DNA of 64,000 nt from contig CAZIKE010000001.1 in assembly GCA_964539775.1 (NCBI GenBank), forward strand, positions 22,013-86,012, given 5' to 3'. Of the stretch, positions 1 to 64,000 are shown one piece after another; the stretch's first letter is position 1; each line of letters opens with the position of its first letter. Position numbers and translations under genes: made by a program. This DNA comes from an uncultured Chitinophagales bacterium. Lineage in GTDB: Bacteria; Bacteroidota; Ignavibacteria; UBA10030; UBA6906. The notes under the pieces are model-generated. The model saw only the letters and a program-made list of their open reading frames with translations, was not told the origin of the DNA and did no database searches.

Positions 1-314
1 GCCGTGCGGAATTTTCCTCCCCAAGGGTCTTGTGCCATGTAGGTTTCCTGCTCGGAACTGACAAGCCCAACCATGCCGATGAAGTCGAGCCGGAGGTTGA
101 ATCCCGTTTCCGGAATGCGAGCGTTGCGAATGAAGCCTGCATTCATGTTGGCCCCGAACAGGTCCGCAATCGGCTGGACGTAGCCCTTCACATTCTCGGC
201 ATTCTGCTGGCGAATGATCTTCTCCAGATCCGACTCTGCTTGTGCCGAAGAGACAAGGAGCAGAAGCCATCCACCCACGGAAAGTCTTGTTGCCACTCGT
301 TGGATAAAATGCAT
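1..314 (-). CDS. outer-membrane beta-barrel protein, N-terminal fragment (gene runs off the left edge); paralogue of 1098..2069
   Basis: Absent from the ORF track because it has no stop in the window. The reverse-strand ATG at 314 reads MHFIQRVATRLSVGGWLLLLVSSAQAESDLEKIIRQQNAENVKGYVQPIADLFGANMNAGF... This is a signal peptide followed by the same GYxQPxxDLFGANMNAG block seen in the 1098..2069 protein. Confidence 0.6.
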   Translation of the reverse strand, partial: MHFIQRVATRLSVGGWLLLLVSSAQAESDLEKIIRQQNAENVKGYVQPIADLFGANMNAGFIRNARIPETGFNLRLDFIGMVGLVSSEQETYMAQDPWGGKFRT

Positions 315-503
315 AGTGCATTCTCCTCTTTGTTGATACCGTTCGTTGTTTAGTGATGAGATGCTGAAGCCACGAGAGATCGAGCGCTCACAACCATAAG
401 CAATCATCCCGAAGGAGCACTTACAAGGACATGCATGGAACCTCCCCATGAGATGGATAGGATGAGAACTGAATTGAGGCCTCGTTGTTTCCTGGAGGGG
501 AAT

Positions 504-1058
504 TCAGTTTATCTCCGCATCGGCCTGCAGATACACCTCGACGATAACATACAAATTGGGGGGAACAGGAGCAACACTCAATGTGCCGAAGGACAAGACG
601 GAGATGTCCGGCAGGGGTGTGGTGGTCAGTGCCGAGAGTAATTCATTGATTCCTGCCGGTTCCGGTACCAGGTACGGCGATTTCGCAAGAAGTGACTGGG
701 GTGTGTAAAATGACGACCAGGCTACTGTGCCGTCCCTCGGAAATCGGATGATTTGCTTTATCTCTCCACCCCGCACACGCACAGCCGCAAACCCCGAGAC
801 TGAACCGACGTATTCTCCCTCCACCCGCACACGGAGGTCATACACACGACCCTGGCGAATCTTGTTTTTGTACTCCCAGTCAACGAGGCTGTCGAGCTTT
901 ACGGTGATAAGACCACCGAATGTCGTTGACGTGCCGACTCTGTAACGTCCGACAATGGGCTTCAGGTTGATGGAAACCGTAGCTCCTTCATTGACGCAAG
1001 ACGAGCCGATAGTCGAGAGAAAAAGGAGAACCGCTGCAACGATAACGATCTGTTTCAT
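504..1058 (-). CDS. hypothetical lipoprotein
   Basis: ORF 504..1097. The internal ATG at 1058 gives MKQIVIVAAVLLFLSTIGSSC, a signal peptide with a lipobox-like Cys. An alternative ATG at 1097 directly abuts the upstream stop. No family recognised. Confidence 0.55.
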   Translation of the reverse strand: MKQIVIVAAVLLFLSTIGSSCVNEGATVSINLKPIVGRYRVGTSTTFGGLITVKLDSLVDWEYKNKIRQGRVYDLRVRVEGEYVGSVSGFAAVRVRGGEIKQIIRFPRDGTVAWSSFYTPQSLLAKSPYLVPEPAGINELLSALTTTPLPDISVLSFGTLSVAPVPPNLYVIVEVYLQADAEIN

Positions 1059-1097
1059 GGGGAGTTTTCTTCCGCGATGTTTATTGCTAAGAATCAT

Positions 1098-2069
1098 CTA
1101 AAACCCGAACCCGATCCCTCCTGAGTAGTGATGCACATTCCCGAAATTTGCGTCAGCAAACAGGCGCACTGCTTGAAGGTCGATCATGAAACCGCCTGTA
1201 ACCCGAAACCGGTTCGCACCCTCGATCACGATGTCAACCAGTCTTGGATATTGCCAGTCCTCACCTCTGAAGTCGTAGTGAAGATGCATGGTGCTCCGTT
1301 CGTACCCGAGGCCTATGTAAGGTGTGAACAGAGAAACTGTTTTACTGACACTCAAGCTTACTGTACGGGCTTTGAAGTCGATGATATCGCCGAGACTGAA
1401 CGTTGAGTAAAAGGCCCCGACTGAAACGTCAACAGCCGCATTACGGAGATATTGACTGATGCTGTGCCGAAGTCCGATCCCAAAGAGCGTTGATCGTGTT
1501 GGGAACCACTGTTGTGAAAGCTGGGGCGTTTTCATGAACCGGATTGTAGCTTCTGTTCCAAACAAACTTCCGATCGTCAGTTGCGGAACAAGCAAAGGGA
1601 ACGCGGAAAGCCGTACAATTCCATCCGATCCTTTATACTCAAGTCCACTATTGGCATCCTTGAAGGTAGTCCCTTTTCCACCAAACACCGTCGCTGTTTG
1701 GAACGATCCGCCTTGGGGAACGAATCCTTCCGGCAATGTTGCTTCATACACCTTGTGTTCATCACCCACTAAGGAAATCATACCGACTACATCAATACGG
1801 ATGTGGAAGCCGTCCTTGGGGACTGCTGCGGAATGATACAGGCCGGCATTCATGTTGGCTCCAAAGAGATCTCCAAGCGGCTGAATATAACCACCAACCT
1901 CGCTGGAGCGGAACTGCTGGATCGCCATTTCCAGTTGCGATTGGGCAAGTGCCGCACTCTTTCCCATGCTGAGTGTAACGAAAGAGATAAGCGTGGCGGC
2001 TGCTATTCTTTTGTACTGTTGCCGAACCTTCAAAGGCTTGAACTCGATCTTGCTTTGGGAGGAAAACAC
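1098..2069 (-). CDS. outer-membrane beta-barrel protein (uncharacterised family)
   Basis: 323-aa ORF with an N-terminal signal peptide (..SMGKSAALAQ), alternating beta-strand pattern and a C-terminal ..GGIGFGF aromatic end typical of OMP barrels. Start is uncertain: GTG 2069 or TTG 2033. Confidence 0.7.
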   Translation of the reverse strand: MFSSQSKIEFKPLKVRQQYKRIAAATLISFVTLSMGKSAALAQSQLEMAIQQFRSSEVGGYIQPLGDLFGANMNAGLYHSAAVPKDGFHIRIDVVGMISLVGDEHKVYEATLPEGFVPQGGSFQTATVFGGKGTTFKDANSGLEYKGSDGIVRLSAFPLLVPQLTIGSLFGTEATIRFMKTPQLSQQWFPTRSTLFGIGLRHSISQYLRNAAVDVSVGAFYSTFSLGDIIDFKARTVSLSVSKTVSLFTPYIGLGYERSTMHLHYDFRGEDWQYPRLVDIVIEGANRFRVTGGFMIDLQAVRLFADANFGNVHHYSGGIGFGF

Positions 2070-2148
2070 CTCGATTTGCGGCTTCCCAATCTACCTCGGA
2101 TTTGCTGAGAGGCATGGAAGAAAGGGGTCTCCGCTGAATTTTACGACT

Positions 2149-2177
2149 ATCATAAAAAACAAAAAACACAAGTGCAA
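2149..2177 (-). promoter_or_regulatory. sigma70-like promoter candidate (TTGCAC-N17-TATGAT) for the 2069 OMP gene
   Basis: On the reverse strand, -35 TTGCAC lies at 2177..2172 and -10 TATGAT at 2154..2149, with a 17-nt A/T-rich spacer. It sits about 80 nt upstream of the ORF start. Confidence 0.35.
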
Positions 2178-2210
2178 GTGGGTGATAGGAAACACACACA
2201 GGTACTTTTT

Positions 2211-3173
2211 CTATGCCTTCTCCAGGAACGCCAAGACTGCAGAAAAATCCGCAGGCAAAGCCGAATCGAAGGACATCCGCCTTCCGGTTCTAGGGTGGGT
2301 GAAATCGAGGGTCTTTGCATGGAGGGCTTGTCGATTTATGAGTTGAAGTAATGCATGCACTTCGGCCTTTTGCTGAGCCGTACCCGGCCCAGCGACAATG
2401 CGGCGTCCGTGATACACCGGGTCACCAAAGACCGGGTGGTTGATGTGGGCGAGATGAACCCGTATCTGATGCGTACGGCCGGTCCGGAGGCGTAGTCGAA
2501 CAAGTGTGAGATAATCGAACCTCTTGATGACTTCATACTCCGTGATAGCATGCTTGCCACCAGCCACAACGGCAATCTTCTTTCGATCCGACTTGCTTCT
2601 ACCAAGCTCTGCTTCTATCATTCCGGACTTCTCTTTGAACGTTCCCCACACCACAGCCCAATACTCCCGACCGATTGTTCGTTCAGAAAACTGCTTTGCA
2701 AGATGTGCATGGGCAGCATTCGTTTTCGCTACGACCATCACGCCGGACGTGTCCTTGTCCAAACGGTGAACTATGCCCGCGCGTGTTTCTGTGTTCAGCG
2801 TGGAGAGCTGCTTGCAGTAGTAAAGCAAGGCATTGACAAGCGTGCCGGAGTAGTTACCATGTGCCGGGTGCGTGACCATTCCGGCGGGCTTGTTTACCAC
2901 CAGCAGGTCGTCATCTTCATAAAGAATGTCGAGAGGGATGTTCTCGGGAAGAGCTCTCTGCGGCTCGGGACGCGGCAACCTGACGTGAATAATTTGTCCA
3001 CCCGTCACTTGGTAACTTGGTCGAACCTTCTTTCCATCCACCAGAACCAGCCCACGTTCAATTGCCTGTTGGACTTTGTTGCGCGTGGCGTTTTCGATGT
3101 GGTGAGTAAGAAAGACGTCGATCCGCTCTTTTTTCTTGTTCGCCGGTACTATGATCTCGACATCCTGCGGCAT
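2211..3173 (-). CDS. rluD: 23S rRNA pseudouridine synthase, RluA/RluD family
   Basis: 320 aa. S4-like N-terminus, then LLVVNKPAGMVTHP and the catalytic HRLDKDTSG motif. Conserved lspA-rluD neighbourhood. Confidence 0.9.
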   Translation of the reverse strand: MPQDVEIIVPANKKKERIDVFLTHHIENATRNKVQQAIERGLVLVDGKKVRPSYQVTGGQIIHVRLPRPEPQRALPENIPLDILYEDDDLLVVNKPAGMVTHPAHGNYSGTLVNALLYYCKQLSTLNTETRAGIVHRLDKDTSGVMVVAKTNAAHAHLAKQFSERTIGREYWAVVWGTFKEKSGMIEAELGRSKSDRKKIAVVAGGKHAITEYEVIKRFDYLTLVRLRLRTGRTHQIRVHLAHINHPVFGDPVYHGRRIVAGPGTAQQKAEVHALLQLINRQALHAKTLDFTHPRTGRRMSFDSALPADFSAVLAFLEKA

Positions 3174-3188
3174 CGTCGCGTGGGCAGC

Positions 3189-3794
3189 TTACTGCTGAGG
3201 ACGTTCCGAGGGGGAGCCTTTTTGCGGTTGGGGAGAGCTTGCTGCCACCGGCTGATCGTTCCTGCTTTGGCGACGGTGAACAATCAGCAGCAGGAATATC
3301 CCGATCGTGACCGCGGCATCCGCCACGTTGAACACCGGCCAGCGAGTCAGGGAGTAGCCGAAGATCTCGATGTTAAAAAAATCCACGTCAAAGAAATCCA
3401 CCACCTTACCGTGGAAAAGCGGCCCGTCCTCGAAGATGATGCTGTAGAATGTTCGGTCTATCATGTTGCCGATGGCACCACCGAGAATAAGGGCGAGCGC
3501 AATCTTGACCCCCCATCGATCGTTGCGTGCATGATACAAGTAGTACAGAATGCCGATGCTGAGCACGATGGAAAACAGCGAGAAGAAGAGCTTCCCTCCC
3601 GGATCAAACCCAAAAGCCATCCCAGGGTTCTCGATATAGGTCAGACGAAAAAAGTCACCAAGAACGGGAATGCTCGATCCGTAGCGCATTCCTTGAATCT
3701 CCAGCCCGAGGAATGGAATACTGATCCCCTTGACCAACATCTTCGAGATCTGATCGACGACAACAATCGCGAACGTAATCCAGAGCGCACGCAA
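3189..3794 (-). CDS. lspA: lipoprotein signal peptidase (signal peptidase II)
   Basis: 201 aa, multi-TM, with the FNVADAAVTIG block typical of LspA. TTG start 10 nt after the upstream stop. ileS-lspA synteny. Has a short P/Q-rich C-terminal tail. Confidence 0.88.
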   Translation of the reverse strand: MRALWITFAIVVVDQISKMLVKGISIPFLGLEIQGMRYGSSIPVLGDFFRLTYIENPGMAFGFDPGGKLFFSLFSIVLSIGILYYLYHARNDRWGVKIALALILGGAIGNMIDRTFYSIIFEDGPLFHGKVVDFFDVDFFNIEIFGYSLTRWPVFNVADAAVTIGIFLLLIVHRRQSRNDQPVAASSPQPQKGSPSERPQQ

Positions 3795-3803
3795 GCGGGT
3801 GCC

Positions 3804-4349
3804 TCAATGCTGCTTTTTCATCTTGGCAAGGGCGATGCGTCCGCGTTCGCACGGAACACCTGTGTTCTTATACTCGGCACATGTCTGCGCCGTCGGCACC
3901 GCCTCGAGGCGTTCCTTGGGAATGAGGAGCTGACACACACGACATACGCCGTACGTCCCGTTCTCAATCCGCTGCAATGCATCATCAAGCTGGTTCAGAA
4001 ACTTGCTGCCGCGCGAGGCGAAGAGAAAGGTTTTCTCACGCTCCATGGCATCGGTGCCCTGTTCCATATGCATCGAGTACGTGGAGCTTTCGCTTACATA
4101 CTCGCCTGTTGTCACGTCCATCATACTCTCCTTCAGCGTTTCCAATTCCTCCATCGTCTCCTTTTTCTTTTCCAGGATCAACTCCCTGAAGTGTTTCAGC
4201 TCGCGGTCGCTATAACGCTTGGGGCCCGCAAGAACAGCGGCGGCCTTCTTCACGTTCCGCGACGCAGGTTTGGCTTTCTTCGTCGTCTTGGCTCTCTTCG
4301 CCTTCGCCACTGCTGACTTTGCGCTTACCTTGGAGGTTCGTTTTGCCAT
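3804..4349 (-). CDS. DksA/TraR-family zinc-finger protein with a K/A-rich N-terminal tail
   Basis: 181 aa. Coiled-coil region followed by GTYGVCRVCQLLIPKERLEAVPTAQTC (TraR/DksA-type finger). The first ~45 aa are Lys/Ala-rich (AKSAVAKAKRAKTTKKAKPASRNVKKAAA). Confidence 0.8.
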   Translation of the reverse strand: MAKRTSKVSAKSAVAKAKRAKTTKKAKPASRNVKKAAAVLAGPKRYSDRELKHFRELILEKKKETMEELETLKESMMDVTTGEYVSESSTYSMHMEQGTDAMEREKTFLFASRGSKFLNQLDDALQRIENGTYGVCRVCQLLIPKERLEAVPTAQTCAEYKNTGVPCERGRIALAKMKKQH

Positions 4350-4382
4350 TGAGGTTGATCTCCTTTTGAGTGTGGATGCAGG

Positions 4383-7300
4383 CTATCTGCGTTCGATCGC
4401 TACGTCGACCGGTTCCCCGTTGATATCCTGCGTCGAGGAATGTATTCCTGGTTTGAAGTCCGAGACAAACTCGACTGCCAGGGTTTCCGTTGTGATATAT
4501 TCGCGCATTCTCTGCAATGCACCGGCAAGGCGCCCCGAGGCACGATAATAGATCGCGATCCGGTCCGTCACGTCAAGCCCGGCGTCCTTGCGCATGTTCT
4601 GAATGCGGTTCACGAACTCGCGCGCTAACCCCTCATCGATCAGTTCGTCCGTAAGCTCGGTATCGAGTGCAACGGTAAGCTTGCCATCGGATTCGACAAG
4701 CCAGCCCTCGATGTCTTCCCGCACGATCTCCACGTCTTCGGTCCCGATCCTGTACGTCGCTCCGTTTGCCGGCAGCTCATACCATCCATTGCGTTCCAGC
4801 TCTGCGATCTCGGCACCATCCATCTCCTTGATGCGCTCGGCAATCTGCTTCACGGATTTGCCGAACTTCGGGCCGATAGACTTGAAGTTCGCCTTTGCGC
4901 GCTTCTTGACAATGCCCGAATCGTCGGTGACAAATTCAATGCGTTTCACGTTGATCTCGTCGCAGATGATCTCCTGCATCTGCAGAATCTCCTGTCGCTC
5001 ATCTTCGGCGGCGATCGGGATGATGATGCGCCTGAGGGGCTGGCGGACTTTCAGATTCGCCTTCATGCGGATTGCGCGCACAAGTTCCACGATCCGCTCT
5101 GCGCGTTCCATTCTCCGTTCAAGCGCCAAATCGATGACACGCTCTTCCACTTCCGGCAGCATTGCCAGATGAACCGACTCGTGCTCTTCTCGACGGGTGA
5201 CGCTGTTCAGATTGCGGTACAGTTCTTCAGTTAGGAACGGCGCGAAGGGCGCCGAGAGCTTTACGACGGCAATCAGGCATTCGTACAGCGTTTGATACGC
5301 CGCGGTCTTGTCCTTTCCCTTTTCGCTCTTCCAGAACCGCCGGCGGTTCCGACGAACGTACCAGTTGGACAACTGGTCGATGGTGAATGCGCCGACGCGT
5401 TTTGCCGCCTTCGTGACGTCGTACGCGTCCATCAGCTCAAGGTATTCCTTGACGAGAGAATTCAGTTCGGAGAGAATCCACCGGTCGATCTCGAGCCGCT
5501 CATGCACGGGCACCCGCGGCTCGGCATACGTGAACCCGTCCACGTTGGCGTAGAGCGCAAAAAACGCATAGGTATTGACCAGTGTGCCGAAGAACTTCCG
5601 CTGGACTTCGACAAGCCCATCCTCGTCGAACATTGTTGGCCGCCAGGGCGGACTCGTGGTCACGAGGTACCACCGTGTCGTATCGGCCCCGTACCGTGCG
5701 AGCGTGGCAAAAGGGTCGACCGTGTTGCCCCTGGACTTGGACATCTTCTGTCCCTCTTTGTCGAGGATCAGCTCGTTCACCATCACGTTCTTGTACGCCG
5801 GCTTGTTGAAGAGGTACGTGCCGATGGCATGCAACGAGTAGAACCAGCCGCGCGTCTGATCGATCCCTTCACAAATAAAATCCGCTGGGTAGCGCTCGCC
5901 GGAATCAATCAACCCTCTGTTCTCGAACGGATAGTGCCACTGGGCAAACGACATGGCGCCCGAGTCGAACCACACGTCGATCAGTTCCGGAGTTCGCTTC
6001 ATGGTACCGCCGCAACTGCACGTGAATGTAACGTCGTCGACAAACGGTTTGTGCAAGTCTAACGGCTCACGGACGTTCTGCCCTTCCCGCAACTCGGCAA
6101 TGCTGCCGATGCACTTCTGCTTCCCGCACGTCGTACAAATCCAGATCGGCAGCGGCGTTCCCCAGAAGCGGTCGCGCGAGAGTGCCCAGTCTTTGTTCTC
6201 TTCCAGCCAATTCCCAAACCGGCCCTCGCCTACTTCGGGCGGCACCCAGTTGATGTGTTTGTTCAGCTCAATCATCCTCTGCGCGTACTTCGTTGTGCTG
6301 ATGTACCACGACTCGCGGGCATAGTACAGCAGCGGAGTATCGCACCGCCAGCAATGCGGATAACTGTGCGTGATCGTTTCTTTCTTGTAGAGAAGCTTTC
6401 GCTCCTTGAGATTCTGGATGATGAGGGGATCGGCATCCTTCACAAACTTCCCGGCAAAGTCCGTTACCTCAGGACCGAACTCGCCGCTCCGGTTTACCGG
6501 ATGGATGGTGGGGAGATTGTACTTGAGGGATGTTTGATAATCGTCCTCACCATACGCGGGCGCCATGTGAACGATGCCGGTGCCGTCTTCCGTGGTGACG
6601 AAGTCGGCAACGACGACGTAGAAAGCCTTCTTCTCCACGGTGTGATACGAGAACAGGCGCTCGTACGCAAGTCCGTCAATCTGCTTTCCTTGCACTCTTT
6701 CGAGAACGGTGTACTCACCATCCAGAACACTGAGTCGCGCTTCTGCAAGAATGAGCTTTTCTCCCTTGTGCTCCACCTTCACGTAGTCCACCTCGGGATG
6801 AACGGCAAGTGCGACGTTGGCAATGAGCGTCCACGGCGTTGTCGTCCAGACAAGGAAATACGTATCGGGCTGACCCATCAGGCGCATCTTCACATACACG
6901 CTCGGATCTTTCACGTCGTCGTAACCGAGCGAGACTTCGTGTGAGGAGAGAGGCGTTTCGCAGCGCGGACAGTACGGCTGAATCTTATACCCTTTGTACA
7001 TCATACCGTCGTCGTAGAACCGCTTGAGCGCCCACCAGATGGATTCGATGTACTCGTTTTCGAACGTGATGTAGGGCCGCGAGAGGTCAACCCAGTAGCC
7101 CATCTGCTCGGTCATCTGCTCCCACTCCGCCTTGTACTTCCACACCGACTCTTTGCACAGCCGATTGAAGTTCTCGACCCCAAAGTCAACGATCTCGTCC
7201 TTGTGCTTGAAGCCGAGCTGCTTCTCCACTTCGATTTCAACGGGCAGCCCGTGCGTATCCCATCCTGCCTTGCGGTGCACCTGATAGCCGCGCATGGTTT

Positions 7301-7514
7301 TATAGCGGCAGACCAAGTCCTTCAGCGCCCGGCTCATCACATGATGGATACCCGGCCGTCCGTTGGCCGTCGGCGGACCCTCATAGAACGTGAAGCCCGG
7401 CTTTCCTTCGCGCGTACTGATGCTTTTCTCGAAAATCCTGTTCTCCTTCCAGAACGTGAGAATACGTTTCTCCAGCTCAGGATACGAGAGTTTTTCTGTC
7501 AGCTCTTTGAACAT
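4383..7514 (-). CDS. ileS: isoleucine--tRNA ligase
   Basis: 1043 aa. HIGH-type motif PPTANGRPGIHHV, KMSKS motif QKMSKSRGN and editing-domain-length insertion. Overall IleS pattern. Confidence 0.97.
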   Translation of the reverse strand: MFKELTEKLSYPELEKRILTFWKENRIFEKSISTREGKPGFTFYEGPPTANGRPGIHHVMSRALKDLVCRYKTMRGYQVHRKAGWDTHGLPVEIEVEKQLGFKHKDEIVDFGVENFNRLCKESVWKYKAEWEQMTEQMGYWVDLSRPYITFENEYIESIWWALKRFYDDGMMYKGYKIQPYCPRCETPLSSHEVSLGYDDVKDPSVYVKMRLMGQPDTYFLVWTTTPWTLIANVALAVHPEVDYVKVEHKGEKLILAEARLSVLDGEYTVLERVQGKQIDGLAYERLFSYHTVEKKAFYVVVADFVTTEDGTGIVHMAPAYGEDDYQTSLKYNLPTIHPVNRSGEFGPEVTDFAGKFVKDADPLIIQNLKERKLLYKKETITHSYPHCWRCDTPLLYYARESWYISTTKYAQRMIELNKHINWVPPEVGEGRFGNWLEENKDWALSRDRFWGTPLPIWICTTCGKQKCIGSIAELREGQNVREPLDLHKPFVDDVTFTCSCGGTMKRTPELIDVWFDSGAMSFAQWHYPFENRGLIDSGERYPADFICEGIDQTRGWFYSLHAIGTYLFNKPAYKNVMVNELILDKEGQKMSKSRGNTVDPFATLARYGADTTRWYLVTTSPPWRPTMFDEDGLVEVQRKFFGTLVNTYAFFALYANVDGFTYAEPRVPVHERLEIDRWILSELNSLVKEYLELMDAYDVTKAAKRVGAFTIDQLSNWYVRRNRRRFWKSEKGKDKTAAYQTLYECLIAVVKLSAPFAPFLTEELYRNLNSVTRREEHESVHLAMLPEVEERVIDLALERRMERAERIVELVRAIRMKANLKVRQPLRRIIIPIAAEDERQEILQMQEIICDEINVKRIEFVTDDSGIVKKRAKANFKSIGPKFGKSVKQIAERIKEMDGAEIAELERNGWYELPANGATYRIGTEDVEIVREDIEGWLVESDGKLTVALDTELTDELIDEGLAREFVNRIQNMRKDAGLDVTDRIAIYYRASGRLAGALQRMREYITTETLAVEFVSDFKPGIHSSTQDINGEPVDVAIERR

Positions 7515-7519
7515 AGCAG

Positions 7520-8236
7520 CTACTTCAATGCAAACACGACATCAACGTTTGCAACAATACTCAGCTCTCCACTCATCACTGGAGCGGCGGCTGCACTTTC
7601 GGTCACGGCGCGCATCAGAACGGGACCCGGACGACCCGCAACCGTTTCGGCGACGCTGATGACCTCTCCCAGTGTTACGCCGAGCTCGCGTGCGAGTTGT
7701 TGCGCACGGGCGCGCGCATCGGCAGCAGCCTTGCTGAGGGCCTCGCGCTCCAACTCTCGCTGCCTCGAGTGCTCAAACTGAAGGCTCCCGAAGTTTGTTG
7801 CTCCGGCCGTCACCGCACGGTCCATGAACTCACCCACACGATCCATCAGTGTTCCCTTGAACACAACAGCAAAATCGTTGGATGCCGTGTAGCCGAGAAT
7901 CGGCGGCGGCTGTATCTGCTTCGAGTAATCGTAGATGGGGGAAACGTTGACGCGGGAGGTTTGAATATGCTTCTCTTCAACGCCAAGTCCCTTGAGCAAG
8001 GACAGTACCGCCTGTGTTTTCGTGCTTGCCGAACGCATCGCTTCGGAGGCTGTTTCCCCTCGTACGCTTACCTGCACTGTCAGCCTCACTTGGTCGGGTG
8101 TCGTTGTGATCATTCCTTCCCCTCGTACGCTCACCGTTCGCTTGTGAGGTTCTGGCGCAGGCGGCTGTGCAAAGACGGAAAGGACACCTGCCAGAAGCAG
8201 TCCGGTGAGAAGAACAGCGTTTCGCATTGAATTCAC
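7520..8236 (-). CDS. SIMPL/DUF541-like periplasmic protein
   Basis: 238 aa with a signal peptide (LLAGVLSVFAQ). Overall pattern resembles 26-kDa periplasmic immunogenic / SIMPL proteins. Call from memory of the family. Confidence 0.7.
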   Translation of the reverse strand: MNSMRNAVLLTGLLLAGVLSVFAQPPAPEPHKRTVSVRGEGMITTTPDQVRLTVQVSVRGETASEAMRSASTKTQAVLSLLKGLGVEEKHIQTSRVNVSPIYDYSKQIQPPPILGYTASNDFAVVFKGTLMDRVGEFMDRAVTAGATNFGSLQFEHSRQRELEREALSKAAADARARAQQLARELGVTLGEVISVAETVAGRPGPVLMRAVTESAAAAPVMSGELSIVANVDVVFALK

Positions 8237-8460
8237 TTTCGAAAATGAGAAATCAGCCAGAGAACGAAACTCACCACAATGCTGAGAAGGATGCTTGTCG
8301 TCAGGGGGAAATAGAACCGGAAATTCTCCCGTTCGATGCGAATATCGCCGGGGAGTTTGCCGAGAAAGGGAATCTTGTCAACAAACATCAACACCCCGCC
8401 AATCACAAGAAGCAACACACCTGCCATCACAAGAATTTTTCCGATGGGCTGGAACTCCAT
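8233..8460 (-). CDS. small membrane protein, DUF2905-like
   Basis: The ORF track gives 8233..8592, but its N-terminal 44 codons overlap the pnp 3' end. The ATG at 8460 gives a 75-aa two-TM protein, MEFQPIGKILVMAG...GKLPGDIRIERENFRFYFPLTTSILLSIV, matching my recollection of DUF2905. Confidence 0.6.
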   Translation of the reverse strand: MEFQPIGKILVMAGVLLLVIGGVLMFVDKIPFLGKLPGDIRIERENFRFYFPLTTSILLSIVVSFVLWLISHFRK

Positions 8461-8480
8461 ACGTCCATTCCTCCTGCCCC

Positions 8481-9302
8481 CTACAAGCGTTCCACCACGC
8501 GCTTCATGATTGCCGTCAGCTTCGGCTCGGTTGCGCTGGCAACAGCGATGATCTCCTCGACGTTCGCGGGCTGCAAGGCGTCGGGGAAACACTCGTCGGT
8601 GATGATGGAGAAGCCGAGCACGCGCATGCTCATGTGGTTCGCGACGATCGTTTCGGGGACGGTGGACATGCCGACGGCATCCGCCCCGATCCAGCGCAGG
8701 AAGCGATACTCGGCGCGCGTTTCCAAATTGGGTCCGGCAACAGCAACGAACACGCCGCGCTCGACTCTGATCTTCAGATCCAATGCAACCTCCTCCGCAA
8801 GAGCGATGAGCGCTTTGCTGTACGGTTCGGACATATCCGGGAAGCGCGGACCGAGCGAGTCGTCGTTGGGACCGATGAGCGGGTTATCGCCCTGGAGGTT
8901 GATGTGATCGGTGATGATCATGATGCTTCCCTTGCGGAACTGCGGATTCATCCCGCCTGCGGCGTTCGAAATGAGCAACGTATCGACGCCGAGAAACTTC
9001 ATCACGCGCACAGGGAAGGTCACCTGCTGCATGGTGTAGCCTTCGTAATAATGAAAGCGCCCCTGCATGGCAACGACCTTCTTTCCGCCCAGCGTACCAA
9101 AGATCAGTCGCCCGTGATGCGATTCCACGGTGGAGACGGGGAAATGCGGGATCTGCTCATAGTCAATAACGACTTCCTGTGCGATCTCTCTTGCGAGACC
9201 ACCAAGTCCCGTCCCCAGAATAATGCCGATAGTCGGCTGCAGCGCCGTCTTCGTGCGCAGAAAGCGGACGGCTTCCTCAATGTGGCTCCTGAGTTCCGAC
9301 AT
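8481..9302 (-). CDS. purine nucleoside phosphorylase (PNP/MTAP family)
   Basis: 273 aa. GIILGTGLG phosphate loop, GxxxxGMSTVPE motif and overall PNP-I pattern. Confidence 0.9.
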
Positions 9303-9834
9303 TTTCCATTGCTTTCAAGATATTGTCCAGATCAAGGTCGGCTTTGCCCGTCCCGTGTGACGAGTCGGTGGCAAGGATGGGGTCGCTGCCGAGTTCCAAT
9401 GCCTTGATCAATTCTAGTTCCGAGCTGAGGAGAACGCGCAAACGGCCGATGAGGGAATCGCGGCGCGAGCGAAGCTGGGCAATCTCACTATTCAACTTGC
9501 CCAGCTCGACATTGGCGGTGTTGATAATCTGTGCTGCTTTGATTTCGGCATCTTTGATGATCGATTCGGCATCCCGCCGCGCCGCCTCGTACGTCTTGCC
9601 GGTGGTTTCCTGTGCCTGCATCAACGTTTGCTGGAGTGTCTTCTCCATCATCTTATAGTCTTTGAGTTGCGTCTCCAGCTCAGTGACCTTCGTGCGGCAG
9701 TCATTCAGCTCCTTGAGGAGGTTCTCCACTTCGTTTGCCATCATCTCCATGAAGGTTTCCACCTCGACCGGGTCGTAGCCCCGCAGGACTTTCTTGAACT
9801 CCTGCTTTCGAATATCCAGCGGCGTCAGTTTCAT
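9277..9834 (-). CDS. DivIVA-domain protein
   Basis: 185 aa. The N-terminus [29 protein letters not shown] is the canonical DivIVA N-domain, followed by coiled coil. 4-nt overlap with upstream yggS. Confidence 0.85.
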
Positions 9835-10553
9835 TGCGGTTCTCCTCTATGTGTGAGTGATCCCTTTGTTGTGCGCTTGCCAAAAATAGCAGTGCCGATG
9901 CGGAGAATGGTTGCGCCTTCCTCGATCGCCACTTCAAAATCTCCCGTCATCCCCATCGAGAGATGCTCCATGTGGACGTTCTCCTGTCCGAGCGATGCCA
10001 ACTCCTGGTGGAGTGTGCGCAGCGTGCGGAACATCGGCCGCGAGCCTTCCGCGTCCGGCAAGAATGGGCCGATCGTCATCAGGCCGGCAATGCACACGTG
10101 CCGGAACTCCGCGAGACTCTTGACGAACTCGACGGCAGCAGAAGGTTGGACGCCGAATTTGCTCTCCTCGCCGGTCGTGTTCACTTCGATGAGGACGTTC
10201 ACCGTTGCGCCTGCATGTGCCGCACGCTTGTCGATCTCGCGCGCCAGTCCGACATTGTCCACGGCATGGATGAGGTGAATCCACGGCACGAGGTATTTGA
10301 CTTTGTTGGACTGCAAGTGTCCGATGAAATGCCATCGGATGGAGCGCCCGCGCAATTGCTCACGTTTCGCGAGAAGCTCCTGCACATAATTCTCGCCGAT
10401 GTCGGAGATACCGGCATCATGTGCTTCCGCTATCGCCTCTGCTGCAAATGTTTTCGACACGGCCACGAGGGTAATGTCGTTGGGATCTCGTCCGCAGCGG
10501 GCACAGGCAGCCGCAATCCTTCTCCGGATCGTATCAATATTCTCGCGAATCAT
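9831..10553 (-). CDS. yggS: YggS-family pyridoxal-phosphate homeostasis protein
   Basis: 240 aa. TLVAVSKT (PLP lysine), HFIGHLQSNK and ..LSMGMTGDFEVAIEEGAT.. motifs. Confidence 0.9.
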   Translation of the reverse strand: MIRENIDTIRRRIAAACARCGRDPNDITLVAVSKTFAAEAIAEAHDAGISDIGENYVQELLAKREQLRGRSIRWHFIGHLQSNKVKYLVPWIHLIHAVDNVGLAREIDKRAAHAGATVNVLIEVNTTGEESKFGVQPSAAVEFVKSLAEFRHVCIAGLMTIGPFLPDAEGSRPMFRTLRTLHQELASLGQENVHMEHLSMGMTGDFEVAIEEGATILRIGTAIFGKRTTKGSLTHRGEPQ

Positions 10554-10569
10554 TCACGACCAACCGTTG

Positions 10570-10598
10570 AATATACTCCTCTTGCTTCTGAAAATCAA
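10570..10598 (-). promoter_or_regulatory. sigma70-like promoter candidate (TTGATT-N17-TATATT) for the yggS operon
   Basis: On the reverse strand, -35 lies at 10598..10593 and -10 at 10575..10570. It is very close to the yggS ATG (10553), which implies a short leader. Confidence 0.3.
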
Positions 10599-10610
10599 CG
10601 AATCTTCCAA

Positions 10611-10639
10611 TTGCATCTGCACGACCTTTCGGTTATATT
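10611..10639 (+). promoter_or_regulatory. sigma70-like promoter candidate (TTGCAT-N17-TATATT) for the ppiD-like gene
   Basis: -35 at 10611..10616 and -10 at 10634..10639, with a 17-nt spacer, about 60 nt upstream of ATG 10700. Confidence 0.45.
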
Positions 10640-10699
10640 TGATGTGCTGCAAAACTCAGCATTCGAATACATTGTAACACAGAAAAGGTTGTCCGGCGT

Positions 10700-12838
10700 A
10701 TGCCTATCATGACCCGCATGCGGGAAAGCATGCCTGTAATTCTGTTCGGACTTTTGATTGCGTTTCTTGTCACCATCATTTTCGAGTGGGGGATGGATTA
10801 CCTCGGTCTGACCTCCGGCAGGGGCCAGCATGGGGCCATCGGGTCGGTCAATGGCAAGGAGATTACATTTCAGGAGTTTAGCGAACTTGTGCGCAACGTT
10901 TCGGAAAACCAGCAGCAGCAATCGAACGTTGAGCCGGATGAGAATCAGATGCGGCAGATTCGCCAGCAGGTGTGGGACCAGCTCGTCAATCAGCGGCTGA
11001 TCGATGAACAGATCAACAAGCTTGGGCTGGTGGTGAGTGATCAAGAAATTGTGGATTGGGTGCGCGGCGAGAACCCGCCCGAAGATTTGAAACGCAACTT
11101 CGTCGATTCCACGGGGACGTTCCGCCGCGATGTGTACGAGCAGTTTCTACGCGACCCCAACCAGTTCATCAGAGACCCGCAAGGTGTCGACCAGACATTC
11201 GGCAGCAAGTGGCTTGCCAACTACGAAAAGAATCTCCGCCAACGGAGACTGCAAGAAAAACTCCAGAGCCTCGTCACCGCAAGCGTACGGGTTAGCGAAG
11301 GAGAAGTCCGCAGGCGGTTCCTTGACCAGAACATCAAGTACGATGTGCTGTTCGCCCTCTTCGAGCCAAACACGTTTGTGAAGGATGAGGACGTTACCGT
11401 CACCGATGCGGACTTGAAATCGTATTATGATGAAAACCTTGAGGTGTACAAGATTCAGCCATCACGAAAACTGAAATACGTCACCTTCCTCGAACATCCT
11501 TCGGCTGCAGACACTGCGGCGAAGATGAGTGAGATTGAAGAGGCATTGAAGAAGGCGCGGGAGGGACAGGACTTCCTTCAACTGGTGAACCTCTACTCCG
11601 ACCGCCCTGACAGCGGTGCGTGGTTCAAGCATGGCGAGTTATCGCCCTCCATCGAGCGTGCTGTGTTCGCCGCGAAGAAGGGTGATATCGTTGGCCCCCT
11701 CAACGAGTTCGATGGCTTCCACATTATCAAGGTGTTGGACGAGCGGAAAGGCGGCCCGGAATTCGTGCGAGCAAGCCACATTCTGTTCCAGTTGACAGGG
11801 GCAGATTCGAACGACGTGAAAGCAACGGCGCGCGAGGTTGCCCAAAAGGCAAGAGCAGGGGCCGATTTTGCCGCGCTTGCAGCGACCTACTCGAAGGATC
11901 ACGGCACTGCACAACAAGGCGGCGATCTCGGCTGGTTCGGCAAGGGAAGAATGGTGGCGGAATTCGAACAGGCTGCGTTCAAGGCAAAAGTGGGTGACGT
12001 GGTTGGCCCGATCCGCACGACATTCGGTTTGCACATCATCAAAGTGACTGGCCGGGATTCCCGGGAGGTGAGGCTTGCCCAAATTGTAACGAAACTGGTC
12101 GCAAGCTCGCAAACCAAGAACGATGTTGCCGACCGTGCAAAAGATTTCGCCGTGCTTGCGCAGTCATCCGAGTTTACTAAAGAAGCAAACGCTGTCGGAC
12201 TTGAAGTGCGGGAAGCAGAGGTACAGGAGAAGGGCGGCGTTATTCCCGGGCTGGGCGTGAACGAGAGCGTGACCCGGTGGGCGTTCAAGAACAGGGTCGG
12301 CTCAGTGAGCGACCCGTTTACCGTTCCCAACGGGTGGGCCGTGTTTACGATCGCTGAAGCGAAGGACGCCGGCGTGCGGCCGTTCGACGAGGTGAAGGAG
12401 TCGTTCCGTCCTCAGGTGCTTCGCAAGAAGAAAATGGAAAAGGTAAAGGAGATTGCCGCAAGCCTTAAAGCGAAGCTTGCTCCTCATGACAGCCTCACGC
12501 GTCTCACGACGCTCGAGCCGCGCGTTCAGGTCCAAGGGACCGGAGCATTCCTGGCAAGCGCAGGAATTCCAGGTGTCGGTCGTGATCTGAGTTTTCTGGG
12601 CGTGGTTGAGGGACTGAACCCCGGGCAAATCTCTGCGCCGTTTATCGGTTTTCGGGGCGTGTATCTCGTTCAGCTCCTGACGAAATCGGCTTTCGACTCG
12701 ACGGCGTACGCGAGCCAGCGCGAAATCCTCCGCACACAGATGCTGCAGGAGAAGCGCAACAGATACGTCGGCGAGTGGTTGGGCCGGCTGAAAGAAACTG
12801 CCGATATCGAAGACAATCGGGATCTCTTCTATCGTTGA
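10700..12838 (+). CDS. membrane-anchored periplasmic chaperone / peptidyl-prolyl isomerase (PpiD/SurA-like)
   Basis: 712 aa. N-terminal TM anchor ([18 protein letters not shown]), a SurA_N-like region and two parvulin-type segments (ASHILF..., [21 protein letters not shown]). Confidence 0.85.
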
Positions 12839-12856
12839 TCTGCATGGAGGTGCGGT

Positions 12857-13582
12857 ATGGGAACTCTTCGCCTGCCGGTGGTGCGACCAGGTGTTCTCCT
12901 CATCGCTGTGATCTCTCTGCTTGCGTTTAGGGCGCGCGCCGAGGATAAGCCTTTCTCGATAGCCGTCAAAGGCAGTCTCACAACAACCTCACAGCTTTTC
13001 CCGAATCCCAACTCGCCGGATGAAGTGCAGCGCGCGCAGTTCTTCTCTCTGAAAGATATCTGGGGCATCGGCGTGGAAGTACGGTACCGGTTTCCCGAAA
13101 CCGATCTCGCCCTGGCCATCTCCGCTGATTACCTGCGCACGACCCAAGGCTCCGCCATCCGTCTCTCCGGCAACAGGCACATCCCCGTTGAAGATGGCTA
13201 TCGCGTTGTGCCGGTAGAACTCACCGGATATTTTCTTATCCCCATTTCCGGCGAGACGATCGGCGTGTATATGGGCGGCGGTGGCGGCGCCTACTTTGGC
13301 CGCAGAATCTACCGTATCGGCAACGTTGAAGCTTCCTCCATCGATCAAGGGGTGGGATTCGGCATTCATGTGATGAGCGGGGTGAGCTACCGATTCAACG
13401 ACATGATGTCGGTCGTGGCGGAAATGAAATTCCGCGACCTGCAGTTCAACTCCACAAATCAGTTCTCTTCTCCCACGATCCATTATGGTTCCACCGTTGT
13501 GCCGGTAAATACGCAACCGTTCGAGTCGCGCGTGCACACCGACGGCATCGTCTTTCAGCTGGGCATTGTGCTTGCGTTTTGA
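12857..13582 (+). CDS. outer-membrane beta-barrel protein
   Basis: 241 aa with a signal peptide, alternating beta pattern and a C-terminal ..FQLGIVLAF. Confidence 0.65.
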   Translation: MGTLRLPVVRPGVLLIAVISLLAFRARAEDKPFSIAVKGSLTTTSQLFPNPNSPDEVQRAQFFSLKDIWGIGVEVRYRFPETDLALAISADYLRTTQGSAIRLSGNRHIPVEDGYRVVPVELTGYFLIPISGETIGVYMGGGGGAYFGRRIYRIGNVEASSIDQGVGFGIHVMSGVSYRFNDMMSVVAEMKFRDLQFNSTNQFSSPTIHYGSTVVPVNTQPFESRVHTDGIVFQLGIVLAF

Positions 13583-13844
13583 AATCGTGTGACCGCTTCG
13601 TCCGATCAATATCCACAGTTCACTCATCCTGAAGCCTTGCGTCTGCTTCATGTATCTCCACCGGCGACACTTGCCTTCTTTGGAGCACTTTGATATGATT
13701 ATAGGTGCGGATGTTGCGTACGAGCGATCGAGCTTCGAAGCACTGCTGGATGTGCTGTGGGAGGGGCGAACGCACATCGTCCATCGGGTCCATATCTGGT
13801 CTAATGGGGTAGCGTAGGACGTTCGGGACGATCTCGGGCAGACA

Positions 13845-14405
13845 ATGCACAATCCTCCACCGAAACATAAGCACCTGATTTATCTCACAGGGTTCATGGG
13901 GTGCGGCAAGAGCACCATCGGACCTATCCTGGCGAACACACTCGGCTATTCCTTTGCGGATGTGGACAAGGTTATCGAAGAACGCGTCGGCAAGAGCGTG
14001 AAGGATATTTTTCGAGACGATGGCGAGAAGTTCTTTCGCGACATCGAGCGGCAGGTGGTGAGCGAGCTGAGCCAACGCGACCATCACGTGATTTCTCTCG
14101 GAGGCGGATCGGTTGTCGACCCGGCGACGTTTGCCGTCATAAAGGAGTCGGGCATTCTGGTGTATCTCTACTCATCCCCCGAACAGCTCCTGAAACGACT
14201 TCGTCACAAAACCGACCGGCCCGTCCTCGCCAACAACGAGGGCACCCTGGTGGGACAGGACGAACTTCGCGAGCGCGTCATGCAGTTGTTTGCCGCCCGC
14301 GAACCACTCTATGCACAAGCACAAGTGATCGTCCATACCGATGAGAAACGAGTCGGTCTCACGGTTGACGAAATTGTGAGAAGCTTGTCACAGATTTTGA
14401 AATGA
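13845..14405 (+). CDS. aroK: shikimate kinase
   Basis: 186 aa. Walker A GFMGCGKSTIG, then DxD and FRxxE patterns typical of AroK. Confidence 0.9.
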   Translation: MHNPPPKHKHLIYLTGFMGCGKSTIGPILANTLGYSFADVDKVIEERVGKSVKDIFRDDGEKFFRDIERQVVSELSQRDHHVISLGGGSVVDPATFAVIKESGILVYLYSSPEQLLKRLRHKTDRPVLANNEGTLVGQDELRERVMQLFAAREPLYAQAQVIVHTDEKRVGLTVDEIVRSLSQILK

Positions 14406-14434
14406 AGATTCCCCTCTTTGCCGGAGCCTGCTCG

Positions 14435-14463
14435 TTGCATCTCGCAACGGTAATCTCTATATT
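14435..14463 (+). promoter_or_regulatory. sigma70-like promoter candidate (TTGCAT-N17-TATATT) for rfaE genes
   Basis: -35 at 14435..14440 and -10 at 14458..14463. The -35 lies inside a small palindrome, CGTTGC-N5-GCAACG. Confidence 0.45.
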
Positions 14464-14500
14464 CTCGCACACTACAACAGGTTAAGGGGGAGTGTATTCT

Positions 14501-15508
14501 ATGGTCACGTTTACTGAGCATCGTCTCCAGGAACTTCTGGAGGCCTTCAAGACGAAGAAGATTGCCGTTGTCGGGGATCTGATGGTCGACCGCTACTACT
14601 GGGGCACGGTGGGCCGCATTTCTCCCGAAGCGCCCGTCCCGGTTGTCGAAGTAGTCGAAGAGCAAGTACGGCTCGGCGGTGCTGCCAACGTTGCCAACAA
14701 CATCCAGACGCTTGGCGGCGAACCGATGCTCGTTGGCCTGATCGGGAATGACCACCCCGGCCAGGTGTTTATCGAGATTCTCAAAGAGCGCAACCTCCCC
14801 GCCAAAGGCATTGTCACCGATGCCTCGCGGCCCACAACGATCAAAACAAGGGTCATTGCCCACGCCCAGCACGTCGTCCGCATCGACAACGAATCGAAAG
14901 CCGAATGCCCCGAGCACATTCGCCACATGATTATCGACGCCGTGAAGTACAACATCCATGAGCTCGATGCGATCATTATTGAGGATTACAACAAGGGCGT
15001 GGTGACGAAAGATGTGATCCATGAGCTGATTGCCGTTGCCCGAAAGTATAACAAGATCATCACCGTCGATCCGAAGTTCAACAACTTCCTCGAATACAAG
15101 CACGTCACCGTCTTCAAGCCGAACAGACGTGAGGTAGAAGAGGCGATCGGCGGCAGGTTGAAATCCGTTGGCGACGTCGAACGCGCGGGGAAACATCTGT
15201 TGGAAGTGCTCGAGGCCGAAAATATTCTTCTCACGCGTGGAGAGGAGGGGATGTCGTTGTTCGAGTCGAACGGCGCTATCACCCATATCCCGACGCAAGC
15301 AACCAATGTGCAGGATGTCTCCGGCGCGGGCGACACCGTTGTTTCCACGCTGACGATGGCGTTGGCAAGCGGGGCAACGATTCATGAGGCAGCGACGCTG
15401 GCAAACTGCGCCGCGGGGATTGTCGTCGGTTCTGTGGGCATTGTGCCGGTCAAACCGAGCGAGCTGGTGGAGGCGGCGCTGCGCTTCTCGAAGAACGGAC
15501 GCGCCTGA
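14501..15508 (+). CDS. D-glycero-beta-D-manno-heptose-7-phosphate kinase (RfaE domain I / HldA-like)
   Basis: pfkB/ribokinase-like, with KIAVVGDLMVDRYYWG and DVSGAGDTVVS motifs. The ORF track starts at GTG 14492. ATG 14501 has better spacing to the AAGGGGGAG SD. Confidence 0.85.
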   Translation: MVTFTEHRLQELLEAFKTKKIAVVGDLMVDRYYWGTVGRISPEAPVPVVEVVEEQVRLGGAANVANNIQTLGGEPMLVGLIGNDHPGQVFIEILKERNLPAKGIVTDASRPTTIKTRVIAHAQHVVRIDNESKAECPEHIRHMIIDAVKYNIHELDAIIIEDYNKGVVTKDVIHELIAVARKYNKIITVDPKFNNFLEYKHVTVFKPNRREVEEAIGGRLKSVGDVERAGKHLLEVLEAENILLTRGEEGMSLFESNGAITHIPTQATNVQDVSGAGDTVVSTLTMALASGATIHEAATLANCAAGIVVGSVGIVPVKPSELVEAALRFSKNGRA

Positions 15509-15984
15509 TGGGGAAAGTGCTTTCTCTGACGGCTTTGCTGAAGGTTCGGGCAACGCTCCGCAAACAGAAGAAGAAAGTCGTCTTCACGAACGGAACGTTC
15601 GATATTCTGCACCGCGGCCACGTCGAGTATCTGACGAAGGCCAAAGCGCTGGGCGATGTCCTTATCGTCGGATTGAACACCGACGCTTCCATCCGCCGGA
15701 TCAAAGGCCCGCAACGCCCCATCAATAGCAACCGCGACCGGGCGGCGGTGCTTGCGGCGCTTGAAGCTGTTGACTATATCTGCTTCTTCGGTGAGGACAC
15801 GCCGCAGCGACTGATTGCCGCGCTGGTGCCGGATGTGCTGGTAAAAGGGGCAGACTGGAAGGTGGACGCAATTGTGGGGAAAGATATTGTGGAGAAGCAT
15901 GGCGGCGTGGTGAAGACGATCCGCCTGACCCGGGGTCGCTCGACCACGAACGTCATCCAACGCGTTCTGGACGCGTATCGATGA
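15508..15984 (+). CDS. D-glycero-beta-D-manno-heptose-1-phosphate adenylyltransferase (RfaE domain II / HldC-like)
   Basis: 158 aa. The cytidylyltransferase-fold motif FTNGTFDILHRGH is present. TGATG overlap with the kinase gene. Confidence 0.9.
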   Translation: MGKVLSLTALLKVRATLRKQKKKVVFTNGTFDILHRGHVEYLTKAKALGDVLIVGLNTDASIRRIKGPQRPINSNRDRAAVLAALEAVDYICFFGEDTPQRLIAALVPDVLVKGADWKVDAIVGKDIVEKHGGVVKTIRLTRGRSTTNVIQRVLDAYR

Positions 15985-16073
15985 GTGTCGAAGGATGACA
16001 ATCCTTCTCCCCTGACTATTCATCAACAAAGCGGTGGGTGCCCTCCAGGGGCAGGCCGCAGTGGGAAAGAGCG

Positions 16074-19000
16074 GTGAAGAAGATTCTCAAATGGCTTGCG
16101 TACGTTTCTGCCGGCATCATTGCCCTCGCAAGCATTGTGGCAGGCATCAGTCAAACGCAATTCTTCCGCGACAGGCTTCGCTCGTTCGCTCTCACGCAAC
16201 TGGATTCCCTGCTGAATGCCGAGGTGCGCCTCGGTGAACTTCGCGGTAATCTCATCACCGGTTTCTCCATCGATTCGGTCTTCATTGCCGTTCAAGGAAC
16301 ACCGTTCCTCAGCGCAGAGCGACTGGCTCTTCGATACGATCTCTTCCAGATTCCCTCAAAGCGCGTCACCATCAGCAATCTCATCCTCGTCCGGCCTCAG
16401 ATAGCGCTGCTATGCGGAAGCGATGGTGTGTGGAATTTCGAGCGGATGGTGCGCCCATCCCCCGAAGACACCACCTCCACGCCGTTCGACTGGCCCATCA
16501 AAGTCGACCGGCTTGAGATCAAGGAGGGCTTCCTCCGGCTTCTCGATTCCGCCGCACTGGCAGCACCGGATCATGAGACAACCGACGCGTACTACGTGGA
16601 GTATCATGATTTCAGTCTCCGCAATGTGAACCTCGTCGCCACGTCGTGCCTCATAACCCCGGTGGAGAAGCGGGCACGTCTCGCGGCGCTCAGCTTCGAC
16701 TCAGAGCATCCCACCGTTCACCTCACGAAGCTGTCCGGAGACTTCAAGGTGACGCGCAAGGAGGCGACGGTCAAGAACATGATCGTGCAAACGTCACGTT
16801 CACACATGCTGTTGAACGCAACGATGAAGGACATCGATCTCTTCGGCGGGCTTGCGCTTTCAGAGCTGCAAGAGAAACCCGTTGAGCTTTCCCTGCGAGC
16901 GTACGGTCTTGATCTCAACGAACTGAAGCGCTTCATCCATCAGCTCGACTTCTTGCATGGTGAAGTGAAAGCGGAGATCGCTGCCGAAGGCCAGTTCGGG
17001 CGTTTGGACATTAGCCAGATTGATCTGCAAACGCGCGCGTCCGAGTTACACTTTGCGGGGACGCTCTCCAACCTGCATGACCCAAAGGCCCTGCATCTGA
17101 ACATCAAATGCCGCGAGAGCGTCATCAGCTACGACGATGTGAGGGCGCTGATGCCCTCGATTCCCCTGCCGGATTTCCGCTCCATTGGACCCGCCGGCAT
17201 CTCGTTCGACTTCAACGGCGAGCCGCTGCAGTTTACCACTGCGCTTTCCATCCAAACGGACGCGGGTTCGGTTTCCACAAACGGAGTGGCTTTGACTATT
17301 GGCGGGGAGTCTTCTCTCCAATACGAAGGGGAGTTTACGTTGCACGGCGTGAATCTGGCCCGCGTGCTTGCAGAAAGTGAATTGGAGTCTTCCCTCAATG
17401 GCACACTACACGTTACCGGCAGTGGGACGTCGCTAGACAACCTTACTGTACGAGCTGAGCTGACGCTCGATTCGTCGTACGTCTGCGGACAACCCGTGGA
17501 AGCAACGTCGGTGACCGTCACCGCCGCGCATGGCAATCTTGCCGGCGTTGCCCGGCTTGCCTGGGGTACGATGCGTACCGAGTTGGAAGCAAAGCTGGAT
17601 GATGCTGTTCGTGCAACCCCCCGTTTCAGCATTGCGGGGACGATCTCTTCGCTGAACCTCGCCGATCTCTTGAACGATCCATCACACAACAGCGACCTGA
17701 CGCTGCGTCTCAAGGCCGAAGGCACCGGCCTGGAGTGGGAGAAGTTGAACTGCACGGCGCTCTTCGACTTCTCCTCGTCCCGGTACCGCGAGTACAGGAT
17801 CGACTCGGGTGCCGTGCATCTGCTGATTGACCAGCGAGACCCGATGCACAGCGCCATCAGCATCAATTCCGGCCTGGCGGATTTTTCCATCAAAGGCCAG
17901 TTCGATCTGGACTATATGGTGGGATTGATACGGTACGAGATCAATAGTCTGCGACTGGCGGTGGGGCAGCGGCTCCGGGTGATCGACTCGACGCTGGCGA
18001 CGACACTGGATGAGCAGGCCCTTGTTGCGTTGGGAAACCGGCTTGCGGCACAGAAGAAATCGTTGAACGCCGCATACGAATTGCGCGTGAAGAACCTTGA
18101 GCCGCTTTCCCTTCTCACCGGAAACCGGACGTTCGATGCTGTCGGCGTGATTGAAGGATCGCTGCAGGGAGATTACACAACGCTGGCAGGCGATGCGCGG
18201 CTTGAGCTGCGCGAGTTCTTCTACGGAAACGCCGACTCGGGGATGCTGGTGCAGAATGGTGATGCGACACTTCGCTTCAGCGATCTTCATCCCATCAATC
18301 CTCTTTCATCACTGACACTACGCATCCGTGCGGATGCCGGCAAAATGCACATTAACCGTACGAAGCTTGACACGCTCAAATTCGGTATCTTTTATGATAA
18401 AGAGTACGCAGGGTTTGTGGTGCAGGCGGACTATGACTGGGACTACCACTTCCGCACGAACGGCCAGGTGGGCGTGACGGACGACGGCGTGCAGTTCACG
18501 TTGAGCAATCTCCAGCTCGGCTACCAGGATTATCTGTGGAAGGCCGATGATGGAGGAGTAATTGCTGTGAATCCGCACGGCATGCGCGTGCATTCCTTCA
18601 TCCTGCGGCGCGATTCTCAAACCGTGGCCTTCACCGGATCGTTGCTTGCAGGCGGTGCGCTGGGGGCAACGGTGCAGTGCCGCTCGCTCGATCTCGTCAA
18701 CCTGAAGTATGTCCTCCGAAAAGAAGAGCAAGGAACAGATGCACGACTGTTCGAAGGCCGGGCAGACCTCGATGCCTCCGCCCGCGGCACGCTCACCAGC
18801 CCTGTGTACGATGCAACCCTCACTGCGCGCAGCGTGTCGTTTCGCGGTTTTCCGTTCGGGGAGATTCACGGCACCCTGACCTATCGTGATGAACAACTCG
18901 TCGCTGCACTCTCGATGGATAATCGCTCCGACAAAACCTCCGGTGCCCCCGATCTCACCATCCGCGGCACGCTTCCCATCCGCCTCGCGCTTACCGGCGT

Positions 19001-20636
19001 CGACACTCGCTTGCCCGACACGCCGATGGATTTCGAGATCAGGACGGAGGGACTGCAAATGAGCCTGCTCGATCCACTCGTCCCGACATTTAACGACCTT
19101 GTCGGAACACTCAAGGCGGATCTCAAGATCGGCGGCTCACCCAGGAAGCCGAGCTTTGCAGGCTCCATGAGCATCGAGAATTGTTCCTTCCTGTTCGAGC
19201 CGAACAACATGTATTACCGATTGGATGGCCACTTCCAGCCGGATGGCGAGCGCATCAACGTGATCGATGCCGTCATCCGCAATATCGACTCGGACAACCG
19301 GCCGGGTCGCGTCGGGCTGATCCACGTGAAGGGCGATTTCTCGCTGCGTGAGTTAGTGCCGTCCGATTTCAACGCCGACATCACAGGGCAGTTGCTTGTG
19401 GTCAACAAGAATACACGCACGTCATCGCTTGCCGTGTACGGCGAGCTTCCCGTGGAGGTCTCCGGCAAGGGCCTGCGTTTTACGGGCAACATCGAACACT
19501 CGTTGTTGAAGGGGGACCTCCTCGTCCGCAACGCAAGTCTCGCGTTCCCACCAACAGCCACAACGGCGCGGGAGGATACGTTCTTCATTCCCTTCCGCCT
19601 GGTCAATGACACCGTGCGCGCGGTGGCACCGGCGGACGTTTCGGTTTCGTCGCGCTACTTCGGCTCTGCGGGACGCGAAACAGCCGACACAGCGGCAAGG
19701 GCAGGTGCGCGCACACGATCGTTCATGGATGGGCTTCGCTATGACCTCAACGTGGAGTTTGCCGGCAGTAACAACGAAGTACGCATGATCTTCAACTCGG
19801 CAACGAATGAGGAACTGGTCGCGAACATTACCGGCAGAGTTGCCATCACCGAGGAGGGCAAGTACTGGGTGGGGACGCTCGATGTCGTGCGTGCTTCCTA
19901 CAACTTTTACGGGAAGCGGTTTGACGCTGAAGGAACGATCACCTACACGGGAGACTTCCTCAACCCCGAGTTGAACATCACCGCCACGTATGAGGGCACG
20001 CGGACCAACGATCAGGTGCAGCCGCCGGTCAACGAGCGGGTGGTGGTGACCTACAAGATCACGGGAACACGCTTCGCCCCCAAGCCGGATATTGCAATGA
20101 AGATCGACGACGTGGACTACGCAACGTACACTGCGGGCCCGAAGTCGGGCGACGTCCAGTCCGATGCGCTGACGTTCATCATCACCAATACCTTCCCGCT
20201 CTCCCGCGGCGAACGGAACAACATTGCCGAGCAAATCGGGCCGACGGTCGGCGCGGGCCTAGTGGGAGGCGCAACCTCGCTGCTGACGAGCACGCTTGCA
20301 GAGTTCCTCCGGACGAAGACCGGGTTTATCCAATCGTTCGAGCTGCGGTACGACACGAGTGTGCGCGGCGGCTCGTTCGGCCAGAGCGCCGATGTACGCC
20401 TGGGAGGCACGGCCTTCAAAGGCTACTGGCGCTACGGCGGCAAGATTCTGGAAGACCCGTTCAGCAACGCCAACTTCAGCATCCTCTATTCGTTCGGCGA
20501 TATCTTCGATCGACCTTCGCTGCGGAATTTCATGGTCGAGCTGGAGCGGCGCGTCGATACCTCCACATGGTTCGGCTCTATCGAAACACGGAAGGAGATT
20601 AACTCCGCGCGGTTCTTCTACCGCTTTTCGTTCTAA
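16074..20636 (+). CDS. tamB: translocation and assembly module protein TamB-like
   Basis: About 1520 aa. N-terminal anchor (KKILKWLAYVSAGIIALASIV), a very long beta-rich body and a DUF490-like C-terminus ending ..ARFFYRFSF. The ORF track starts at GTG 16038. GTG 16074 gives the typical MKKIL N-terminus. Confidence 0.85.
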   Translation: MKKILKWLAYVSAGIIALASIVAGISQTQFFRDRLRSFALTQLDSLLNAEVRLGELRGNLITGFSIDSVFIAVQGTPFLSAERLALRYDLFQIPSKRVTISNLILVRPQIALLCGSDGVWNFERMVRPSPEDTTSTPFDWPIKVDRLEIKEGFLRLLDSAALAAPDHETTDAYYVEYHDFSLRNVNLVATSCLITPVEKRARLAALSFDSEHPTVHLTKLSGDFKVTRKEATVKNMIVQTSRSHMLLNATMKDIDLFGGLALSELQEKPVELSLRAYGLDLNELKRFIHQLDFLHGEVKAEIAAEGQFGRLDISQIDLQTRASELHFAGTLSNLHDPKALHLNIKCRESVISYDDVRALMPSIPLPDFRSIGPAGISFDFNGEPLQFTTALSIQTDAGSVSTNGVALTIGGESSLQYEGEFTLHGVNLARVLAESELESSLNGTLHVTGSGTSLDNLTVRAELTLDSSYVCGQPVEATSVTVTAAHGNLAGVARLAWGTMRTELEAKLDDAVRATPRFSIAGTISSLNLADLLNDPSHNSDLTLRLKAEGTGLEWEKLNCTALFDFSSSRYREYRIDSGAVHLLIDQRDPMHSAISINSGLADFSIKGQFDLDYMVGLIRYEINSLRLAVGQRLRVIDSTLATTLDEQALVALGNRLAAQKKSLNAAYELRVKNLEPLSLLTGNRTFDAVGVIEGSLQGDYTTLAGDARLELREFFYGNADSGMLVQNGDATLRFSDLHPINPLSSLTLRIRADAGKMHINRTKLDTLKFGIFYDKEYAGFVVQADYDWDYHFRTNGQVGVTDDGVQFTLSNLQLGYQDYLWKADDGGVIAVNPHGMRVHSFILRRDSQTVAFTGSLLAGGALGATVQCRSLDLVNLKYVLRKEEQGTDARLFEGRADLDASARGTLTSPVYDATLTARSVSFRGFPFGEIHGTLTYRDEQLVAALSMDNRSDKTSGAPDLTIRGTLPIRLALTGVDTRLPDTPMDFEIRTEGLQMSLLDPLVPTFNDLVGTLKADLKIGGSPRKPSFAGSMSIENCSFLFEPNNMYYRLDGHFQPDGERINVIDAVIRNIDSDNRPGRVGLIHVKGDFSLRELVPSDFNADITGQLLVVNKNTRTSSLAVYGELPVEVSGKGLRFTGNIEHSLLKGDLLVRNASLAFPPTATTAREDTFFIPFRLVNDTVRAVAPADVSVSSRYFGSAGRETADTAARAGARTRSFMDGLRYDLNVEFAGSNNEVRMIFNSATNEELVANITGRVAITEEGKYWVGTLDVVRASYNFYGKRFDAEGTITYTGDFLNPELNITATYEGTRTNDQVQPPVNERVVVTYKITGTRFAPKPDIAMKIDDVDYATYTAGPKSGDVQSDALTFIITNTFPLSRGERNNIAEQIGPTVGAGLVGGATSLLTSTLAEFLRTKTGFIQSFELRYDTSVRGGSFGQSADVRLGGTAFKGYWRYGGKILEDPFSNANFSILYSFGDIFDRPSLRNFMVELERRVDTSTWFGSIETRKEINSARFFYRFSF

Positions 20637-20662
20637 CCACGATCACTATCAAGGATACTCCC

Positions 20663-22828
20663 ATTAAACATCTCAAGAAAAAGCTCCTCACGTTCCTCTC
20701 GTCCGATCGATCCCGATCGTTCACACTCAAACACCTCGTCAACCACCTTGCGATCCAGGACAAGCGAGAGTACACTGCGCTGCGGGAAGTTGTGGATGAG
20801 CTTGACCGGAAAGGTCTCATTGCCGTCGACCGCCGCGGCCGCATTCGGTACGCTGCGAAGACACCGCCCGAGCACACTTCGTCCAAGAAATCTCCCGTCA
20901 ACAGAGTAGTCGGCACATTGAGCACGACGCGGCATGGTTTCGGTTTTGTAAAGATCGAAGGAACGGATGAAGAAGTGTACATCGCCGAGCGGTTCATGTC
21001 AACGGCGCTGCACGGCGACAAGGTTGCCGTGACGCTGTTTGCCCGCCCTGTCCGCAAGCAACGACGCGGAGAGCGGGAGCGGTTCGAGGGAGAGATCGTT
21101 GAGGTGTTGGAACGCCGAACGACGCGCATCGTCGGAACGCTGGAGGAGAGCCGCACCGCATTCTTCGTCGTGCCCGATGATGAACACTTCGTGCGCGACG
21201 TGTACGTTGCGAAAGAGGACGCACAGGGCGCGCGCCGGGGAGACAAAGTGGTGGTGCAATTGCTGCCCTGGAACGATCCAGCGATGAACCCGGAGGGTGT
21301 TGTCCTTGAAGTGTTAGGACGTGCGGGTGATGCCCGCGTGGAAGTGATGAGTGTTGCACGCAGTTTCGGTTTGCCGATGAGCTTTCCGCCCGCCGTGGTG
21401 CGCGAGGCTGCTGCCTTCCCCGACACGATCCCCGCCCACGAGATTGCAGCGCGGCTCGACTTCCGAAATACCGCCTGCGTGACCATCGATCCCGAAGATG
21501 CAAAGGACTTTGACGATGCGGTATCATACGAGCGCTTGCCGAATGGGATGATCAGGCTTGGTGTTCACATTGCCGACGTGAGCTACTATGTGAAGGAGGG
21601 TAGCGCACTGGACGCCGAGGCGTTTCAACGCGGCACAAGTGTGTACCTGGTCAATGAAGTGATCCCGATGCTCCCCGAGCGCCTCTCCAACGACCTCTGC
21701 AGTCTTCGCCCCCACACCGACAGGCTCACCTACAGCGTGCTGATGGAGATGACGGACGATGGGACGGTGAAGAAGCACACGATCGTCAAGAGTGTGATCC
21801 GCAGCGGGCGACGCTTTACGTACGAGGAGGTACAGGAGATTCTCGAACGGGGCAAGGGCGAGTTTGCCGACATGCTTCTCCCCCTCCACATACTGACGCA
21901 AGTCCTGACGCGCAAACGCAAGAAGGCTGGAAGCATCGACTTCGATACTGGCGAGGCGAAGTTTCGTTTCGACGAACACGGGTTACCGTCCGCCATCATC
22001 AAGAAAGTCAGGCTGGACGCCCATCGGTTGATCGAGGAGTGTATGTTGCTTGCGAACAAAGTTGTAGCAGAGCACGTGGGCAAGGTAAAGAGGGAAGAAC
22101 ACGCCAGGCCGTTCGTCTATCGTGTGCACGACGTGCCCACCCCCTCACGACTTGAGGACCTCAGCAATTTCGTGAAGCATCTGGGCTATTCGTTGGATGT
22201 CAAGCACGGGGTTTCGTCCCTGCAGTTGCAGCGTCTTCTCGACAAAGTGAAAGGCACCGAGGTGGAGAACGTCGTGAACGAAGTCGCTCTGCGCTCCATG
22301 GCCAAGGCAATCTACTCGGAGAAGAACATCGGCCACTTCGGGTTGGCATTCAAGTACTACACGCACTTCACCTCTCCCATTCGTCGATACCCGGATCTGG
22401 TGGTTCATCGCTTGCTGCACGAATACGAGAAGGGGCTGAACGCAACGCGCCGCGCCGAGCTTGCCCGGCATCTCCCCGCTATTTGCCGCCAGGCCTCGGA
22501 ACGCGAACGTCTTGCCGTCGAGGCCGAACGCGAATCCGTCAAGGTCATGCAGGTGGAATTCATGAAGCGCCATGTGGGCGATGAGTTCGAAGGGGTGATT
22601 GCCGGCGTCACCACCTTCGGCCTGTTCGTCGAGATCAATGACCTGTTGGTAGAGGGATTGGTTCGGATGCGAGATCTCTCGGATGATTACTACCTCTTCG
22701 ACGAACAACGCTATCAGTTGAAGGGACGCTCACGAGGAAAGGTGTACAGGTTGGGGGACACGGTGCGCGTTCAGGTAGTCTCCGTCAACCCCGAGCGGCG
22801 CGAGATTGACTTCCGCATCGTCGATTAA
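20663..22828 (+). CDS. rnr: ribonuclease R
   Basis: RNB catalytic core (DPEDAKDFDDAV, HFGLAFKYYTHFTSPIRRYPDL), cold-shock-like domains and a C-terminal S1 domain. The first canonical start is GTG 20792. However, the in-frame upstream codons encode the RNase R winged-helix N-domain, so the start is proposed at ATT 20663 (see findings). Confidence 0.9.
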   Translation: MKHLKKKLLTFLSSDRSRSFTLKHLVNHLAIQDKREYTALREVVDELDRKGLIAVDRRGRIRYAAKTPPEHTSSKKSPVNRVVGTLSTTRHGFGFVKIEGTDEEVYIAERFMSTALHGDKVAVTLFARPVRKQRRGERERFEGEIVEVLERRTTRIVGTLEESRTAFFVVPDDEHFVRDVYVAKEDAQGARRGDKVVVQLLPWNDPAMNPEGVVLEVLGRAGDARVEVMSVARSFGLPMSFPPAVVREAAAFPDTIPAHEIAARLDFRNTACVTIDPEDAKDFDDAVSYERLPNGMIRLGVHIADVSYYVKEGSALDAEAFQRGTSVYLVNEVIPMLPERLSNDLCSLRPHTDRLTYSVLMEMTDDGTVKKHTIVKSVIRSGRRFTYEEVQEILERGKGEFADMLLPLHILTQVLTRKRKKAGSIDFDTGEAKFRFDEHGLPSAIIKKVRLDAHRLIEECMLLANKVVAEHVGKVKREEHARPFVYRVHDVPTPSRLEDLSNFVKHLGYSLDVKHGVSSLQLQRLLDKVKGTEVENVVNEVALRSMAKAIYSEKNIGHFGLAFKYYTHFTSPIRRYPDLVVHRLLHEYEKGLNATRRAELARHLPAICRQASERERLAVEAERESVKVMQVEFMKRHVGDEFEGVIAGVTTFGLFVEINDLLVEGLVRMRDLSDDYYLFDEQRYQLKGRSRGKVYRLGDTVRVQVVSVNPERREIDFRIVD

Positions 22829-22945
22829 ACTGGCAGTGCCTTTGTGTGTCTCATGAAGGCGACGCAGAGGAGTTATCGTTGCATTTTCCTCTCGACTTTA
22901 GTAGAATCTAACCAGAGGGTGTATATTCAATCCAAAGAGGACATT

Positions 22946-25900
22946 ATGAAGGTGCGCGGGTTGTTGTGGGCGGCCGTGCTGGCGCTCTGCACGGTGGTGC
23001 AGGGAGTTGGTGTGGCGCAGGATGGTCTGTTCGGTAAGAACAAGGTCCAGTACAAGAAATTCAACTGGTTCTTCATTCAAACCGACCATTTCGACATCTA
23101 TTTTTCGGAAGGGGGAGAGAAGATTGCCGAGTTCACCGCTGCGGCGGCTGAGTCGGCGTACGCATCCATCAGCAAGTCATTCCGATACCAGCTCGTCAAC
23201 CGTGTCCCGATCATTGTCACGAACTCGCACAATGAGTTCCAGCAGAGCAATGTGGTGAGCGAATATCTGGAAGAGGGCATTGGAGGCGTTACGGAGCTTT
23301 TCAAAAACCGCGTGTTGATTCCGTTCGAAGGGAACTACAAACAATTCCGCCATGTGATCCACCACGAGCTGGTACACGCAGTGGTGAACGACATGTTTTA
23401 CGGCGGCTCCATCCAATCGATCATTGCCAACAACATCACCCTCCAGTTGCCGCTCTGGTTCAACGAAGGCATCGCCGAATATGAAGCCCAGAAGTGGGAG
23501 ACCAACTCGGATATGTTTCTGCGCGATGCAACAGTCCATGAATACCTTCCCCCCATCAACCGTTTGGGCGGCTACTTTGCCTATCGAGGAGGACAATCGC
23601 TCTGGTGGTACATTGCCAACAAGTACGGAGAGCAAAAGATCGGCGATATCCTCAACCGTATCAAAAGCACACGCAGCGTGGAGGGAGGGTTCCGCGGAGC
23701 AATTGGCTTAGGGTTGGAGGAACTGAACGAGCGATGGCAAAAAGAGATGAAGGTAACCTACTGGCCCGATATTGCCAAGCGCGAGGAACCTGCAGATTAC
23801 GCGCGCAAGCTTACCGACCACAAGAAGGATGGCAACTTCTACAACACGAGTCCCGCCATCTCGCCCCAAGGAGATCGGGTTGCGTTCATCTCCGACCGCA
23901 ATGATTATCTGGACGTGTTTGTGATGAGCACACTCGATGGAAAGATCATGGACAAGGTGGTCAGCGGCCAGACGACGAGCGATTTCGAGGAGTTGAAGCT
24001 GTTGACGCCTCGCCTCACCTGGTCGCCCGATGGGAAGAAGATCGCCCTGGCCGCGAAATCCGGGGCAACAGATGCCATCCTCATCGTCGACGTCGAAGAA
24101 GGCGATGTCACGCGACTGACGTTCGATCTGGATGCGATCTATTCGGTCGACTGGTCGTGGCAGGGCGACAAGCTTGCGTTCGTCGGCAACACCTTAGAGC
24201 GATCCGACATCTATGTCTATGATCTGACCTCCAAACAACTGATCAATCTCACGCAGGATATCTTCAGCGATGCCGATCCTGCGTGGTCACCCGACGGGAA
24301 GTACATTTATTTCTCCTCTGACCGCCGTGACAAGCTCGGACGCGAAGACGTGGACATGGCGACGTTTGACTACAGCCAGCAGGATCTCTACCGGGTTGAG
24401 ATTGCGACGAAAAACATCGAGCGCCTCACCGATTGGCCGGAGAGCGACGAGAACTCCGTGACTTGCTCTCCTGATGGAAAGAAGATCCTTTTCGTGTCCG
24501 ACAAGAACGGTATCAATAACATCTACGAGATGGTTCTGGCCACGCGCTCCGTCCGACCCATCACCAACTCGTTGAGTGGTGTCTATCAACTTTCGCTGTC
24601 GCGCGATGGCTCCAAGCTTGCCTTCTCTTCGCTGCACCATGCGGGATTCGACATCTTTGTGATGCGCAACCCGTTCGAGCGCGACCTGAAGCTTGCCGAG
24701 CTTGAACCGACGGAATTCATCAAGTCGAAGCGTTCCCCGCCGGCCGCCCCGGCAGCGCAGGAAACGGTGGCCGTGCAGCGGGAAGCTGCGCGCGATACGA
24801 CCGGCGTGTTCGGCGGCAATCTCGAGATCGACTTCAGCGGGTTCGCCTCGGGACGCGAAGGCCTCCAGAACCTTCCGACAGACACTACGATCGCACGCCT
24901 CCCGCAGATCGTCGGCAATCTCGACAAAGAGGGGAAGTATAAGGTCAACAAATACAAACTGAACTTCTCGCCGGACATCATCTACGGGAACGCCGGGTAC
25001 AATACCTTTTACGGCGTAACCGGCTCGACCATCATGGCCTTCAGCGATCTGTTAGGCGATCATCAGATCGTCTTCGTCACTAACTTGCTGCTGGATCTCA
25101 AGAACAGCGACTACGCTCTCCAATACTTGTACCTGCCGGAGCGTCTCGACATTGGGTTTACCGGATTCCACAGCGCGCGCTTCGTCATCATCAACGACCT
25201 CTACGGCGGGAGCCTCTATCGCTTCCGCACCTACGGGCTTGCGCTGAACGCGCAGTATCCCATCGACAAGTTCAACCGCATCGATATGGGCCTGAGCTGG
25301 TTCAACATCTCGCGGGAGAACCTCGACCAGCTCTCCGACCCGACGCAGAAACGCACGGTGCTCGTGCCGTCGTTGGGCTACACACACGACACTTCGCTCT
25401 GGGGGTACACCGCACCGATGAACGGGACGCGCTATGCGTTCAACATCTTCGGTACGCCGAAGCTCGGCTCGGCGGGCTTGAGTTTCGTCAACGTGACCGG
25501 CGACTACCGGACGTATGTGCGGCTCGGACGTCAGTACGCGTTCGCGCTACGCCTTGCCGGCGGCGGCAGTTTCGGCGCCAATCCCCAGAAGTACATCGTC
25601 GGCGGAGTGGACAACTGGATCAACCACACGTTCGAAGGCGGATACATCCCTCTGGAAAACGCGGAGGACTACATCTTCCTGCAAACCGGGCTTCCTCTCC
25701 GCGGGTACAACTACAACGCCCGCATCGGCTCGCGCTACGCCCTGTTCAATTTCGAGTTCCGCTATCCTCTGCTGGCCTTCTTCCAGGCAGGTCCGCTTCC
25801 CATCGGACTCCAGAGCATCATGGGCACGATGTTCTTCGATATGGGATCGGCGTGGAATAGGGAGCGGGCGTTCCAGGCCTTCGCCAGGGATGCTCAAGGC

Positions 25901-26053
25901 AACACCATCACCAAAGACCTGCTGATGGGCATGGGCACCGGCGCAAGAATCTTCTTCCTCGGGTTTTTGGTAAAGCTCGACGTGGCTTGGGCGTGGTACT
26001 GGAGCGGCTTCAGCGAACCGAAGTACTACATTTCACTCGGGACGGATTTCTGA
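22946..26053 (+). CDS. outer-membrane protein fusing an HExxH (gluzincin-like) domain, TolB-like PD40 beta-propeller repeats and an Omp85-type C-terminal barrel
   Basis: ATG 22946 follows an AAAGAGG SD and gives the signal peptide MKVRGLLWAAVLALCTVVQGVGVAQ. HELVH lies at 23363..23377, followed by WFNEGIAEY. Repeated SPDGKxIxF PD40 signatures are present. C-terminus: ..VKLDVAWAWYW..YYISLGTDF. Confidence 0.8.
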   Translation: MKVRGLLWAAVLALCTVVQGVGVAQDGLFGKNKVQYKKFNWFFIQTDHFDIYFSEGGEKIAEFTAAAAESAYASISKSFRYQLVNRVPIIVTNSHNEFQQSNVVSEYLEEGIGGVTELFKNRVLIPFEGNYKQFRHVIHHELVHAVVNDMFYGGSIQSIIANNITLQLPLWFNEGIAEYEAQKWETNSDMFLRDATVHEYLPPINRLGGYFAYRGGQSLWWYIANKYGEQKIGDILNRIKSTRSVEGGFRGAIGLGLEELNERWQKEMKVTYWPDIAKREEPADYARKLTDHKKDGNFYNTSPAISPQGDRVAFISDRNDYLDVFVMSTLDGKIMDKVVSGQTTSDFEELKLLTPRLTWSPDGKKIALAAKSGATDAILIVDVEEGDVTRLTFDLDAIYSVDWSWQGDKLAFVGNTLERSDIYVYDLTSKQLINLTQDIFSDADPAWSPDGKYIYFSSDRRDKLGREDVDMATFDYSQQDLYRVEIATKNIERLTDWPESDENSVTCSPDGKKILFVSDKNGINNIYEMVLATRSVRPITNSLSGVYQLSLSRDGSKLAFSSLHHAGFDIFVMRNPFERDLKLAELEPTEFIKSKRSPPAAPAAQETVAVQREAARDTTGVFGGNLEIDFSGFASGREGLQNLPTDTTIARLPQIVGNLDKEGKYKVNKYKLNFSPDIIYGNAGYNTFYGVTGSTIMAFSDLLGDHQIVFVTNLLLDLKNSDYALQYLYLPERLDIGFTGFHSARFVIINDLYGGSLYRFRTYGLALNAQYPIDKFNRIDMGLSWFNISRENLDQLSDPTQKRTVLVPSLGYTHDTSLWGYTAPMNGTRYAFNIFGTPKLGSAGLSFVNVTGDYRTYVRLGRQYAFALRLAGGGSFGANPQKYIVGGVDNWINHTFEGGYIPLENAEDYIFLQTGLPLRGYNYNARIGSRYALFNFEFRYPLLAFFQAGPLPIGLQSIMGTMFFDMGSAWNRERAFQAFARDAQGNTITKDLLMGMGTGARIFFLGFLVKLDVAWAWYWSGFSEPKYYISLGTDF

Positions 26054-26074
26054 AACCAGCAAATGCGAAAGGAG

Positions 26075-26112
26075 GCAAAAGCCCCGTCGTTGGCGATGGG
26101 GCTTTTGCTTTT
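26075..26112. terminator. rho-independent terminator between convergent genes
   Basis: 11-bp stem GCAAAAGCCCC (26075..26085) / GGGGCTTTTGC (26098..26108) with a 12-nt loop, followed by TTTT. Confidence 0.75.
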
Positions 26113-26129
26113 GGTAGAGTGATGGCACG

Positions 26130-26579
26130 TTAGATCCGCGTAAAGACAAGCACGACCGTGTTCCCCTGCATCTGCGTCGTAAAGGTCATCTGGTTCCCTG
26201 TAATCACGAAACTTCCGGCAATCACAATAGGCTGCTGGAGTGGCTGTCCATTCGAGTGAGTGATGGTGACGGTAACACTTTGCCCGCTGATGCTAAAGGT
26301 ACCCGTCTCGGTGTAAAGAACATTCCCCTGAGCATCCCTCTCTTCATAGGTGAACGCCCCGTTGGCGCCGAAGATGAATCGCGCGCTGACGGCACCCTGG
26401 ACGTATTCGAAAATCTGCGCTGGGTCGGCCGGCTGTCCGTTCACTGTTGCAGATGTTATGGTCCATGTGCCGGTGATGGATGTTGTGGCAGCTCCCGCTG
26501 GGTTTGTTGAGTCTTTCTTGCACGAAGCAAGAACCAATGCGAGGCCGGCAACCAGAAATGCGAATCTGTTGATGTGCAT
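26130..26579 (-). CDS. small lipoprotein, lipocalin-like
   Basis: 149 aa. MHINRFAFLVAGLALVLASC lipobox. G/T-rich beta pattern (TGTWTITSATVNG...). Confidence 0.65.
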   Translation of the reverse strand: MHINRFAFLVAGLALVLASCKKDSTNPAGAATTSITGTWTITSATVNGQPADPAQIFEYVQGAVSARFIFGANGAFTYEERDAQGNVLYTETGTFSISGQSVTVTITHSNGQPLQQPIVIAGSFVITGNQMTFTTQMQGNTVVLVFTRI

Positions 26580-26791
26580 GTGTAACTCCTCAAAGGTTGT
26601 GGGATGATGTCAACGTGCGTCGGCTTGCTGGCTGTAAACTAATTTATAGATGATGAAGAAAGAAATCAAGGTCGTGGTGACTCACCCAGACGGGCAGCGC
26701 GGGGGTTACTCTGCACGATCCATCGCGGGGGTGTACCGGGGATTTCTTCGGCACACGCCCCGCGCGGGATCCTTTGCCTTGAGGAGCTGCA

Positions 26792-29101
26792 TCACTCGTA
26801 CATCGTTTCCATCTGCGGACTGAACCGTCCCATGCGGGGGGCTTTCTCCTCTCCGGGCTCTTGTGCATCGCGTACAGCCATCGCCGTGACGTTGACGATG
26901 TCTGCAACCTCGTTGCCGGGAATGAGCACATAGACCGGCTTGCGCATGCCGAGCAGGATTGGCCCGTACATCTCGGCACCGCCGAGCTTGGCGAGGAGCT
27001 TGTACGCGATATTCGCCGACTCGAGGTTCGGGCACACCAACAGATTCGCTGCTTCTTTCAGCGTACTGAAGGGGTACAGCGTCTCGATAATCTCGGGCGA
27101 AACAGCCGTATCGGCCATCATTTCACCATCCACCATCAGCTCGGGTGCGCGCTTCTTGACGAGCTCCGCCGCCTTGGCCATCTTCTGAGCCGAGGGATGC
27201 CGCGTACTGCCGAAGTTGCTGAACGACAGCATCGCGATGCGCGGCACAATGTCGAAGCTGCGGACCTTCTCTGCCGCAAGGACGGCAATCTCGGCCAGTT
27301 GTTCGGCCGTCGGGTCGAAGTTCACCGTCGCGTCCGTGATGAACTTGACGTCGTTCTTGAAGACGAGCATATACAGCCCCGCGATCGTGCTGATGCCCGG
27401 CAGCGGCTTAATGATCTGCAGCGCCGGTCGGATCGTGTCGGGGTAGCTTTGCGTGAGGCCTGCAACGAGTCCATCCGCATCGCCCGTGTGCACCATCATC
27501 ATCCCGTAGTTGATGGGACGCTGGATCTGGTTGTAGGCGTCCTTCTGCGTGACGCCTTTCCGCTTGCGCATGTCATAGAACTTGCTCACGTACTCGTCAA
27601 ACTTCTGGGAGTGGATGGGATCGACGATCTCGACACCGTTCAGATCGAGATCGAGCATCTTGATCTTTTCGGTGATGGTATTCCGATCGCCCAGCAGGAT
27701 GGGCTTTGCGATTTCTTCATCCAGAATGATCTGGCTTGCCCGCAGGACTTTCTCCTCCGTTCCTTCGGGAAAGACAATCCGCTTTGGCGCGCGCTGTGCT
27801 TTGTGGATGACCGTGCGCATGATCTCCTTGCCGCGGCCGAACCGGCTCTCGAGCGAGTCCCGATACGCATCGAGGTTCTCGATGGGTTTGCGTGCGACGC
27901 CGGTTTCCATCGCTGCTTTCGCCACTGCAGGAGCTTCCCAGAGCAGCACGCGCGGATCAAGCGGCTTCGGGATGATGTAGTCGCGCCCGAACTTGATCGG
28001 CTTGCCTCCGTAGGCCTTGATGACGGAATCCGGAACGTCTTCTTTTGCCAGAGCGGCCAACGCACGCGCAGCGGCAAGCTTCATCTCATCGTTGATGGCC
28101 GTTGCCATTACATCCAGCGCACCGCGGAAGATGAACGGGAAGCCGAGCACATTGTTCACCTGGTTCGGATAGTCCGAGCGACCGGTGGCCATGATCAGAT
28201 CCTTACGCACATCGAACGCCTCCTCGGGCGTGATCTCCGGATCGGGGTTCGCCATCGCAAAGATGATTGCGTCTTCGGCCATACTCTTGACCATCTCCTT
28301 GGTCACCACCCCTTTGACCGACACGCCGGCAAACACATCCGCGCCGCGCATCGCATCGGCGAGCGTGCGTGCGTCCGTATCGACGGCGAAGAACTCCTTG
28401 TACGGGTTCATCCCTTCCTTCCTGCCCTTATACACCACGCCCTTTGTATCGACCAGGATCAGATTGTCCTTCTTCACGCCGAGCAGGAGATAGAATTTTG
28501 CACAGGCAATACCTGCGGCACCGGCACCGCTGAACACCACCTTGACCTCATCGATCTTCTTGCCGACAAGCTCCAGCGCATTCAACAACCCGGCACCGGA
28601 GATGATTGCCGTGCCGTGCTGGTCGTCGTGGAAGACGGGGATGTTCATGATCTTCTTGAGTTCTTCTTCGATGTGGAAGCACTCCGGCGCTTTGATGTCT
28701 TCCAGGTTGATACCGCCGAACGTCGGCTCCAACGCCTTGACAATACGGATGATCTCGTCGGGGTCCTTTGAGTCGATCTCGATATCGAACACATCGATGT
28801 CGGCAAAGCGCTTGAAGAGCACGCCCTTTCCTTCCATCACCGGCTTACCTGCTGCCGGACCAATATCGCCGAGACCCAGTACGGCTGTGCCGTTGGAGAC
28901 GACCGCCACAAGATTCCCCTTCGCGGTGTACTTGTACACGTCTGCAGGATTCGCCGCGATCTCGCGGCAGGGTTCTGCAACACCCGGTGTGTAGGCAAGC
29001 GAGAGATCGCGCTGTGTAGCGCACGGTTTGGTGAGGGCAATCTCAATCTTGCCTCTGCGCCCTTGACTATGGTAGTCGAGCGCATCCTGTTTTCGTATCA
29101 T
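26792..29101 (-). CDS. maeB: NADP-dependent malic enzyme with C-terminal phosphotransacetylase-like domain
   Basis: The start at ATG 29101 is preceded by GGAGG. The N-terminus is [31 protein letters not shown], with the dinucleotide loop [10 protein letters not shown] and a PTA_PTB-like C-terminal half. The ORF-track extension to 29230 is rejected. Confidence 0.92.
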
Positions 29102-29353
29102 TGTCTGACCTCCAAAAGAAGATTCCTCGAAGCCGATGTCATAGGATAGCGCGTGGTTGAATGGACATAGGGTTGCATGAACGGAATTGGTCAAAGCACG
29201 TGCCATGCAGAGGGAGCCGTTTGTCAACACGTTTGGCCGACTTCCGCAGGACCATTCTCAGAATTGGCAACCCAGCATCGGCTTTTCTCAAAGATACGAA
29301 ACATACGTGTTGGGTTTTCCAGCAGCCAGGTCTGCTCGGCTCGCAGTGCATCT

Positions 29354-29382
29354 TTGCATTTCCGCGCAGGGCTCAATATATT
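29354..29382 (+). promoter_or_regulatory. sigma70-like promoter candidate (TTGCAT-N17-TATATT) for glgA
   Basis: -35 at 29354..29359 and -10 at 29377..29382, about 38 nt upstream of ATG 29420. Confidence 0.45.
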
Positions 29383-29419
29383 GGCATTCATTGCGGTCAC
29401 CCACCACAGGCAAGAGTGT

Positions 29420-30883
29420 ATGAAAATAGCCATCGCTGCTTCCGAGTGTGCCCCGTTTGCAAAGACAGGCGGCCTGGCGGACGTCATCGGTTCGCTCCCC
29501 AAGGCATTGCACCACCTCGGCTGCGACGTCAAGGTCTTCATCCCCAAGTACAACACTATCGACGAATCGAAGTACGACCTGCATTACGAGTACGCCATCG
29601 GCGAGATGCCTGTGCGCGTGGCCGGCATTGCCTGGCCGGTGCACGTCGTCAGCTCAACGCTTCCCGGCTCCAGCGTTCCTGTCTACTTTATCGACTGCCC
29701 GCACTTTTTCCATCGCGGAAGGATTTACACCGATGGGTACGACGAAGACGGGCGGTTCATTCTTTTTATGAAGGCCGTGATTGAAACACTCCAGCGCCTG
29801 CAATGGGCTCCGGACGTGGTGCACTGCAACGACTGGCAGACGGGTTTCCTCCCTCTTCTCCTCAAAGAGAACTACAGCTGGGATAGCATGTTCAAGAACA
29901 CGGCAACGCTCTATTCCATTCATAACATCGGGTATCAGGGACTGTTCAACAGAACGGCGATGGAAATTGCCGAAATACGCCACGACCATTTCCCTGCGCT
30001 GGAACTGCGCGGCGGCGTGTCGTTTATGAAAGCGGGGATCCTGTCCGCGGAGATCATCAGCACGGTCAGTGAAACCTACGCACGCGAGATTCTGACGCCG
30101 CAGTATGGGGCGGGCATGGAAGGAATCCTGTGGATGCGGCGGGACGACGTACACGGCGTGCTCAACGGCATCGACGTCGATGTGTGGAATCCCGCAACAG
30201 ATTCCCATCTCCCCCATCATTACTCCAAAGAGAATCTCGCAGGCAAGTATCGCAACAAGAAGTTTTTGGTAGAAAAGATTGGCATGCCCTACAATCCACA
30301 CCGGCCACTCATCGGCATCGTCTCGCGGCTCGTTGCGCAGAAGGGATTCGACACGATTGCCGAGGCCATCGGCGGGTTGATGGAGATGGATGTCCAGTGG
30401 GTGGTTCTCGGTTCGGGCGAAGAGCGGTACGAACGGCTGTTCACTTCGCTCCATCACGCTATGCCGCATAAGGTCTGGACCTATATCGGTTTCAACAACG
30501 AGCTTGCCCATCTGATCGAAGCCGCGTCCGATATGATCCTGATGCCCTCGCATTACGAGCCGTGTGGCCTCAATCAGATGTACAGTCTGCGCTACGGCAC
30601 TATTCCCATCGTGCGCAAGACAGGTGGCCTTGCCGACACGGTACACGACTGGCATGAGTTCCAATCGCTGGGCAGCGATGAGGGAAACGGTTTCTCCTTC
30701 CATGACGCAACAGGCTATGCCCTCTTCACGACGGTTTCCCGCGCGGTGCACATGTTCTCCAACGACAAACAAACCTGGCATCGCATGATGATGAACGGCA
30801 TGAATACCGATTTCTCGTGGGAAGCATCGGCAAGGAAATACGTGCAGCTTTACGCGATGGCTGCGAAGAAACGCAGAGGGTGA
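29420..30883 (+). CDS. glgA: glycogen synthase (ADP-glucose type)
   Basis: The start at ATG 29420 gives MKIAIAASECAPFAKTGGLADV (KTGGL motif) and a GT5 pattern throughout. The ORF-track extension from 29177 is rejected. Confidence 0.92.
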   Translation: MKIAIAASECAPFAKTGGLADVIGSLPKALHHLGCDVKVFIPKYNTIDESKYDLHYEYAIGEMPVRVAGIAWPVHVVSSTLPGSSVPVYFIDCPHFFHRGRIYTDGYDEDGRFILFMKAVIETLQRLQWAPDVVHCNDWQTGFLPLLLKENYSWDSMFKNTATLYSIHNIGYQGLFNRTAMEIAEIRHDHFPALELRGGVSFMKAGILSAEIISTVSETYAREILTPQYGAGMEGILWMRRDDVHGVLNGIDVDVWNPATDSHLPHHYSKENLAGKYRNKKFLVEKIGMPYNPHRPLIGIVSRLVAQKGFDTIAEAIGGLMEMDVQWVVLGSGEERYERLFTSLHHAMPHKVWTYIGFNNELAHLIEAASDMILMPSHYEPCGLNQMYSLRYGTIPIVRKTGGLADTVHDWHEFQSLGSDEGNGFSFHDATGYALFTTVSRAVHMFSNDKQTWHRMMMNGMNTDFSWEASARKYVQLYAMAAKKRRG

Positions 30884-30907
30884 TTGTTACCCGTCTCGCG
30901 ACGGCTG

Positions 30908-30936
30908 TTGACAACCCATTGATATCTTGGTATATT
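30908..30936 (+). promoter_or_regulatory. sigma70-like promoter candidate (TTGACA-N17-TATATT) upstream of lon
   Basis: Consensus -35 TTGACA at 30908..30913 and -10 TATATT at 30931..30936, with a 17-nt spacer. Confidence 0.5.
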
Positions 30937-30957
30937 TTTCAACACAACGAGAACAGC

Positions 30958-30982
30958 AAAGGTGTCGGGTGCGACACCTTTT
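30958..30982 (+). other. 10-bp stem / GGTG tetraloop hairpin between the promoter box and the lon start
   Basis: AAAGGTGTCG (30958..30967) pairs with CGACACCTTT (30972..30981) and is followed by T. It could be the glgA terminator or a lon leader structure. Confidence 0.5.
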
Positions 30983-31015
30983 CCATCTGAAACGAGAGCG
31001 TGTCGAACGAATTCC

Positions 31016-33397
<2,382 letters not shown>

Positions 33398-33521
33398 GCG
33401 GTCGTCGTCGGACTCACGAATTTGACTCACCCTGACCCCGTCTGCTTTACCGTACGCTCGGTGCGTGGGCCGACGGCAAGGGATCTACCTGCTTTGGAGA
33501 CTTTGTTCCGTTGCATGCATT

Positions 33522-35174
33522 ATGAGTGAGTACATCGTTACTGCCCGCAAGTGGCGGCCCATGAGGTTCGATGACGTGGCCGCCCAAACACACGTTACCC
33601 ACACGCTGAAGAACGCGATCCGACAGAAGCGTCTGGCCCACGCGTACCTGTTTGCCGGTCCTCGCGGCGTGGGCAAAACCACCACGGCGCGCCTGCTTGC
33701 CAAGCTCGTGAACTGCCAGAACCCGACGGCGGAGTTCGAGCCGGACAACACATGCGAGATGTGCGTCGAGATCACGGAGGGGAGGAGTTTCGACGTGCTG
33801 GAGATTGACGGTGCCTCCAACCGCGGCGTGGACGAGATCCGCAACCTGCGCGAGGCCGTACGGTACGGTCCGGCAAAAGGCAAATACAAAGTGTACATCA
33901 TCGATGAAGTCCACATGCTGACCAAGGAGGCATTCAACGCCCTCCTCAAGACGCTGGAGGAACCTCCGGGCCACGTTTTGTTCATCTTCGCCACCACGGA
34001 AGTGCATAAGCTGCCGGCAACGATCATCTCCCGCTGCCAGCGCTTCGACTTTCGTCGCATCACCGTCGACGAGATCATGACAAACCTTCGGACGATTGCG
34101 CAGAAGGAGTCCATCGCCATCGATGAGGAGGCTCTTCTGCTGATTGCCAAGAAAGGTGATGGCTCGATGCGCGATGCGCAGAGCATCTTCGACCAGATTG
34201 TCGCACTCTGCGGCAAGACGGTCGCCAAAGATCAGATTCTGCAGGCCCTCAACATTGTGGATCAGGAGTTCTACTTCCGCGTCACCGACCTCATCAAGGC
34301 AAAAGACGCAAAAGGCGGGCTAGATCTGGTGCAGGACATCATGGAGCGCGGGTACGACATCAAAGAGTTTCTTGCTGGACTGACCGAGCATTTGCGGAAC
34401 ATCCTTACCGCGGTTACCACCGGCTCCACTGCACTGATCGAAGAATCGGACATCCACAAAACGAAATATGCCGAAGTGGCGAAACAGTTCAGCGTGGCCG
34501 ATGTGCTTCGCCTCCTGCGATTCGTCAACAACACCGAGACGGCCATCCGGTGGAGCAGTCAACCGCGCTTCAAGCTCGAGACCGACATCGTGCAGATGAT
34601 CACGATGAACAGTGCCCTCGACGTGGGAGAGGTCCTTCACCAGATTGAGGAGTTGAAAAAAAAACTCTCCGAAGGTAGCACACACGCCGGTGGAGCGCAG
34701 CAACCATCCTCTGCGGTTGCGGAACCGACCGCACAGCGATTCAGCTCGCGGCCTGTGTTCGCCCGTCCCACAGCGCCGGTACCACCTCCCTCTCCCGAGA
34801 CACCACCGTCTCCGTCGCCGGCACTTTCGGAAGGCGAGGTGCGCTCGCGCTGGCCGGAGCTGGTCGGCGAGATACGCCGCGAACGCATTGCGCTGGGAAC
34901 GATCCTCGAGTCGGCGATGCTCCGTGGCGTGCGCGGTTCGGCAATTCTCATCTCTGTACCCGATGAGTTCAGCTCTTCCGCCATCGGGCGACATAAGGAA
35001 CTGATCAGCACGATGATTCACAAAGTCTTCAGCGCTCGTGGGAGATTGGAAGTGGAGGTCAACCCCACCGCGGCCCCTCCCATGTCACTCGATACCGATG
35101 CTGCGGCATCGTCAACGGAGGAGCATCCGATTGTCAAAACCATCATGCGAGAACTGGGCGCCGAGCCGATTTGA
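33522..35174 (+). CDS. dnaX: DNA polymerase III subunit gamma/tau
   Basis: MSEYIVTARKWRP start, Walker A GPRGVGKTT, Cys-rich zinc module (CQNPTAEFEPDNTCEMC), SRC motif IISRCQRF and a P/S-rich tau linker after residue ~385. Confidence 0.93.
   Translation: MSEYIVTARKWRPMRFDDVAAQTHVTHTLKNAIRQKRLAHAYLFAGPRGVGKTTTARLLAKLVNCQNPTAEFEPDNTCEMCVEITEGRSFDVLEIDGASNRGVDEIRNLREAVRYGPAKGKYKVYIIDEVHMLTKEAFNALLKTLEEPPGHVLFIFATTEVHKLPATIISRCQRFDFRRITVDEIMTNLRTIAQKESIAIDEEALLLIAKKGDGSMRDAQSIFDQIVALCGKTVAKDQILQALNIVDQEFYFRVTDLIKAKDAKGGLDLVQDIMERGYDIKEFLAGLTEHLRNILTAVTTGSTALIEESDIHKTKYAEVAKQFSVADVLRLLRFVNNTETAIRWSSQPRFKLETDIVQMITMNSALDVGEVLHQIEELKKKLSEGSTHAGGAQQPSSAVAEPTAQRFSSRPVFARPTAPVPPPSPETPPSPSPALSEGEVRSRWPELVGEIRRERIALGTILESAMLRGVRGSAILISVPDEFSSSAIGRHKELISTMIHKVFSARGRLEVEVNPTAAPPMSLDTDAAASSTEEHPIVKTIMRELGAEPI
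34656..34664 (+). other. A9 homopolymer in dnaX (candidate gamma/tau recoding or slippage site)
   Basis: In-frame AAA AAA AAA (codons 379-381). The -1 frame after the run reads ACT CTC CGA AGG TAG (stop at 34676..34678). Confidence 0.4.
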
Positions 35175-35342
35175 TAGGCTTGAGGCTATCCACCGCATCA
35201 TTGTGACTTCACGGCTTGACTTTGAATGTTCATTTACCCAATTTTGAATCGAGACAACTCAAGGAGATGGCCCCCGCCCCATGCTACAGTGCTTCATAAC
35301 TTCACTATAACGCAAGCCGATAATCTTAAAGAGAGGCATGTC

Positions 35343-36380
35343 ATGAAAATACGTTGGTCAGCCGTCGTGGTGTTGATGTTTGCCGTCGTCGTGACGTCGA
35401 TGGGGGGAGGCATTGCGAAGTACGCCGGTGAGTTCATTTCGCTCGGCGTCGGCGGGAGGGCACTTGGCATGGGAGGCGCGTTCGTTGCTCTGGCAAATGA
35501 CGTGACCGCGGGGTACTGGAATCCGGCCGGACTTTCCCGCATCAACTATCCGCAGATCGCATTGATGCACGATGAGCGCTACGGCAGCCTGGTGAATTAC
35601 GATTACGGGGCGGTGGCGTTGCCGGTGGGGCCGACCACAAGCTGGGGCCTCAGCGTCATCCGTCTCGGCGTGGACGACATCCCCGACACGCGCAAAGCAG
35701 GCATCGACGCAAACGGCAATTATACCGAAGACCCCAACCAGTTTACACGCATCGACCCGAGTCGTGTTACCTACTTCAATGCTGCCGACTGGGCGTTCTA
35801 TCTCACCTACTCAAAGAAGCACTCCGAGAATTTCTCCTACGGTGCAAACCTTAAGGTCATTCGTCGCGAGCTGGGTGACGCCTCCGCAACGGGCATTGGC
35901 CTCGACATCGGTTTGTGGTACAGCCTCACCGACAAGATCGTTCTGGGAGCAAATCTCCAGGATGTGACCACGACCTTCCTTGCATGGAATACAGGAACGA
36001 ACGAGCTGATTTCTCCTACGATGAAACTTGGGTCGGCCTACTTCATTGAAGCTCTCGGCGGACGTTTTGCACCGGCGGTGGATTTCGACATCCGCTTCGA
36101 GAACCGCAAGTCTGCCTCCACCTTTGCGCTCGGTCCGGTCAGCTTCGATGCGCACATCGGTACTGAGTTTCTCTTCAAAGATGCCGTTGCCCTCCGCGTC
36201 GGCTACAATGATGTGAAGCAGGTGTCGTTCGGTGCCGGCTTGCGCCTGCCGAAGCTGCACATCGACTACTCCTTTGCGCGCTTTGCGCAAGCAGCCGGCG
36301 AGCGTCTCGATGACACACACCGCATCTCGTTGATGTTCACACTGGAAGCTGAGCAGTTCAGGCGAGTGGACGGCTATTAA
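35343..36380 (+). CDS. PorV/PorQ-family outer-membrane beta-barrel protein
   Basis: ATG 35343 gives a signal peptide, then AGEFISLGVGGRALGMGGAFVALANDVTAGYWNPAGL, which matches my recollection of the PorV/PorQ (T9SS-associated, FadL-like) N-terminal signature. Confidence 0.6.
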   Translation: MKIRWSAVVVLMFAVVVTSMGGGIAKYAGEFISLGVGGRALGMGGAFVALANDVTAGYWNPAGLSRINYPQIALMHDERYGSLVNYDYGAVALPVGPTTSWGLSVIRLGVDDIPDTRKAGIDANGNYTEDPNQFTRIDPSRVTYFNAADWAFYLTYSKKHSENFSYGANLKVIRRELGDASATGIGLDIGLWYSLTDKIVLGANLQDVTTTFLAWNTGTNELISPTMKLGSAYFIEALGGRFAPAVDFDIRFENRKSASTFALGPVSFDAHIGTEFLFKDAVALRVGYNDVKQVSFGAGLRLPKLHIDYSFARFAQAAGERLDDTHRISLMFTLEAEQFRRVDGY

Positions 36381-36385
36381 CCATC

Positions 36386-36709
36386 TCATTTCCACGCACC
36401 GAGCATCCTGCGGAGAAGCACAAGCTGTCCGATGTGGTCTGTTGCCGGATCCGCCACAAGGTCTTGCATTGCGTTCCCGTCGTTGCGGAATTGCTAAACG
36501 CCCGCACGCCGGATGAACTGACCGATATCCCACTGTGCAATCCGTAGATGTTCAAGCAGTTGCCACGGAGTGTAAGGAATGCCATCAACGTTCTTTCCTG
36601 CCAGATGTTTGCGAAAACCTTCGACGGCAGCATCGAAACTCGCGTGCGCATGCTCTCCTTGAAGAATGTCAAGAACGTGGTAACGTAACGGTGGGTCCTG
36701 CGGCGCCAT
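36386..36709 (-). pseudogene. decayed DinB-family gene (in-frame TAG plus apparent internal deletion)
   Basis: ATG 36709 is preceded by AGGAGG. It reads ..PWQLLEHLRIAQWDIGQFIRRAGV, then TAG (36496..36494), then in the same frame ..LVADPATDHIGQLVLLRRMLGAWK and TGA at 36386. Both halves carry DinB-type motifs, but the middle of the family appears to be missing. Confidence 0.5.
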
Positions 36710-36877
36710 GAGCTCCTCCTGATTCTTATGAAAGAACGACAGTGAACCACGGGCAATATACAGACCCGCGAAGACGAAGGCAATCCGAAGCGCACCGTGG
36801 GTCGTATCATGTGTGCGCCTCGCATTCTTGCTGACTCATAACGATTGCATCATTCACATCAATGAAAGGAGGCCCTC

Positions 36878-37378
36878 ATGGCGGCACTCGAGAAAGACAT
36901 TTTCCTCAAAGCCTACGAGAGGGAGTGCAACACAACGATGCGTGTGCTGAACGCGTACCCCAACGATCAGCTCGACCTCAAGGGGGACACACTGCGCACT
37001 GCCCGGGAGATTGCGTTCCAGTTTGTCGGCGAGCAGGCAGTCGCAGAAATGGCGATGAGCGGCACGATAGACTTCAGCGGCGAGCCGCCAACACCAGGCT
37101 CGATGGACGAGATTGCCGGGATGTTTCAGGCGATGTTCAAGAAGAACATCGAACGGGTGCGAGCGCTTTCGGACCGGGAGTATAACTCAAGCGTCGTGTT
37201 CCCCACCGGAGCCGGAACCGGGATACCCATGCGTAAAGCCGATGTCTTGTGGCTGACGCTGTATGACATGGTGCATCATCGCGGACAACTCTCCGTGTAC
37301 GTTCGCCTCGCAGGCGGCAAAGTTCCATCCATCTACGGCCCTTCTGCTGACGAAACGGAGAGGATCTTTCTGGTGTAG
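36878..37378 (+). CDS. DinB-family protein
   Basis: 166 aa. C-terminal ..LYDMVHHRGQLSVYVRLAGGKVPSIYGPSAD is a typical DinB/DUF664-type signature. Confidence 0.8.
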   Translation: MAALEKDIFLKAYERECNTTMRVLNAYPNDQLDLKGDTLRTAREIAFQFVGEQAVAEMAMSGTIDFSGEPPTPGSMDEIAGMFQAMFKKNIERVRALSDREYNSSVVFPTGAGTGIPMRKADVLWLTLYDMVHHRGQLSVYVRLAGGKVPSIYGPSADETERIFLV

Positions 37379-37508
37379 GCACGGCATGTTCCGACCAACG
37401 ATGGATGCAAGAGCGTTTTCCTTCATGTCGCGCTTCGGTTTCTGACGCTCTCGCTGGTGGTGGTGCAACGAGGATTGATGAAGAAGAACGGAGCCGACGC
37501 GAGGCAAG

Positions 37509-39707
37509 TCACTTCGTCGTCAACTCCACGACACCGTTCCATTCTGGCGGGGGAGGAGTGCGTTTGAATTGTTTCGCTCGCTCCAGATGGAGTTGGGTCG
37601 GATAATCGTGAGGACGGATGCGCAGCGCCTCCAGGAACTTCGGGATCGCTTCCTCCCACTCCCGGCTACGATACAGATACAATCCCGCCGTATAGAGCGA
37701 AAGGAACCGCTCGAGCGCGGGATCGAGTGAGCCATCGAGTCGCTGCAACAGTTCGAACGTCCGCAGTGGCTCGGAGCGCCCTTTGACGGCAATGAGATCC
37801 AACTCTCTCCCGATGATCCGGTTCTTCACTCGTTCATACGTTGCCTCGCTCACCATGATGCCGGTGCGATACACCTTGTTCGCTCCTTCCAGACGCGACG
37901 CGATGTTGACGCCGTCGCCGATCACGGTGTAGTCGAACTTTCCGATGCCCCCCATGTTTCCCACGACCATGTCGCCCGTGTTGATGCCGATCCGTACATG
38001 CAGCATGGGTTTGCCCTCGCCGCGCCACCGTTCCCTAATCGCGGCGAGTGTGTGCTGCATGTCGAGCGCGCTGCAACATGCCCGTAGTGCGTGATCGTCC
38101 TGCGGTAACGGGGCGCCCCAGAACGCCACGATCGCATCGCCGAAAAACTTGTCGAGTGTGCCGTCATTCTGCAGAATGATGGTTGTCATCTCGTTGAAAT
38201 ACTCGTTCAGCAGGCTTACCAGCTCTTCCGACGGCATTTTTTCCGAGATTGTCGTGAACCCTTCGATGTCGGCAAACATCACGCTGAGTTCCTTCCGTTC
38301 TCCGCCGAGCTTCAATTTCTCCGGGTGGAGAATCAACTCTTCCACCACCGTCGGGTTCACATACGTACTGAACATGGATTTGATCATCAGGCGCTGTTTC
38401 CGTTCTGTCACGTAGTGGTATGCCGTACTCGCAACGTACGCAATGACAACTCCTACCATCGGTCCAACCGCCGCCATGACAATGTTGTATGTGGTGAACA
38501 GGTGCACCGCCATGGCGGCAACAACAATCACTTCCACGGCCACGATTAGAAATCCAACCAACTCCAACACGAAGTGCCGCAGGCCCCGACTGCTGCGCAG
38601 AGCCGAGGTTGCATAGAACGTCAGGTACGAAAAGAAGACTATCAGGAGAAAGTCGACCAGCACGGGCAGCCTTCGCAGAAACTCGCCGCGCAGCACACTC
38701 TCGATGACGTTGGCATGAATCTCCACCCCATACATGAGATTCTCGCTGTGCACCGAGGGCTGTGCGAGCGCCACGGGAAAGAGATCATGGTCTTCGGGCA
38801 TCGTCGAACCGACCAGCACGATTTTGTCCTTGAACGTTCCGTCGTACTTGTATCCGAAATCGGGATCGCTGAAGGTATTGATCTCGTGCCCAGTTGTCGC
38901 TTCCTCATTCGTCGTAACTGTTTCGTCGTCCAGTACATCAACAAACTGAATGCGACGAAATGTGCCGCTCGGCCCGTACAGGTTCATGAGGAACGAGGAG
39001 GCATCATACTTTGGGATACGTCTCCCGGCAAAGAGAAACTCGCTCTCGTGATTGTCGGCAGTGCTCAGAGGAGGAAGACCGAGGAACTTGTTCAGCACGG
39101 CAAAACTGAAGGTTGGAACACGCGTCGTGTCTCCCGTTCCGTCGGCCCCGACATAGAGCGCTTCCCAGTACGGATTATAGCGCCGGTACACTCCATCCGC
39201 ATCGTTGCGGATGTTGACAAGGCCCAAGGCGCTGTCGATGCCGAAAAACTGGTTGCCGTAGTTTTCTTTCGTGCGCTTGATCTCGTACGTGTGTTGTTGT
39301 GCATCCATCTTCCCTGCCAGCACAACAAGTCCCGTCTCGCGAAGAGCATCGCGGAAGGCATCATCGTTCGCCGGATCGTAGGCATCAGGACCGGTGAGAA
39401 TGATATCGATGCCGACCGCTTTCGCTCCAGCGCTCTTCAGGTTGCGAACGAGATGGGCATAGTAGGCACGGGGCCAGGGCCAACGCGAGGAGAGAGATTT
39501 GAACGACTCGTCGGAGACTTCCACAATCACCACGTGGCTCGATTCGGGTATGGCGGGATGTTTGCCTCGCTCGCGGAAGCGATAATCCAGGGAGGCAAGC
39601 TCCAGGCGCCCAACAATCCCAAGCTGCAACACATCTTCATGGGCCACCACAATCGTGACGACGGCTGCTGCAAGGGCAACAAAAAATTTGCGCAGGCGCG
39701 GGTTCAT
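37509..39707 (-). CDS. CHASE2 sensor-domain class III adenylate/guanylate cyclase with C-terminal TPR-like tail
   Basis: 732 aa. N-terminal TM, then a periplasmic CHASE2-like region (..VVIVEVSDESFKSL..RWPWPRAYYAHLVRNL..GAKAVGIDIIL), then three TM helices. The cyclase core follows (SVMFADIEGFTTISE, DKFFGDAIVAFWGAP, GINTGDMVVGNMG, TVIGDGVNIASRLE), and then a TPR-like C-terminus. Confidence 0.88.
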   Translation of the reverse strand: MNPRLRKFFVALAAAVVTIVVAHEDVLQLGIVGRLELASLDYRFRERGKHPAIPESSHVVIVEVSDESFKSLSSRWPWPRAYYAHLVRNLKSAGAKAVGIDIILTGPDAYDPANDDAFRDALRETGLVVLAGKMDAQQHTYEIKRTKENYGNQFFGIDSALGLVNIRNDADGVYRRYNPYWEALYVGADGTGDTTRVPTFSFAVLNKFLGLPPLSTADNHESEFLFAGRRIPKYDASSFLMNLYGPSGTFRRIQFVDVLDDETVTTNEEATTGHEINTFSDPDFGYKYDGTFKDKIVLVGSTMPEDHDLFPVALAQPSVHSENLMYGVEIHANVIESVLRGEFLRRLPVLVDFLLIVFFSYLTFYATSALRSSRGLRHFVLELVGFLIVAVEVIVVAAMAVHLFTTYNIVMAAVGPMVGVVIAYVASTAYHYVTERKQRLMIKSMFSTYVNPTVVEELILHPEKLKLGGERKELSVMFADIEGFTTISEKMPSEELVSLLNEYFNEMTTIILQNDGTLDKFFGDAIVAFWGAPLPQDDHALRACCSALDMQHTLAAIRERWRGEGKPMLHVRIGINTGDMVVGNMGGIGKFDYTVIGDGVNIASRLEGANKVYRTGIMVSEATYERVKNRIIGRELDLIAVKGRSEPLRTFELLQRLDGSLDPALERFLSLYTAGLYLYRSREWEEAIPKFLEALRIRPHDYPTQLHLERAKQFKRTPPPPEWNGVVELTTK

Positions 39708-42148
39708 CAGTACTCAAGCCGGTACTTCAAACTCCAGAAATCGTCGTTGGGTATTCCTTTGTTGTGGAAGTAGCTGTACTGGAGCAGCACGTACATGTTC
39801 GGTCGGACATTCCATTGCGCCGCGCAGTCGAACGTAAAGCGAGAAAAATCCCCAAACGTTGGACTGAAGGAGATCGAGACCGCCGCAATGTCCTGAACAA
39901 AACTGTACCTGCCGTAGGCAAGCACGGTAGAATAGTTCAGCCGCGTGCGTGCCGATGACCCCGGCGAAGGAAACTCGTTCACATTCAGTGTATAGCCCAG
40001 CGTTGTTTGCAGGGGAATGGCATAACGTGTATGAAGCGTGCTGGAGACGGAGATGTTTTTGACGTCGAGATTGCGCCGGGTAAAGTCATTCCGGAACGAG
40101 GTCGAGACACTCACCGACGCGATATGGTGCGCCGCGTAGGTGAAGCGCTGCATTGCATGGAGATAATAGCGGTTCGTTTTGTCGTTCACTGCGCTGATGG
40201 AGTCGGGTCCCGTGATCATCAGATTGTTGACATTGGCGAAGTGGGTGTAGCCAACGCTGATGCTGGGGAGTTCCGGCGGGGGGTCGTACGTCAGGGCAAC
40301 ATTTACCGTGGTGAACCGGGTCGTCGTCGCTTTCGTCTTGCTCGTGTTATCGTGCAGCCGCTCGTAACCGAGTGTCACGAACATGTTCTGCTCCGACAAC
40401 CGGATGCGATCCATCAGATTGAAACCGGCCACGTCGGTACGCAGAAACGTTTGGCCGAACGACATATAATCGCTTCCGCGATGAATGTAGCTGGCCTTGA
40501 AGGCGTTATCAAAGTAGTTCAGCGCAAGGCCCACGTCGTACGCGAACGTCGAGAGTTTCTTGAATGAAAGGGGCCGGAGATTGTCGTTGACCGTGATAAA
40601 GTTCTTGAGGATGTCTCTCGCATCCTTGATGGCAGCAGCATCCTTCTTGTACACGGTGTCGATGTAGGCATCGGTGAAGTTGCCGCTGGAGATGTCACTG
40701 TTGAAAGCACTGAACGCCGCCTGCGCGGTCAGCTCGATTCTGTTCATGTCGAATTTCGAGACGAGATCCGTTCCCACCACAAGATTTTCCTGCGGTCGGG
40801 TACCAAACGTGATGGACCGGGTATCGTCCTTTGCCTTGAGCCATGTGAAGCCGATCTGGTACTTTTCGCCCGAACCGAAGCTCGGCCGCACGATGAAGAT
40901 GTCCCGTGCGTACGTCCCGTACGTATATTTCCCCCACGTGAGGGAATCGATGCGGGCAAAGGCGGCAAAAGGATCCGCCTGCTGCTCGAAGCCAAGCTGG
41001 TTGACCGGTATGATTTTCACCAGCGCACCCTCCACGGCTCGCGTTGTTTGCCCTACCGTCAGGTCTACGTTGAACTTGCCCAGACGCACCGACGTGTTCA
41101 GGCCCCGTACCCGCTTGCCGCTTAGAATCAGATTGGGATAGCTCGGATAGCTGTCTCCGTACCCAATGAGCAGCCAGTACGATTCGAGCGACGCGTAGTA
41201 GCGGTTCTGTGGTTGACGCGAGGGTAACTCGTCGGAGGTGACAAACACGTTGGCGTTGAAGCGCCAATCCCCTTGACTGCCACTGAACCGGGCGCTGCCG
41301 CGATTGTACCAGGTTCGGACGTTGCTCACCTTCTCGTTGCGCGATTCGAGATCCACACTGCCGGTGGAGATGAACGGCTGATAGGGCAGCGAAAGCGGTT
41401 CCGGTTCGCCCGCAACATAGAACTGCGTGCTCGCCTGGCGGTGAAGATTTCCCTGACGGTTATACAGCAACACCGTTACCCGGTGCCTGCCGGGCTTCAA
41501 CGACAGATTGTGATTGCTCGGCACATAGACGAGAAGGTCGCCGGTCATCACAGCGTCACTCGATACATCCTTCCCGTCCAGAATGATTTGCGTTGCCCGG
41601 CGAACAACCACCGAATCCGCACGCAGGAGCGAGACGGAAACAACAACATCGGTGGGATCGTACGTCGCGTTCAGTTCGGGGCTCAAGAACACGACCTGCA
41701 GATCGTCCTCCCTCTTGACGACGGGCATGTGCAAGGTACGTGATGGCGGGCGCTCCAGGGGATCGGTGCTTTCGCTGAGCGGATGCGACTCAAGCCCGCC
41801 CGATCGTTTCACCAACACCAGGTAGTATTCAAGATACGGCGGCCGGACAACCCCGGGCGGCACGACGATGAACGCGGTGTTACCTCGCAGGTCCATTTCC
41901 CGCCGGTTCCAGCTTCCTTCGCCGAATGGGCGGTACACAAAGTACGCGCGCTCGATTGTTTCACCCCGATACAAATCGACGCTGACGGTGAGCGGTGTTT
42001 CGCTCACGGCTTCGGTTGGGCTGATGGTGGCCACAAGTGATGAAAGCTGTGCAAACGCTGGCAGAGGAAAGGTGAAGCAACAGGCAAGAAAGAGGATGCG
42101 GACGCAGAGCAGAACCCTGCGCCCGCGATCGCGGATGGCAAAACTCAT
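39707..42148 (-). CDS. large outer-membrane protein: N-terminal Ig-like modules plus a ~550-aa beta-barrel, family unassigned
   Basis: 813 aa with a signal peptide (..FPLPAFAQ), beta-sandwich-like N-terminal third, long alternating-strand region and a C-terminal ..WSLKYRLEY aromatic terminus. ATGA overlap with the FecR-like gene and 1-nt TGATG overlap with the cyclase gene. Confidence 0.7.
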   Translation of the reverse strand: MSFAIRDRGRRVLLCVRILFLACCFTFPLPAFAQLSSLVATISPTEAVSETPLTVSVDLYRGETIERAYFVYRPFGEGSWNRREMDLRGNTAFIVVPPGVVRPPYLEYYLVLVKRSGGLESHPLSESTDPLERPPSRTLHMPVVKREDDLQVVFLSPELNATYDPTDVVVSVSLLRADSVVVRRATQIILDGKDVSSDAVMTGDLLVYVPSNHNLSLKPGRHRVTVLLYNRQGNLHRQASTQFYVAGEPEPLSLPYQPFISTGSVDLESRNEKVSNVRTWYNRGSARFSGSQGDWRFNANVFVTSDELPSRQPQNRYYASLESYWLLIGYGDSYPSYPNLILSGKRVRGLNTSVRLGKFNVDLTVGQTTRAVEGALVKIIPVNQLGFEQQADPFAAFARIDSLTWGKYTYGTYARDIFIVRPSFGSGEKYQIGFTWLKAKDDTRSITFGTRPQENLVVGTDLVSKFDMNRIELTAQAAFSAFNSDISSGNFTDAYIDTVYKKDAAAIKDARDILKNFITVNDNLRPLSFKKLSTFAYDVGLALNYFDNAFKASYIHRGSDYMSFGQTFLRTDVAGFNLMDRIRLSEQNMFVTLGYERLHDNTSKTKATTTRFTTVNVALTYDPPPELPSISVGYTHFANVNNLMITGPDSISAVNDKTNRYYLHAMQRFTYAAHHIASVSVSTSFRNDFTRRNLDVKNISVSSTLHTRYAIPLQTTLGYTLNVNEFPSPGSSARTRLNYSTVLAYGRYSFVQDIAAVSISFSPTFGDFSRFTFDCAAQWNVRPNMYVLLQYSYFHNKGIPNDDFWSLKYRLEY

Positions 42149-42846
42149 TGCTGCTTGTATTTGATCTCGATCCGTTTCTTGTTCCCTTTTCCGTCGTCCA
42201 GTTCAATGTCCAGGCGGTTCTCCTGCTCGGCGAGTTGCGCCGATGCTTCGGCTGCTTGCTTCTCCTCCGGTGTCGAGAGCCGCATCTGCACCTTCCCGTC
42301 ACGCGTCGAAAGGCCGGTATAGCCCGCACCGACATCAACCGACTGCGTCGACACCTTGTTCGTCAGCCGTACAAGCCCCTCGAGCACAATGAGTTTGTCC
42401 GCCGAATCGGATGCTGTAAACTGTCCGCTCGTTCCCCGGATCGACGCCACAGATGTTGGCGATGTGAAACGGAATTCTTCCCCCTGTTGCTGCTTCCTGA
42501 TAATGAACCCGATAACGCCGCGCTGCACCTCGGCGGATTTCGAAAACGCATTGCCATCCTGCACTCCTGCAATCAGCACTTCGGTCTTCTCGCGCACGCG
42601 CAGCATGCTGTTGTCCTTGAACTTGATGACCGCAACGGACTTCTCGCCTGTCCTGAGGCGCTCGCCCGATGCGAGCACTTCGCCTCGTTGTGCAGGTTGC
42701 CAGTCTTTTCCCACCTGCATCCGCATGACATTGAGAATCACTTTGCTGATCAGCGCAATGGCCGAATCGCCTGCAGGGGGCGCGGCGCCCACCGCAAGCA
42801 ATCCGGTCATCAGTATGATAACACTCGATCGCGTTGGTGTTTTCAT
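42145..42846 (-). CDS. FecR-domain periplasmic protein
   Basis: ATG 42846 is preceded by GGAGG and gives a signal peptide. The pattern ..VILNVMRMQVGKDWQPAQRGEVLASGERLRTGEKSVAVIKFKDNSMLRVREKTEVLI.. is FecR-type (PF04773-like). Confidence 0.7.
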   Translation of the reverse strand: MKTPTRSSVIILMTGLLAVGAAPPAGDSAIALISKVILNVMRMQVGKDWQPAQRGEVLASGERLRTGEKSVAVIKFKDNSMLRVREKTEVLIAGVQDGNAFSKSAEVQRGVIGFIIRKQQQGEEFRFTSPTSVASIRGTSGQFTASDSADKLIVLEGLVRLTNKVSTQSVDVGAGYTGLSTRDGKVQMRLSTPEEKQAAEASAQLAEQENRLDIELDDGKGNKKRIEIKYKQQ

Positions 42847-42866
42847 TGTACCTCCCCTTTCCAAGA

Positions 42867-43931
42867 CTATTCCAGATTCACCGCGCCGACCGCTTCCGGA
42901 TTCGAGCGGATGTCATTCAGCACCCTCAACAATTCCGTCAGCGAGATCGGCGATCCGTTCAACCGATAGGTGCCTGTAGGGGAGAGATTTTGCGCACGGA
43001 TTTGATCGAAGATCGATTTGTACACCGGCGGGAGAGATCGCTCAAGGTCCTGCAGCAGCCAGGCCAGAGATGACGAGCGCGTCGTGGAGATGGAGAACGA
43101 CCGGAGCGCGCTGCGCAGTTCGAGATTCGTCCCTCCGGCCGCACCGACAAGCCCCGTCACGTACCACACGTAGGTCTTTCCCGGCTGCAACACGCGCGCA
43201 GTGGTGGGATAGCGCAGCGACCGCGTTTCTACGGTTGCGGTATGGTGGGGTGTGCCGCTTGCCGTTTCTTCAAGACTTCGTTGCCCCGGAAGCTTCTCAA
43301 AGATCGCAATGGTTGCCCGCGGCCCGTCGTACTGCCACTCGAACAGCGGAAATCCCTCCGTCAACACCTCGCCATCCTGCGGCGCGAGCAGGACAGGCGT
43401 GGAAGGGTTCGTGAGGATGAACGTGAACTGCCTTGTGTCGGTGTCGGATCCGTTGACTTCGCGGACATTCACCGTGAAGATATAACTGCCGGCGGGCATC
43501 GAACCGCTCGGCAGGGCGATCTCCAGGAATTTTGCTTTTGCGTCGTTGTTGAAGATGTAACTTTCCTGCGGTATGCCGCGCCCTCTGCCTAACTCCAAGT
43601 TGGTGACGGTGCGCGTGCGCTCGATGGTAAACGGTACGGAAATGAAACGCGCGGCATTCTCATAGCGCTCGCCGCTCGCCAACAGGACGTCGAGGTTGAT
43701 CGTCATGACCGCCTGTATGGTCCGTGGGGTTTGTATCGTTATCGTGAACAGCCACTTGGGGGTAGTGGAGTTCAGATAGTCCAGGTCGTTAATCGTCAGC
43801 GAGTTGACCGGTGCTGTGACCGTGGTGACCGTGATTTGTGCGTGGGTAACCGACAGATGAAGAGAGAAGAACAGAACAACGAGCAGCAGCCATTTCCCCC
43901 CATTGCAAACCCTTCGAAGAAATCGGTTCAT
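42867..43931 (-). CDS. secreted hypothetical protein with beta-sandwich modules
   Basis: ATG 43931 gives MNRFLRRVCNGGKWLLLVVLFFSLHLSVTHAQ (signal peptide). It is the first gene of the CHASE2 operon. It contains the module PVLLAPQDGEVL..FPLFEWQ...LQPGKTYVWYVTGL. Confidence 0.65.
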   Translation of the reverse strand: MNRFLRRVCNGGKWLLLVVLFFSLHLSVTHAQITVTTVTAPVNSLTINDLDYLNSTTPKWLFTITIQTPRTIQAVMTINLDVLLASGERYENAARFISVPFTIERTRTVTNLELGRGRGIPQESYIFNNDAKAKFLEIALPSGSMPAGSYIFTVNVREVNGSDTDTRQFTFILTNPSTPVLLAPQDGEVLTEGFPLFEWQYDGPRATIAIFEKLPGQRSLEETASGTPHHTATVETRSLRYPTTARVLQPGKTYVWYVTGLVGAAGGTNLELRSALRSFSISTTRSSSLAWLLQDLERSLPPVYKSIFDQIRAQNLSPTGTYRLNGSPISLTELLRVLNDIRSNPEAVGAVNLE

Positions 43932-43983
43932 AGGTTTCCCCTTCCTGACTTGTGGACGTCCAGACAATATCCCCCTGCGGCAA

Positions 43984-44012
43984 ATGATAACAAAAACTGC
44001 GATTGATAGCAA
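43984..44012 (-). promoter_or_regulatory. sigma70-like promoter candidate (TTGCTA-N17-TATCAT) for the four-gene CHASE2 operon
   Basis: On the reverse strand, -35 lies at 44012..44007 and -10 at 43989..43984, about 50 nt upstream of ATG 43931. Confidence 0.45.
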
Positions 44013-44101
44013 TAACAACTTCCGACCACGTGCCTGCCATCCGAAGAGAATCCCTTTCTCACAGACTCTCTTCCCGGCCGCCCCCGTGGAAAAGGCAACG
44101 A

Positions 44102-45406
44102 TTAGAAGTTCCGTATGTCGTTATACACCGCAAACGCCATAAACACCAACAACAGCACGAACCCTGTGCGCTGGATTGCGAGCTTGAGCTTTGTCGGAAT
44201 CTCGCGTCCGATGATGCCCTCCACGATCAGGAAAATAAGATGTCCGCCATCGAGGGCAGGAATGGGAAGGATATTGAGAATGGCGAGGCTGACGCTGAGT
44301 AAGCCCATGAACTGAAGGTACACTTCGATGCCGACATCGAACGATTCTTTGGCGAACTTCCCGATGCGGATGGGACCAGCAAGCGATTCAGAGAAGGACA
44401 CCTTGCCGCGGATAAGACTGATCACGCCGGAGATCGTTCCGGCAACCACCTGCCGAACGTCTCGGGCACCTTGCCCGATCGCTTCCAGGACCGTGTACTC
44501 CGTCTTCTTTATCGGCCCGGTATAGCCTGCGGAGAACTCGATGCCGATCTGCCCCTTCGGTGTTGGTGTAATGTTCCCTGTGAGCACGGTGTCGCCGCGC
44601 TTCCATTCGATGGCCAGTGGCTTCCCTGCATTACTCTTGATCGTCTCGACGATGCGAATGGCTTGCACAGGGCGCCCGGCAATCGTCAGAATGCTATCGA
44701 GGGGCCGGATGCCCAGTTGCTCGGCCGGCATTCCCTTCGTGACGTTCTTGACCACAACAGCGAAGTGCGCGGGCAGGAGGCCAAAATCGGATTCCGCTTT
44801 GGCGTCGAGGGGCGCGCCGTGCGACCGCACCTGCACCTGCTGGCCGTGACGCTCGACGACAAAGCGCAACTCGCTTCCGATGTTCTCTAGGTAAATGGCG
44901 CGACGCAACCCGTCCCAATCGGCGACGGGCTTGCCGTTGACGCTCAACACCCTATCGCCCGGTTTGAAGCCCGCCGAGTCGGCAACGCTTCCTGCAAACA
45001 CGAATCCGACTTCTGTCGTGTCATAGACGGTGCGACCGTGCACATAGGCCAGCGCACTATAAATCCCGAGTGCCAGGACGACGTTCATGATGACACCGGC
45101 AGAGATCACAATGATACGCTGCCAGATGGGTTTGGCCCGGAATTCCCACGGCTGCGGCGGCTTGTTGATGAACTCCGTGTCGAAACTCTCATCGATCATT
45201 CCCGCAATCTTCACATAGCCACCAAAGGGAATCCACGACACGCAGTAATCGGTGTCGCCGATTTTCTTGCCGAATGCCCGCGGCGGAAAACCGATTGAGA
45301 ACACATCCACCCGCATACCGCACAGCTTGGCCGCGATGAAGTGACCGAACTCGTGCACAAACACCAGCACGCCCAGGATGACGATCGTCGATATCAAGTA
45401 ATCCAT
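44102..45406 (-). CDS. rseP: RIP metalloprotease RseP (site-2 protease)
   Basis: 434 aa. HEFGHF zinc motif in TM1, PDZ region and the C-terminal NILPIPALDGG motif. Confidence 0.93.
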   Translation of the reverse strand: MDYLISTIVILGVLVFVHEFGHFIAAKLCGMRVDVFSIGFPPRAFGKKIGDTDYCVSWIPFGGYVKIAGMIDESFDTEFINKPPQPWEFRAKPIWQRIIVISAGVIMNVVLALGIYSALAYVHGRTVYDTTEVGFVFAGSVADSAGFKPGDRVLSVNGKPVADWDGLRRAIYLENIGSELRFVVERHGQQVQVRSHGAPLDAKAESDFGLLPAHFAVVVKNVTKGMPAEQLGIRPLDSILTIAGRPVQAIRIVETIKSNAGKPLAIEWKRGDTVLTGNITPTPKGQIGIEFSAGYTGPIKKTEYTVLEAIGQGARDVRQVVAGTISGVISLIRGKVSFSESLAGPIRIGKFAKESFDVGIEVYLQFMGLLSVSLAILNILPIPALDGGHLIFLIVEGIIGREIPTKLKLAIQRTGFVLLLVFMAFAVYNDIRNF

Positions 45407-45422
45407 GATCTTCCGTCCTTCC

Positions 45423-46586
45423 CTAATGAACCGTGGCAGCTACCTGGTGCACGAATGCACGCGTTTCCCGATCAACAGCGACGATCTCCTCGAACGTGGC
45501 GTTCTGCCTCGGCGTGTGTGCCTGTAACGCATCCTCGATCAACTGAGGAATTGCGGAAAAGGGAATTTCCTCGTTCAGGAACTTCTGCACCGCAACTTCG
45601 TTGGCAGCGTTCAGCACCGCGGTCGCGCTTCCCCCAATCTCCAACGCTTTGAAGGCAAGAGCCAGACATCGGAACTTTTCATAATCAGGCTCGTCGAACG
45701 TCATCTGCTGCACGCGTGAGAAATCCAGTCGCTGATACGGCGCAGCAGGCCGTTCCGGATACATCAGCGCATACTGAATCGGAATTTTCATATCGGGTAT
45801 ACCGAGCTGCGCCTTGGTTGAGCCGTCCTTGAACTCCACCATCGAGTGAATGATAGATTGAGGATGAATGACGACATGGATTTTCTCGGGAGGGAAACCG
45901 AAGAGCCAATGCGCTTCGATGACCTCAAGCCCTTTGTTCATCAACGTGGCCGAATCGATCGTGATCTTATTTCCCATGCGCCAGGTTGGGTGATTGAGCG
46001 CGTCGCGCACGCTGATCGAATGGAATTCCTCTTTCGGGAGCAAGCGAAATGGCCCGCCGGAAGCTGTCAGAATCAGGCGCTCAACGGAGGCGAGATCCTC
46101 CCCCCGCAAGCACTGCAGGATGGCGCTGTGTTCGCTATCCACCGGCAGGAGACGGATGCCGCTCTTGCGAACTGCATTCATCATGATCTCGCCCGCAACC
46201 ACAAGCGTTTCCTTGTTCGCCAAGGCAATATCCTTCCCTGCCTCGATGGCGCGCAAGGTTGGCTTCAGGCCTGCAAATCCCACAAGCGCACTCACGACGA
46301 TGTCCACGTCATCCCGTGTGACGATCTCACACAGCCCTTCTTCACCGACGAGCAGCTCCGTAGCCCCATTGAGGTACTTCCCCAGCACCGACGCGTTGCA
46401 TTCTTCCAACACAACAACTCCGCGAGGCGTGAATCGTTGCACCTGTTCCTGCAGCAATTCAATGTTGCGATGCGCCGTCAGGTATGTGACGCGGAACCGG
46501 TCAGGGAAATGCGAAATGACTTCGAGTGTGCTTCGCCCGATGGAGCCTGTCGAGCCGAGAATCACTATGTTCTTTTTGATCTTCAC
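45423..46586 (-). CDS. dxr: 1-deoxy-D-xylulose-5-phosphate reductoisomerase
   Basis: 387 aa. ILGSTGSIG NADPH loop, ..LPVDSEHSAI.. and ..HPTWRMGNKITIDSATLMNKGLE.. motifs. Confidence 0.95.
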   Translation of the reverse strand: MKIKKNIVILGSTGSIGRSTLEVISHFPDRFRVTYLTAHRNIELLQEQVQRFTPRGVVVLEECNASVLGKYLNGATELLVGEEGLCEIVTRDDVDIVVSALVGFAGLKPTLRAIEAGKDIALANKETLVVAGEIMMNAVRKSGIRLLPVDSEHSAILQCLRGEDLASVERLILTASGGPFRLLPKEEFHSISVRDALNHPTWRMGNKITIDSATLMNKGLEVIEAHWLFGFPPEKIHVVIHPQSIIHSMVEFKDGSTKAQLGIPDMKIPIQYALMYPERPAAPYQRLDFSRVQQMTFDEPDYEKFRCLALAFKALEIGGSATAVLNAANEVAVQKFLNEEIPFSAIPQLIEDALQAHTPRQNATFEEIVAVDRETRAFVHQVAATVH

Positions 46587-46760
46587 GTCCGACTTCGTCT
46601 ATCCTTCGCCCCCCTTGTGTCTTTGCGGCAGTTTCCCGGATCAAGAAACAAAATCACCAAGCGATGCGTTCGGTCTTGTACACTTGGTGATGGGCGCACT
46701 TGCAGAGACGTTCCGCAAGCAAGGTACATAATTCGCCCTTGCTTCGCAAGGCACGGGCAA

Positions 46761-46788
46761 TTGTTTACTCGTGCAAATTTGATATATT
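46761..46788 (+). promoter_or_regulatory. weak sigma70-like promoter candidate (TTGTTT-N16-TATATT)
   Basis: -35 at 46761..46766 and -10 at 46783..46788, about 60 nt upstream of the 46848 OMP gene. Confidence 0.3.
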
Positions 46789-46847
46789 GAGGAGTGACGA
46801 ATCAGCACACGCCGCGGCTTTCGTGCGATTTGGAATGCCGACGGTGA

Positions 46848-47396
46848 ATGATGCGCTCCCGCAATCTGACAATAACGCTCCTTGTGATGGTTGCGTGTAG
46901 TTCTTTCGGCCAAACAGTGACCTCTACTGACGAAGGACACTGGATTGGGCTTGCAGGTGGAGTTATCGGAGGCGAGAGTCGTTTGACGGATCGTTGGACA
47001 GTCAGGGCAACGTACGACTGGCGCTGTGACAAGTTCTGGTCATTACCTTTTGAGGCTTCGGCCTTCAGGAGAGTTTCGACCAGGTCTGATGGAACCCAGT
47101 TGCACAGGCGTGTTTCAAGCATACTTGCTCTGAGTATCGCGTTGAAGGTTCGCTTCCGTTGGGGACGCCCTGGCACAGATCTCTTTGCACAGGCTGGTGT
47201 TGGTGCAGGATCAATGTATCCGGTCATACACTACGCCTACGGTGTCGCATATGCAATCGCCGAAAGGGTCGCTATCACGCTTCAAGTGAGACGCCATACT
47301 GCCAATCTTGAAATAGACAACAATTTTTACACACTTGGTGTGAACGTGAATATCACGCCGGATAGGTTACGTGAAGAGGACCTCAGCGACAAGTGA
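46848..47396 (+). CDS. small outer-membrane beta-barrel protein
   Basis: 182 aa with a signal peptide (LLVMVACSSFGQ) and alternating beta pattern. Confidence 0.6.
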   Translation: MMRSRNLTITLLVMVACSSFGQTVTSTDEGHWIGLAGGVIGGESRLTDRWTVRATYDWRCDKFWSLPFEASAFRRVSTRSDGTQLHRRVSSILALSIALKVRFRWGRPGTDLFAQAGVGAGSMYPVIHYAYGVAYAIAERVAITLQVRRHTANLEIDNNFYTLGVNVNITPDRLREEDLSDK

Positions 47397-47462
47397 GAGG
47401 GAGGGCTCTGTGCGAATCGGTTTTGCATGTTCATTCTGCCGCAGCGACGGGTTGAGCTTAGC

Positions 47463-49319
47463 ATGAGCCGAGGAATCGTTTTATCGTTGTTGATTCTGTT
47501 CATGCATGTGTTCATTGCATCGGTGTACGCACAGGACACGAACGCTCAGTTCCGCCTCGCCCAAAGCTATGAGCAGGGAGGTGATTTCGAGAACGCCGTT
47601 GTGCTCTACCGCGACCTCTACACGCACGAGCCTTCCAACTACATGTACTTCGACGGCTTGCGCCGTTCGCTTCTCCAGCTCAAACGCTACGATGAAGTGA
47701 TCGGGCTGGTTCGTCACCGACTCGCTTCCTCTCCTAACGATGCCAACCTGCTCTGCCTGCTGGGCAGCGCGCTGTACCAGTCGGGAAACGAAAAGGAGGC
47801 CGATGCAGCATGGGAGCAGGCCATTGCCACCGAACCTGCAAACCCAAACGTGTATCGTCTCGTGGCAAACTCGCTCCTCGAAAACCGTCTTCTCGACAAG
47901 ACCGCAGCAGTCTACCGCCGTGCACGCACAGCCTGCAACGACCCGAATCTGTTCACGCTCGATTTGGCACAACTGCTCGCTGTCAGCATGGATTACGGTG
48001 GAGCAACGACCGAGTACCTGCGTTACCTTGCCCAAGCGCCGATGCAGTTGCTGTACGTACAGAACCGCATGGCACAGTTCACCGGCAAAGAAGAAGCGCG
48101 CAATGCTGCTATCAACGCCGTGCGAGAGGCACAGCGTGCGTCCAGGGATGTGAACCTGTATCGTCTGTTAGGCTGGCTGCTCATGGAAGGCAAGCGCTTC
48201 GACGAGGCGTTCGAGGTGCACACAACCATTGACCGCCTCGCGAACGCCAGGGGAGCCGAGCTGTACGCATTCGCGGAGCGCGCGTACAAAGAGGGAGCCT
48301 TCGATGTCGCTGCCCGCGCATACAAGGCAGCCATCGATGCGCCGCTGCCGCCGCAACGGCTTCCGTACGCCAGGTTCGGCTACGCGCTTGCGATGAAGGA
48401 GCTGACGGTACGCGCAGATACGATCCCGGTTTCCCAGCCGTCGGGGGGGACCATTCCGGAAACACAGTCGCGCTACGCCACAGCCATCGATGATTTTCGG
48501 AAGATCGTGGAGGAATATCCCAACACCGAGTTCGCAGCACGCGCGGCATTCCAGATCGGCCTCATCCAGTTCGAGAAGTACTTCGACCTCGATGCTGCAC
48601 TTGCCTCGTTCACGAGCGTGCTGCAGAGCCTCCCTGCCGCCTCCTCGATCCAGCATGACATCGCCATTAAGATCGGCGAAGTACTGACAGCGAAGGGAGA
48701 CACGGCACAAGCGATGCTCTGGTTCCGGAAGGTCGTCGTCGCGCCTACGGCAACACCCGACCAGCAGGATGAAGCGACGTATCGCCTTGCCGAAGTGCTC
48801 TATTTTTGCGGACACTTCGCCGAGGCAATGAGCAGTCTCGAGTCCATCAGCACAAATCTGAAAGCAGACTACGCCAACGATGCCCTGCTGCTGTATGCGT
48901 TCCTGCAGGAAAACACGATGACTGCCCCGGCGCCGTTGAAGGATTTCGCCCGCGCAGATTTCCTCACACGTCAGAAGAAATACTCCGAGGCAATCACGAT
49001 CTTTCAATCGTTGGTGGAAAAGTATCAGCAAGCGTTGTTCGTGGATGACGCGCTGCTGCGGATTGCCTTGCTGCAAACGCTCGCCGGACGCTACGCGGAT
49101 GCACTGCTCACCTATCAACGGCTCTTGCGTCAGTTCAAGGAAAGCAGTATTGCACTGGATAAAGCACAGTTCAACATGGCCGAGTTGTACGACTATCGCC
49201 TGAAGGACAAGACGCAGGCCCTCGCCGCCTACGAGCGCCTGCTTGCCGAATATCCACAGTCGCTGTTCACCGAGCGCGCACGCAGGCGGATCCGTGAACT
49301 GCGCGGAGATTCATTGTAA
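47463..49319 (+). CDS. periplasmic TPR-repeat protein
   Basis: ATG 47463 gives the signal peptide MSRGIVLSLLILFMHVFIASVYAQ. TPR-like helical repeats run throughout, and the C-terminal part resembles YbgF/CpoB-type TPRs. Confidence 0.75.
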   Translation: MSRGIVLSLLILFMHVFIASVYAQDTNAQFRLAQSYEQGGDFENAVVLYRDLYTHEPSNYMYFDGLRRSLLQLKRYDEVIGLVRHRLASSPNDANLLCLLGSALYQSGNEKEADAAWEQAIATEPANPNVYRLVANSLLENRLLDKTAAVYRRARTACNDPNLFTLDLAQLLAVSMDYGGATTEYLRYLAQAPMQLLYVQNRMAQFTGKEEARNAAINAVREAQRASRDVNLYRLLGWLLMEGKRFDEAFEVHTTIDRLANARGAELYAFAERAYKEGAFDVAARAYKAAIDAPLPPQRLPYARFGYALAMKELTVRADTIPVSQPSGGTIPETQSRYATAIDDFRKIVEEYPNTEFAARAAFQIGLIQFEKYFDLDAALASFTSVLQSLPAASSIQHDIAIKIGEVLTAKGDTAQAMLWFRKVVVAPTATPDQQDEATYRLAEVLYFCGHFAEAMSSLESISTNLKADYANDALLLYAFLQENTMTAPAPLKDFARADFLTRQKKYSEAITIFQSLVEKYQQALFVDDALLRIALLQTLAGRYADALLTYQRLLRQFKESSIALDKAQFNMAELYDYRLKDKTQALAAYERLLAEYPQSLFTERARRRIRELRGDSL

Positions 49320-49334
49320 GATGAGGAGGGAGAA

Positions 49335-50630
49335 ATGAGAAAGCTCCAGCAACGGTTCTGTCTCGCCGCCATCGCAGCGGCCGTGCTCTTGCTTGCGAGC
49401 GTTCCGGGAACATACGCGCAGGGAAAGATTCTGATTCCGATGGATCTGACGCAAACCGATCACCTCAAAGCCTACGGCATCGCGTACTGGTCACTCACCA
49501 AAGGCATTGAGATCGATTGGTTGTTGAACTACCGCGGCGGTTCGTTCCTGGTGGACAACCACGAGATCATCGCAGCAGAGTGCCGTATCCGCGGGGTTGC
49601 ATTCACGCAGATCAGCGCCACCGATGCTGCGCAGATTTATGCCGAAGTCCAACGCGAGGACAACAACATGGACGTGATCCGTTTGGAGAAGGCACCGAAA
49701 GTTGCGGTGTACGTTCCTCCGGGCTTCCAGCCGTGGGACGATGCGGTGACGCTGGCGCTGGAGTATGCCGAGATTCATTACGACAAGGTGTGGGATGATG
49801 AGGTGATGGCAGATAAACTTCATGAGTACGACTGGCTCCACCTGCACCACGAGGATTTCACCGGGCAGTACGGCAAGTTCTACGCCTCCTTCGCACAGGC
49901 AAGCTGGTACATCGAACAGCAGGTAATGCTGGAGAGGGAAGCAAAGAAGTTGGGCTTCAAGAAAGTGTCTGAGCTGAAGAAGGCAGTTGCACGGAAGATC
50001 AAAGAATACATTGCGAGCGGCGGATTCATGTTCGCCATGTGCTCGGCCACGGACACGTACGACATCGCCCTTGCTGCGGAGAACACCGACATCTGCGACG
50101 TGATGTACGACGGCGATCCACCCGACCGCGATGCGCAGCAGCGGCTCGACTATTCCAAAACTCTTGCATTTACCAACTTCACGCTCGAGCGGAATCCGCT
50201 CCGCTACGAGTACTCGGACATCGATCAGCCGCCGAGCGATTTGTTGGGCTTGCAGAATCCGGAAACGGACTACTTCACGCTCTTCGAATTCTCCGCCAAG
50301 TTCGACCCGGTACCCACGATGCTGACGCAAAACCACGTGAACGTCATCAAAGGATTCCTCGGCCAGACGACGAATTTCAAGAAGAGTCTTATCAAGAACA
50401 CGGTCACGATTCTTGCAGAGAAGGAGGGAGTGGATCAGGTGCGGTATCTGCACGGCAATTACGGACGCGGAACCTTCACTTTCTACGGCGGTCACGACCC
50501 CGAGGATTACCAGCACGCCGTCGGCGACCCACCCACCGATCTTTCGTTGCACAAGAATTCGCCGGGCTACCGACTCATTCTTAACAACATTCTCTTTCCC
50601 GCTGCGAAGAAGAAGCAGCAGAAGACATGA
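49335..50630 (+). CDS. secreted protein of unknown function, GATase1/DUF4159-like signature
   Basis: 431 aa with a signal peptide. It begins ..GKILIPMDLTQTDHLKAYGIAYWSL.. and contains YDWLHLHHEDF...IKEYIASGGFMFAMCSATD. From memory, homologues in Bacteroidota are often labelled 'asparagine synthetase B', probably wrongly. Confidence 0.6.
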   Translation: MRKLQQRFCLAAIAAAVLLLASVPGTYAQGKILIPMDLTQTDHLKAYGIAYWSLTKGIEIDWLLNYRGGSFLVDNHEIIAAECRIRGVAFTQISATDAAQIYAEVQREDNNMDVIRLEKAPKVAVYVPPGFQPWDDAVTLALEYAEIHYDKVWDDEVMADKLHEYDWLHLHHEDFTGQYGKFYASFAQASWYIEQQVMLEREAKKLGFKKVSELKKAVARKIKEYIASGGFMFAMCSATDTYDIALAAENTDICDVMYDGDPPDRDAQQRLDYSKTLAFTNFTLERNPLRYEYSDIDQPPSDLLGLQNPETDYFTLFEFSAKFDPVPTMLTQNHVNVIKGFLGQTTNFKKSLIKNTVTILAEKEGVDQVRYLHGNYGRGTFTFYGGHDPEDYQHAVGDPPTDLSLHKNSPGYRLILNNILFPAAKKKQQKT

Positions 50631-50714
50631 AGATGGGGGTGAACCAACAACTCCCCTTTTCGTATACCGAAGCGACTGCCACAGCACAAACCATCAAATC
50701 AACAAGGAGACACC

Positions 50715-51332
50715 ATGAAAAAACTCATATTCCTCGCCGCAACACTGCTGGTCCTTTCGCCCGTGTCACACGCCGCAAGTCCCGTGCGGTTCGGCGTCCA
50801 GGCGACCGCGGCAAACGTCAACGTCCCAAAGCCGCTCAATGAGATCTATGGATTCGGCTACGGGGGTGGAGTCCATCTCGATTTCAATCTTCCGGTTCTT
50901 TTGTCGTTCAGGCTCCAGGGCGACTATGTTCGCTTCTCCCCCGATCAGGGGAAGTACCAGCAGTTGCTGGCATCCTTGGTGGGTGGGACGGTCGCAAGTG
51001 ATTTTTCCATTGACGGGGGAGCGATCAGCCTCTGGTCGGTGTATGCCAACGTGAAGTCAAGCTTCCTGCCGCTTCCGCTGATCTCTCCGTACATAACGGG
51101 CGGAGCCGGTGTTGCCAACCTCAGCTCTTCGGACGCAACGATAAAATATCAGGGACAAACCGTTACGGGCGTTCCGGGTGTGGCCGGTGAAACAAAATTC
51201 TCTGCCAACCTCGGAGTGGGCGTTGATGTGAAGGTAGGCGTGGAGCTGTACGTGGAGGCCCGCTACACGTGGATCTTTACGTCGGGAGAGACGAGCACCT
51301 ACGTTCCCGTCTCCATCGGAATCACGCTCTAA
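50715..51332 (+). CDS. small outer-membrane beta-barrel protein
   Basis: 205 aa with a signal peptide (LLVLSPVSHA), an OmpA-beta-barrel-like strand pattern, and the end ..YVPVSIGITL. Confidence 0.65.
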   Translation: MKKLIFLAATLLVLSPVSHAASPVRFGVQATAANVNVPKPLNEIYGFGYGGGVHLDFNLPVLLSFRLQGDYVRFSPDQGKYQQLLASLVGGTVASDFSIDGGAISLWSVYANVKSSFLPLPLISPYITGGAGVANLSSSDATIKYQGQTVTGVPGVAGETKFSANLGVGVDVKVGVELYVEARYTWIFTSGETSTYVPVSIGITL

Positions 51333-51342
51333 CAGCACAGTG

Positions 51343-51371
51343 CCTCGGGGCGTGTACGCCGCGTCCCGAGG
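51343..51371. terminator. GC-rich hairpin between convergent genes (no U-tract)
   Basis: CCTCGGGGCG..CGCGTCCCGAGG forms a stem of about 10-12 bp between the stops at 51332 and 51378. Confidence 0.35.
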
Positions 51372-51377
51372 AGAACT

Positions 51378-54300
51378 TCACCTCTCTGGCTGCAACTTCT
51401 CCAGCGCCTCGTAGTATCGCTTGATCAGCTCTTGATAATCTCGTGCGTATCCTTCCTCCATCGCTTTCTGTAGGTCCTGCTGGAGTCGGTTTCGTCCTTC
51501 CTGCGTACTGAGGTCAATCTCCCCCGGACTTTTGCGCGCGACGTTCACGCCGGTCTCTGCCCGGCGCTTCTTCTCGAAGTCCCGCTCGCGCGCCGAGCGC
51601 TGCGAGTCGAGCAAGCGGGAGAGAATCCGCTCCTGTTTTTTTAAGGTCTCCGGATTGACGTTGCCTTGCGCAAGATCGGTTTGTACTTCGCGCATCTCCT
51701 GAGCGATCTTGTTCAGGTCGCCCAACATTTTGCTCAGCTCACCGGTCTGCGCTGCCTCCTTTGCCAACTGCTCAAGCGACTTGCGCACCATCCCTTGCTC
51801 GGCGGCGAGGCGGCCAAGTTCGGCGAGCTGTTGCTGCGACATCCCTTGCAGGTTCTGCGTTCCCTGGTTGATGCCCTGTTGCTGACCCGTGAGTTGTTGC
51901 AGCCGCTGCATGAAGCCCGCCATCCCCATGCCCATGCCCTGTCCTTGCATCATTCCCTGCATCGCACTTTGCAGCAGTTGCGACGCTTCGTTGAGCGAAC
52001 CCATCGCGCCCTGCTGCTGCCCGCCGGCTTGCTGGCCGTTGCGTTGGTCCAGCGACTGCATGGCCTGGCTCATCTGCCGCATCGCATCCCCGATGGCTTT
52101 GCCCATCTCCGGCGTGATGGCAAAGGTCTTCTGTGAAAGCTTGGAAAGCCCCTGCGTTACATTCGCAAGGTCGCGCAGAATGTCCATCTGCGCCTGCGCG
52201 TTGTCGCGGAACTGCTGCGAGTTCGGCTCCAACTGCCGTGACTGGTTCTTCAGCGCTTCCTGCCGCTTCGAGAGGTTCAGCAAGTCCTGCAATGCGCGGC
52301 GCATCTCGTTGACGATCTGTCGCTGCTGGTTTTCGCGCATCGCTTGTTTCATCTGCTGCATGCGCTGCATGAAGCTCCCCATTTTCTGCATGGCGCTCCG
52401 CTGGTTCTGCATCGCCGACTGCATGTGCTGCTGCTGCAACTGCCGGGTAATCTCCTCCATCTGCCTTTCCAGGTCAGCCCGATCCAGCTCACTCCGTGCT
52501 TCCTGCATCTCGTTCAGCGGCATCTCGGTGGGGAACTCCTCCATCTTCTTTTGAAGCTCTGCGAGTTCTTTCTGCAGTTGCTCGAGTTGTTCCTTCAAGT
52601 CCTTCTGTTGTTGTGCAAGCTCGTTGAGCTTATCCTTATCGGAAGGGTTGGTCTGTTCCGTCTGTTTCTGTAGCTCTTCCTGTTTCTTCACCATCTCCTC
52701 GGTGCGTTTCACCATCTCATCCACTTTCTGCTCGATCTGAATGCGTTTTAGCAGGTTCATCGTCCGCTCGATGCTCTTGCGGAAGTTCTCCTCGTTGAAC
52801 TGGAACTGCTGCATCGCTTGCCGCATCATCTCGGGATTCAGTTGCATCATGGCCTGCTGCATTTTCTTCATCGCCTCGGCAAGCTCCGGCGAGTTCATTT
52901 CTTCCATCAAACGCTGCAGTTCCTGGTACTTCTCCAGCGTTTCCTGCGAGAGCGTTTCGTTCTTCTCCATCTTCTTGACCATGTCATCAATGGTCTTGTT
53001 CACTTCCTCCATCTTCTTCTGGATCTCTTCATACTTCTTCAGCATTTCCTCGGCTTTCTTCTGCTGCTGCCAGTCCATTTTCTGCTGGTTCTTCTTCATC
53101 TCCTGCTGAAGTTCTTCCAAGTCCTTGCGCGCCTGCTCGGCTTGCTTCAACGCTTCCTTCATGCCTTCGAGACTCACCTCGTGCGCCTTGTTCACGTCGG
53201 CGAACACTTCTTCGAGCGAAGGAAGACGCAGCATGTACGTTTCGCTCCGCCCTGATTTCGGACCACTCACATCATCGTTGTCAAACACTTCGAGGTAGTA
53301 ACTGACGACATCTTCGGGGACGAGCGAAAGCTCCTTCAAGCTCCAGAGATGGGCGATATCCAGCTCGTTTGCTGCAACGGAGGGAAGTGGCACGTTCACA
53401 AAGCGGAAATCGGGCCACGGCTGTTCGTAGCGCGAGTGAATAAGCCGATACGCCAGCCGCAGGGAGGTGAACCCGTAGTCATCCGTGATGCGATAGAGCA
53501 TGTTGAGCTGCGTGTTCTCGGCAATGTCGATGTTCATACCCGGAAAAACGATCTTCGCCGTCGGGTACGAGTCAGGAACGATCTTGAGCGAGTACTCGAT
53601 GGGATCGGTGCTCGGAATGCCCTCCTCATCTCTCAGATGGATGGTGTAGCGTCGCTCCTTCATTAGCGTCATGAGACCCGTCGCTGTGCTGCCATGAGCG
53701 GTGAGTTGCATGGAAGTGGAATCGCTGAACAGGAGCCGCGCTTCGGCGAGAGCTTTGTTCGACTCGATGCGCAGCGAAATCCGTGTGCCCCGCAACGCCG
53801 TCACATCACCGACATTGTCATCAAGCTGGCGCGTGGGCAGCTTTGCGTACGCGGGAAAATTCAACGTCACGCGAAGCATCTTGACCATCGGCCTGTCAAT
53901 GACGGTCAGGGTGTAAACGTCGCTGCCGACGTTTTGTGCTCTTACGAAGTACGAGACTGTTGATTTGAGGGACGAAAACTCGTGCGTGAACAGCCCCGCC
54001 GTGTTCGGCGTGAGGAGACGCTCTTCGAACTGAACCTGGCCTTCGGGTCTACTCAGCAGCAAGAGCTGCTTGGGAAGCTTCTCCGACGACGTGCTGCCCG
54101 TGGTCGACTCCGGCTCCACACGTACTGTGACTGCGACCGAAGCCCCCTTCACCACCTCGATGTTCCCCGGCTCAACAACCAGACGGAACGGCAACGGTGG
54201 AGCAAACGATTCGTCGTAATGCCACAGCCGATTTGCTGCACTAAAGAAGCCGGTGGGTGAGAGAAGTGGAAGCACAATCGCCGCAGCGAGCACAACGCCC

Positions 54301-54797
54301 AGTGCCTTCGCCATCCTTCTTGCGGGAACAAAGGTGACTGCTTGCGCGAAATCGAGCGGCTCGATTTCTTTCCGGACATCTTCGAACGAGGCATCGATGA
54401 GTGCGGGCGAGTAGAGGTGCGTATGCTGCCGCTCGTTGTAGAGCTGAAGAATGTTGACGAGATGATCGTTGATGCCGGGAAATCTCCTGCCGACCTTTGC
54501 CGCCGTTTGCATGTCGCTCTCCTGAGGCAGCACGCGGAGAAGCTTCAGCAGAGGACGCAGCACAAACCATGTGATCAGTCCGATCGCCCCCGCGACTATG
54601 AGCCAAAAGAGAACCGTGCGTGCAACAACTGGAAAAGAGAACACCTGTTCCGCCAGCACCGTGATGAGCACGGCACCGACGATGACCGATGCAGCAAACA
54701 GCAAACCGTATAAAAGGGAGGAAAGGTTTTCCCTTTTCCTCACCACGGCAAGCCGATGAACAAGCTCGCTGAATATCCTCGGGGTTTCTTCGCTCAT
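51378..54797 (-). CDS. DUF4175-like membrane protein with giant Q/M/E/K-rich coiled-coil
   Basis: 1139 aa. Two N-terminal TM helices (..LLFAASVIVGAVLITVLAEQVF.., ..LFWLIVAGAIGLITWFVL..), a beta-rich middle, then ~550 aa of low-complexity coiled coil (..QGMMQGQGMGMGMAGFMQRLQQLTGQQQG..). Family call from memory. Confidence 0.7.
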   Translation of the reverse strand: MSEETPRIFSELVHRLAVVRKRENLSSLLYGLLFAASVIVGAVLITVLAEQVFSFPVVARTVLFWLIVAGAIGLITWFVLRPLLKLLRVLPQESDMQTAAKVGRRFPGINDHLVNILQLYNERQHTHLYSPALIDASFEDVRKEIEPLDFAQAVTFVPARRMAKALGVVLAAAIVLPLLSPTGFFSAANRLWHYDESFAPPLPFRLVVEPGNIEVVKGASVAVTVRVEPESTTGSTSSEKLPKQLLLLSRPEGQVQFEERLLTPNTAGLFTHEFSSLKSTVSYFVRAQNVGSDVYTLTVIDRPMVKMLRVTLNFPAYAKLPTRQLDDNVGDVTALRGTRISLRIESNKALAEARLLFSDSTSMQLTAHGSTATGLMTLMKERRYTIHLRDEEGIPSTDPIEYSLKIVPDSYPTAKIVFPGMNIDIAENTQLNMLYRITDDYGFTSLRLAYRLIHSRYEQPWPDFRFVNVPLPSVAANELDIAHLWSLKELSLVPEDVVSYYLEVFDNDDVSGPKSGRSETYMLRLPSLEEVFADVNKAHEVSLEGMKEALKQAEQARKDLEELQQEMKKNQQKMDWQQQKKAEEMLKKYEEIQKKMEEVNKTIDDMVKKMEKNETLSQETLEKYQELQRLMEEMNSPELAEAMKKMQQAMMQLNPEMMRQAMQQFQFNEENFRKSIERTMNLLKRIQIEQKVDEMVKRTEEMVKKQEELQKQTEQTNPSDKDKLNELAQQQKDLKEQLEQLQKELAELQKKMEEFPTEMPLNEMQEARSELDRADLERQMEEITRQLQQQHMQSAMQNQRSAMQKMGSFMQRMQQMKQAMRENQQRQIVNEMRRALQDLLNLSKRQEALKNQSRQLEPNSQQFRDNAQAQMDILRDLANVTQGLSKLSQKTFAITPEMGKAIGDAMRQMSQAMQSLDQRNGQQAGGQQQGAMGSLNEASQLLQSAMQGMMQGQGMGMGMAGFMQRLQQLTGQQQGINQGTQNLQGMSQQQLAELGRLAAEQGMVRKSLEQLAKEAAQTGELSKMLGDLNKIAQEMREVQTDLAQGNVNPETLKKQERILSRLLDSQRSARERDFEKKRRAETGVNVARKSPGEIDLSTQEGRNRLQQDLQKAMEEGYARDYQELIKRYYEALEKLQPER

Positions 54798-54856
54798 AGG
54801 GTCTTCCCTACTCCAGACAAGACGCGATGTTTTCCGGCGTGCTAAACGTAATGACT

Positions 54857-55027
54857 GATGTTACGCAAACTAAGTCATGGAACCCTTTCAGGGTTCAAAC
54901 AAAAACTCGATTGCCAGCTTTTTACGCCGAAGGCCTTACATACTACAGGTCGGGGCAACGCCTCGACACAGAAAACAATTCAACATCGAACCCTGAAAGG
55001 GTTCAATAATTTCTTTTGCGTAACATC
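54857..55027. repeat. 171-bp AT-rich nested inverted-repeat element
   Basis: Outer 13-bp inverted repeat GATGTTACGCAAA (54857..54869) / TTTGCGTAACATC (55015..55027). Exactly 10 nt inside each arm lies a 17-bp palindrome: GAACCCTTTCAGGGTTC (54880..54896) and GAACCCTGAAAGGGTTC (54988..55004). There is also a central hairpin at 54949..54967. Confidence 0.8.
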
Positions 55028-55070
55028 GCTTAATAATAAATAGGCATTTACTTGAAGAGTCGCAACCAAT

Positions 55071-56609
55071 CTACTCCCGCTCCCAATACAGTCCGGCGCC
55101 CGGCCCGATGGGAATATCAAGACTCATCCAGAGCACCAGGAAGAGCGACCAGCCGATGAGAAAGACAATGCTGTATGGTAGCATTGTTGCAATGATGGTT
55201 CCGATCCCCGCGTCCTTCATATACTTCTGCGCGAACGCGATGATGAGAGCGAAGTACGACATCATCGGCGTCACCACGTTGGTAACCGAGTCGCCGATAC
55301 GATAGGCCGCCTGTGTCAGCTCCGGCGTGAAGCCCAACAGCATGAACATCGGGACGAAGATGGGGGCCATGACAGCCCACTTTGCCGATGAGCTTCCCAT
55401 GAAGAGATTCATTCCCGCCGCAACAAGAATGAAGCAGAGGATCAGCGGGATTCCCGTAAGCCCGATGGATTGCAGCACCTCGGCTCCTTTGATCGCCGTA
55501 ATGAGTCCGAGGTTAGTCCAGGAAAAATAGGCCACGAACTGCGAGGCGAAGAAAACCAAGACAATATACACGCCGAGGCTGCTCATGGATTTTCCCATCG
55601 CGTTGATCACTGCTGTGTCGTTGCGCAGCGAGCGCGTGGCAACGCCGTAAGCAACACCGGGCAAGAGGAACACCAGGAAGATGATAGCGACGATGCCGTT
55701 GAGAAAAGGAGAGTTAAGGAGGTCACCCGTTTCCGGATTGCGCAGCAGAGCGCCTTCGGGAATGGTTGCGAGGGCGAGCACTCCGGCAAACAGGAGTGCA
55801 ACAAGCGCGGCAAGCCTCAGTCCGCGTCGTTCTTCCGGCTTCAAGCGTTCCAACGCGAGGCTCTTCTCCTCGCCTATGTATTGTCCTAATCGCGGTTCCA
55901 CGATTTTCTCCGTCACAAACGTTCCAAGGAGCGTCAAGAGAAAAGTGGATGCTGCCATGAAATAGTAGTTCGCTGCTGGGTTAACAGTGTAGCTTGGCTC
56001 TATGATGCGAGCCATTTCCTGGGTAATGCCTGCAAGCAAAGGATCAACAGTTCCCAACACGAGGTTTGCGCTGTAGCCCCCGGAGACACCGGCGAACGCT
56101 GCGGCCAATCCCGCCAGGGGGTGCCGACCGAACGCGTGAAAAATAATCGCACCCAGCGGAATGAGAATGACATATCCCGCCTCCGAGGCTGCGTTGGAAA
56201 GCACGCCGGCAAAGACGACCACAAGCGTGATAAGTCTGCGCGGCGCGGCCAGCACCAGTGCGCGCAGCGCGGCGGTAAGGAGCCCCGAGCCTTCCGCAAC
56301 GCCGACGCCCAGCATGGCCACCAATACCGTTCCCAGCGGAACAAATGCCGTGAAGTTTGTCACCATACTTGTCAGCATGCGCCGGACACCATCGCCGTTC
56401 AGCAAGCTCACCGGTACAATCTCTTTGCCGGTGCTGGGGTGCAATGCCGTAAAATCCACCGAGCCGACAATCGCCGAGCCGACCACTACCGAGGCAGCAA
56501 ACAGCGCGAACAGCGTCGCCGGGTGTGGCAAGGCATTGCCTGCCGCCTCGATGAGGTCGAGCATCCGATACAAAAAATTCTTCTGCGGTGCGGTGCCTTT
56601 TGCCGCCAT
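55071..56609 (-). CDS. AbgT-family transporter (p-aminobenzoyl-glutamate transporter family)
   Basis: 512 aa, polytopic. The N-terminus ..[27 protein letters not shown].. is typical of AbgT/MtrF. Confidence 0.88.
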
Positions 56610-56666
56610 GGTGGTCTCCTGTGCTACGGTGGTAGTGGATGGTGAGGCGCAACGACGATGGGCGTC

Positions 56667-57335
56667 TCAGTTGGTCAACGCCCACACGACAATGTTCGTT
56701 CCGAAGCGCAGCGCTTCCTCGCGTTTCTCCGGAGGATCGTTGTGGACGTCGGGATCTGTCCAGCCATCGCTTGGGTTACTCTCATATGTGTAGTACACAA
56801 CAAGTCGCCCGTTGTAAAAAAGGCCAAAGCCCTGCGCCGGTTTCTTGTCGTGTTCGTGTGTCTTCGGCGGCCCGCTGGGGAACTCGAACTGTGCATGGTA
56901 GATGCCGTGGCTGAAGGGAAGCTCCACCAATTCCTGCGCGGGGAAAATCTTCCTGATCTCGCGCCGGAAGGCTTTGTCCATGCCATAGTCGTCGTCGGCG
57001 TACAGGAAGCCACCGTTTTGCAGGTACGTTCGAAGGCGCCGCACCTCCTGTTCGCTGAACGAAATGTTGCCATGCCCCGTCATGAAAATGAATGGATATG
57101 TGAAGAGCTGATCGCTGTTCACATCCACATACTCATACGTCGGCTCCACGATGATGCCGGTATGTTCCCTGACGAACTTGAGCAGATTTACCTCAGCGGA
57201 CTGGTCGTTGTACCAATCGCCGCCCCCGGAGTACTTGAGACGGGCAATCTTGAAGGCACTGGATACGCCGGGTGTTTGCGCAGACGCTTCTCCGCAAAGG
57301 GTGAATACAACGAAACACCATAACACCTTCTTCAT
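56667..57335 (-). CDS. DUF4159-domain secreted protein
   Basis: ATG 57335 gives the signal peptide MKKVLWCFVVFTLCGEASAQ, then FKIARLKYSGGGDWYNDQSAEVNLL..YPFIFMTGHGNISF..LRTYLQNGGFLYADD, which matches my recollection of DUF4159. Confidence 0.75.
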   Translation of the reverse strand: MKKVLWCFVVFTLCGEASAQTPGVSSAFKIARLKYSGGGDWYNDQSAEVNLLKFVREHTGIIVEPTYEYVDVNSDQLFTYPFIFMTGHGNISFSEQEVRRLRTYLQNGGFLYADDDYGMDKAFRREIRKIFPAQELVELPFSHGIYHAQFEFPSGPPKTHEHDKKPAQGFGLFYNGRLVVYYTYESNPSDGWTDPDVHNDPPEKREEALRFGTNIVVWALTN

Positions 57336-57466
57336 AGAGCTTCCTGCAAGAATGAGTGAAGCGTTCTTCGGTTCATGTCCCAAGGTATGATTCCATCGGT
57401 GAAGAGTCAACAAGCCGGCCGTAGGTGTTTCTTGCTAAACGTCTCAATTTTATGTAACTTAATGTC

Positions 57467-57495
57467 CCGTTTCGGGTGGTCGAAACGGTTTTTTT
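57467..57495 (+). terminator. intrinsic-terminator-like hairpin plus T7 tract 25 nt upstream of ffh
   Basis: CCGTTTCG (57467..57474), loop GGTGGT, CGAAACGG (57481..57488), then TTTTTTT (57489..57495). No plus-strand gene lies upstream. Confidence 0.6.
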
Positions 57496-57519
57496 CTCAT
57501 CTGTGCGTCTCAGCGGAAG

Positions 57520-58848
57520 ATGTTTGAAGATCTGAGTCAAAAATTAGAAGGCGTGCTCAAGCGCCTGAGAGGACAGGGCAGGATTTCGGAAGGAAACGTG
57601 ACTGAAACCCTGCGCGAAGTCCGCCGTGTACTGCTCGATGCCGACGTCAACTACAAGGTTGCCAAGCAGTTCATTGACGACGTACAGAAGCGCGCCGTGG
57701 GTCAGGAAGTGCTTACCAGCATCACGCCCGGACAGCTTATCATCAAGATCATTCATGACGAACTGGTAAAGCTGTTGGGAGATAAGCACACAGGACTGCG
57801 CTTTTCTCCGATGCCTCCTTCGGTAATCCTTGTTGCGGGGTTGCAGGGATCGGGCAAGACCACCTTTTGCGGAAAGTTAGCAGCACACTTGAAATCGCAG
57901 GGCCGAAGTCCGTTGCTCGTCGCTGCCGATATCCATCGTCCGGCAGCCATTGATCAGCTCATGATGCTCGGCGGTCAGATCGCGGTGCCGGTGTATGCCG
58001 ATCGTGCCGCCACCGCGGTTCAGATTGCCCGGCAGTCTCTTGACCATGCGCGGAAGAATGCACGTGACACCGTTATCCTGGACACAGCCGGGCGTTTGCA
58101 CGTGGACGAGGAGATGATGCGCGAGGTTGAAGAGATCAAGGCAGCAACCAGGCCTCATGAGATTTTATTCGTCGTTGATGCGATGACCGGACAAGATGCC
58201 GTGAACACGGCCACGGCCTTCAACGAGCGGCTCAACTTCGACGGCGCTGTCCTCACGAAAATGGACGGCGACGCGCGGGGCGGCGCGGCGCTCTCGTTGC
58301 GGGCAACGGTCGGCAAGCCAATCAAGTTTATCAGTGTGGGAGAGAGCCTCGACGCGCTGGAGAAATTCCATCCCGAGAGGCTCGCCTCGCGCATCCTCGG
58401 GATGGGCGACATCGTCACGCTTGTCGAAAAGGCGCAGCACACTTTCGATCAGGCAAAAGCAGCCAGGCTGGAAGAAAAACTTCGCAAGGCGCAATTCACA
58501 TTCGAAGACTTCCTCGATCAACTGCAGGAAGTGAAGAAGATGGGCCCGCTCAGTCAGGTCATGGGCATGCTGCCGGGCATGAACAAACTGCCCCAGGCCG
58601 CACAGATGGATGACAAGGAACTGGTGCGCATCGAAGCCATCATTCAATCCATGACGAAGCACGAGCGCGCCAACCCTAGCCTGCTCAACGGCAGCCGCCG
58701 CAAGCGGATCGCGCTCGGCAGCGGCACCACCGTGCAGGAGGTGAACAAGTTGATCAAGCAATTCGAGCAGATGCAAAAGATGATGAAGAGTTTCGGGAAG
58801 GGAGGCGGCAAGTTCAAAATGGCGCAGCGCATGAGAGCCGCGTTCTGA
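57520..58848 (+). CDS. ffh: signal recognition particle protein Ffh
   Basis: 442 aa. GLQGSGKTT, DTAGR and TKMDGDARGGAALS GTPase motifs, plus a Met-rich M domain. Confidence 0.96.
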   Translation: MFEDLSQKLEGVLKRLRGQGRISEGNVTETLREVRRVLLDADVNYKVAKQFIDDVQKRAVGQEVLTSITPGQLIIKIIHDELVKLLGDKHTGLRFSPMPPSVILVAGLQGSGKTTFCGKLAAHLKSQGRSPLLVAADIHRPAAIDQLMMLGGQIAVPVYADRAATAVQIARQSLDHARKNARDTVILDTAGRLHVDEEMMREVEEIKAATRPHEILFVVDAMTGQDAVNTATAFNERLNFDGAVLTKMDGDARGGAALSLRATVGKPIKFISVGESLDALEKFHPERLASRILGMGDIVTLVEKAQHTFDQAKAARLEEKLRKAQFTFEDFLDQLQEVKKMGPLSQVMGMLPGMNKLPQAAQMDDKELVRIEAIIQSMTKHERANPSLLNGSRRKRIALGSGTTVQEVNKLIKQFEQMQKMMKSFGKGGGKFKMAQRMRAAF

Positions 58849-58909
58849 ACCCATACCGACAGCGAGTTTTCAACGGCAACAATCAATTTCAAACTAACAG
58901 GAGGAACCC

Positions 58910-59347
58910 TTGGCAGTACGTTTACGCCTGCGACGCATCGGGAAAAAGAAAATGCCTCAGTATCATATCGTCGCAGCGGATTCGCGTGCAGCACGCAACG
59001 GGAAGTTTCTGGAAGTGGTAGGCCGTTACGAGCCGCTCCGCAATCCCTTGTTCATTGAAACAAAAGAAGATCGGTTGTTGTATTGGTTGAAAATCGGCGC
59101 GCAACCGAGCGACACACTGCGGAGCCTGCTGCAGCGCAGCGGCATGTGGCTGAAATGGAGCCTGCTGAAAAAAGGGGCGGACGAAGCAACCATCGCTCGC
59201 GAGATGGAGAAGTGGCAGATGGCGCAGGAGGAGAAACGCCGGCGCGACGAAGAGCGCAAAGCACGACGCGCAGCCGCCAAGCGGAAAGCCCGCAAAGCCG
59301 CGGGCGGCGAACCAGCCGCGCCTGCAGCAGCACCTGCCACCGCCTGA
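58910..59347 (+). CDS. rpsP: 30S ribosomal protein S16 (with basic A/K/R-rich C-terminal extension)
   Basis: TTG start after AGGAGG. MAVRLRLRRIGKKKMPQYHIVAADSRAARNGKF.. is canonical S16. Confidence 0.93.
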   Translation: MAVRLRLRRIGKKKMPQYHIVAADSRAARNGKFLEVVGRYEPLRNPLFIETKEDRLLYWLKIGAQPSDTLRSLLQRSGMWLKWSLLKKGADEATIAREMEKWQMAQEEKRRRDEERKARRAAAKRKARKAAGGEPAAPAAAPATA

Positions 59348-59468
59348 GCCGCAACGCCATCGCAACCGGCAAACGCTAAGCTCGCCACATGACGGGCGCT
59401 GCCGTAGAGTGTCAGATCTTCAGCAGCAGTGACGGATAAGATCTCACAACAATCACAAGAGGCGCGCT

Positions 59469-59699
59469 ATGCGGGAGTTTCTGACGTTCATTGCCAAGCA
59501 CCTCGTTGATAATCCCGATCAGGTGATCCTCGATCAGGAGGAGAAGGACGGCAAAGTCATCTTCAAGCTCCAGGTCGGTCAACCGGATGTCGGCAAGATT
59601 ATCGGACGGAAGGGAAGAACTGCCCAAGCACTACGAACGCTGCTTGCGGCAGTCGCGGCCAAGGAAGGGAAGCGAGCCATCCTCGAGATCGCAGATTGA
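59469..59699 (+). CDS. KH-domain RNA-binding protein (YlqC/UPF0109 family)
   Basis: 76 aa. ..VGKIIGRKGRTAQALRTLL.. is the GxxG KH motif. Conserved position between rpsP and rimM. Confidence 0.88.
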   Translation: MREFLTFIAKHLVDNPDQVILDQEEKDGKVIFKLQVGQPDVGKIIGRKGRTAQALRTLLAAVAAKEGKRAILEIAD

Positions 59700-60253
59700 T
59701 GCACGCACACCGTGAGCAGAGAGTTTTGATTGCGGTTGGAAAGGTTGTCAAACCATTCGGAATCCGAGGCGACCTTGTCATTTTTCCGATGACGGACAGC
59801 CTGGAACGCTTCAAGAAACTCGAGCGCGTGTTTGTCGGGCACACCGTGGACAGCGTTGCCGAAACGCAGGTAACGCATGTCGTTGTTGAACCAAGGGGTG
59901 TAAGGCTTCGGCTCTCAGACTTTGCCTCCCGCACCGCGGCAGAATCGCTGAGGGGCGCTCTGCTGTTTGTCGATCAAAAAGATGCCATCAAGCCGAAAAA
60001 AGGATCCTACTTCGCCCATGACCTGGTCGCGCTGAAAGTCGTGGACACGGAGGGCAATGACGTCGGAGTGGTAAGAGAGGTGATAAAATATCCGGCCCAT
60101 GACGTCTATGTCATTGAGCGCAACGGCAAGGAAATCCCTATTCCGGCGGTGAAAGAGTTCATCAAGAACATCAACCTCGAACAGCGTACGATGACGGTAA
60201 AGCTTATCGACGGCATGCTGACGGAGCCGGAGATCGTGCAAGAGAAGACATGA
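59699..60253 (+). CDS. rimM: 16S rRNA processing protein RimM
   Basis: ..IAVGKVVKPFGIRGDLVIFPMTD.. followed by a PRC-barrel-like C-terminus. ATG 59699 overlaps the KH-gene stop (the ORF track lists TTG 59696). Confidence 0.9.
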   Translation: MHAHREQRVLIAVGKVVKPFGIRGDLVIFPMTDSLERFKKLERVFVGHTVDSVAETQVTHVVVEPRGVRLRLSDFASRTAAESLRGALLFVDQKDAIKPKKGSYFAHDLVALKVVDTEGNDVGVVREVIKYPAHDVYVIERNGKEIPIPAVKEFIKNINLEQRTMTVKLIDGMLTEPEIVQEKT

Positions 60254-60966
60254 TGCGGATTGATGTTGTTACAGGATTTCCCAAACTCCTTCACAGCCCG
60301 CTGAACGAAAGCATCATCAAGCGGGCGCAGGAAAAACGACTCGTCGAGATCGCTGTACACGATCTGCGGGATTACACAACCGACAAGCACCGGACAATCG
60401 ACGACACTCCGTACGGCGGCGGGGCGGGCATGATCCTGAAGCCCGAGCCGGTGTTCGCCTGTATCGAGCAGTTGCAGAGTCAGCGCCGCTACGACGAGAT
60501 CATTTACCTGACCGCCGACGGCGAGCGGCTGACGCAAAAGCTCGCAAACGACTTGTCGCTTGCATCGAACCTGCTGTTGTTGTGCGGACACTATAAGGGC
60601 ATCGACGAACGCATACGCGAGGCGTTGGTGACGCGGGAAATTTCCATCGGCGATTACGTGCTGACGGGCGGCGAACTGCCCGCACTCGTGCTGATTGATG
60701 TGATCGTGCGGCTGATCCCCGGCGTCATCGGCGATGGGGAGTCGCTGCTGACCGACTCGTTCCAGCAGGAGTTGCTCGACGGTCCACACTATACGAAGCC
60801 GGAGGTATTTCGCGGGATGCGTGTACCGGAAGTGCTGCTCTCGGGCAACCACAAGGAGATTGCTGCATGGCGTGCCGAGCAGCGAAGAAAACGTACAGCA
60901 CAGCGAAGGAGAGATTTGCTGCAAGCCGAACCGGCAACGCAGACCGGTCAGGAAGGCACGTCGTAA
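60250..60966 (+). CDS. trmD: tRNA (guanine37-N1)-methyltransferase
   Basis: MRIDVVTGFPKLL.., ..DDTPYGGGAGMILKPEP.., ..GHYKGIDERI.., ..SIGDYVLTGGELPA.. motifs. Confidence 0.95.
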   Translation: MMRIDVVTGFPKLLHSPLNESIIKRAQEKRLVEIAVHDLRDYTTDKHRTIDDTPYGGGAGMILKPEPVFACIEQLQSQRRYDEIIYLTADGERLTQKLANDLSLASNLLLLCGHYKGIDERIREALVTREISIGDYVLTGGELPALVLIDVIVRLIPGVIGDGESLLTDSFQQELLDGPHYTKPEVFRGMRVPEVLLSGNHKEIAAWRAEQRRKRTAQRRRDLLQAEPATQTGQEGTS

Positions 60967-61032
60967 TACACGATCTGTTGTGCAGCGCGCAGGGAAAAGA
61001 AATCGAACACAACACTATCAGGAGCAGTCGTC

Positions 61033-61374
61033 ATGGAAAAACTCAAGCTTGTTGAAGCCACACAAATGAAAAGCGACATCCCGTCGTTTGCACCCGGAGA
61101 TACCGTCAACGTTCATGTGCGCGTGATCGAAGGAGACAAAGAGCGCGTCCAGCAGTTTCAGGGGGTCGTTATCGCCCGGCACGGCTCGGGGATGAACGCA
61201 ACCTTTACCGTCCGCAAAGTATCCGACGGCGTTGGCGTCGAGCGCATCTTCCCGTTGCATTCGCCCCGGATTGCCAGGATCGAGAAGGTCAAGGAAGGCT
61301 CCGTCCGCCGCGCAAAGCTGTATTACCTGCGGCGGCTCGCCAGCAAGCAGATACGCCAAAAGACATCTGCGTAG
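61033..61374 (+). CDS. rplS: 50S ribosomal protein L19
   Basis: 113 aa. ..[35 protein letters not shown].. is canonical L19. Confidence 0.95.
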
Positions 61375-61419
61375 TGATACGATTGGTGACGGTGCCGCAA
61401 ACTTGAAGCACTGCACGGT

Positions 61420-62253
61420 ATGAACGAGCGTACGAACAAGGCAAAACGGCTGGGGATCCCCCCGGAACTCTGCACGCGACCACTTACCGACGCGCTGCGC
61501 GAAAACCGCACGTGGTGCCTGGTCCACGACACACGCCCAGCGCTCGCCAAACTGTTGCGCGAACGAGAGGTGCACGCAGCCCTTCTCTCTCCCCTCGACT
61601 ATGCAAAGGAAAGCTCCGACTACTGCATCGTACCAGACGCCGGGGTGACATCAACGGGCAATGGATCGGTCGTGGTGCGGTTCAGAGAAGGCGTCAAGCA
61701 GATTTCGACGCTTGCTGTGGACCCAGCCTTCGCCTCCGAAATCATCCTCACCAAAATCATTCTCGCCGAAGAGTTTAACATCAAACCGTCCATTCTCCCC
61801 ATGCACGCAACGGTGGACATTATGCTGCAGAAGGCGGACGCCGCACTGCTGACCGGCGATGTAGCTTTTCACCAGTGGGGTGTGTCGGAGAATATCATCG
61901 ACGTTGTGGAGGAGTGGAACGAGATGACCGGCCTGCCGTATGTGCATGCGTTGTGGTGCGCCTGGCAAAGCGATCTGGCGCGCAAAGATGCAGAACTGCT
62001 GCAATCTGCGCGACGCAAGGGGGTGGAAGGTATTCCCGATATCGCGATGCAATTCACTAAGGAACAGCGGCGGGGGGTTCAGGAGTTTCTCGAATCATTT
62101 GCCTATGAGTTAGCGCCCGATGCTCGTGAGGGTCTCGCCGAGTTCATGAAGTATCTGTACTACCACGGCGTCGTTGCCGATGTCGCCGATCTCAATTTCT
62201 ACGAGGCGGAACCGGAAGCCGATACGCTGCCGAAAAGCGTCTCGCCCAACTAA
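61420..62253 (+). CDS. menaquinone (futalosine pathway) biosynthesis protein, MqnA/MqnD family
   Basis: 277 aa. Periplasmic-binding-protein-like pattern with ..DAALLTGDVAF.. and ..EWNEMTGLPYVHALWCAW.., resembling MqnA (chorismate dehydratase). Subfamily not resolved. Confidence 0.55.
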   Translation: MNERTNKAKRLGIPPELCTRPLTDALRENRTWCLVHDTRPALAKLLREREVHAALLSPLDYAKESSDYCIVPDAGVTSTGNGSVVVRFREGVKQISTLAVDPAFASEIILTKIILAEEFNIKPSILPMHATVDIMLQKADAALLTGDVAFHQWGVSENIIDVVEEWNEMTGLPYVHALWCAWQSDLARKDAELLQSARRKGVEGIPDIAMQFTKEQRRGVQEFLESFAYELAPDAREGLAEFMKYLYYHGVVADVADLNFYEAEPEADTLPKSVSPN

Positions 62254-62615
62254 TTCGCTTTCTCCTGCGGTGCACGCCACTACATTTCTCGCCGCTTCCT
62301 CCACAGATGAGCTGTCCCACTATCCGGTGCCTGCCGTTGTCGTTATGAGATGAGGAGTGAGTGGATGCAGGAGTGGTTGAGGTACGCGCATAGCGAAGCC
62401 ACGCGCCGAGAGTGTCCCTTCGGCGTTAGGCGGCCGGAGGGTGCCCGGCTATGCCGAGGAAGTGCTGAACGCTGTTCAGCGAAGCACGGGAGTCCGACGT
62501 AGTCGGGACGGAGGCGTGGAACGCCCGTCTTCAGCGGCTCGTTGCTGTGTTCCAAATTGAATCTCTCGCCGAGCTTGCGTAGATTGGCTTGAGTTTCGAA
62601 CCACGCTGCTCGCGC

Positions 62616-64000
62616 ATGCTCAAATCTCTCACCATCAAAAACTATGCGTTGATCGATGAGCTGACCGTTAACTTCGCTAACGGTCTCGATATCATCACCG
62701 GTGAAACCGGGGCTGGCAAGTCCATTCTCATCGACGCGCTGAGCTTGATCCTGGGCGAGAGGGCAACGACCGAGGCGATACGCACAGGAGCCGACAAAGC
62801 CATCGTCGAAGGAACGTTCGCGGTTGGCGAAAACCGGAAACTGCAGGCGTTGCTGCAGGAACACGAGCTGGAACCATCCGACGAGGTGATCGTGCGACGA
62901 GAGGTATCCGTGAAAGGAACAAGCCGCTGTCTCGTCAACGACTCGGCCGTCACGTTGGCGCTGCTGAAGAAGATCGGCGAGCTGTTGGTGGACTTGCACG
63001 GCCAGCACGAGCATCAATCGTTGCTGCGGACGGAAACCCACATTGACATGTTGGACGAGTACGCAGGGGTAGGAGAGTTGTTGGAAGAATATCGGGCAGC
63101 GTACCGCAGACTCCGTGCCCTCTCGCAGGAAATCCAGGCCGTGCTGCAGCGCGAAGCGCAGCTGAAAGAAAAGCTCGACCTCTACGCATTCCAGATACAG
63201 GAGATCGATGCCGTTGCCCCGCAACCCGGCGAGGATGAGCAGATCGAAGCGGAACTGAAGATTTTGGAAAACTCGGAAAAACTCGTCAGCGCAACGTCGG
63301 CGTTGTACGAGATGTTGTACGACGGGGAGAATTCCGTCCACGATCTTCTGAGCAAGGCGGCAAAACAACTGGATGAGCTTGTCCGAATTGACACACGCTT
63401 CGAAGAACACCTCAATGAGTGCCGCTCCGCTGAAGCGACCGTCAACGAGCTTGCCAAGTTCGTCCGCGACTACAGCAGCAGCGTTGAGTTCAATCCCGAA
63501 CGGTTGGAAAAGTTACGCCAGCGCCTCGGTTCGCTCACGACGCTGAAGAGGAAGTACGGGGGTACGCTTGCTGCCGCCCGTACACATCGCGAGCGCATCG
63601 GCAAAGAGGTTGCGCTTGCGGAGAACTTCGACGCGACACTGCAGACGCTTACCGAGAAGCGCGAAGCGGAGCGCGCAGCGTGTGCGCAGCTTGCCCAGCA
63701 ACTCTCCACGAGGCGCCGCGAGGCAGCGCGTAAACTCGACAAGGAAATCGTCCATGAGCTGGCAACGCTCGGCATTTCCAATGCTCGGTTCGCTACGCAG
63801 ATTCGTCAGCAACCGCTCTCCACCGACGGTGCGTCGAATGACGATTTCATTATGCTGGAGAACGAGAAAGTCCGCATTCATCAGCGCGGCTGCGACGACG
63901 TGGAGTTCTTCATCTCCACCAACTTAGGCGAAGAGGTGAAGCCGCTGGCAAAGGTTGCTTCCGGCGGCGAAGTTTCCCGGATCATGCTCGCGCTCAAGAG
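62616..64000 (+). CDS. recN: DNA repair protein RecN, N-terminal ~460 codons (runs off the right edge)
   Basis: Absent from the ORF track because it has no stop in the window. ATG 62616 reads MLKSLTIKNYALIDELTVNFANGLDIITGETGAGKSILIDAL.., followed by a long coiled coil and ..KPLAKVASGGEVSRIMLALK at the window end. Confidence 0.93.
   Translation, partial: MLKSLTIKNYALIDELTVNFANGLDIITGETGAGKSILIDALSLILGERATTEAIRTGADKAIVEGTFAVGENRKLQALLQEHELEPSDEVIVRREVSVKGTSRCLVNDSAVTLALLKKIGELLVDLHGQHEHQSLLRTETHIDMLDEYAGVGELLEEYRAAYRRLRALSQEIQAVLQREAQLKEKLDLYAFQIQEIDAVAPQPGEDEQIEAELKILENSEKLVSATSALYEMLYDGENSVHDLLSKAAKQLDELVRIDTRFEEHLNECRSAEATVNELAKFVRDYSSSVEFNPERLEKLRQRLGSLTTLKRKYGGTLAAARTHRERIGKEVALAENFDATLQTLTEKREAERAACAQLAQQLSTRRREAARKLDKEIVHELATLGISNARFATQIRQQPLSTDGASNDDFIMLENEKVRIHQRGCDDVEFFISTNLGEEVKPLAKVASGGEVSRIMLALK

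Follow-up and report, generated by a model that had tools for sequence, protein, structure and literature searches.

A conserved four-gene envelope module of FCB bacteria that may relay outer-membrane or periplasmic events into cAMP

We analyzed a stretch of 64,000 nt from an uncultured Chitinophagales bacterium (GTDB lineage Ignavibacteria; assembly GCA_964539775.1, contig CAZIKE010000001.1, positions 22,013 to 86,012), hereafter called the window. An earlier sequence-only reading of this 64-kb window had described four minus-strand genes with three tight junctions, and re-reading confirmed all four open reading frames, which run from 43931 to 37509, as well as each junction. We refer to these genes, from upstream to downstream, as g1 to g4, and their coordinates and domains are given in Table 1. 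A GGAAGGGG Shine-Dalgarno-like run precedes the ATG of g1. The stop codon of g1 is followed by 20 nt that include GGAGG and then by the g2 initiation codon at 42846, g2 and g3 share an ATGA overlap (42148-42145), and g3 and g4 overlap by 1 nt within TGATG (39707).

Table 1. Features of the four-gene locus, in window coordinates
Feature	Coordinates	Strand	Basis
Hairpin of 11 bp between the rseP stop codon and the promoter-like box	44043..44073	-	Folding of the 82-nt spacer
Promoter-like box TTGCTA-N17-TATCAT (TG-extended -10), upstream of g1	43984..44012	-	Scan and comparison
g1, secreted 354-aa protein with signal peptide	42867..43931	-	ORF, model, homologues
g2, periplasmic FecR-domain protein of 233 aa	42145..42846	-	ORF and PF04773
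g2, FecR domain (aa 63-160)	42367..42660	-	Pfam
g3, outer-membrane protein of 813 aa	39707..42148	-	ORF and model
g3, N-terminal region with two Ig-like beta-sandwiches (aa 39-245)	41414..42034	-	DSSP of the model
g3, barrel (aa 260-812)	39713..41371	-	DSSP of the model
g4, inner-membrane CHASE2 / 3-TM / class IIIb adenylate cyclase of 732 aa	37509..39707	-	Pfam, topology
g4, CHASE2 periplasmic domain (aa 26-362)	38622..39632	-	Pfam and topology
g4, class III cyclase catalytic domain (aa 472-651)	37755..38294	-	Pfam
g4, sub-threshold TPR-like motif (aa 670-701)	37605..37700	-	TPR_2, 20.9 bits against a cut-off of 27

Short intergenic distances were also found in related genomes, where g1 and g2 are separated by 31 nt or less in 70/70 loci, and g3 and g4 by 30 nt or less in 68/72. 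However, the g2-g3 gap in relatives is often 20-140 nt, and the statement that the genes leave no room for internal promoters therefore holds for this window and not for the whole family. A scan of the window for promoter-like sites gave 5 nine-of-twelve matches where 3.5 +/- 1.7 were expected, a number that does not exceed chance, and on the same strand three sites of equal quality lay inside the genes. In a comparative test, 48 of 66 related loci carried TTGCNN-N16-18-TANNNT in the 250 nt that precede g1, whereas 3.9% of random windows did so, and the box (TTGCtA/TTGCAA ... TATCAT/TATACT) aligned across spacers that have otherwise diverged. We accordingly accepted the promoter-like box that had been proposed upstream of g1 because of this comparative result, the window statistics alone having given no outlier. 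Between rseP and the box, the 82-nt spacer with its hairpin folds at -33.1 kcal/mol (z -1.9). The hairpin, which lacks a U tract, is a possible weak rseP terminator, and relatives carry a hairpin and a T-run at the matching place. No intrinsic terminator was found after g4.

The products of g1, g2 and g3 each contain a single hydrophobic segment at the N-terminus and, after it, an A-x-A-type site that precedes Q, in agreement with the signal peptides assigned to them earlier. The AlphaFold model of g1 (pLDDT 90.7) consists of two Ig/FnIII-like beta-sandwiches and a small helical C-terminal domain, as expected for the secreted beta-sandwich protein that had been proposed. No Pfam or NCBIfam family matched g1, which is the fastest-evolving member of the module and whose homologues lie upstream of the FecR gene in Ignavibacteriota and in more distant modules. 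A homology between g1 and the Ig-like N-terminus of g3 was considered and rejected, as hhalign aligned the signal peptides only. The FecR-like assignment of g2 was confirmed by a PF04773 match that passes the curated threshold (3e-11, 44.1 bits against a cut-off of 24). Apart from its signal peptide, g2 has no lipobox, membrane anchor or STN domain. Its sequence matches Lsa33 and LipL45, and it aligns with the FecR domain of Sinorhizobium meliloti NsrA (BLASTP, 4e-11); a search of the g2 sequence against solved structures gave no match.

The fourth gene encodes the CHASE2 / 3-TM / class III cyclase expected from the sequence-only reading, with matches to CHASE2 (PF05226, 6.5e-51) and Guanylate_cyc (PF00211, 1.6e-25) and with hydrophobic segments (aa 9-27, then 347-365, 383-401 and 409-427) that flank the CHASE2 domain in a one-plus-three arrangement. 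The closest solved relative of the catalytic domain is P. aeruginosa CyaB (9.5e-42). Residues D480, K520, D524, T594, N601 and R605 are invariant in 72/72 orthologues. In the established class III classification, a Lys and Thr pair marks the ATP-specific class IIIb. Because the Lys/Thr-type catalytic residues are invariant, the product of g4 should, judging from its sequence, be cAMP rather than cGMP; of the two outputs first suggested, cAMP was retained, and the invariance of Lys520 and Thr594 speaks against cGMP. The proposed TPR region was not supported, as its TPR-like motif falls below the family threshold (Table 1). In most Ignavibacteriota loci, the tblastn alignments run through to the last residue of g4 (732).

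The outer-membrane barrel that had been proposed for g3 is likewise seen in its AlphaFold model (pLDDT 87.7), in which two N-terminal beta-sandwiches precede a very large barrel. DSSP of the model gave 27 long beta-segments and a short hairpin, which corresponds to about 26-28 strands. Conserved inserts interrupt the barrel at aa 382-412 and 484-534 (two helices), and the most conserved motifs of the protein are RQPQNRY, AFSAxNSDISSG and TVNDNLRPL. The protein ends in the aromatic sequence KYRLEY, and an aromatic C-terminus is typical of outer-membrane barrels; the Ig-like N-terminal domains are expected to lie in the periplasm. The g3 profile weakly matched the Ig-like domain of P. gingivalis PPAD (9.5e-05) and no other solved structure. 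In a Foldseek search with the barrel, the best match was MtrB (6r2q_B, E 1.6e-10, TM 0.41/0.50, about 8% identity), followed by ushers and TonB-dependent transporters, with FecA among the lower matches. The likeness to MtrB may reflect barrel size alone.

No Pfam family matched g3 at E <= 0.1 or any of 54 diverse g3 relatives at E <= 0.01, and no NCBIfam family was assigned to g3; the g3 family comprises about 1,900 clusters at 50% identity. Neither g1 nor the barrel is therefore placed by Pfam or NCBIfam in a well-characterized family with an unrelated role, and the domain searches that had been suggested gave matches for CHASE2, FecR and Guanylate_cyc. Several identities for g3 were rejected. 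It is not a FecA-type or other TonB-dependent transducer, given that Pfam scans found no plug (PF07715), TonB_dep_Rec (PF00593) or STN domain; nor is it a ShlB/FhaC/Omp85 protein, as its N-terminal domains are all-beta and POTRA, ShlB and Bac_surface_Ag were not matched. A BamA-like role, considered because the Ignavibacteriota gene set follows rseP, was dismissed on the lack of POTRA and Bac_surface_Ag matches and on a strand number far above 16. DUF928 (PF06051) had no match in g1-g3 at E <= 0.1. A kinship with cyanobacterial CHASE2 neighborhoods that contain DUF928 and ShlB/FhaC-type barrel genes, which had been suggested in the sequence-only reading, was accordingly not borne out.

We examined gene order in 80 genome loci with g3 from Ignavibacteriota. 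A CHASE2 cyclase gene lay directly downstream of g3 in all 72 loci with a downstream flank, and g1 and g2 lay directly upstream of g3 in every locus with an upstream flank except L073, where the barrel and the cyclase occur without these two; L062 has a diverged g1 (E 7e-13). The four-gene order was kept at g3 identities as low as 32%. Since the wider Ignavibacteriota neighborhood is also syntenic (with a TPR gene and dxr-rseP on the upstream side and a porP-like gene on the downstream side), these 80 loci alone do not prove functional coupling. Distant barrel relatives with 24-30% identity, which include members from Fodinibius and candidate division KSB1, retained the four-gene set in different flanks: ZnuABC/adh_short in L082 and L087, thioredoxin-reductase-like in L084, OmpA/PAS-kinase in L088, and yet others in L086 and L090. 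The dxr-rseP context is missing from these distant copies. The module thus occurs in at least three FCB lineages and at least four flanking contexts, and the neighborhood conservation anticipated in the sequence-only reading was found both in the Ignavibacteriota loci and in distant relatives. These results support its view of a conserved, transcription-unit-like module with one component in each envelope layer and a cyclic-nucleotide output.

It is very improbable that the four genes are merely inherited neighbors with unrelated functions. The synteny of the Ignavibacteriota region, from the TPR gene and dxr-rseP to the porP-like gene, would fit such a reading; however, the four-gene set recurs in other lineages with other flanks, start and stop codons overlap, and FecR-CHASE2 and barrel-CHASE2 links also exist in Proteobacteria (PMC5192318, PMC9239204 and the nsrA-cyaK locus).

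In S. meliloti, NsrA feeds CyaK and CyaD1/CyaD2, and the readout is cAMP-Clr. NsrA is needed for signal-dependent activation of the CHASE2 cyclases and for signal-dependent cAMP synthesis (PMC7529298, PMC13001267). We found nsrA directly upstream of cyaK with a 1-nt overlap, the same overlap that joins g3 to g4, so that in both systems a FecR domain and an outer-membrane barrel are encoded immediately upstream of a CHASE2/multi-TM/class III cyclase gene. The two cyclases share 31% identity over 84% of length (about 1e-66 to 1e-68). Both systems also lack a TonB box, a plug and a sigma factor, and both have cAMP as output (predicted here). However, NsrA is a single polypeptide of 1200 aa with FecR (aa 66-160), TPR (about aa 370-590) and a C-terminal barrel, whereas g2 and g3 are separate and no periplasmic TPR is found here. 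The g3 barrel is larger, is closest to MtrB and carries N-terminal Ig-like domains, whereas NsrA relatives carry PF00593 TonB_dep_Rec. Homology to the NsrA barrel was rejected for g3 (hhalign probability 0.3%, no BLASTP match), and a tblastn search with g3 against plasmids including pSymB found nothing. Because the barrels are non-homologous, the analogy is carried by gene order and by the FecR and CHASE2 parts. Further differences are the additional Ig-like partner g1, the short TPR-like cytoplasmic tail of g4, and the host, which is a free-living FCB bacterium and not a legume symbiont. The module is a split, differently built version of NsrA-CyaK; the idea is not new in kind, and we infer the mechanism. 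It differs from NsrA-CyaK in that the FecR and barrel parts are separate, that the barrel is unrelated to that of NsrA and that an Ig-like partner is added.

Similar pairings have been described in other bacteria. [quoted passage not shown] Compared by description, this cluster shares with ours the association of a CHASE2 cyclase with a FecR-domain envelope protein, whereas our module has no phosphodiesterase or separate TPR gene and contains a separate barrel and g1. The Burkholderia BiofilmReg operon encodes a response regulator, a LysM-FecR protein, a CHASE2 histidine kinase and a DUF4136 protein (PMC5192318). Here too the gene for an exported FecR-domain protein directly precedes that of the CHASE2 sensor, with overlapping or nearly overlapping genes; unlike our module, the operon has no outer-membrane barrel, its FecR protein contains LysM, and its output is a histidine kinase with a response regulator. 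Because FecR-CHASE2 adjacency has thus been published (PMC5192318, PMC9239204), to call the module uncharacterized is too strong.

We consider it probable, from the combined analysis, that the four genes form one conserved module that links outer-membrane or periplasmic events to cytoplasmic cAMP without TonB and without a sigma factor; most likely, it converts a signal from the envelope or the surface into cAMP. In such a relay, g3 would be the receptor part at the surface or in the outer membrane, possibly helped by g1, the fast-evolving Ig-like protein. The soluble FecR-domain protein g2 would span the periplasm and dock onto the CHASE2 domain of g4, and this contact would alter the TM2-4 bundle, switch on the cytoplasmic cyclase dimer and raise cAMP. 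A finding that counts against this scheme is that the separate FecR-domain protein SMc02177 of S. meliloti, which is controlled by cAMP/Clr, is dispensable for signal perception (PMC5498481). Locus L073, with its barrel and cyclase alone, also counts against the proposed relay.

A different reading, which we regard as possible but rather unlikely, is that the barrel is a specific diffusion channel and that g1 and/or g2 bind a ligand and present it to CHASE2, with no conformational relay across the outer membrane. LuxP acting on LuxQ and TorT acting on TorS are models for periplasmic ligand presentation of this kind. Such a role would suit g1 and g2, which are soluble, exported and built on protein- or ligand-binding folds, and it would suit g3, which resembles large channels and translocons and whose best-conserved motifs fall within long inserts between strands; such inserts could make up a selective constriction. 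However, no ligand-binding family was recognized in g1 or g2, a barrel of 26-28 strands far exceeds what a small-molecule channel needs, and in NsrA the FecR domain is covalently joined to the barrel, which argues for a physical chain and not for free shuttling.

We give still less weight to the possibility that g1-g3 form an envelope structure or export device whose assembly state, or envelope stress, is monitored by the CHASE2 cyclase. For example, the barrel might display g1 or g2 or have one of them threaded through it, in the way that MtrB holds MtrA. It is consistent with this that MtrB, the top structural match, sheathes a partner protein, that the Ignavibacteriota copy follows dxr-rseP among envelope-biogenesis genes, and that g1 evolves fastest, as expected of a surface-exposed protein. 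However, the distant copies lack the dxr-rseP context, and the module includes neither a cytochrome or lipoprotein nor a T9SS tail or secretion ATPase. MtrB itself, the barrel of the MtrCAB porin-cytochrome complex (PDB 6r2q), shares with g3 a very large barrel of about 26 strands, but it works with cytochrome partners that are missing here, and at such low identity and TM scores the match is a general large-barrel likeness.

The least credible alternative is TonB-dependent signaling of the FecA-FecR-FecI type with a sigma factor encoded elsewhere: a FecR-type domain is indeed paired with an outer-membrane barrel for trans-envelope signaling and transporters such as FecA appear among the lower structural matches, but plug, TonB_dep_Rec and STN domains are lacking in g3 and its 54 diverse relatives, g2 has neither a cytoplasmic anti-sigma part nor a membrane anchor, no ECF sigma gene (sigma70_r2/r4) was found among the window ORFs scanned, and the invariably linked output is a cyclase. 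The Fec-like logic of the sequence-only reading therefore stands as to its FecR domain and barrel, with nsrA-cyaK as precedent, and fails as to a FecA-like g3; its statement that no sigma/anti-sigma pair lies near the module was upheld.

The question of what CHASE2 senses dates back to the definition of the domain, and to our knowledge the only worked example is the NsrA-CyaK pathway of a legume symbiont. The module rebuilds the same three functional parts from separate proteins with a non-homologous barrel and is conserved across free-living FCB lineages; the architecture can therefore be argued to be general for Gram-negative envelope signaling and not a rhizobial curiosity. The giant barrel of the FCB version may hold a periplasmic partner (g2 or g1) in its interior, by analogy with MtrA in MtrB. 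We tentatively suggest that FecR-type domains are general cognate input partners of CHASE2 and that bacteria have repeatedly recruited unrelated barrels for cAMP relays independent of TonB and sigma factors. The barrels so recruited would be TonB-receptor-like in NsrA and MtrB-like, with 26-28 strands, in g3. If this is true, the 'ligand' of CHASE2 would be a partner protein and not a small molecule. The module offers separable components with testable pairwise contacts (FecR-CHASE2, FecR-barrel and Ig-like protein-barrel), and the large unannotated family of g3 barrels gains its first context.

Four long ORFs, encoding a secreted Ig-like protein (g1), a FecR-domain protein (g2), an outer-membrane barrel (g3) and a CHASE2 cyclase (g4), fill the minus strand from 43931 to 37509, and re-reading the sequence matched exactly the layout and junctions claimed in the sequence-only reading (Table). 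The ATG of g1 at 43931 is preceded by a GGAAGGGG run, and the lengths of g1 homologues (351–357 aa) are consistent with this start. The window originates from an Ignavibacteriota chromosome; the nearest g3 and g1 relatives come from Ignavibacteria or 'Bacteroidota' metagenome-assembled genomes, and the remaining genes have housekeeping and envelope-biogenesis functions. The latter are abundant: among their products are a SurA-like PPIase (712 aa), a 1532-aa TamB/DUF748-like protein, a TPR protein of 630 aa that resembles YfiO/BamD and matches Slam-TPR, and three small OMP_b-brl proteins.

Table. Positions of features in the window and, where a locus is named, in comparison loci
Feature	Position	Strand	Remark
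Promoter-like box TTGCTA-N17-TATCAT	43984-44012	-	upstream of g1
g1 stop	42867	-	then 20 nt with GGAGG, then g2 ATG at 42846
g2/g3 junction		-	ATGA overlap
g3/g4 junction		-	one-base overlap in TGATG
g3 two-helix insert (aa 484-534)	about 40547-40699		
dxr and rseP	44102-46586	-	directly upstream of g1-g4
Outer-membrane protein, weakly PorP/SprF- and UPF0164-like	35226-36380	+	downstream of g1-g4
Envelope-biogenesis genes	10700-13582, 16038-20636, 46848-49319, 50715-51332		
ORFs of 221-431 aa	14309-15553	-	no Pfam family (E <= 1e-5)
	49335-50630	+	same
	56658-57323	+	same
	62343-63410	-	same
338-aa ORF	14492-15508		opposite strand, overlapped by ORF 14309-15553
L003, second CHASE2 protein	18390-20249		
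L073, barrel and cyclase	9977-14679		
L082, g1 homologue	6137-7287		two ORFs
L090, M50 gene	3563-4939		precedes the module

Scanning genomes with a profile of g3 gave 80 loci, all Ignavibacteriota-like, in which the four proteins were then placed by tblastn. The CHASE2 cyclase lay directly downstream of the barrel in 72/72 loci having downstream sequence, and g1 and g2 immediately upstream wherever upstream sequence exists (g1 being present but diverged, 7e-13, in L062), with one true exception. This locus, L073, is the sole one with full flanks that lacks g1 and FecR; its upstream genes are divergently oriented, and it may be a reduced paralogue. The minimal possible gap was ≤31 nt between g1 and g2 (70/70 loci) and ≤30 nt between g3 and g4 (68/72), and that between g2 and g3 was wider (median about 65 nt).

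Because the wider context of these loci is also syntenic, with dxr–rseP upstream and a convergent porP-like gene downstream, we inspected eight places with distant barrel relatives (24–30% identity) taken from the profile search. Seven of these (L082–L085, L087, L088 and L090) combine the barrel with a FecR protein and a g1-like protein; in L086, too little sequence precedes FecR to reveal any g1-like gene. A CHASE2-Guanylate_cyc protein followed the barrel in 6/6 places with an annotated downstream gene, a count that omits L083 and L085, where this gene runs off the contig. The named members of the distant clusters come from Fodinibius/Aliifodinibius and candidate division KSB1, and their flanks are unlike the Ignavibacteriota context. 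The neighbourhood conservation that had been proposed as a check thus extends to distant lineages, and this recurrence with different flanks indicates that selection, not inherited synteny alone, holds the module together.

The rseP product is a site-2 protease (Peptidase_M50 with PDZ), and dxr and rseP precede the module in about 60 of the 80 Ignavibacteriota loci; among the distant loci, an M50 gene does so in L090 but not in L082, L084, L087 or L088. In Proteobacteria, rseP is followed by bamA, and Fec-type FecR is an RseP substrate. Homologues of the PorP/SprF-like protein lie downstream in 55/80 Ignavibacteriota loci but in none of the distant ones.

The claimed promoter box did not stand out within the window: 3.5 ± 1.7 sites with 9/12 matches were expected and five were present, the box included, and three sites of the same quality lie inside the genes; accordingly, the window alone proves nothing. 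Across loci, however, the box is conserved. Aligned rseP–g1 spacers, otherwise diverged, share TTGCtA/TTGCAA, 17 nt and TATCAT/TATACT, and TTGCNN-N16–18-TANNNT occurs ≤250 nt upstream of g1 in 48/66 loci, mostly at –40 to –100 (e.g. L008, –78; L021, –50), compared with 3.9% of random same-locus windows. From these patterns, we conclude that g1–g4 have their own conserved promoter; they form a conserved, probably co-transcribed unit. Between the rseP stop and the box lies a hairpin of 11 bp that has no U tract, where relatives have a hairpin and T-run; read-through from rseP into g1–g4 may also occur. No intrinsic terminator was found after g4 in the window. The consensus upstream of g1 in L002–L081, TTGCAA/TTGCTA-N17-TATACT/TATCAT, often with ATTT ahead of the –10, suggests, from this region alone, that Ignavibacteriota housekeeping promoters are of a –35/–10 type with a TTGC –35, not of the Bacteroidia –33/–7 type.

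The module combines exported outer-membrane and periplasmic parts, and its last gene encodes a CHASE2 sensor of the inner membrane in which the adenylate cyclase site is intact. The g4 product (732 aa) contains CHASE2 (Pfam 6.5e-51) and class III cyclase (1.6e-25) domains, with a TPR_2 match below the Pfam threshold. Hydropathy placed one TM segment ahead of CHASE2 and three behind it, so that CHASE2 would be periplasmic and the cyclase cytoplasmic. The nearest solved structure for the catalytic domain is Pseudomonas aeruginosa CyaB. All 72 orthologues retain both metal-binding Asp residues, the Lys520/Thr594 pair, Asn601 and Arg605. These residues fit the established class III scheme, from which we infer that g4 is an adenylate cyclase of class IIIb and active. 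In L003, some 4 kb past the downstream end of the module, lies a gene for another, distant CHASE2 protein (profile E 4.7e-16); the FecR profile found no further FecR gene in that locus, and a FecR neighbour is therefore not universal for CHASE2 genes.

The g2 product is an exported FecR-domain protein (233 aa; Pfam 3e-11) resembling Leptospira Lsa33 and LipL45, and lacks a lipobox, a membrane anchor and an STN domain. The g1 product (354 aa) matches no curated family; in its confident model (pLDDT 90.7), a signal peptide is followed by two Ig/FnIII-like sandwiches and, at the C-terminus, a small helical domain, with generic Ig-domain structural matches only. It is the fastest-evolving member (24–91% identity across loci), and comparison with the Ig-like N-terminus of g3 revealed no relation. 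In L082, the g1 homologue is split into ORFs of 79 and 227 aa, possibly by a frameshift, pseudogenization or assembly error.

Neither g3 (813 aa) nor 54 diverse relatives matched a curated family. In the g3 model (pLDDT 87.7), a signal peptide and two Ig-like sandwiches (aa 39–245) precede a barrel predicted to have about 26–28 strands, since 27 long β-segments and a short hairpin are present. Foldseek ranked MtrB first (E 1.6e-10, TM 0.41/0.50), followed by pilus ushers and TonB-dependent transporters. The best-conserved motifs (RQPQNRY, AFSAxNSDISSG and TVNDNLRPL) lie in long inter-strand inserts, not strands; the conserved inserts, including the two-helix insert and aa 311–318, may be extracellular or lumen-filling loops, as judged from loop-length parity. 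The family is large: in a profile search, 1,881 clusters (50% identity) passed E ≤ 1e-3, of which 552 reached E ≤ 1e-30.

In Sinorhizobium meliloti, the CHASE2 cyclases CyaK and CyaD1/D2 depend on the outer-membrane protein NsrA for their activation by the signal, for which uL2, a ribosomal protein of the plant, is a candidate; their cAMP acts via Clr (PMC7529298, PMC13001267). At that locus (L001), nsrA (1200 aa; FecR at aa 66–160, TPR, C-terminal barrel) overlaps cyaK by 1 nt. The g4 product is 31% identical to CyaK over 84% of its length, and g2 matches the FecR part of NsrA (4e-11). FecR also adjoins CHASE2 in a Burkholderia histidine-kinase operon (PMC5192318). The core of the sequence-only interpretation was right, but its family links were wrong and its FecR–CHASE2 pairing, which has precedents, is less new than it seemed. 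The module differs from NsrA in that its FecR domain and barrel are separate polypeptides, a periplasmic TPR is absent and the Ig-like g1 is added. Relatives of the NsrA barrel carry PF00593 TonB_dep_Rec; an NsrA-type identity for g3 was rejected (hhalign profile–profile probability 0.3%; nothing by BLASTP or tblastn). One point calls for caution: SMc02177, a free-standing FecR protein of S. meliloti, was dispensable for signal perception (PMC5498481).

By analogy with NsrA–CyaK and the FecR–barrel fusion in NsrA, we consider it reasonably likely that the barrel, perhaps with g1, would sense a surface or outer-membrane event, that the FecR protein would relay it over the periplasm to CHASE2, and that the cyclase would then be turned on to raise cAMP. 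A variant in which a ligand is presented in the periplasm seems unlikely, and an envelope structure or export device with the cyclase as its monitor somewhat more so. Mere synteny is highly improbable given the distant loci with different flanks, and a Fec-type TonB system is hardly tenable given the domain searches. Those searches, of the window proteins and the 54 g3 relatives, matched none of the previously suggested FecA/TonB_dep_Rec, ShlB/FhaC and DUF928 families. The sole literature case found of a CHASE2–DUF928 neighbourhood is anecdotal, from Nostoc (PMC5587647).

We read the module as an NsrA-like input split over four components that feeds a CHASE2 adenylate cyclase; it is spread over the FCB group, and its barrel belongs to a large family so far unannotated. 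It generalizes the FecR–barrel–CHASE2 architecture and supplies separable parts for testing what CHASE2 really receives.
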